A stretch of DNA of 15,364 bases, from assembly GCA_016930315.1 (NCBI GenBank), contig JAFGGX010000022.1, forward strand, positions 1 through 15,364, given 5' to 3'. A program made the translations under genes and the position numbers. Below the pieces are notes generated by a model. It made no database searches. It saw nothing but the letters and a program-made list of their open reading frames with translations, and had not been told where the DNA came from. Below, in pieces: positions 1 through 15,364 of this stretch (positions are counted from its first letter, which is position 1; each line of letters opens with the position of its first letter). Source of the DNA: Candidatus Buchananbacteria bacterium (GTDB lineage: Bacteria; Patescibacteriota; Patescibacteriia; Buchananbacterales; UBA6539).

Positions 1-924
<924 letters not shown>

Positions 925-943
925 AATAACAATTAACAATTGA

Positions 944-1014
944 CAGTTAATGATTAACTGATTTGCTAATTGATTTTGCAACATTTGGTTGACTGTTAAA
1001 TGTTAACAGTCAAC
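944..1014. repeat. Two palindromes in the 16S leader region: cagttaat-g-attaactg (944-960) and gttgactgttaa-atg-ttaacagtcaac (988-1014, 12-bp arms)
   Basis: The reverse-complement symmetry is visible directly in the sequence. Both palindromes share a gac(a/t)gttaa core and lie immediately upstream of the 16S 5' end on the transcribed strand. Confidence 0.7.
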
Positions 1015-1208
1015 GATTGAAATGGCTGTTGCCGCCAATAATTTGAATTTATTGGAATTGACTAACCCATTTCTGCTCAAAAGCAGAAACGGTGGTTACT
1101 GTTGCTTTTCTGTTGTCAAAGACCTGTCTGCCAGTGGGCAGGTACATTTTTTTCTTGGCAAAATATCGTCAAGAAAAAACAGAGGGATCCGGGGTTTGCT
1201 GTCGCAAA

Positions 1209-1244
1209 CAGTTTTTTAGTTTTCAGTTTTTTAGTTTTCAGTTT
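1209..1244. repeat. Tandem repeat of a 15-nt unit, cagttttttagtttt, about 2.4 copies
   Basis: Exact copies sit at 1209-1223 and 1224-1238, with a partial third copy at 1239-1244. The repeat lies in the putative rRNA leader on the minus strand, where it reads as phased A-tracts. Confidence 0.8.
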
Positions 1245-1382
1245 ATGACTAAAAACTATCAACTAAATAACTTTTGACTGCGCGATAGCGCCAGATGCCA
1301 CTGTTTTTTCTCAAACCGTTTATGCAGTTTAAGTGATTTAATGTAGTGGTGCGGCTGTTTACTTAAATATTTAAGTGTCTAT

Positions 1383-1411
1383 ATATTACATCAATAATAA
1401 ATTACTGTCAA
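1383..1411 (-). promoter_or_regulatory. Candidate sigma70-type promoter reading leftward toward the 16S gene (TTGACA-17 nt-TAATAT on the minus strand)
   Basis: The minus strand reads TTGACA at plus 1406-1411 and TAATAT at plus 1383-1388, separated by a 17-nt spacer. The site is about 450 nt upstream of the 16S 5' end and immediately downstream of the trmD stop. Confidence 0.4.
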
Positions 1412-1449
1412 GTCTGTTTTAAATAACTTTAGACACAATTTATTAACAA

Positions 1450-2124
1450 TTAAATTTTGCGAATTTTGGCCATTTTTTGTCGCCACTCACTGATTTTTTT
1501 ATGGTTTCCGGACAACAAAATTTCAGGCACTTTTTGACCCTTATAATTTTCTGGTCGAGTATACTGCGGATATTCCACATAATCTGGGCTTGGACCAAAA
1601 GTTTCTTCGGCCAAGGCATCTTTGTGGCCGACTACGCTAGGGATATGGCGGGCCACCACCTCAGTGACAATCATAGCGGGCAGTTCGCCGCCGGCTAAAA
1701 CATAATTGCCAATCGAAATTTTTTCATCAACCAGCTTATCGATCCGAGCATCAAAGCCTTCGTAGCGGCCGGACAGTAAAATTAATTGATCATATTTAGC
1801 CAGTCGTTTACCCATTTTTTGGTCGAAGGTTTTGCCGGCTGGGGTAAGCATAATTACCCGGCTTTTATAGCCTGAGCGAGTCGAAGGCTTAGATTTAATT
1901 TTATTGATGGCTTTGGCAATTGGTTCAACCATTAAAATCATACCCGGCCCGCCACCAAACGGTCGGTCGTCAACTTGTTTATGTTTGCCAATGGTAAAAT
2001 CGCGTAGGTCGTGAGCCTTAATTTGAATTAGTTTTTTTTCTTGCGCCCGTTTTAAAATTGACTCATTGGCGTAGTGCTCAATGAGCTCAGGGAAGATGGT
2101 GATAATATCAAACTGGATCATAAG
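1450..2124 (-). CDS. trmD: tRNA (guanine37-N1)-methyltransferase TrmD
   Basis: The protein starts MIQFDIITIFPE, which is the canonical TrmD N-terminus, and contains the RPFGGGPGMI SPOUT-knot motif. I chose the M at 2124 as start, not the 2163 ORF start, which adds a non-homologous extension. Confidence 0.9.
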   Translation of the reverse strand, partial: LMIQFDIITIFPELIEHYANESILKRAQEKKLIQIKAHDLRDFTIGKHKQVDDRPFGGGPGMILMVEPIAKAINKIKSKPSTRSGYKSRVIMLTPAGKTFDQKMGKRLAKYDQLILLSGRYEGFDARIDKLVDEKISIGNYVLAGGELPAMIVTEVVARHIPSVVGHKDALAEETFGPSPDYVEYPQYTRPENYKGQKVPEILLSGNHKKISEWRQKMAKIRKI

Positions 2125-2214
2125 AATAAATGTTAGTTTATTTCGATACTCCAATATTATCACGTCAGAATAAAAAAGGGAAAGATTAATTTTTTTAAAA
2201 AAGTTGTATAATAA

Positions 2215-2781
2215 GTGTATATGAAATTAGAGACTAAACGTCAGGCTGTGCACATCCTCTTATTTTTGTTAGTTTTTTCGCCGTTTATTTTTGATCGGAT
2301 CCAAATGGCTGGGATTTTGGCTGTTCTATTTTTGTTGGCCAGTCTATTTGTGCCGCGATCAAAATTCAGAGTTTGGTTTTTTCGGGCTAAAGAAAAAAAA
2401 TATTCAGTCGGTGCTTCCGTTTATTTTTTAGTTTTGATTATTTTAGTTTTGTTTTTTCCGTTACCCGCCATTATCGCTGGTTGGTCGGCGTTGTCTTTGG
2501 GCGATGGGTTAGCCACCATTATTGGTTTAAGATATGGTCGCACAAAATTGCCTTGGAATAAGCAAAGAAGTTTTGTCGGATCAATTGCTTTTGCGATTGG
2601 CACTTTTGTTGGAATTGTTTTAGCGATGTCGTTTTTAATTCCGACTTTAAACCCGAGTTATATTGTGTTAGTAGCTTTGTTTGGCGGGTTAGTTGGCGCT
2701 ATAGTTGAGAGCTTGCCATTAAAAATTGATGACAACTTATCGGTGCCATTGGTAGTGGCAATTTTGGTGAGCTTGATTTAA
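2215..2781 (+). CDS. Polytopic membrane protein resembling the polyprenol/dolichol/phytol kinase family (CTP-transferase-like superfamily)
   Basis: The 188-aa product has about 6 hydrophobic helices. The motif SLGDGLATIIGLRYGRTKLPWNKQRSFVGSIAFAIG fits the GDxxAxxxG...K(S/T)xxG(S/T) signature of dolichol/phytol kinase-like proteins. TATAAT at 2203-2208 lies directly before the ATG, so the mRNA may be leaderless. Confidence 0.45.
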   Translation: MYMKLETKRQAVHILLFLLVFSPFIFDRIQMAGILAVLFLLASLFVPRSKFRVWFFRAKEKKYSVGASVYFLVLIILVLFFPLPAIIAGWSALSLGDGLATIIGLRYGRTKLPWNKQRSFVGSIAFAIGTFVGIVLAMSFLIPTLNPSYIVLVALFGGLVGAIVESLPLKIDDNLSVPLVVAILVSLI

Positions 2782-2785
2782 CGCC

Positions 2786-2852
2786 ATTTGTCATTCCCGA
2801 CCTGATCGGGAATCTGTTTTTTTTGGATTCCCGCTTTCGCGGGAATGACATG
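2786..2852 (+). terminator. Composite inverted-repeat element between convergent genes: hairpin attcccga-cctga-tcgggaat followed by T8, then a second hairpin attcccgc-tttc-gcgggaat, the whole nested in an outer inverted repeat gtcattcccg...cgggaatgac
   Basis: The stems and the T8 run are visible in the sequence. The first hairpin plus T-run looks like the intrinsic terminator for the 2215-2781 gene. Confidence 0.5.
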
Positions 2853-2869
2853 GAGGCGGGTGACGTGGT

Positions 2870-3430
2870 TTATAGTAGTGGCTCGAGATCCTGGAGGAGC
2901 TTTTCAAATTTTGTGTAGCCAGCTTTGGTGTTGAAGTGGCCAGAGCTGGGAATAAAAGTTAAATCAACCCTAAGCTTTTCCGCTAAAGATTCGCCATTAC
3001 CAAGTGAAACGTAGGGGTCGTCATCTGACTGATAAACTAAAAAGTGCTTAGCACTATTTTTTATTTTTGGCCAATCAAAATCAAAACCGCTGAAACTGCT
3101 ATCGCGCTGGTAATTTAAAATCGGCTTAACACCGATTGGCGTACCAACAAAAACGGCGGTGGCGATTGGTTTGGTTAATTTTTCTAAAACTCGCAAAGTA
3201 AAAACTCCGCCCAAGCTGTGGCCGATAATAATTGTATCTTGATTGATATACTTTTCGTAATTTTTAAAAACCGCAAACCATTCAGTGATTGAAGCTGGCA
3301 TAATCGGCGGTGAAGGAAATTGTGGTACAAAAACTCGATGGCCTTTTTCTTCTAGTTTTTGTTTCAGCCAAGGAAACCAGTTTTCTTCTGGGTAACCTTC
3401 GGTGCCGTGGAAAATAAAAATGTTTTTCAT
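2870..3430 (-). CDS. Alpha/beta-fold serine hydrolase of the YdeN/RBBP9-like family
   Basis: The N-terminus MKNIFIFHGTEGYPEENWFPWLKQKL is typical of this family, and a GHSLGG nucleophile elbow (G-x-S-x-G) is present. The start is assigned to M17 of the ORF (3430) by homology to family N-termini. Confidence 0.7.
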   Translation of the reverse strand: MKNIFIFHGTEGYPEENWFPWLKQKLEEKGHRVFVPQFPSPPIMPASITEWFAVFKNYEKYINQDTIIIGHSLGGVFTLRVLEKLTKPIATAVFVGTPIGVKPILNYQRDSSFSGFDFDWPKIKNSAKHFLVYQSDDDPYVSLGNGESLAEKLRVDLTFIPSSGHFNTKAGYTKFEKLLQDLEPLL

Positions 3431-3479
3431 GTTTTTATTATAGCAATTTATTTTTGATTTGAAACTAAGTTTTCTCATT

Positions 3480-3800
3480 GCTTTTTCACCTTCTAGATTC
3501 AGAAAGTGGAAAAATTTGTTTTTTCACCCTGACATAGGCCCTAGCCTAAATTTGGTGTTTAATTTAGGCTTTGTACTTTTGTGACCAAAAGTACCAAAAG
3601 TCCTGGGGGCACAAATTCGCCCTTCAGCGATGATTAGTTTTTATTCGGGTTTAGGTTGGGGCTCAGTTGTGCCCCCAGACCCCCCGAGTCTTGGTTTATT
3701 TTTGTTAGAGTCCTTAGCTTCTTTATATTTTGCCACTCGCCACTGCCTGCGCAGGCAGGCTTGTTTCAGGCCGTAGCGGTCGGGTAGTGATGTGTAAACA
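3480..3800. other. GC-rich, highly structured intergenic region; possibly an unidentified ncRNA or a long structured leader/trailer
   Basis: Several stems are visible. Hairpin agcctaaatt/aatttaggct spans 3543-3570 and hairpin gtacttttg/caaaagtac spans 3573-3594. A 12-bp long-range stem ctgggggcacaa (3603-3614) pairs with ttgtgcccccag (3667-3678). A 16-bp perfect palindrome ctgcctgcgcaggcag lies at 3743-3758. The GC content is visibly higher than in the flanking genes and no plausible ORF is present. Confidence 0.3.
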
Positions 3801-3803
3801 AAA

Positions 3804-3834
3804 CCGCCCCCGAGTTACGGGGGCGGCGATTTTG
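3804..3834 (-). terminator. Intrinsic terminator, bidirectional in form; it terminates the S16/KH transcript on the minus strand
   Basis: The stem ccgcccccg-agtta-cgggggcgg is flanked by a T-run on both strands. It lies 10 nt downstream of the KH gene stop. Confidence 0.6.
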
Positions 3835-3843
3835 TGACTCAAA

Positions 3844-4188
3844 TTATATCTTGAGGTCGTCTACCACTGAAGTGTCGGCTTCGACTGAAGCGGCTGCTTC
3901 GGTTGGTTTCACTCTTCTTTGTGAACCCTCTGGTTCATAAATTTTGAGGTTGACTCGGGCGTTGTTTTTGGCACCTACAATTTTGAGTAGGGTCCGAATA
4001 GCCCGGGCAGTTTGACCTTGGCGGCCGATGACATAACCCATATCAGCTGGGTTGATGTGTAGAGTGATCAACACTCCCATTTCATCGACTGTGCGTTCTG
4101 TCTTAACATCAGCAGGATTTGCTACGATTGCTCTGACGATGCTTTCGACAAATTGCTGGTCTGTTTGTTGCTCTGACATATATTGCAA
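3844..4188 (-). CDS. KH-domain RNA-binding protein (UPF0109/YlqC-like), the usual partner of rpsP
   Basis: The motif LHINPADMGYVIGRQGQTARAIRTLL contains the KH GxxG core (here GRQG). The gene sits directly downstream of rpsP, as in the conserved rpsP-KH-rimM-trmD cluster. Confidence 0.8.
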   Translation of the reverse strand: MQYMSEQQTDQQFVESIVRAIVANPADVKTERTVDEMGVLITLHINPADMGYVIGRQGQTARAIRTLLKIVGAKNNARVNLKIYEPEGSQRRVKPTEAAASVEADTSVVDDLKI

Positions 4189-4298
4189 TTCATCATTACT
4201 ACTTAATCTGCTTGCTAGCTCAGTCTGCCGACCTGTTTGGCATTAAATTATTTCGCCTTTGCAGCCTGGCTCTCAAGTTCAGTAAAAGAACTAACTCT

Positions 4299-4326
4299 AT
4301 TATACCACAACCATTGGTTTTGTCAA
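4299..4326 (-). promoter_or_regulatory. Near-consensus promoter for the KH gene on the minus strand (TTGACA-16 nt-TATAAT)
   Basis: The minus strand reads TTGACA at plus 4321-4326 and TATAAT at plus 4299-4304. It lies immediately after the rpsP terminator hairpin. Confidence 0.5.
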
Positions 4327-4329
4327 GTT

Positions 4330-4358
4330 AAAAACACCGCCAAGTTGGCGGTGTTTTT
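4330..4358. terminator. Perfect bidirectional intrinsic terminator/attenuator between rpsP and the KH gene
   Basis: The hairpin is aaaaacaccgcc-aagt-tggcggtgttttt. A-runs and T-runs flank the 8-bp GC stem on both sides. Confidence 0.6.
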
Positions 4359-4378
4359 GGTAATTTTTTTGTTCTAAA

Positions 4379-4861
4379 CTAAGCGGGCTTTTCTTCGGTT
4401 GGTTGTTCTGGTTTAGCTTCTGGTCCTGGAGTTTTTTCGGCCGGTTTTTCTTCTTCCTTTTTTTCTTCAACAGCTGGAGCAGGAGTTTCGGCGACTGGCT
4501 CTGCTTGTTTTTCGGCTGGTGCTTCTGCAGGGGCTTCAGTTGGAGTGGCTTCTTTTTTAACTTCAGCAGCTGGCGCAGCTTCTTCACCTTTTTTCTTTTT
4601 ACCACCAGAGGCTTTGACTTTTTTACCAGTCACCACATTTTGATCAATTAACATATTGTTGACAGTTGGTGACATTTGAGCGCCGAATTTGATCCAATGC
4701 AAGACTCGGTCTTTTTTGATTTCACAAACCTTGGTGAATGGATTGTAGTGACCCAAAATTTCCACGGCTTTACCTTGAGTATCTTTGGTGCTTTCGGAAA
4801 CAACAAAACGATAAGTTGGTTGTTTCTTTTTGCCGACGCGGGCTAATCGAATTTTTAGCAT
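4379..4861 (-). CDS. rpsP: 30S ribosomal protein S16 with a long C-terminal Lys/Ala/Pro/Glu-rich low-complexity extension
   Basis: The N-terminus MLKIRLARVGKKKQPTYRFVVSESTKDTQGKAVEILGHYNPF is canonical S16. Residues from about 85 onward are KKKKGEEAAPAAEVKKEATPTEAPAEAP... low complexity. Confidence 0.9.
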   Translation of the reverse strand: MLKIRLARVGKKKQPTYRFVVSESTKDTQGKAVEILGHYNPFTKVCEIKKDRVLHWIKFGAQMSPTVNNMLIDQNVVTGKKVKASGGKKKKGEEAAPAAEVKKEATPTEAPAEAPAEKQAEPVAETPAPAVEEKKEEEKPAEKTPGPEAKPEQPTEEKPA

Positions 4862-4878
4862 AAATTTATAATACTAAT

Positions 4879-4965
4879 TACGAATTAATACCAATGTTAC
4901 GAATATAAAATCTACGAACATTATTCGTAGATTGGTATGCGATTCGTAGATTCGCATTGCATACC
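4879..4965. repeat. Array of five TACGAA/TTCGTA hexamers in the rpsP upstream region. It includes a perfect 10-bp inverted repeat aatctacgaa-catta-ttcgtagatt (4909-4933), a direct 11-mer repeat attcgtagatt (4923-4933 and 4942-4952) and an enclosing stem ggtatgc/gcatacc (4934-4940 and 4959-4965)
   Basis: All copies are counted directly in the sequence. TACGAA lies at 4879, 4898 and 4913; TTCGTA lies at 4924 and 4943. The array sits 20-105 nt upstream of the rpsP start codon on the minus strand. Confidence 0.55.
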
Positions 4966-5114
4966 TATGAATTAATAATGATCTCATTTAATGCCGAGAT
5001 CGTGAGCACAACCTTTGTTACCTTATTAATGTATAGATTTACATTTAAGGTTTGAGTCTATTCTTACAAAGAATTTGGTTTTTGTCAAGAGTGGCTTGGT
5101 TTAGACATAAGTGC

Positions 5115-5144
5115 TTGACAAAATATAACTTTTAGGGTTATGAT
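5115..5144 (+). promoter_or_regulatory. Consensus sigma70-like promoter TTGACA-18 nt-TATGAT on the plus strand
   Basis: TTGACA lies at 5115-5120 and TATGAT at 5139-5144. The same 11-mer cttgacaaaat recurs at the island promoter at 11385-11395. Confidence 0.45.
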
Positions 5145-5252
5145 TTACAACATACTTTCCGATCTATCGCTCAGAGTTCTAAAGTCGTAAGACTTAAAGA
5201 GTTCTGTGATTGGTTAGTCATTTTCGTACTCATGTACGTGCGAGGTTGTATT

Positions 5253-5606
5253 ATGTCGTTACCGCAAGAAGCTCACGTAGACACGCCGTCACGCTCGTTG
5301 GAGTGGACAATGAATGGTCCTGAAGGCCTGCTGTCTAAGCCGACCAGAAATGAAGTCGATCATGTCTTGGCTTCGGAGCTCAGAAAAAAGCGCGACCCGA
5401 AGAAGATTCATGAAAGCCTCTCCCCCGACACCAGGCTTCGCGACATTCTTCCTAAGGAGGTCGTCGTTATTCATCCCCTTTGTTCGGTGGTGTGTAGGAG
5501 ATTGGAGATTCTTCCTGTCATGTCTTCTCGTATACCTCTCGATGATCAGACTTATGGAGATGTGCTTCAATTGCTTTGCGGTCTGTGTGGCTGCTCCCCC
5601 GCTTGA
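5253..5606 (+). CDS. Hypothetical 117-aa protein in a GC-rich cassette; it may alternatively be part of a structured RNA
   Basis: A GAGG lies 9 nt upstream of the ATG (gcgaggttgtattATG). The ORF is open in a local region of about 50% GC, where two other frames are also open. The predicted protein is charged and hydrophilic with a Cys-rich C-terminus (LCGLCGCSPA) and matches no family I recognise. Confidence 0.35.
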   Translation: MSLPQEAHVDTPSRSLEWTMNGPEGLLSKPTRNEVDHVLASELRKKRDPKKIHESLSPDTRLRDILPKEVVVIHPLCSVVCRRLEILPVMSSRIPLDDQTYGDVLQLLCGLCGCSPA

Positions 5607-5742
5607 AAGGATGGTAGAGGAGAGGAGTTTTGCTCATTGTCATTTTCTTATCATTCCGGCCTGTGGCTGGTGTGGTAAACCAAACTTCGGTCAATGACCG
5701 AAACTAAAACCGCCGGAGCTCCAAAAGCCCCGGCGAATTTCT

Positions 5743-5767
5743 GCCCAAAATTTGTGGGCATTTTTTT
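5743..5767 (+). terminator. Intrinsic terminator for the plus-strand GC-rich unit: gcccaaaatttgtgggc followed by T7. A second hairpin cgccgg...ccggcg at 5711-5735 may serve the convergent SMC gene
   Basis: The stem plus TTTTTTT run is visible in the sequence. Confidence 0.5.
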
Positions 5768-5778
5768 ATTTTGAGGAT

Positions 5779-8103
5779 TTATTGTCTAACAATTTTTGCT
5801 GCCTCCTCGAGCTGCAAACTTAGAAGTTTCGATATTCCGTCATCGCCCATGGTGACACCATAAAGAATGGAAGCTTTTTGCATGGTGGCGCGATTATGAG
5901 TAATGACAATAAATTGAGTTTTGTGAGAGAGCTCATCTAAAATTTTAGAAAAGCGTTGAGAGTTAGTTTCGTCCAAAGCAGCATCAACTTCATCTAAAAT
6001 TACAAACGGTGACGGGTTGTTGGCGATGATAGCACAAATTAAAGCAATGGCGGTTAACGACCGCTCGCCACCGGAAAGAATATTAACCGAAGAAACTTTT
6101 TTGCCCGGAGGAGTGGCGGTAATGTCGATGCCAGTAATGACTTTGCCGGTGGTTTTTTTTAAAAATCTTTTGGGTGAAATTGATTTTTCGGCATTTTGGA
6201 GTTGATCGAGAATCGAAGGCGAAGCCAAAAGTGATTCGTCGGGGTTTTGCGGGTTAGCAACATCAGTTTCAGTCGGTTTTTTTTCTTCGACCTCATTTGG
6301 ATCTTGTTTAATTAAAGTTAAAGTTGCTTTGCCGCCGCCAAATAAGGTGTTGAAAAATTTGGCAAATTCTTTGTTGATGTTTTTAAACGCTTCGTCAAAT
6401 TGAACTTGGATTTTTTCGTCCAGGTCGGTAATAATTTTTTCTAAAGATTTAATTGAATTACGTAGGTCGTCAGCTTGGGTTGATAAAAAGTCATGGCGGT
6501 CTTTTACTTTTTTGTGTTCGTCAATTACTTGGGGATCAACTCCGCCGATTAGTTCGAGTTGGCGGCGCTGTTTGATAATTTCTTCATGTAAAGCCACCTC
6601 ATTAATTTTTTCGGCTTGGTAATCTTTTAACCAGCCGCTGTCTTTAACCTCGTCTTTAATTTCTTGAGTTAAACTTTGTTGGCGGGTTTCGAGTTTGGCC
6701 ATTTCAATTCGGATTTCCGAAACCGCGCTGGCTTGTTGGTTATATTGATTTTGGCGGTCCGAAATTTTTCGTTGTAAATCAAAGAATTCACCTTTTTGTT
6801 TTTGTTGATCTTGATTAAAATTGGCAATGTCGGTTGAAGCTCCACTGAGTTGTTTTTCCATGGCACCTAAATCTTTTTTTACTGCTTCTAAATCTTTGAT
6901 AAAACTCGGATCAATTTCGGTTGCCACTTTTTCTTTGACTTGCGGATTTTCGAGTTGGCTGATTAAGTCTTTAATTAAACTAGCTAAGTCTTTGGTGTCG
7001 GATTTAATTTGGCCAATTTTGTCCGCCTTGCCGCTTTCGATATTTTTGCTGATTTGGTCTTGCAAGCTGGCAATCGCTTTTAGTTTTTTGATAATTTCTA
7101 AAATTGGCAGCGGGGAAGCTTTAATGGTTTGGCGCTGTTTGGCCATTTCAATTTTGTGTTCCAGCATCAATTGCTCTTCGCGCAGTTTGTTTTTTTGTTC
7201 GAGTAATTTTTGGTAGCGGCTTTGCAACTCGGTGAATTTGGAGTTACTGGTATCTTGTTTTTCTAAGCTCGACAAACGTTGTTGGGCGGCTTTTAATTCT
7301 TGATCTTTTTTGGCCAGTTCGACTTCGGCCGTTTGCAATTTAGGTTTAAGGTCGGTAACTTGTTGGGTTAGTTGCCGATTTAACCAGCCATAATATTTTT
7401 TTTGGGTTTGCTCTAACTCCGCTTCAATTTTGGCCCGGCGTTCCAAACGATGAACTTGGCGGGTGAGTGAATTTAAGCGGGGGGAAATTTCGGTCAGTAA
7501 TGCGTCAATTTGTAATAAATTGTTCCAGGCGTTTTCTAATTTGTTAATTGAACTGTCGCGTTTGATCTGAAATTCTTTGACCCCAACCGCTTCATCAAAA
7601 TATTCTTTTCGATCCGACGGGTTAGCCATAATCACTTGATCAATCGAACCCTGAGAAACAATGCTGTAACTTTTTTGACCAAAATTAGCCTTGGCGGCTA
7701 AAAGTAAAATATCTTGTAAACGAACTTTGCTGTTGTTGATTAAATATTGGCTTTCACCATCACGATACATTTTGCGGCTGATAATTACTTCATCGTAATC
7801 AATCGGTACCAAGTGAGCGGTGTTATCAATAATAATTTTTACTTCCGACATGCCCAGTCGGCCTTTTTTTTCTGAACCAGAAAAAATAACATCTTGCGAT
7901 TTTTTACCGCGTAAACTTTTTAAACTTTGTTCACCTAAAACCCAGCGAATGGCGTCAACCAAATTACTTTTGCCAGAACCATTGGGCCCGACAATACAAG
8001 CAATACCACAGCGGTCTGTGGTTATATTACGACTAGGAAAGGTGAGTAGGGTTTTTTGAGCGAAAGATTTAAAACCTTGGATCTCAATACTTTTGATAAA
8101 CAT
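5779..8103 (-). CDS. smc: SMC-family chromosome-segregation ATPase, short form (about 775 aa) with no recognisable hinge domain
   Basis: The N-terminus MFIKSIEIQGFKSF...IVGPNGSGKSNLVDAI carries the SMC FKSF motif and a Walker A box. The C-terminus LSGGERSLTAIALICAI...FVILDEVDAALDETN...QFIVITHN has the ABC signature, Walker B and D-loop. The middle is continuous coiled-coil-like sequence with no Gly-rich hinge. The start is taken as M14 of the ORF (8103). Confidence 0.8.
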   Translation of the reverse strand: MFIKSIEIQGFKSFAQKTLLTFPSRNITTDRCGIACIVGPNGSGKSNLVDAIRWVLGEQSLKSLRGKKSQDVIFSGSEKKGRLGMSEVKIIIDNTAHLVPIDYDEVIISRKMYRDGESQYLINNSKVRLQDILLLAAKANFGQKSYSIVSQGSIDQVIMANPSDRKEYFDEAVGVKEFQIKRDSSINKLENAWNNLLQIDALLTEISPRLNSLTRQVHRLERRAKIEAELEQTQKKYYGWLNRQLTQQVTDLKPKLQTAEVELAKKDQELKAAQQRLSSLEKQDTSNSKFTELQSRYQKLLEQKNKLREEQLMLEHKIEMAKQRQTIKASPLPILEIIKKLKAIASLQDQISKNIESGKADKIGQIKSDTKDLASLIKDLISQLENPQVKEKVATEIDPSFIKDLEAVKKDLGAMEKQLSGASTDIANFNQDQQKQKGEFFDLQRKISDRQNQYNQQASAVSEIRIEMAKLETRQQSLTQEIKDEVKDSGWLKDYQAEKINEVALHEEIIKQRRQLELIGGVDPQVIDEHKKVKDRHDFLSTQADDLRNSIKSLEKIITDLDEKIQVQFDEAFKNINKEFAKFFNTLFGGGKATLTLIKQDPNEVEEKKPTETDVANPQNPDESLLASPSILDQLQNAEKSISPKRFLKKTTGKVITGIDITATPPGKKVSSVNILSGGERSLTAIALICAIIANNPSPFVILDEVDAALDETNSQRFSKILDELSHKTQFIVITHNRATMQKASILYGVTMGDDGISKLLSLQLEEAAKIVRQ

Positions 8104-8129
8104 ATACATACATATGATAGCAAACCGGC

Positions 8130-8154
8130 TGACTAAAAACAATATTTGTGCTAA
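8130..8154 (+). repeat. Direct repeat copy 1: tgactaaaaacaatatttgtgctaa, promoter-like (cTGACT-17 nt-TAAGGT)
   Basis: It is identical over 25 nt to 10824-10848 and lies at the left edge of the GC-rich island, 150 nt upstream of the NfeD gene. Confidence 0.8.
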
Positions 8155-8303
8155 GGTTTAATGTTTGGTTAAGTGCCAAACGGCGGTTTGTCAGATAATT
8201 TAATCCATTAATTTCTTGACCAAGAAAGGAGGAAGTAAGAACCTGGAACTGTGGTGAGCCGGCGTTTTAGTCGGCCTTTATTCTGCATAAGGAGTTCAGG
8301 GTA

Positions 8304-8837
8304 ATGCTCATCAGTCTCGGAACGTACATGCTGATTGCTGTGGTTGGTTTTTTGTTACTGGCTGGTTCCCTGTTTTTCGGCGGTGACACTGATGTTGACG
8401 TCGATGTTGACGTCGATGTTGACGTCGGTTCAGGGATCAGTTGGATCAGCTTCAAAACCATCATGGCATTCGTGACCGGTTTTGGCGCTTCCGGCGCAAT
8501 TGCCAAATCCTTCCGCGTATCGGATCTCTTGACGCTCTTTGCAGCAATCGTCGGCGGCTTTGGTATAGCTGTCATCGCTGCTTTGATCGTCAGACATCTG
8601 TATCGGTCACAGTCCAACTCAAGCTACTCATCGTGCGACCTGGCCGATAAAACCGGCAGGGTAGTCGGTGAGATTATTCCTGGCCATTATGGCAATGTGA
8701 GTGTCAGCTTGCATGGTGAAACAATCACCAAACCAGCCAAGGCACCAAACGAAATCGAACCGATCAAAGTCGGCTCAACCGTCAAGGTAGTTTCTGCCAG
8801 CTCGACTGAGTTGGTGGTTGAACGTGTAATCAGTTAA
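8304..8837 (+). CDS. NfeD-like membrane protein: N-terminal transmembrane segments plus a C-terminal OB-fold beta-barrel, the usual partner of SPFH/flotillin proteins
   Basis: The product has an N-terminal hydrophobic domain and a C-terminal GRVVGEI...GSTVKVVSASSTELVVERV beta-rich domain typical of short NfeD (YuaF-like). A strong AAGGAG lies 9 nt upstream of the ATG. The gene is GC-rich and immediately precedes the flotillin gene, as in yuaF-floT operons. Confidence 0.75.
   Translation: MLISLGTYMLIAVVGFLLLAGSLFFGGDTDVDVDVDVDVDVGSGISWISFKTIMAFVTGFGASGAIAKSFRVSDLLTLFAAIVGGFGIAVIAALIVRHLYRSQSNSSYSSCDLADKTGRVVGEIIPGHYGNVSVSLHGETITKPAKAPNEIEPIKVGSTVKVVSASSTELVVERVIS
8391..8426 (+). repeat. Exact 12-nt tandem repeat gatgttgacgtc x3, encoding (DV)n within GDTDVDVDVDVDVDVGSG
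   Basis: The three copies are counted in the sequence. The repeat lies inside the NfeD-like CDS, between the first TM helix and the second membrane segment. Confidence 0.85.
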
Positions 8838-8894
8838 CCTGAAGTTTTGGTTAGCAAAACCTATTACCCCTAATCTTGAAAGGAATTCATCGAG

Positions 8895-10709
8895 ATGATT
8901 TCAGCTGCAAGTTTCCTGTCTGGTATTGATCTCGGAAGCCTGGTTCGTCCGGGCATGGTTTTGCTGGCGGTGTTGGCTCTGATCATCATCGTCATGCTGG
9001 TGTTGAGAAACTACAGAACCGTACCGCCTGACAAAGTTTTGGTGGTCTACGGTTGGAAGAAGGGCAACAAAGCCGGCGACCGCGGATTCAAAATGATCAC
9101 CGGCGGTGCTACCATCGTCTTACCGCTGGTGCAAAGTTTCAAGGAGCTGTCATTGGCGGCGTTTCAGGTGAAATTCTCGGTCACTAACGTACCCAGTAAG
9201 GAAGGCGTACGCGTTACCGTCAGCTCAGTGGCCACTTTGAAAATCGGCAGTAGTGACGAGATGCTGTCGTTGGCGGCGCGACGCTTTCTGCACATGGATC
9301 TGAATCAGGTACATACCTTTGCTCAGGAAGTATTGGAGGGTGGCCTGCGTGGCGTGGTAGCCACGCTGACCGTCGAAGGCCTGGTGCAGAACCGTCAGGA
9401 GTTCACTGAGGCCGTTATGGGTCAAGTCACTGATGACTTGGCCAAGCTTGGTCTTGAAGTAGACAACTTCGTCATCCAAGACATCGATGACGAAGGGGGC
9501 TACATCAACGCTTTGGGTCTCAAGCGTACGGCGGAAGTCAAGCGCGATGCCAAAATCGGTGAGGCTGAAGCCAGGCGCGATGAGGACATCAAGGTGGCCG
9601 AAGCCCAGCGTGAAGCCGACGAGAAATCTTCCGCAGCCAGACGCATCGGCGAGACAGCCAAGGCTGAGGCCGAGCAGAAGATCAGCGACGCTCAGCGTAT
9701 TCGCGATGAGCAAATCGCCAAGAATCAGGCCATCGTCGAGCGGGAAAAAGCCCGTGTGCCGGTGGCCGCCAAAATCGCTGCTCAGGAAGAACAGAAAACC
9801 TTGGGCGTCAAAACCGTTGAAGCCGAGCAGGCCGAGACCGAGGCCAGGATTCTGCTTCAGGAAAAGGAACGGGAACGTAAAGACGCTGAGCTCAGGGCCA
9901 CGGTTATCGTCACCGCCGAACGCACCAAGGAAGCATCGGTGATCACTGCCCAGGGCGAGGCTCAAGCCGAGATCGAAAAAGCCAAAGGCGAACGTACGGC
10001 CGAAGTTGAACGCGCCGAAGGCAAGAAAAGCGCCCAGGTGCTCAAGTCCGAAGGCGAGAAGACCGCGGCTGAACAAGCTGCTGAGGGTCGTAAGGCCCAA
10101 GCCGTTGCTCTCCAATCGGAAAAAGAGGCCGAAGCGGCTGGTCAGAGAGCCAATCTCTTGGCCACCGCCGAAGGCGAGAAGGCCAAGTTGCTGGCCACCG
10201 CCGAAGGCGAGAGGGCGAAACTGGAAGCCGAAGCCAGAGGCGTTGAGGTCAGAGGTCTCGCTGAAGCCTTGGCCGTCCAGAAGAAAGCCGAAGCCTACGC
10301 GTTGCTCGACCAAACCGGAAAGTTCCTACAGATTCTCGAAGCCATGCCCGGACTGATCGAAGCCCTTGGCGTCGCGGTCAGGACCGCCGGCGAAGGCACG
10401 GTCACGCCGATGGCCAAAGCCATCGGAGACGGCCTCGGGAACATCAAAGAGGTTCGCATCGTCGAAATCGGCAAACCCGGAAGCGATGGCACCAAAAGCC
10501 AAAACCCGTTGTCCAGAATCGCCAACATCACCCCCGACACCATCTTCGCCCTGGTCAAACAGTTCGAGGCTCTGGGATTTGGCGACGTCTTGAAGCAGGT
10601 GGCCACCAAGGCCGGTATCGACCTGTCTTCGATTGTGGAGAATGGGCCGAAGATCGAAGCCACTCCGCCCGAACCCGAATCGCCTCCGAACGTTCCGACC
10701 GAGAACTGA
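8895..10709 (+). CDS. floT: Flotillin (SPFH/band-7 family, FloT/YuaG-like) with a long Glu/Ala-rich coiled-coil region
   Basis: The product has an N-terminal TM segment, an SPFH domain (VLVVYGWKKGN...KELSLAAFQVKFSVTNVPSKEGVRVTVSSVATLKI...) and flotillin-type EA repeats (AEAQREADEK..., LLATAEGEKAKLLATAEGERAKLEAEARG). An AAAGGA Shine-Dalgarno site is present, the gene is GC-rich, and it follows an NfeD gene. Confidence 0.85.
   Translation: MISAASFLSGIDLGSLVRPGMVLLAVLALIIIVMLVLRNYRTVPPDKVLVVYGWKKGNKAGDRGFKMITGGATIVLPLVQSFKELSLAAFQVKFSVTNVPSKEGVRVTVSSVATLKIGSSDEMLSLAARRFLHMDLNQVHTFAQEVLEGGLRGVVATLTVEGLVQNRQEFTEAVMGQVTDDLAKLGLEVDNFVIQDIDDEGGYINALGLKRTAEVKRDAKIGEAEARRDEDIKVAEAQREADEKSSAARRIGETAKAEAEQKISDAQRIRDEQIAKNQAIVEREKARVPVAAKIAAQEEQKTLGVKTVEAEQAETEARILLQEKERERKDAELRATVIVTAERTKEASVITAQGEAQAEIEKAKGERTAEVERAEGKKSAQVLKSEGEKTAAEQAAEGRKAQAVALQSEKEAEAAGQRANLLATAEGEKAKLLATAEGERAKLEAEARGVEVRGLAEALAVQKKAEAYALLDQTGKFLQILEAMPGLIEALGVAVRTAGEGTVTPMAKAIGDGLGNIKEVRIVEIGKPGSDGTKSQNPLSRIANITPDTIFALVKQFEALGFGDVLKQVATKAGIDLSSIVENGPKIEATPPEPESPPNVPTEN
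10159..10224 (+). repeat. Near-identical 33-nt tandem duplication inside the flotillin gene, encoding LATAEGEKAKL/LATAEGERAKL
   Basis: The unit tggccaccgccgaaggcgagaaggccaagttgc is followed by tggccaccgccgaaggcgagagggcgaaactgg. Confidence 0.8.
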
Positions 10710-10786
10710 TCTCGTCGCACATTCTCCTTTCGGTTATCGAACCTTGTAACATTCACCAATTTGGCCAATAAAGCCATTGAGGTTAT

Positions 10787-10818
10787 GCCCCGTTGTGAAA
10801 GCGACGGGGCTTTTCATT
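10787..10818 (+). terminator. Intrinsic terminator after the flotillin gene (gccccgt-tgtgaaagcg-acggggc followed by ttttcattt), fused to direct repeat copy 2
   Basis: The hairpin and T-run are visible. It is part of the recurring unit cggggcttttcattt-NNNN-ttgac(a/t)aaaa. Confidence 0.6.
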
Positions 10819-10823
10819 TATAT

Positions 10824-10848
10824 TGACTAAAAACAATATTTGTGCTAA
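10824..10848 (+). repeat. Direct repeat copy 2, tgactaaaaacaatatttgtgctaa, identical to 8130-8154; promoter-like (TTGACT-17 nt-TAATTT)
   Basis: The two copies match 25 of 25 nt. The NfeD and flotillin genes lie between them. Confidence 0.8.
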
Positions 10849-10932
10849 TTTTTTTTGGTCGATGTCTTAGCAGAAATACTAAGATCTCGATTAGTTGTTT
10901 AACTCTGACCTGAAGAGAGAGGAGAATGTCTC

Positions 10933-11289
10933 GTGGGTGAGAAACAGCTTTATGTTATTGTGTTGGCCGGGATTGTGATTCTGTTGTGTGCTGTTGTGTG
11001 CGTCATGGCAGTATTTAAGTTGATTGCGGCCAAAGAGGAAGCACCCGAGCCCAGAAAACTCGAGCCCAAAGAACCTCAACCGCCCAAACGCCCGATCGTT
11101 TTGGTTCGACCGAAACACCCCCAAGGCGGCCATCCTTGGTTTTGGTTGTCTCGCAGGCAACCGGTAAAACCGAGTAACCAGCCCTCACACCCGCTCTTTT
11201 TGCCGCGTCGAAAATCCACAGCCTTCAAAGCCACTCCAAGGTTGCCAAGATTTCCGGGTTTTCAGCGTAAAAAAGGCGTAAAGCGTTAG
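10933..11289 (+). CDS. Small single-pass membrane protein with a Pro/Lys/Arg-rich tail (hypothetical)
   Basis: The gene has a GTG start with AGAGGAGA 8 nt upstream. One TM helix (LYVIVLAGIVILLCAVVCVMAVF) is followed by EAPEPRKLEPKEPQPPKRP... The gene is GC-rich. Confidence 0.45.
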   Translation: MGEKQLYVIVLAGIVILLCAVVCVMAVFKLIAAKEEAPEPRKLEPKEPQPPKRPIVLVRPKHPQGGHPWFWLSRRQPVKPSNQPSHPLFLPRRKSTAFKATPRLPRFPGFQRKKGVKR

Positions 11290-11347
11290 TTAGCCTAACC
11301 GATTAAATGCTCTATTGTATTTTTGGGGAAAGAAAATCCCAAGTTGT

Positions 11348-11380
11348 GCGCCCCCCAGCCAAAGCTGCGGGGCTTTTCAT
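11348..11380 (+). terminator. Intrinsic terminator (gcgcccccc-agccaaa-gctgcggggc followed by ttttcattt). It is the second copy of the terminator-promoter unit
   Basis: The hairpin is followed by the same ggggcttttcattt tail as at 10804-10818. Confidence 0.55.
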
Positions 11381-11385
11381 TTGTC

Positions 11386-11414
11386 TTGACAAAATGTGAT
11401 ATTTATGATAAGGT
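11386..11414 (+). promoter_or_regulatory. Promoter-like TTGACA-17 nt-TAAGGT, related to the 8130 and 10824 repeats (shared tgac.aaaa...atattt...taaggttt frame)
   Basis: TTGACA lies at 11386-11391 and TAAGGT at 11409-11414. It is followed by a leader containing hairpin agctg-ttttt-cagct followed by a T-run (11444-11466). Confidence 0.4.
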
Positions 11415-11560
11415 TTGCAATCGTTCATTATATTTAAAATTCAAGCTGTTTTTCAGCTTTTTGGCTATTATTTGATAGTAGTTGAAAGGCTGGAAAACAA
11501 CTTAGTACGACATCATCATGTGAGGGTTACTCTCACTTATCTGTTTGAAAGGAAACGATC

Positions 11561-11968
11561 ATGAACCCAAAGTCCGAATGGCGAGGCCTTCTGCTACGCT
11601 CTTTCATCTTCTGGATCATTATCACCCTTTTCTTCAGCCTGTTGCGTCTGGCCACTGCAGGCCCCATGCTGGAGTTTGCCTTGGTCTTCAGCTTGTATTA
11701 CGGCTTGGGCGCCGGATTTTACATGATCAGCTGGTCGACCCAGGACTGGAAACAGGACTCAGCGGTAACCATAGTCGTTATCTACTTGGTGCTACTCATC
11801 TGTTTCTTAGGCTTCGGTCGTCTCGACCTTTTCGACAATCCGTCGAATATCTCGCGGGCAGAGGAGTTCCTGGTGGTCTTTGTCGGGTTTATGGTCACAA
11901 GGATTGTCGCCCACCACCCGCTGCAGAGGCCGAAGAGGAGATTGCCTGGGCCAACCATTCTCACTTGA
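11561..11968 (+). CDS. Hypothetical 4-TM membrane protein (135 aa)
   Basis: AAAGGA lies 8 nt upstream of the ATG. The product has four hydrophobic helices. The gene is GC-rich and I recognise no family. Confidence 0.5.
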   Translation: MNPKSEWRGLLLRSFIFWIIITLFFSLLRLATAGPMLEFALVFSLYYGLGAGFYMISWSTQDWKQDSAVTIVVIYLVLLICFLGFGRLDLFDNPSNISRAEEFLVVFVGFMVTRIVAHHPLQRPKRRLPGPTILT

Positions 11969-12012
11969 ACGATCAGTGGTTACCTGATTGTCCAGTCACT
12001 TTGATGTCTTTT

Positions 12013-12058
12013 CCGCCCGCTACTCTTTGTGTGTTGCGGGCGGCTTTTCTTTTTTAGG
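12013..12058 (+). terminator. Intrinsic terminator at the right edge of the island (ccgcccgc...gcgggcgg followed by cttttctttttt)
   Basis: An 8-bp GC stem and a T-run are visible. A second terminator, ccaccc-agattg-gggtgg followed by a T-run, follows at 12127-12160. Confidence 0.6.
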
Positions 12059-12213
12059 CAAGAATGTCTATTAAGGGATTAAAAATCTTTTGGTGAGCTA
12101 GTGGACTGAGCAATCTGATTATCTATCCACCCAGATTGGGGTGGATTTTTGCTTTTTTTGCTTTTTTCAATTATAATTAAAGCAAATCATAAGTTAAAAA
12201 CGGTTATTAATTC

Positions 12214-12921
12214 TTGAATATTTTGTTAATTTTTAAGATGCTTTACTTTTTAGATATTCCAAATATTTTGTTAGTAATTTTAGCACTCAGTTTGGGTTTG
12301 TATGGTTTTGTAAAAAATCCAAAGTCCAGATTGGTTCAGGTTTGGTTTGCTTTGAATATGGCAGTGACAGCTTGGGCAGTTGGTTATATTTTGACTAATT
12401 ATTCAGTCAGTAATAGCCAAGCATTTATTTGTTTAAAAATAGTTTATTTTGCAGCTTCATTAATCCCTATCTTGTTTTTCCATTTTGTTTCTAGCTTTTT
12501 ATTTAAGAATTATAAATATAGGATTCTAATCTATATTGGTTATATTTCGGCCCTATTTTTTTTAATATTGAATGTATTAACCAATCATATTATTTCTGGT
12601 ATCAGGTTCATGGAAAATTACGGAAGCTATGAGGAAATCGAAACAAAGGGATTTTATTTTTTCTTGATTTATTTTTTCTTTTTTTCTTTCTTTTCCATCG
12701 GCTTGCTTTGGAAAGGCTATAAGGAAAGCAGTGGGGTAAGAAAACGCCAGATTTTTTATATTGCCTTAGCCGCCTTAGTTGGGTTTTTGGGCGGCACGTC
12801 AAATTTTTTTACCGATTTAACTGGGATTTATCCTTATGGTCAGTTTGTAGTGTGGCTTTATCCTTTATTTATCACTTATGGGATGTATATTGATGAGATT
12901 CAAATTAAAATTAAGTTTTAA
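12214..12921 (+). CDS. Polytopic membrane protein, paralog 1 of 3; resembles the N-terminal 7TM region of sensor histidine kinases and GGDEF proteins (7TM sensor-like) but has no output domain
   Basis: The 235-aa product has about 7 hydrophobic helices. A family pattern is shared with the next two genes: TM1, a basic K/R-N turn, a W-containing TM2, and F(F/L)(H/E)...YFP(Y/F)QR(W/V)E after TM3. The gene is extremely AT-rich. The domain assignment is from memory of the family consensus. Confidence 0.6.
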   Translation: MNILLIFKMLYFLDIPNILLVILALSLGLYGFVKNPKSRLVQVWFALNMAVTAWAVGYILTNYSVSNSQAFICLKIVYFAASLIPILFFHFVSSFLFKNYKYRILIYIGYISALFFLILNVLTNHIISGIRFMENYGSYEEIETKGFYFFLIYFFFFSFFSIGLLWKGYKESSGVRKRQIFYIALAALVGFLGGTSNFFTDLTGIYPYGQFVVWLYPLFITYGMYIDEIQIKIKF

Positions 12922-12923
12922 CT

Positions 12924-13601
12924 ATGGATTGGAGTAATTTAGGTTTAATTTTTGTGGCCGGGTCACAGTTAACGTTGGCGTTCATTATTTTATTTATCAA
13001 TTTCAAAAACAAAATTTGTTTGTATTTTTCAGCAGCAGTTTTCTGTTTGGCCGCCTGGACTGCTTTTACTGCTTTATTCCGGATGGTCAGTGGAGTCGAA
13101 GCGATTAGGATTTTATATAGTTTTAAGATCTCGTTTGGGTTGTTAATTGCTTTATTTTTTGAAATTTTTGCCATTTATTTTCCTTATCAAAGATGGGAAA
13201 TAAATAAATTGGTCCAAGCCATAGTTATGATTCCTACCTTGCTGACGATTTTAATTATTTTAACTTTTCCGCAGTTTTTGTTAACTAATATTTTTGTTAA
13301 CCCTGGCGCTAATACAGTCACAGTCAATAAAATTTTTTGGATACTTTTTTCATTCAGTTTTACTTTAAGTTTTGTAGCAGTTTTTGTTCGACTGATTATT
13401 AAGTTTAAAGAGATTGGCGGGTTTATGAAAAAGTCTTTGTTGTTTGTAATAGTCGGCGGATTGGTACCAGTGATTTTATCTTGGTTTTTTAATATTATAT
13501 TTTTATTTTTTGATGTTTTTGTATTTGATTGGATTGGTGCATTATTGAGTTTGATATTTTGTTTTGTTATGTATTATTTTATTTTTTTTAAAATGGATTA
13601 A
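12924..13601 (+). CDS. Polytopic membrane protein, paralog 2 of 3 (7TM sensor-like, stand-alone)
   Basis: The start lies 2 nt after the previous stop. The product is 225 aa with the same topology and the motif FFEIFAIYFPYQRWE. Confidence 0.6.
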   Translation: MDWSNLGLIFVAGSQLTLAFIILFINFKNKICLYFSAAVFCLAAWTAFTALFRMVSGVEAIRILYSFKISFGLLIALFFEIFAIYFPYQRWEINKLVQAIVMIPTLLTILIILTFPQFLLTNIFVNPGANTVTVNKIFWILFSFSFTLSFVAVFVRLIIKFKEIGGFMKKSLLFVIVGGLVPVILSWFFNIIFLFFDVFVFDWIGALLSLIFCFVMYYFIFFKMD

Positions 13602-13606
13602 GTTTT

Positions 13607-13762
13607 ATGAGCTTGATTAATTTAGGGTTGGTTCTTATAGTGGGACTAAATTTTGGTTTAGCATTTTTGATTTGGTCAATTAACAAAAAAAATAAGATTA
13701 GTATTTCTTTTTCTTTGCCAATGATTGTAATTTTGGCTTGGTTTGTTTTGAATAAAAAATAA
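13607..13762 (+). pseudogene. Truncated copy or fragment of the 7TM paralog family (51 codons; first two helices only)
   Basis: MSLINLGLVLIVGLNFGLAFLIWSINKKNKISISFSLPMIVILAWFVLNKK mirrors the TM1-KN-TM2(W) N-terminus of the neighbouring genes and then stops. It may instead be a genuine small protein. Confidence 0.3.
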
Positions 13763-13766
13763 TTTT

Positions 13767-14447
13767 ATGAGGTATTTTTATATAACGCTTTTAGCTCTAA
13801 ATGCGCCTATTGCTATTCTAAGTTTTATTTTTTCTTGGATCATTTTAAAAAATTGGAAAAGCAAAGTTTATTTTAATTTTGGGATGTCTGCTTTATTTTT
13901 GGGTCTATGGCTTTCCGCTTCTGAGATAATGTATCTCGATTTAAATTTTTTGCCTAGGATTTTTATAGTAGATTTAACTTTTTTGTTTGGGATTTGGATT
14001 TTGCATTATTTTTATATTTTTACTTATTATTTTCCATTTCAAAGAGTCGAAATCAGGTGGCAAGAAAAATTCATATATTTTTTGACTATTTTGATATCTG
14101 TAAGCATATTTATTCCTAGTTTATATGCTCGTTCCGCAGATTTAGATTTTCCGTTTCTTTTTGTTAATATAAATAAAATCGGCCTTTCAATTTTTGTGGC
14201 CTATTTTGTTTTATTAATTGTTCTGTCATTAAAAAATTTGTTGTCAAAATATTTTATCAGTGATGGAATACACAAAATAAATTTAAAAAAAGTAATAGTG
14301 GGCACGACGCTGGCTTTGATTGTAAATTTATTTTTTAGCATGTCTATTTATTTTTTTACAGAGTTTGATACTAATGTTGTTGGTGCTTTTTTTACTTTGG
14401 GCGTAATAATTTATATTTATTTAATTTTATTTCCCAGAGATATTTGA
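13767..14447 (+). CDS. Polytopic membrane protein, paralog 3 of 3 (7TM sensor-like, stand-alone)
   Basis: The 226-aa product contains the motif ILHYFYIFTYYFPFQRVE. Unlike the other two paralogs it has no Cys. Confidence 0.6.
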   Translation: MRYFYITLLALNAPIAILSFIFSWIILKNWKSKVYFNFGMSALFLGLWLSASEIMYLDLNFLPRIFIVDLTFLFGIWILHYFYIFTYYFPFQRVEIRWQEKFIYFLTILISVSIFIPSLYARSADLDFPFLFVNINKIGLSIFVAYFVLLIVLSLKNLLSKYFISDGIHKINLKKVIVGTTLALIVNLFFSMSIYFFTEFDTNVVGAFFTLGVIIYIYLILFPRDI

Positions 14448-14454
14448 AATCTTT

Positions 14455-15165
14455 ATGTTAGATAAAAAATTTTGGAAAAAATACTTTACGGTTTATGATG
14501 TTCTTAATATTGTTATACCTTATAAAGAATTAATGTCTACAATTTGTGATAAAGCGGACGTAAAAAAGGGCGATTTGATATTAGATGCTGGGTCAGGCAC
14601 TGGCAATTTATCTTTGGAATTAGTACATCGTGGCGCTACCGTGTATGCTACTGATTTCATAAAGGAGGGGCTGGATATATATAAGGAGAAAAATCAAAAT
14701 GCAATAGCAATTCAGCATGATTTAACCGAAAGACTGCCATTCCCTGATGATTTTTTTGATAAAATTGTATCTAATAACGTTTTGTATTCTGTGAGCAAAA
14801 AAGATAGGAGATTTGTCATATCTGAATTATATCGTGTGTTAAAACCAGGCGGTAAGATTGTCATTTCTAATATAAAAAGTGGTTGGAGTCCATATCGCAT
14901 TTATCTCAGTCATTTAGTAAAAGAATATAATAATTCTGGGCCGTTTATTTTATTGGTAAGAATTGTAAGATTTATTTTTCCTACTATGATGATGTTTTTA
15001 TATAATGCTAAAATCAAGAGAGATTCTGGGGCTGGCGGTGGTTATAATTTTTTTGAGTCAGGAGAACAGAGGAATTTGTTAATTAATGGAAATTTTAGGC
15101 GTGTGTCAGAAGATGTGGAAGTCTATGCAGATCAAGCGATATTGAATACTGGTTTTAAAATTTAA
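14455..15165 (+). CDS. Class I SAM-dependent methyltransferase
   Basis: Motif I is LDAGSGTGNLS, post-I is VYATDF and motif II/III is LKPGGKIVISN. Confidence 0.8.
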   Translation: MLDKKFWKKYFTVYDVLNIVIPYKELMSTICDKADVKKGDLILDAGSGTGNLSLELVHRGATVYATDFIKEGLDIYKEKNQNAIAIQHDLTERLPFPDDFFDKIVSNNVLYSVSKKDRRFVISELYRVLKPGGKIVISNIKSGWSPYRIYLSHLVKEYNNSGPFILLVRIVRFIFPTMMMFLYNAKIKRDSGAGGGYNFFESGEQRNLLINGNFRRVSEDVEVYADQAILNTGFKI

Positions 15166-15174
15166 TTTCTATAT

Positions 15175-15364
15175 ATGAAAGAAATGTTAAGAATTTATTT
15201 AGGTGATTGTAAGGACAAATATGTATCATTTGGCATGCCAGATAGTCAGGCGGAGCTGAATGAAATGTTTTCTCTTAGATATAAAGCATATTCTAGAAAA
15301 TTTTTTATAGAAGAAAATAATCTTGGTTTAGACATCGATCACTATGATGAAATTGGCGCATGCC
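15175..15364 (+). CDS. Partial ORF running off the window end; N-terminus weakly reminiscent of GNAT-fold N-acyl amino acid synthases or LuxI-like acyltransferases
   Basis: MKEMLRIYLGDCKDKYVSFGMPDSQAELNEMFSLRYKAYSRKFFIEENNLGLDIDHYDEIGAC contains an L-R-Y-K-x-(Y/F) stretch similar to the LRY.VF motif that opens those families. Only 63 codons are visible. Confidence 0.3.
   Translation, partial: MKEMLRIYLGDCKDKYVSFGMPDSQAELNEMFSLRYKAYSRKFFIEENNLGLDIDHYDEIGAC

Follow-up and report, generated by a model that had tools for sequence, protein, structure and literature searches.

The window, the 15,364-nucleotide stretch of Candidatus Buchananbacteria DNA analysed here, carries between 8.2 and 12.06 kb a block of compositionally foreign, laterally acquired coding DNA (the island). 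In the explanation that we consider probable, this DNA comprises three self-contained transcription units (NfeD-flotillin, Pro118 and TM135) in a hypervariable Buchananbacteria slot, each of which would be run from one copy of a host-type promoter and closed by an intrinsic terminator, with a likely source in the same clade. Feature coordinates are given in Table 1.

Table 1 Features in and around the GC-rich segment, in order along the window.
Feature	Position	Strand	Description
SMC gene	5779..8109	-	776 aa; native left flank, divergent from island
Predicted promoter P1	8129..8157	+	cTGACT, 17-nt spacer, TAAGGT, TG at -15/-14; repeat copy 1
5' leader of NfeD-flotillin unit	8158..8303	+	contains native/foreign boundary, ~8190-8230
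NfeD-like protein, YuaF/NfeD2 type	8304..8837	+	177 aa; SD AAGGAG
Flotillin-family SPFH protein	8895..10709	+	604 aa
Predicted intrinsic terminator T1	10787..10819	+	10-bp GC-rich stem then U-tract; terminator scan; fold -19.6 kcal/mol, z -5.1
Predicted promoter P2	10823..10851	+	TTGACT, 17-nt spacer, TAATTT, TG; repeat copy 2
Pro118	10933..11289	+	putative ORF; GTG start, SD GAGGAG; candidate single-pass membrane protein
Predicted intrinsic terminator T2	11350..11382	+	T1 paralogue; fold -17.2 kcal/mol, z -2.7
Predicted promoter P3	11386..11414	+	TTGACA, 17-nt spacer, TAAGGT, TG; diverged copy 3
Long imperfect hairpin in TM135 leader	11443..11502	+	whole leader folds at -39.3 kcal/mol, z -4.6
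TM135	11561..11968	+	orphan small membrane protein
Predicted intrinsic terminator T3	12013..12056	+	right end of GC-rich segment; fold -19.5 kcal/mol, z -3.4
Terminator-like hairpin T4	12125..12155	+	AT-rich spacer 5' of 7TM genes; terminator scan; fold -13.7 kcal/mol, z -3.1
Native right flank	12214..15165	+	three tandem stand-alone HisKA_7TM paralogues, 51-aa fragment, SAM methyltransferase

Composition of the island and its flanks

The deposited entry for the island flotillin, JW816_02320, is from Candidatus Buchananbacteria, which places the host genome in the CPR, and the SMC-rpsP-KH-trmD synteny is common to the window and 22 Patescibacteria loci. The window thus belongs to a CPR genome, as an earlier note on this DNA had supposed. 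On the left, SMC (PF02463, E 1.7e-67) is 55-62% identical to the SMC proteins of the three closest AT-rich relatives (loci L007, L008 and L009), has a GC3 of 0.37, and is AT-rich along its whole length as far as the start codon. The right-flank gene families are PF16927 and PF08241, with 50-59% identical homologues named Magasanikbacteria and Moranbacteria, and in the MAG of the closest relative the HisKA_7TM genes are likewise AT-rich, with a GC of 0.32.

GC in sliding 400-nt windows is 0.49-0.615 from ~8200 to 12000, compared with 0.37-0.43 over 6000-8200 and 0.25-0.34 over 12200-15200, and it falls past ~12060. GC3 follows the same pattern (NfeD 0.55, flotillin 0.67, Pro118 0.52 and TM135 0.71, versus 0.30-0.43 for left and 0.23-0.32 for right genes), as does GC at four-fold sites (island 0.66, left 0.49, right 0.35). 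The spread in 1-kb GC across the window (sd 0.081) exceeds that of every other locus in a set of 26 from the CPR (0.024-0.071). These values bear out the abrupt switch at ~8200-12060 that had been noticed earlier. The background had been called very AT-rich; on the left it is just moderately so. Further GC-rich patches in the window are the 16S rRNA (1-926) and an orphan unit (5150-5740). Shine-Dalgarno (SD) sites (AAGGAG, AAAGGA, GAGGAG and AAAGGAAA) lie 8-16 nt 5' of the four island start codons; among non-island genes only the hydrolase has one (AAGGTG).

Gene content of the three units

The flotillin assignment is firm (PF01145, E 6.6e-26; PDB flotillin-1/2 9bq2, E 2e-37), and the protein has an N-terminal TM at 19-37 and is rich in Ala (14%) and Glu (11%). 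The NfeD assignment is weaker by sequence, at E 1.4e-4 and 22.5 bits to PF01957 (under the 29.1 cut-off) and E 0.19 to YuaF 2k14; the protein has TM helices at its N-terminus, an acidic stretch of DV repeats and a beta domain at its C-terminus. This call gains support from context, because among 83 flotillin loci that were fetched, 56 have an NfeD homologue immediately 5' of flotillin, and identity to the genes in that position in L002, L109, L112 and L029 is 37-43%. Both genes named in the earlier note are therefore present, and together they form a module of the standard SPFH2/NfeD2 (FloT-YuaF) type; g3, the module's conserved third gene, is absent from the window. By homology, the flotillin would be anchored through its N-terminal helix and build a membrane scaffold by oligomerising through its Ala/Glu-rich coiled coil, and the small NfeD partner may associate through its C-terminal beta domain. 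The leader of this unit has no Rfam match and an unexceptional fold (z -0.97); the boundary within it is placed where L008 homology stops (near 8193) and GC climbs (from ~8200).

Pro118 is 15% Pro with a net charge of +18; it has a single TM segment (8-26) and a basic tail rich in Pro, and it has no match in Pfam, NCBIfam, PADLOC or PHROG. It is called in the Logan annotation and apparently left uncalled in the deposited one, since tag 02325 there directly follows 02320; its status as a real gene is uncertain. TM135 matched only itself both in a word search of 5.8 billion proteins and when 1.84 billion representative sequences were scanned in full with HMMER. The hairpin in its leader has no Rfam family match, and 0 of 200 shuffles were equally stable. 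TM135 is thus an orphan, and Pro118 is one as far as these four collections go. Where four TM segments had been counted earlier, three exceed the hydropathy threshold in TM135.

The same slot in relatives

In L007 and L008, SMC is divergent from a dapA-like gene and polA, and in L009 other genes and then polA stand beside SMC. The island is absent beside SMC in all three, in line with an acquisition as first proposed, and NfeD, flotillin, Pro118 and TM135 occur in 0 of 22 SMC-anchored CPR loci. No locus showed the empty site predicted earlier, with the 7TM cluster directly after SMC; the closest relative's 7TM pair is on a separate contig.

A different arrangement is seen in L029 (JGI contig Ga0209541_10019827), where the SMC start is divergent from the order promoter, NfeD, flotillin, g3, terminator, promoter and a 188-aa gene, with dapA and polA further on. 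Its GC is 0.55 throughout, so that its composition looks native, and its PolA is 68% identical to that of Buchananbacteria L008, a level that L007 also shows to L008. The earlier note had reasoned that the same genes at the same locus in related genomes, with similar composition, would mark the island as native or not a single insertion; NfeD-flotillin is found there in the GC-rich L029, of the same clade, but not in the AT-rich L007, L008 and L009. The slot beside the SMC start is hypervariable, holding dapA-polA or other small units in AT-rich relatives.

The direct repeats are predicted promoter copies

The repeats at 8130-8154 and 10824-10848 are identical across all 25 nt, and 0 of 200 dinucleotide-preserving shuffles gave a match with <=3 mismatches permitted. 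Exact repeats not expected by chance had been correctly reported, and they had been read as brackets of an inserted operon. Judged by their sequence, they are copies of a predicted host-type sigma-70 promoter, of the form TTGAC, 17 nt with TG in a TRTG -16 motif, then TAAGGT or TAATTT. A third copy (about 11386-11416), overlooked in the earlier note, is 77% identical to copy 1, and nhmmer profile matches were obtained for P2 (E 1e-4) and P3 (E 0.003). Copies 2 and 3 share a 67-nt terminator-promoter module that is 73% identical (10787-10853 versus T2/P3), which the note had likewise not recorded. P2 and P3 come after terminator hairpins, each copy is followed by a leader and then by an ORF with its SD site, and a related promoter, TTGACAAAACCAATGGTTGTGGTATAAT, lies 5' of the native KH gene (4326-4299).

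The region around P1 (8111-8166) aligns with positions 63-118 of L029 (41/56 identical; score 26 versus 9.0 +/- 1.3), and P1 also aligns with the dapA promoter and leader of L008 to ~8193 (score 22 versus 10.0 +/- 1.5), with 0 of 500 shuffles as good in either case. The conserved stretch takes in ~20 nt upstream and ~40 nt of leader downstream of copy 1, and L008, in which the match is at the SMC-divergent position, has no flotillin. P1 is thus the native predicted SMC-divergent promoter, orthologous to its L029 and L008 counterparts. Because copy 1 aligns at this same position in two relatives, it is native and outside the foreign DNA, and the repeats do not mark the island ends; copy 2 sits 1.2 kb within the island. 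Recombination between the repeats could delete the operon, yet they are neither attachment sites nor scars of an insertion, and as promoter copies they leave an ordinary case of gene transfer.

Downstream of P2, the leaders of the window and L029 show no significant similarity (122/500 shuffles), and orthology of the second promoter copy in these two genomes is therefore not supported. The motif TGAC-NN-AAAACAA-NNN-TTGT has only four occurrences in 379 kb of CPR loci, and in both the window and L029 it flanks the flotillin operon on both sides. P1 and P2 are the same even at positions that differ between L029's two copies, suggesting a recent copy event. Copy 2 would be an internal duplicate, its identity kept through recent duplication or gene conversion.

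Origin of the island

The best flotillin match is 55% identical (P0002), with none higher in 5.8 billion proteins, and identity to the L029 flotillin is 50%. In a neighbour-joining (NJ) tree the window flotillin is an isolated deep branch, and that of L029 groups (78% bootstrap) with flotillins from non-CPR contexts that look PVC-like from their neighbouring genes. NfeD is 37% identical to the L029 protein versus 42-43% to those of L002, L109 and L112. L002 lies among POR/ferredoxin genes, L109 has a neighbour that is secretin-like by its sequence, with no Pfam hit on record, and the gene content of L006, L112 and L113 reads as PVC-like. A check for best matches outside the CPR had been proposed; they come from mixed non-CPR and archaeal-like contexts, but at 50-55% identity a non-CPR source is not demonstrable. 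Island codon usage (RSCU) correlates best, by a small margin, with native L029 genes (r 0.58-0.60), versus r 0.44-0.52 for non-CPR GC-rich flanks and r 0.23 for the left flank of the window.

Because the natively GC-rich L029 has NfeD-flotillin in the same slot, between two copies of this promoter type, the likeliest donor is another GC-rich genome of that clade. Transfer from such a member may have occurred via recombination at the SMC-adjacent locus. This donor is unproven, since the flotillin and NfeD proteins of the window and L029 are not closest relatives and the window flotillin is a deep branch. Operons of this type are already known to spread laterally, and SPFH2 has been described as co-transferred with the NfeD gene that accompanies it (PMC2636767).

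A recent gain from a GC-rich non-CPR donor, with the repeats marking or mediating insertion or formed by later in-situ duplication of a native promoter, is possible but rather unlikely. The nearest flotillin and NfeD homologues are in non-CPR contexts (L109, L002, L006, L112 and L113), the GC and SD contrast is clear, and the identity of P1 and P2 where L029's copies vary points to a recent copy event. However, the top identity is just 55%, and copy 1 is followed by the native-type leader and copy 2 by unrelated sequence, the opposite of what target-site duplication or Campbell-type integration predicts. Of the three GC-rich units, moreover, only one lies between the repeats, the window lacks any integrase, transposase or tRNA, and the promoter-operon-promoter layout of L029 would need two independent duplications in the same place. 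Thus, of the recent horizontal acquisition first proposed, the foreign composition and the absence from close AT-rich relatives hold up, but the repeats as brackets of an insertion do not.

It is doubtful that the locus is ancestral to the window and L029 lineage, inherited vertically and lost in L007, L008 and L009, with its GC set by amino acids or selection. The shared slot, orthologous P1 and promoter copies flanking the operon in each genome would fit, and an Ala/Glu/Gly-rich flotillin lifts GC1. However, GC3 and four-fold-site GC are raised too, even in the unrelated orphan TM135 (GC3 0.71), SMC stays AT-rich to its start codon, drift to host composition would be expected, and the NfeD and flotillin sequences of the two genomes are not sisters.

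A chimeric contig, in which a GC-rich relative's flotillin region became fused to AT-rich contigs where promoter or intergenic sequence is conserved, is improbable. The window does hold three compositional regimes within 15 kb, with the largest GC spread of the 26 loci; the island is at a synteny break, SMC and the 7TM cluster being on different contigs in the closest relative's MAG; and the promoter sequence is common to GC-rich and AT-rich clade members. However, two false joins would be required, and an independent Logan contig (SRR13394437) reproduces window positions 3710-14400, with every junction, at 99.99% (10.7 kb, one mismatch), although the deposited and Logan assemblies were possibly built from the same reads. 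The 25-nt repeat is shorter than assembler k-mers (k = 31 for Logan), which together with this match makes a chimeric join at the 25-mer unlikely. Orthologous P1 sequences are only ~72% identical between genomes, and one genome is favoured by the fact that P1 and P2, which the supposed join would separate, are identical.

An integron-analogous cassette-exchange system, with the repeated units as recombination sites and incidental promoter-like features, is very improbable: repeated 45-67-nt units do set apart same-strand single-gene units, and in two genomes this slot holds flotillin modules that seem to differ in origin, but neither the window nor L029 has a recombinase gene, PADLOC and PHROG searches gave no signal, the promoter geometry is exact and accompanied by terminator hairpins with U-tracts, and a related promoter precedes a housekeeping gene.

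Comparison with known systems

Like classical genomic islands, the segment is atypical in composition, absent in close relatives and located at a synteny break. Unlike tRNA-linked, integrase-bearing islands, it has no integrase, transposase or tRNA, and its direct repeats are predicted promoters that lie off the island ends. The L029 module is the nearest counterpart in position, with the same SMC-divergent slot, an orthologous predicted upstream promoter and a second promoter-type copy after the operon terminator. It differs in sequence (flotillin 50% and NfeD 37% identical, not sister in trees), in keeping g3 and downstream dapA-polA, and in a composition that equals that of its host (GC 0.55).

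The pair also resembles Bacillus subtilis yuaF-floT, in which a small three-part NfeD-like gene stands directly 5' of an N-terminally anchored, Ala/Glu-rich coiled-coil SPFH gene. The window flotillin is longer (604 aa versus ~509 aa for B. subtilis FloT) and scores 206 bits against NCBIfam FloT, far under the 700 equivalog cut-off; yuaI is absent from the window, and the clade of this flotillin normally has another conserved third gene, g3, that the window is missing. The yuaF-floT (yuaG) operon represents the NfeD2-SPFH2 'p-flotillin' class (Hinderhofer et al. 2009, PMC2636767), which is patchily distributed and in which the pair has been laterally co-transferred.

Composition and layout of the contig

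The window is an entire MAG contig of 15364 nt from a CPR/Patescibacteria organism. Its first feature is a minus-strand 16S rRNA gene, of which it holds the 5' 946 positions, and its left half continues with trmD, a membrane protein, a hydrolase, a KH protein, rpsP and an orphan unit. The SMC gene and the GC-rich island (~8.2 to 12.06 kb) follow, and to the right of the island lie three stand-alone HisKA_7TM paralogues in tandem, with a methyltransferase after them. An earlier note had described an abrupt switch at the island from a very AT-rich background to GC-rich sequence, and the GC profile, third-position GC (GC3) and four-fold-site GC agree with it. In 400-nt windows, GC is 0.49–0.615 from ~8200 to 12000, against 0.37–0.43 just left of the island and 0.25–0.34 to its right. 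GC3 is 0.55 for the NfeD-like gene, 0.67 for the flotillin gene, and 0.52 and 0.71 for two small genes, Pro118 and TM135, compared with 0.30–0.43 for left-hand and 0.23–0.32 for right-hand genes. The shift is more than an amino-acid effect, with four-fold-site GC at 0.66 in the island, 0.49 to the left and 0.35 to the right. The 1-kb GC spread of the contig (sd 0.081) is the widest among 26 CPR loci examined. The background, however, is heterogeneous and not uniformly very AT-rich. Within the contig, relative synonymous codon usage of the island correlates with that of its own left flank at r 0.23. Shine-Dalgarno sites precede all four island genes, as had been claimed; among the remaining genes, the hydrolase alone has one.

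A second GC-rich patch, between SMC and rpsP, resembles a further self-contained unit flanking SMC. Pfam, NCBIfam, PADLOC, PHROG and Rfam gave no match for this patch, and a counterpart is absent from the 22 related loci described below. The SMC protein is short throughout the clade: 776 aa in the window and ~800 aa for the ORFs of two close relatives (L007 and L008), with tblastn matches covering ~730–890 codons in the remaining loci (L009–L028). A typical bacterial SMC has ~1180 aa, and the coiled coil of the clade's protein would be much shortened. The 7TM trio consists of sensor-type domains without an attached kinase; homologues of ~228 aa are widespread in CPR, and one locus (L115) has a pair near a full 7TM-GAF-HisKA-HATPase kinase.

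Coordinates of features in the window and in related loci (g3 is the conserved gene after flotillin)
Feature	Sequence	Position	Remarks
GC-rich patch	window	5115-5740	GC ~0.50; between SMC and rpsP
Predicted promoter of patch	window	5115-5144	near-consensus, TTGACA-18-TATGAT
Orphan ORF	window	5253-5606	117 aa; GC3 0.53
Hairpin terminator of patch	window	5710-5736	
SMC gene	window	5779-8109	minus strand; between orphan unit and island
Region aligned with L029	window	8111-8166	from just 5' of SMC start codon, across P1, into leader
Repeat copy 1 (P1)	window	8130-8154	exact 25-mer
Repeat copy 2 (P2)	window	10824-10848	exact 25-mer
Repeat copy 3 (P3)	window	11387-11416	diverged
Hairpin in TM135 leader	window	11443-11502	~26 bp, imperfect
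Terminator T3	window	12013-12056	plus strand; closes GC-rich segment
Terminator-like hairpin	window	12125-12155	plus strand; in AT-rich DNA
HisKA_7TM paralogues and methyltransferase	window	12214-15165	235, 225 and 226 aa; 51-aa fragment; SAM methyltransferase
Divergent promoter and ~230-nt unit	L007	9640-9885	minus strand
GC-richer module region	L003	9000-13000	
g3	L002	11962-12423	
g3	L003	11838-12338	
g3	L006	11777-12409	
g3	L029	2530-3003	
g3	L109	4037-4462	
g3	L111	9330-9845	
g3	L112	6271-6741	

The SMC-adjacent slot in relatives

With SMC as the anchor, a scan across 185,579 species genomes yielded 22 Patescibacteria loci, the closest by SMC identity being L007 (62%) and L008 (61%). In 16 of the 22, rpsP lies just 3' of SMC, and most also carry the KH gene and trmD. 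None of the 22, including L007, L008 and the related L009, has NfeD, flotillin, Pro118, TM135, 7TM genes or the methyltransferase beside SMC. In L007 and L008, SMC is divergent from a dapA-like gene followed by polA, and in L009 two other genes precede polA. Genes of the 7TM family are a typical CPR feature and occur, at GC 0.32, on a separate contig of the L007 MAG, so the right flank of the island is native although not syntenic. The empty site that the earlier note predicted, with SMC beside the 7TM cluster, was not found in the relatives' SMC loci.

A metagenome scan with a flotillin profile identified a GC-rich relative, L029 (JGI contig Ga0209541_10019827). On this contig the SMC start codon and 18 residues are followed by a copy of the predicted promoter discussed below (P), NfeD, flotillin, g3 and a terminator. 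Next come another copy of P, a gene for a secreted protein of 188 aa, a dapA-like gene, a 340-aa gene and polA. Its PolA is 68% identical to that of L008 (Candidatus Buchananbacteria RIFCSPHIGHO2_02_FULL_39_17), to which L007 is equally close, and its GC is 0.55 throughout. From layout, PolA and GC together, NfeD-flotillin fills the same slot in a clade member whose own DNA is GC-rich. Thus, relatives with the same genes and similar composition at this locus, which had been named as evidence for a native island, are represented by L029 but absent among the 22 SMC loci.

The L007 slot has an SMC-divergent promoter before a GC-richer unit of ~230 nt with a strong terminator at its end. This unit has no Rfam match and its ORFs do not exceed 25 aa; it may encode a small RNA. 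L007, L009, L012, L017 and L019 are titled 'uncultured Gammaproteobacteria bacterium' despite their Patescibacteria-like SMC-rpsP-KH-trmD order and are probably mislabelled submissions.

Direct repeats as predicted promoters

The perfect 25-nt direct repeats reported around the NfeD-flotillin pair are indeed present: TGACTAAAAACAATATTTGTGCTAA occurs exactly at both places, with none expected by chance. A third, diverged copy was also detected, and copies 2 and 3 each sit within a 67-nt module, the two modules being 73% identical. Copies 1 to 3 have -35 hexamers cTGACT, TTGACT and TTGACA and -10 hexamers TAAGGT, TAATTT and TAAGGT, separated in all three by a 17-nt spacer ending in TGTGc or TATGa, with TG at -15/-14. 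Since TAAGGT and TAATTT are below its -10 threshold, a simple promoter scan left out all three copies. Each copy is followed by an 80–145-nt leader and then by a Shine-Dalgarno site and a start codon with its ORF. P2 and P3 lie directly 3' of strong hairpin-plus-U-tract terminators (T1, -19.6 kcal/mol, z -5.1; T2, -17.2 kcal/mol). Judged from these signals, the three copies are predicted sigma-70 promoters, and the island appears to be made of three co-oriented promoter-to-terminator units, each with a predicted promoter, leader, Shine-Dalgarno site, ORF(s) and terminator. An operator palindrome (ACAA-N3-TTGT) in the spacer was considered and rejected: its arms are only 4 bp and it is missing from P3. 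The TTGTG in the spacer is better explained as what we take to be a TRTG -16 element of the kind found in Gram-positive promoters.

The 25-nt repeats and the compositional boundaries do not coincide. The region around P1 aligns with the same place in L029 (41/56 identities, score 26 versus 9.0 +/- 1.3 for shuffles) and, as far as ~8193, with L008 (score 22 versus 10.0 +/- 1.5), and none of 500 shuffles reached the observed score in either comparison. L008 is without flotillin, and its orthologous promoter lies before dapA, which makes copy 1 the native predicted promoter divergent from SMC. Foreign DNA starts ~40–70 nt 3' of it, after a native-type leader. The right end of the GC-rich segment is 1.2 kb beyond copy 2, which is therefore internal to the segment, and the sequence after this copy is unrelated. 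Thus, the repeats do not bound the insertion. A target-site duplication or Campbell-type integration at the 25-mer was rejected, the native-type leader standing after copy 1 and not copy 2, which is the opposite arrangement.

Copies 1 and 2 are identical even where the two copies of L029 differ, and their flanks have diverged. This identity most likely stems from a recent copying or gene-conversion event and not from selection alone. Searched with a profile of the six promoter units, 411 kb of CPR DNA gave no further match below E 0.01. The next-best match, TTGACAAAACCAATGGTTGTGGTATAAT, is the strong promoter in front of the native KH gene, and this argues for a promoter type of the host lineage. 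Orthology of P2 with the second L029 copy, suspected by inspection, was not retained, as the leaders that follow are not significantly similar. Rfam searches of the leaders and the 5.2–5.7 kb patch (gathering and E<=1 thresholds) gave only 16S rRNA as significant. Leaders of NfeD showed no similarity by eye across phyla in 8 loci, and their fold z-scores were unremarkable. At the right edge of the island, T3 and a second terminator-like hairpin stand in tandem, separated by ~70 nt; the latter may be left over from the terminator of a unit that once preceded the 7TM cluster.

Proteins encoded by the island

The 604-aa protein is a flotillin-family SPFH (SPFH2) protein. It matches PF01145 (SPFH, Band 7) over residues 42–227 (E 6.6e-26, 91.9 bits versus a cut-off of 23.6), and among PDB structures flotillin-1 (E 2e-37), flotillin-2 (E 1.5e-36) and, far more weakly, QmcA (E 1e-4), which places its sequence nearer to flotillins than to other SPFH classes. 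Its sole NCBIfam family match is FloT, at 206 bits; as this is below the 700-bit equivalog cut-off, the protein is not a FloT equivalog. A hydrophobic N-terminal segment (residues 19–37, Kyte-Doolittle 3.08), internal AEGEKAKLLA-type repeats and high Ala (14.4%) and Glu (11.4%) are present. PF15975, which some relatives match, gave no match. The anchor, SPFH domain and coiled coil are thus all recognisable, with an NfeD-type partner beside them.

For a C-terminal NfeD beta (OB-like) domain in that 177-aa partner, matches are weak both to PF01957 (E 1.4e-4, 22.5 bits, under the 29.1 cut-off) and, for residues 103–168, to YuaF 2k14 (E 0.19); NCBIfam gave none, and relatives match PF25842 (NfeD_TM) weakly. 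Transmembrane segments lie at residues 1–19 and 78–96, with a weaker one near 50–70. The gene ends 57 nt before flotillin, and in 56 of the 83 flotillin loci fetched a homologue stands immediately 5' of flotillin. With a fitting architecture but weak evidence from the sequence itself, the protein is best called NfeD-like. Both genes had been named in the earlier note, and the assignments stand, firmly for flotillin and by operon position for its partner. The pair belongs to the NfeD2-SPFH2 operon class.

Pro118 has one transmembrane segment and a basic Pro-rich tail, and TM135 has three hydrophobic segments over the threshold used. Neither matched the family libraries (Pfam, NCBIfam, PADLOC, PHROG) or, by tblastn, the 83 flotillin or 22 SMC loci. 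For TM135, a word search of 5.8 billion proteins and a full HMMER scan against 1.84 billion representatives recovered only the protein itself. The deposited record seems to leave Pro118 unannotated, as flotillin and TM135 have consecutive locus tags, and Pro118 is therefore a candidate gene of uncertain reality. The TM135 leader, which contains an imperfect hairpin, has a fold energy of -39.3 kcal/mol (z -4.6), a stability that none of 200 shuffles reached, and no Rfam family matches the hairpin.

Mobility, phage and defence

No tRNA or tmRNA was found in the window, L007, L008, L009 or L029, and a tRNA-like stretch of L007 did not hold up. Integrase and transposase domains are absent from the island ORFs, and recombinases from the window and L029. 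An att or attC site was rejected: neither the window nor L029 has a cognate recombinase, and the sites are not at the island ends. PADLOC matched none of the four island proteins, and the only PHROG match is a weak, SPFH-type one to flotillin (phrog_200, E 2e-10). The 25-mer is absent from viral contigs, the island region has no phage DNA match, and plasmid flotillins are at most 33% identical to that of the window. None of these searches connects the module with phage defence or mobile elements. Foreign composition and codon usage support the proposed horizontal acquisition; mobility genes, a tRNA target and boundary repeats are absent.

Source of the island

The best flotillin identity in the 5.8-billion-protein library is at most 55%. 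The nearest homologues lie on GC-rich contigs whose affiliation, read from neighbouring genes, is mixed: POR/ferredoxin genes in L002, a gene adjoining flotillin that resembles secretin by sequence in L109, PVC-like gene content in L006, L112 and L113, and replication factor C (RFC) subunits, indicating an archaeal-like genome, in L003. The AT-rich L003 contig (~0.32) rises to GC 0.42–0.53 over NfeD-flotillin-g3, a parallel case of a module GC-richer than its small AT-rich host genome. Nearly all of these nearest loci have NfeD, flotillin and then g3, and the window is without g3. The g3 product (~140–210 aa) has no NCBIfam match and weakly matches Pfam Pro_CA_2 in L002 and L112. By computed similarity, L109 and L111 are 59% and L110 is 31% identical to the g3 of L029; in other loci g3 was judged from position and shared motifs.

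In a bootstrapped neighbour-joining tree, the window flotillin is an isolated deep branch, and that of L029 groups with sequences from PVC-like contexts (78% bootstrap). As NfeD identities agree with the tree, the window and L029 modules are not demonstrably orthologous. Codon usage of the island correlates with native genes of L029 at r 0.58–0.60 and with other GC-rich genomes at 0.44–0.52, a small margin. We infer, as the preferred reading, that the island introgressed from a GC-rich clade member, so far unsampled, in which the operon already occupied the slot. This would explain the composition, why the slot is shared, and why promoters and terminators of the lineage's type lie within the island. 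The main rival is that the donor was an outsider and the promoter was duplicated in situ afterwards. It is improbable, in our estimate, that the SMC slot is a promoter-delimited exchange site, where conserved promoter units on either side act as homology arms and whole operons of different origin are swapped by homologous recombination between GC-rich and AT-rich members; this would explain how two related genomes come to have non-sister NfeD-flotillin pairs at one position, enclosed by the same promoter copies. A chimeric contig has only a small probability, since it would require two false joins, and the Logan assembly of SRR13394437 (k = 31, longer than the 25-nt repeat) has a 10691-nt contig that reproduces window 3710-14400 at 99.99% identity across all three junctions.

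Proposed function and significance

Flotillin would be expected to oligomerise into a membrane-attached scaffold, going by knowledge of the family (PMC2636767) and the matched flotillin structures, and the NfeD partner would bind it via its C-terminal domain, as in the family. The architecture suggests that shared promoter cores could give similar transcription of the three units, and that Pro118 and TM135 are perhaps membrane clients or unrelated passengers.

The contig presents a reduced CPR genome with a probably laterally acquired membrane-scaffold operon. The SMC-adjacent locus emerges as a hypervariable slot in the clade, holding self-contained promoter-to-terminator units. PolA is 65–68% identical among L029, L007 and L008, yet GC is 0.55 versus 0.38, a range that would make within-clade transfers visible by composition. 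The repeats carry a lesson as well: short perfect direct repeats flanking an operon can be duplicated promoters, not insertion scars. Of modest interest are the triplicated promoter, the promoter-delimited SMC slot common to the window and L029, and the orphan GC-rich genes. Gene content itself adds little to known systems, because flotillin had already been noted in CPR, in Vampirococcus (PMC8080830), and for the NfeD2-SPFH2 class Hinderhofer et al. 2009 (PMC2636767) had described lateral transfer of both genes together and a patchy distribution.

Follow-up and report, generated by a model that had tools for sequence, protein, structure and literature searches.

What might a bacterium do with a run of membrane sensor domains that have no output domain of their own and lie directly upstream of genes for a methyltransferase and an acyltransferase? 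The question is raised by positions 12214–15364 of a contig from an uncultivated Candidatus Buchananbacteria bacterium, a member of the CPR, and the window considered here is that whole contig, 15,364 bp in length. A preliminary description of the region had recorded three seven-transmembrane (7TM) genes, the stub of a fourth, a methyltransferase, and the beginning of a possible N-acyltransferase. This observation is confirmed, with all of the ORF positions reproduced and the frame at 15175–15364 open to the contig end; the interpretation built upon it is, overall, partly supported. The reading that we favor, at a probability of roughly 0.55, is that of an autoinducer synthase and sensor-kinase locus in which kinase-less receptor paralogues would act together with the kinase, as gene neighborhood, homology, and predicted structures suggest; the evidence is computational throughout and concerns uncultured organisms.

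An operon truncated by the contig end

From P1, the first of the 7TM genes, to the acyltransferase fragment, the successive ORFs, all on the plus strand, are separated by 2, 5, 4, 7, and 9 nt. A terminator-like hairpin on the plus strand at 12125–12146 (an 8-bp stem with 5 G-C pairs, followed by the T-run TTTTGCTTTT) is the upstream limit both of this operon and of a block of low GC content, with GC3 falling from 0.52–0.71 before the hairpin to 0.23–0.32 after it. At the other end the operon is truncated, since the contig itself ends at 15,364. In all sufficiently long syntenic relatives the operon runs on into a full-length kinase of the architecture HisKA_7TM-(GAF)-HisKA-HATPase_c, and the output-less system envisaged in the preliminary description is thus one in which the contig merely stops. 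We consider it very probable that 12214–15364 represents the 5' portion of a signal-synthase and sensor-kinase operon. Within it, the kinase-less 7TM copies come first, followed by the SAM methyltransferase and then by the LuxI-family N-acyltransferase.

The methyltransferase gene (14455–15165) begins 7 nt beyond the last of the 7TM genes, as had been described, and encodes a UbiE/COQ5-like protein that scores 73.9 bits against Methyltransf_11 (cut-off 21.2) and 67.2 bits against Methyltransf_25 (cut-off 27). It carries the glycine-rich SAM motif LDAGSGTGN, invariant across the family, and profile and motif together mark it as a class I SAM-dependent methyltransferase. More than 254 full-length relatives share 44–57% identity with it. 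The C-terminal part is family-specific, with a hydrophobic segment at residues 164–182 by hydropathy, and the best solved relatives are phosphoethanolamine N-methyltransferases, the match to which is limited to the core domain. The substrate of the enzyme could be something other than the product of the acyltransferase.

The acyltransferase gene, a further 9 nt on (15175–15364), is represented by its first 63 codons. These 63 residues alone are weakly FeeM-like (E = 0.028) and TIGR03694-like (E = 0.0046), the best Pfam and NCBIfam hints for the fragment, and the TIGR03694 acyltransferases and the FeeM N-acyl amino acid synthases share with it a common GNAT/LuxI-like fold family. The syntenic orthologue in the relative L001, a 244-aa protein, is 38% identical to the fragment (E = 9e-10) and exceeds the cut-offs for both Autoind_synth (PF00765; 45.3 bits against 24) and FeeM (PF21926; 40.4 bits against 27), which favors the earlier suggestion of a GNAT- or LuxI-type N-acyltransferase. 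The synthases of L012 and L100 likewise have precomputed Autoind_synth matches. The PEP-CTERM/exosortase-associated acyltransferase (TIGR03694) was rejected as an identity for the protein, the fragment scoring 16.4 bits and the L001 orthologue 31.5 bits against a cut-off of 111.95; in the annotated relatives no exosortase gene was seen.

Members of the LuxI family conserve an N-terminal Arg, two aromatic residues, and two Asp residues, followed by Arg, Glu, and Arg. In the alignment of the acyltransferase family, R36, Y40, D56, D59, R79, E110, and R113 are invariant, the last three falling past the contig end here, and the fragment retains the family-invariant N-terminal residues F19, G20, E27, R35, Y39, D55, and D58. 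From our reading of the alignments, the invariant Arg, Asp, Asp, Arg, Glu, and Arg probably occupy the positions conserved in the LuxI family. R36, Y40, D56, D59, and R79 align with BjaI and RpaI, and the family profile matches the AHL synthases BjaI, RpaI, EsaI, and LasI with E values of 4e-5 to 5e-4.

Seven-helix proteins related to a kinase sensor domain

The three kinase-less proteins, P1 (12214–12921), P2 (12924–13601), and P3 (13767–14447), are each of ~226 aa with seven helices. For P1 the true start is likely the ATG at 12238 (227 aa) rather than 12214, because orthologues begin there; an independent gene call also gives 227 aa. The preliminary description had placed all three in the histidine-kinase N-terminal 7TM family, and this placement holds, by differing routes. 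P1 (designated type A) scores 54.5 bits against Pfam HisKA_7TM (PF16927; gathering cut-off 28.6 bits) and is a member through score. P2 (type B) reaches 22.6 bits, under the cut-off, and P3, a divergent protein nearest to types C and B, gives no match to HisKA_7TM or to any other Pfam family; these two are members through homology and fold. P2 shares 45% identity with the second of the L001 7TM genes, 29% with the sensor domain of the L001 kinase (E = 5e-12), and 50% with the family protein P0002, which has a precomputed PF16927 match, and orthologues at 45–50% identity that are flagged PF16927 provide a further link for P2 and P3. The three are paralogues, as had been claimed, but to differing degrees: P2 and P3 share 28% identity (BLASTP, E = 6e-10), whereas P1 has no similarity to either that is detectable by BLASTP (E > 1) and is tied to them via profiles only. 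So, too, the motif YFP(Y/F)QR(W/V)E, thought to be common to all three, is found in P2 and P3 but not in P1, the conserved C-terminal segment of which reads GIYPYGQ..WLYP..TYG..DEIQIKIKF.

Each of the three ends straight after helix 7 and the following gene begins 2–7 nt on, so that these spacers leave no room for the kinase, GGDEF, or other output domain whose absence the preliminary description had noted. HisKA_7TM, known from kinases and diguanylate cyclases of bacteria and archaea, is defined as a kinase N-terminal region; here, by contrast, the domain makes up the entire protein, and in none of P1, P2, and P3 does it stand N-terminal to a kinase or other output domain.

Between P2 and P3, at 13607–13762, lies the 51-codon stub that had been described as the remnant of a fourth copy, and the stub is real. 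With the N-terminus of P2 it shares 46% identity (E = 3e-9) and with that of the third 7TM gene of L001 55% (E = 4e-10), it scores 47 bits with a type-C profile against 29 bits with a type-B profile, and its two hydrophobic segments correspond, by hydropathy, to two predicted membrane helices. From these similarities it is probably the remnant of a type C kinase-less 7TM gene. P2 and the second and third 7TM genes of L001 in turn share 25–31% identity with the 7TM domain of the kinase (E = 1e-10 to 1e-15); judged by such identities, the kinase-less proteins are paralogues of the sensor domain of the kinase. Intermediate forms speak for the same relationship: besides those of L024 and L070 described below, there is in L102 a kinase whose 7TM part is split from its GAF-kinase part.

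Could they then be the non-functional remains of duplicated sensor-kinase genes, on their way to deletion? Some copies are indeed simply degenerating, as is seen from the stub and from a series of decay intermediates: a 103-aa fragment in L047, a 7TM domain with the first 30 positions of HisKA in L024, and a 7TM-GAF-HisKA protein without the ATPase in L070. The strong divergence of P3, with its lack of any Pfam match, and the absence of kinase-less copies from most loci would fit as well. As an account of the kinase-less genes at large, however, decay is quite unlikely. Types A, B, and C recur full-length and with intact frames across several genomes despite only 35–55% identity, which argues that the copies are maintained, and type A comprises 20 or more distinct clusters at 90% identity. 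Their motifs, too, are found again and again, those of the cytoplasmic loops and of the type-A tail among them; of the 150 best representatives of the family, about 30 (a fifth or so) are of kinase-less length; the structure models of P1 and P3 are confident; and the genes are packed 2–7 nt apart in a single operon.

In those AlphaFold models (pLDDT 91.8 for P1 and 84.5 for P3), both proteins have seven helices, in keeping with the seven transmembrane helices of HisKA_7TM and with the approximate count made earlier, and a β-hairpin between helices 4 and 5. The best PDB matches of both models are GPCRs, and the kinase-less proteins are predicted to be GPCR-fold seven-helix bundles, a likeness of fold that does not make them G-protein-coupled receptors in the sense of sequence-level homology and G-protein coupling. 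A GPCR-like fold has already been noted for HisKA_7TM-type kinases (PMC13581589). Positive charges, read directly from the sequence, lie in loops 1-2, 3-4, and 5-6, which puts the N-terminus outside and the C-terminus inside.

This fold and topology match those of GPCRs, which use cytoplasmic partners, and one might imagine the kinase-less proteins as independent receptors whose own cytoplasmic partner, rather than a kinase, docks on the loops and C-terminal tail. The type A alignment, in which the cytoplasmic loops RNPKS and GY..SDG..RR and the tail DEIKIKIKF are strongly conserved, is consistent with this, as is the share of kinase-less lengths among the best 150 representatives. We nevertheless regard it as unlikely: the neighborhoods examined contain no conserved candidate partner gene, the tail by our reading of the alignment resembles the kinase juxtamembrane segment and so fits descent from a kinase, and in every locus whose flank is long enough the copies adjoin a 7TM kinase. 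Very unlikely, in turn, is a role in moving a hydrophobic signal (as exporter, importer, or flippase) instead of sensing it. Such a role might be read into polytopic membrane proteins that share an operon with signal-making enzymes, or into faint and non-significant matches to a "MAB_1171c family putative transporter" (E = 0.044 and 0.2), yet the proteins are homologous to a sensor domain, match no transporter family at a significant score, and are predicted to fold as one GPCR-like bundle of seven helices, lacking both an inverted repeat and an ATPase partner, and most synthase/kinase loci do without them.

Related loci and known signaling systems

The gene order in L001 is A-B-C-methyltransferase-LuxI-like gene-kinase, and that in L100, whose methyltransferase is the closest (56% identity), is A-C-methyltransferase-Autoind_synth-partial kinase; L014, L015, and L018 have a similar arrangement, and L012 has the synthase, methyltransferase, and kinase without kinase-less copies. 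Neighborhood counts were taken over 54 distinct methyltransferase-orthologue loci. Where the flanks are long on both sides (n = 15), a 7TM kinase is found in 12, a LuxI-like gene in 9, and kinase-less copies in 2; where one flank is long (n = 31), the counts are 22, 17, and 5, respectively. The methyltransferase and N-acyltransferase are conserved neighbors, as had been anticipated. Kinase-less 7TM genes, by comparison, are optional: most methyltransferase/synthase/kinase loci lack them, and they are hence dispensable for the core function.

These counts bear also on the suggestion that the kinase-less proteins are membrane anchors or partners of the two enzymes, which would then act on membrane lipids. 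The tight linkage of the 7TM genes to both enzymes, the conservation of the cytoplasmic loops, the hydrophobic segment of the methyltransferase, and the methylation of phosphoethanolamine by its best solved relatives could all be so construed. But most methyltransferase/acyltransferase loci have no kinase-less copy while nearly all have a kinase, and the acyltransferase matches autoinducer synthases, not lipid acyltransferases. Moreover, in L101–L103 two kinase-less copies of the same types, together with a 7TM-GAF kinase, flank a BioF/CqsA-like PLP acyltransferase, with neither methyltransferase nor LuxI-like gene present, which argues that the copies travel with the receptor and not with the enzymes. 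We judge anchoring to be highly improbable; nor does anything in the analysis support the lipid-modification or surface-diversification roles raised in the preliminary description.

How is a signal from such a locus likely to be received? No gene for a LuxR-type cytoplasmic receptor is present in the Pfam-annotated L012, L014, L015, and L100, where a membrane kinase adjoins instead. No Response_reg gene lies within ~8 kb in any annotated relative and the window has no kinase, so that the locus does not qualify as a two-component system. In the LuxM/LuxN and CqsA/CqsS systems of Vibrio, a hydrophobic acyl-derived autoinducer is sensed in the polytopic membrane domain of a kinase and not by LuxR. 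The same logic of membrane-domain sensing by a histidine kinase is proposed here, and the BioF/CqsA-like enzyme of L101–L103, which replaces the LuxI-like gene and methyltransferase, is comparable with CqsA. The sensor here, however, is a seven-helix HisKA_7TM domain (E = 0.25 with the NCBIfam LuxN model), the kinases of these loci are not hybrid kinases, and we know of no kinase-less sensor copies described for the Vibrio systems.

The Phc system of Ralstonia can be likened by gene adjacency and signal logic: the methyltransferase PhcB yields methyl 3-hydroxymyristate, which is sensed by the membrane kinase PhcS (PMC8578825). There, too, a SAM-dependent methyltransferase gene adjoins that of a membrane sensor kinase, and a methylated fatty-acyl signal would be the common logic, but the CPR locus adds a LuxI-family acyltransferase and kinase-less copies and has no PhcR/PhcQ-type regulator nearby.

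It had been thought that no described system matches the locus. Pairs of a LuxI homologue and a sensory kinase have, however, been known from the CPR since 2020, when 18 were listed and put forward as candidates for complete quorum-sensing systems (Bernard et al., 2020, mSystems, PMC7567580); in the supplementary table of that paper, the kinases adjoining LuxI homologues match the CqsS sensory N-terminal profile. The present locus shares with these pairs its lineage (CPR/Patescibacteria), a LuxI-family synthase homologue, an adjacent sensor kinase, and aromatic substitutions at two conserved synthase positions. The words "methyltransferase" and "histidine kinase" are absent from the main text of that paper, which a HisKA_7TM full-text search did not retrieve, and kinase-less receptor paralogues are, on that basis, not described there. 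Synthase-kinase pairing in the CPR is thus already published; the methyltransferase link and the kinase-less paralogues go beyond it. Judged by homology and gene order, this is most probably a synthase/sensor-kinase locus for cell-to-cell signaling, not a new kind of system.

A possible role for the kinase-less copies

The acyltransferase and methyltransferase would, we infer, produce an acyl-derived signal that is small and hydrophobic, such as a derivative of N-acyl-homoserine lactone or the methyl ester of an N-acyl amino acid. Against this stands the frequent lack of fatty-acid synthesis in CPR bacteria, which makes the acyl donor doubtful. Having partitioned into the membrane, the signal would be sensed there by the kinase through its 7TM domain. 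As to the kinase-less copies, their most likely origin would be a kinase gene whose cytoplasmic part was lost or became separate, and they may associate with the kinase 7TM domain inside the membrane, tuning or widening the response of the kinase; alternatively, they may damp the kinase by forming signaling-incompetent pairs or by soaking up ligand. That they are accessory receptor subunits acting with the kinase we put forward tentatively, at somewhat less than even odds, from sequence relationships and predicted structures. A stricter version, in which they are obligate or regulatory partners of the kinase in mixed receptors with the output on one subunit, by analogy with the GABA-B pair, is rather doubtful.

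Association of this kind would be the in-trans counterpart of kinases with tandem 7TM domains. The HisKA_7TM family is a large one, a profile search with E ≤ 1e-3 as the limit having returned 9,808 representative clusters. Among the best 150 family representatives, roughly one in three is a kinase with tandem 7TM domains: 46 are long proteins with two such domains and 2 have three; the architecture of P0148 is 3x HisKA_7TM-GAF-HisKA-HATPase_c. The tandem domains in such fused kinases are all type A-like, rather than a pair of type A and kinase type, so that the fusion ("Rosetta stone") argument is a general one, not specific to the genes of the window.

The kinase-less copies thus offer a natural experiment on cooperation between 7TM domains, encoded by separate genes here and fused in tandem elsewhere. 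The literature found on the HisKA_7TM family names no ligand, and the repeated occurrence of the domain beside fatty-acyl-using enzymes leads to a testable guess, that the ligand is the product of the synthase and methyltransferase; if so, this would be the first ligand class for a large family. Were mixed receptors to be formed, bacteria with tiny genomes would be using a combinatorial set of GPCR-fold receptors for lipid-like signals, served by interchangeable synthase cassettes, whether LuxI-like with a methyltransferase, CqsA-like, or acyl-reductase-like. A self-contained operon for signal and receptor would also bear on how CPR bacteria, believed to rely on other cells, sense their partners.

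A truncated operon and its intact counterparts

The 12214-15364 region comprises six reading frames on the same strand, separated by gaps of 2, 5, 4, 7 and 9 nt and preceded immediately by a terminator-like hairpin (12125-12146). Three frames encode the kinase-less 7TM proteins P1 (12214-12921), P2 (12924-13601) and P3 (13767-14447), with a 51-codon stub (13607-13762) between the latter two; these are followed by a methyltransferase gene (14455-15165, 236 aa) and a 63-codon LuxI-like fragment, open from 15175 and running past the contig end. For P1, the likelier start is ATG 12238, giving 227 aa, as indicated by orthologue starts and an independent gene call (227 aa). The stub is 46% identical to the P2 N-terminus; the notion that stub and P3 form one frameshifted gene was rejected, since a first helix and a K-N-W-K-S-K loop are both present in P3 itself. 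The preliminary description had the gene content right: a 7TM array, a methyltransferase and the start of an acyltransferase.

Because the window is an entire contig, the operon is truncated. P2, a hypothetical protein in NCBI, is recorded on just two contigs, this one of 15,364 bp and another of 10,691 bp from an assembly that stops sooner, and exact look-ups with the methyltransferase and P3 sequences returned no record, hence no longer contig. Third-position GC is 0.23-0.32 in the 7TM-methyltransferase-acyltransferase block (12238-15364), 0.30-0.43 in the housekeeping genes (1450-8142) and 0.52-0.71 in the NfeD-like/flotillin/orf118/orf135 block (8304-11968). These three sharply distinct blocks suggest two neighbouring islands acquired separately; in other genomes the 7TM cluster sits in unrelated surroundings. 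An assembly chimera was rejected as the source of the sharp GC change, since an independent assembly carries the identical junction.

Three other genes on the contig have features of their own. In the NfeD-like ORF (8304-8837, + strand), codons around residues 28-41 encode a perfect (Asp-Val)6 dipeptide repeat, a short hexanucleotide repeat within coding sequence whose antisense frame reads (Ser-Thr)n. The gene for ribosomal protein S16 (4379-4861, - strand; 160 aa) has a C-terminal extension of ~75 residues rich in Lys, Glu, Ala and Pro. The SMC-like ORF (5779-8142, - strand) looks short at 787 aa, or 776 aa by an independent gene call, because typical bacterial SMC proteins run to ~1,150-1,200 aa.

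What lies beyond the contig end can be read from relatives. Scanning species-representative genomes with the methyltransferase led to L001, a Candidatus Buchananbacteria contig on which three ~225-aa 7TM genes are followed by the methyltransferase (49% identical), a 244-aa LuxI-like protein and a 728-aa kinase of HisKA_7TM-GAF-HisKA-HATPase_c architecture. The 244-aa protein scores 45.3 bits against Autoind_synth (cut-off 24) and 40.4 bits against FeeM (cut-off 27); the 63-codon fragment of the window matches it at 38% identity (E 9e-10) and retains the invariant N-terminal residues of the acyltransferase family. The locus with the closest methyltransferase (L100, 56% identity) reads 7TM, 7TM, methyltransferase, Autoind_synth, kinase start, and the same core recurs on other long contigs with three kinase-less copies (L014), one (L015) or none (L012, a 405-kb contig).

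Full-length relatives of the methyltransferase number more than 254, at 44-57% identity. Eighty metagenome loci, fetched with a 32-sequence alignment, were annotated with purpose-built profiles for the 7TM domain, acyltransferase, kinase core and methyltransferase, and counts were based on 54 distinct methyltransferase-orthologue loci. Where long flanks were available on both sides (15 loci), a 7TM kinase is found in 12, a LuxI-like gene in 9 and kinase-less 7TM genes in 2; where one flank was long (31 loci), the corresponding figures are 22, 17 and 5. The methyltransferase and the 7TM kinase are therefore the constant pair, the LuxI-like gene usually joins them as a third, and kinase-less copies are an optional addition. 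No response regulator lies nearby in the annotated neighbourhood of any relative. The earlier view of the cluster as output-less 7TM sensors coupled to two enzymes holds as to family membership and conserved enzyme neighbours, but misses the kinase past the contig end.

Kinase-less 7TM proteins and tandem fusions

The three proteins had been described as paralogues belonging to the 7TM family of sensor kinases. The family assignment stands, but P1 falls in a different subgroup from P2 and P3. Against a Pfam HisKA_7TM cut-off of 28.6 bits, P1 passes at 54.5, P2 stays below at 22.6 and P3 gives no match; P2 and P3 share 28% identity over 195 residues (E 6e-10), and BLASTP of P1 against these two detects no similarity. 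Some kinase-less members are named by NCBI "histidine kinase N-terminal 7TM domain-containing protein". The AlphaFold models of P1 (pLDDT 91.8, pTM 0.89) and P3 (pLDDT 84.5, pTM 0.82) have a common plan of seven long helices with a beta-hairpin between helices 4 and 5. Their likeness to GPCRs is one of predicted fold and no evidence for common descent, a resemblance already noted for 7TM kinases and diguanylate cyclases (PMC13581589). A transport function would be a different reading of such proteins; a transporter assignment, whose sole support is E-values of 0.04-0.2, was rejected.

The kinase-less copies fall into types. Type A, with the terminal signature GIYPYGQ..WLYPILITYGIFVDEIKIKIKF, includes P1, the first 7TM genes of L001, L100 and L101, and at least 20 further clusters; type B includes P2 and the second 7TM gene of L001; type C includes the third of L001, the second of L100 and others. 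The stub is assigned to type C (47 bits, vs 29 for the type-B profile). P3 is related to types C and B (64 and 54 bits) but divergent. With the 7TM domain of the adjoining kinase, types B and C share 25-31% identity (E 1e-10 to 1e-15). A word-indexed search returned 2 matches for P2 alone; with a 27-sequence alignment, all among the 25 matches listed were of kinase-less length.

Such copies probably arose when a kinase gene was duplicated or split and the cytoplasmic half was then lost. Decay is seen in the stub, a fragment in L047, a 353-aa protein in L024 that joins the 7TM domain to just the first 30 positions of HisKA, and a 7TM-GAF-HisKA protein lacking the ATPase in L070, and it would fit a less likely reading of the copies in general as decay products. 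In L102 (10654-12895), too, the kinase of the BioF/Kbl-type operon described below comes as two proteins, a 7TM one of 284 aa and a GAF-HisKA-HATPase_c one of 476 aa, through either natural fission or a frameshift. The orthologous types nevertheless keep frames and motifs intact at mere 35-55% identity, and this conservation argues at the sequence level that they are maintained by selection.

Fused forms came to light when 1.84 billion representatives were searched exhaustively by profile; 9,808 family members were retrieved at E <= 1e-3. Among the best 150 of these, 66 are long proteins with one 7TM domain, 46 are long proteins with two and 2 with three, 30 are of kinase-less length (200-290 aa) and 6 are fragments (<200 aa). 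One database protein, P0148, found in a CPR-like context, consists of three HisKA_7TM domains followed by GAF-HisKA-HATPase_c. Several 7TM modules commonly cooperate within one receptor polypeptide, and the arrangement with free-standing 7TM genes beside a kinase of this kind is the evident counterpart in trans. Because all fused domains resemble type A, the fusions support 7TM-7TM cooperation in general and not a specific contact of P1-P3 with the kinase; the kinase-less proteins could alternatively be independent receptors. Our reading is that they would probably act as accessory subunits or modulators of the kinase, the narrower idea of accessory receptor subunits being tentative.

Enzymes and alternative putative synthase cassettes

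The best solved relatives of the acyltransferase family profile are the AHL synthases BjaI, RpaI, EsaI and LasI (E 4e-5 to 5e-4). Throughout the family, R, D, D, R, E and R residues are invariant, at what we take to be LuxI-conserved positions. The family carries Y at two aromatic positions instead of F/W, the same substitution as in the CPR LuxI homologues of Bernard et al. 2020 (PMC7567580). Membership in the PEP-CTERM acyltransferases was rejected, with scores far beneath the cut-off.

The methyltransferase belongs to class I, resembling UbiE/COQ5, and its best solved relatives, in the core domain only, are phosphoethanolamine N-methyltransferases. Residues 164-182, within the conserved C-terminal part (P-T-x-K-M-F-Y-Y-N), form a strongly hydrophobic 19-residue segment in an otherwise soluble protein. 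To judge by sequence, this segment fits a hydrophobic substrate, over which it could form a lid; alternatively, it could be a helix for membrane association. In the PhcB/PhcS system, the membrane kinase senses a fatty-acid methyl ester made by the methyltransferase (PMC8578825); by this precedent, our guess is that the enzyme here would turn the acyltransferase product into an ester or N-methyl derivative.

A number of loci lack the LuxI-like gene and carry in its place a ~355-aa Rossmann protein weakly similar to long-chain acyl-ACP reductase (TIGR04058, E 8e-7), giving the order methyltransferase orthologue, Rossmann protein, 7TM kinase. This variant occurs at L017 2066-4344, L024 7718-9939, L055 1783-4001, L056 7717-9905, L022 4018-5097 and L034 1923-3023. 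In four such loci a NifS-like class V aminotransferase gene directly follows the Rossmann protein; it may be a housekeeping neighbour outside the system.

Candidatus Buchananbacteria also has a second kind of synthase/receptor operon (L101 8001-12888; L103 3392-8279). On three contigs (L101-L103), two kinase-less copies, one of them type A, come before a 400-aa PLP acyltransferase of the BioF/Kbl family, a family that includes CqsA-type autoinducer synthases, and a 7TM-GAF kinase comes after it; methyltransferase and LuxI-like gene are both absent. Kinase-less copies therefore travel with the kinase and not with a particular enzyme, which makes a role in anchoring or assisting the enzymes less likely.

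Further pairings lie outside CPR-type contigs. On high-GC Chloroflexota-type contigs (L002 4850-10714; L049 382-7735), a methyltransferase homologue (29-42% identical) accompanies a 1,021-aa protein with a related 7TM domain followed by GAF-GGDEF-HD-GYP, adjoining it in L002 and ~3.5 kb off on the opposite strand in L049; the gene ahead of the 7TM protein in L002 belongs to the GH3 family (acyl-acid amido synthetase-like). The methyltransferase/7TM-sensor link may thus extend past CPR and past kinases. On a Gram-negative-type contig (L104 2205-12424), two tandem 812-aa kinases with two HisKA_7TM domains each adjoin ketoacyl synthase, acyl carrier protein, ketoreductase and amine-oxidase-like genes, a further pairing of a 7TM sensor with lipid-type biosynthesis.

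A probable quorum-sensing-like operon

We favour, at a probability of roughly 0.8, a quorum-sensing-like operon of synthase, methyltransferase and 7TM kinase that has gained kinase-less receptor paralogues. The claim that such a system was undescribed went too far: Bernard et al. 2020 reported LuxI homologues in CPR, 18 of which adjoin a sensory kinase as candidate complete quorum-sensing systems, and by their supplementary table those kinases match the CqsS sensory N-terminal profile (PMC7567580). Our own NCBIfam comparison of the kinase 7TM domain with the LuxN and CqsS sensors gave no link, LuxN alone appearing, at E 0.25. A methyltransferase is nowhere mentioned in the text of that paper (PMC7567580), which is itself absent from the literature mentioning HisKA_7TM, and the two papers naming this domain list it solely as a sensor domain, without a ligand. 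The main value of the locus is the concrete and testable lead it gives on which class of ligand HisKA_7TM, a large orphan sensor family, recognises.
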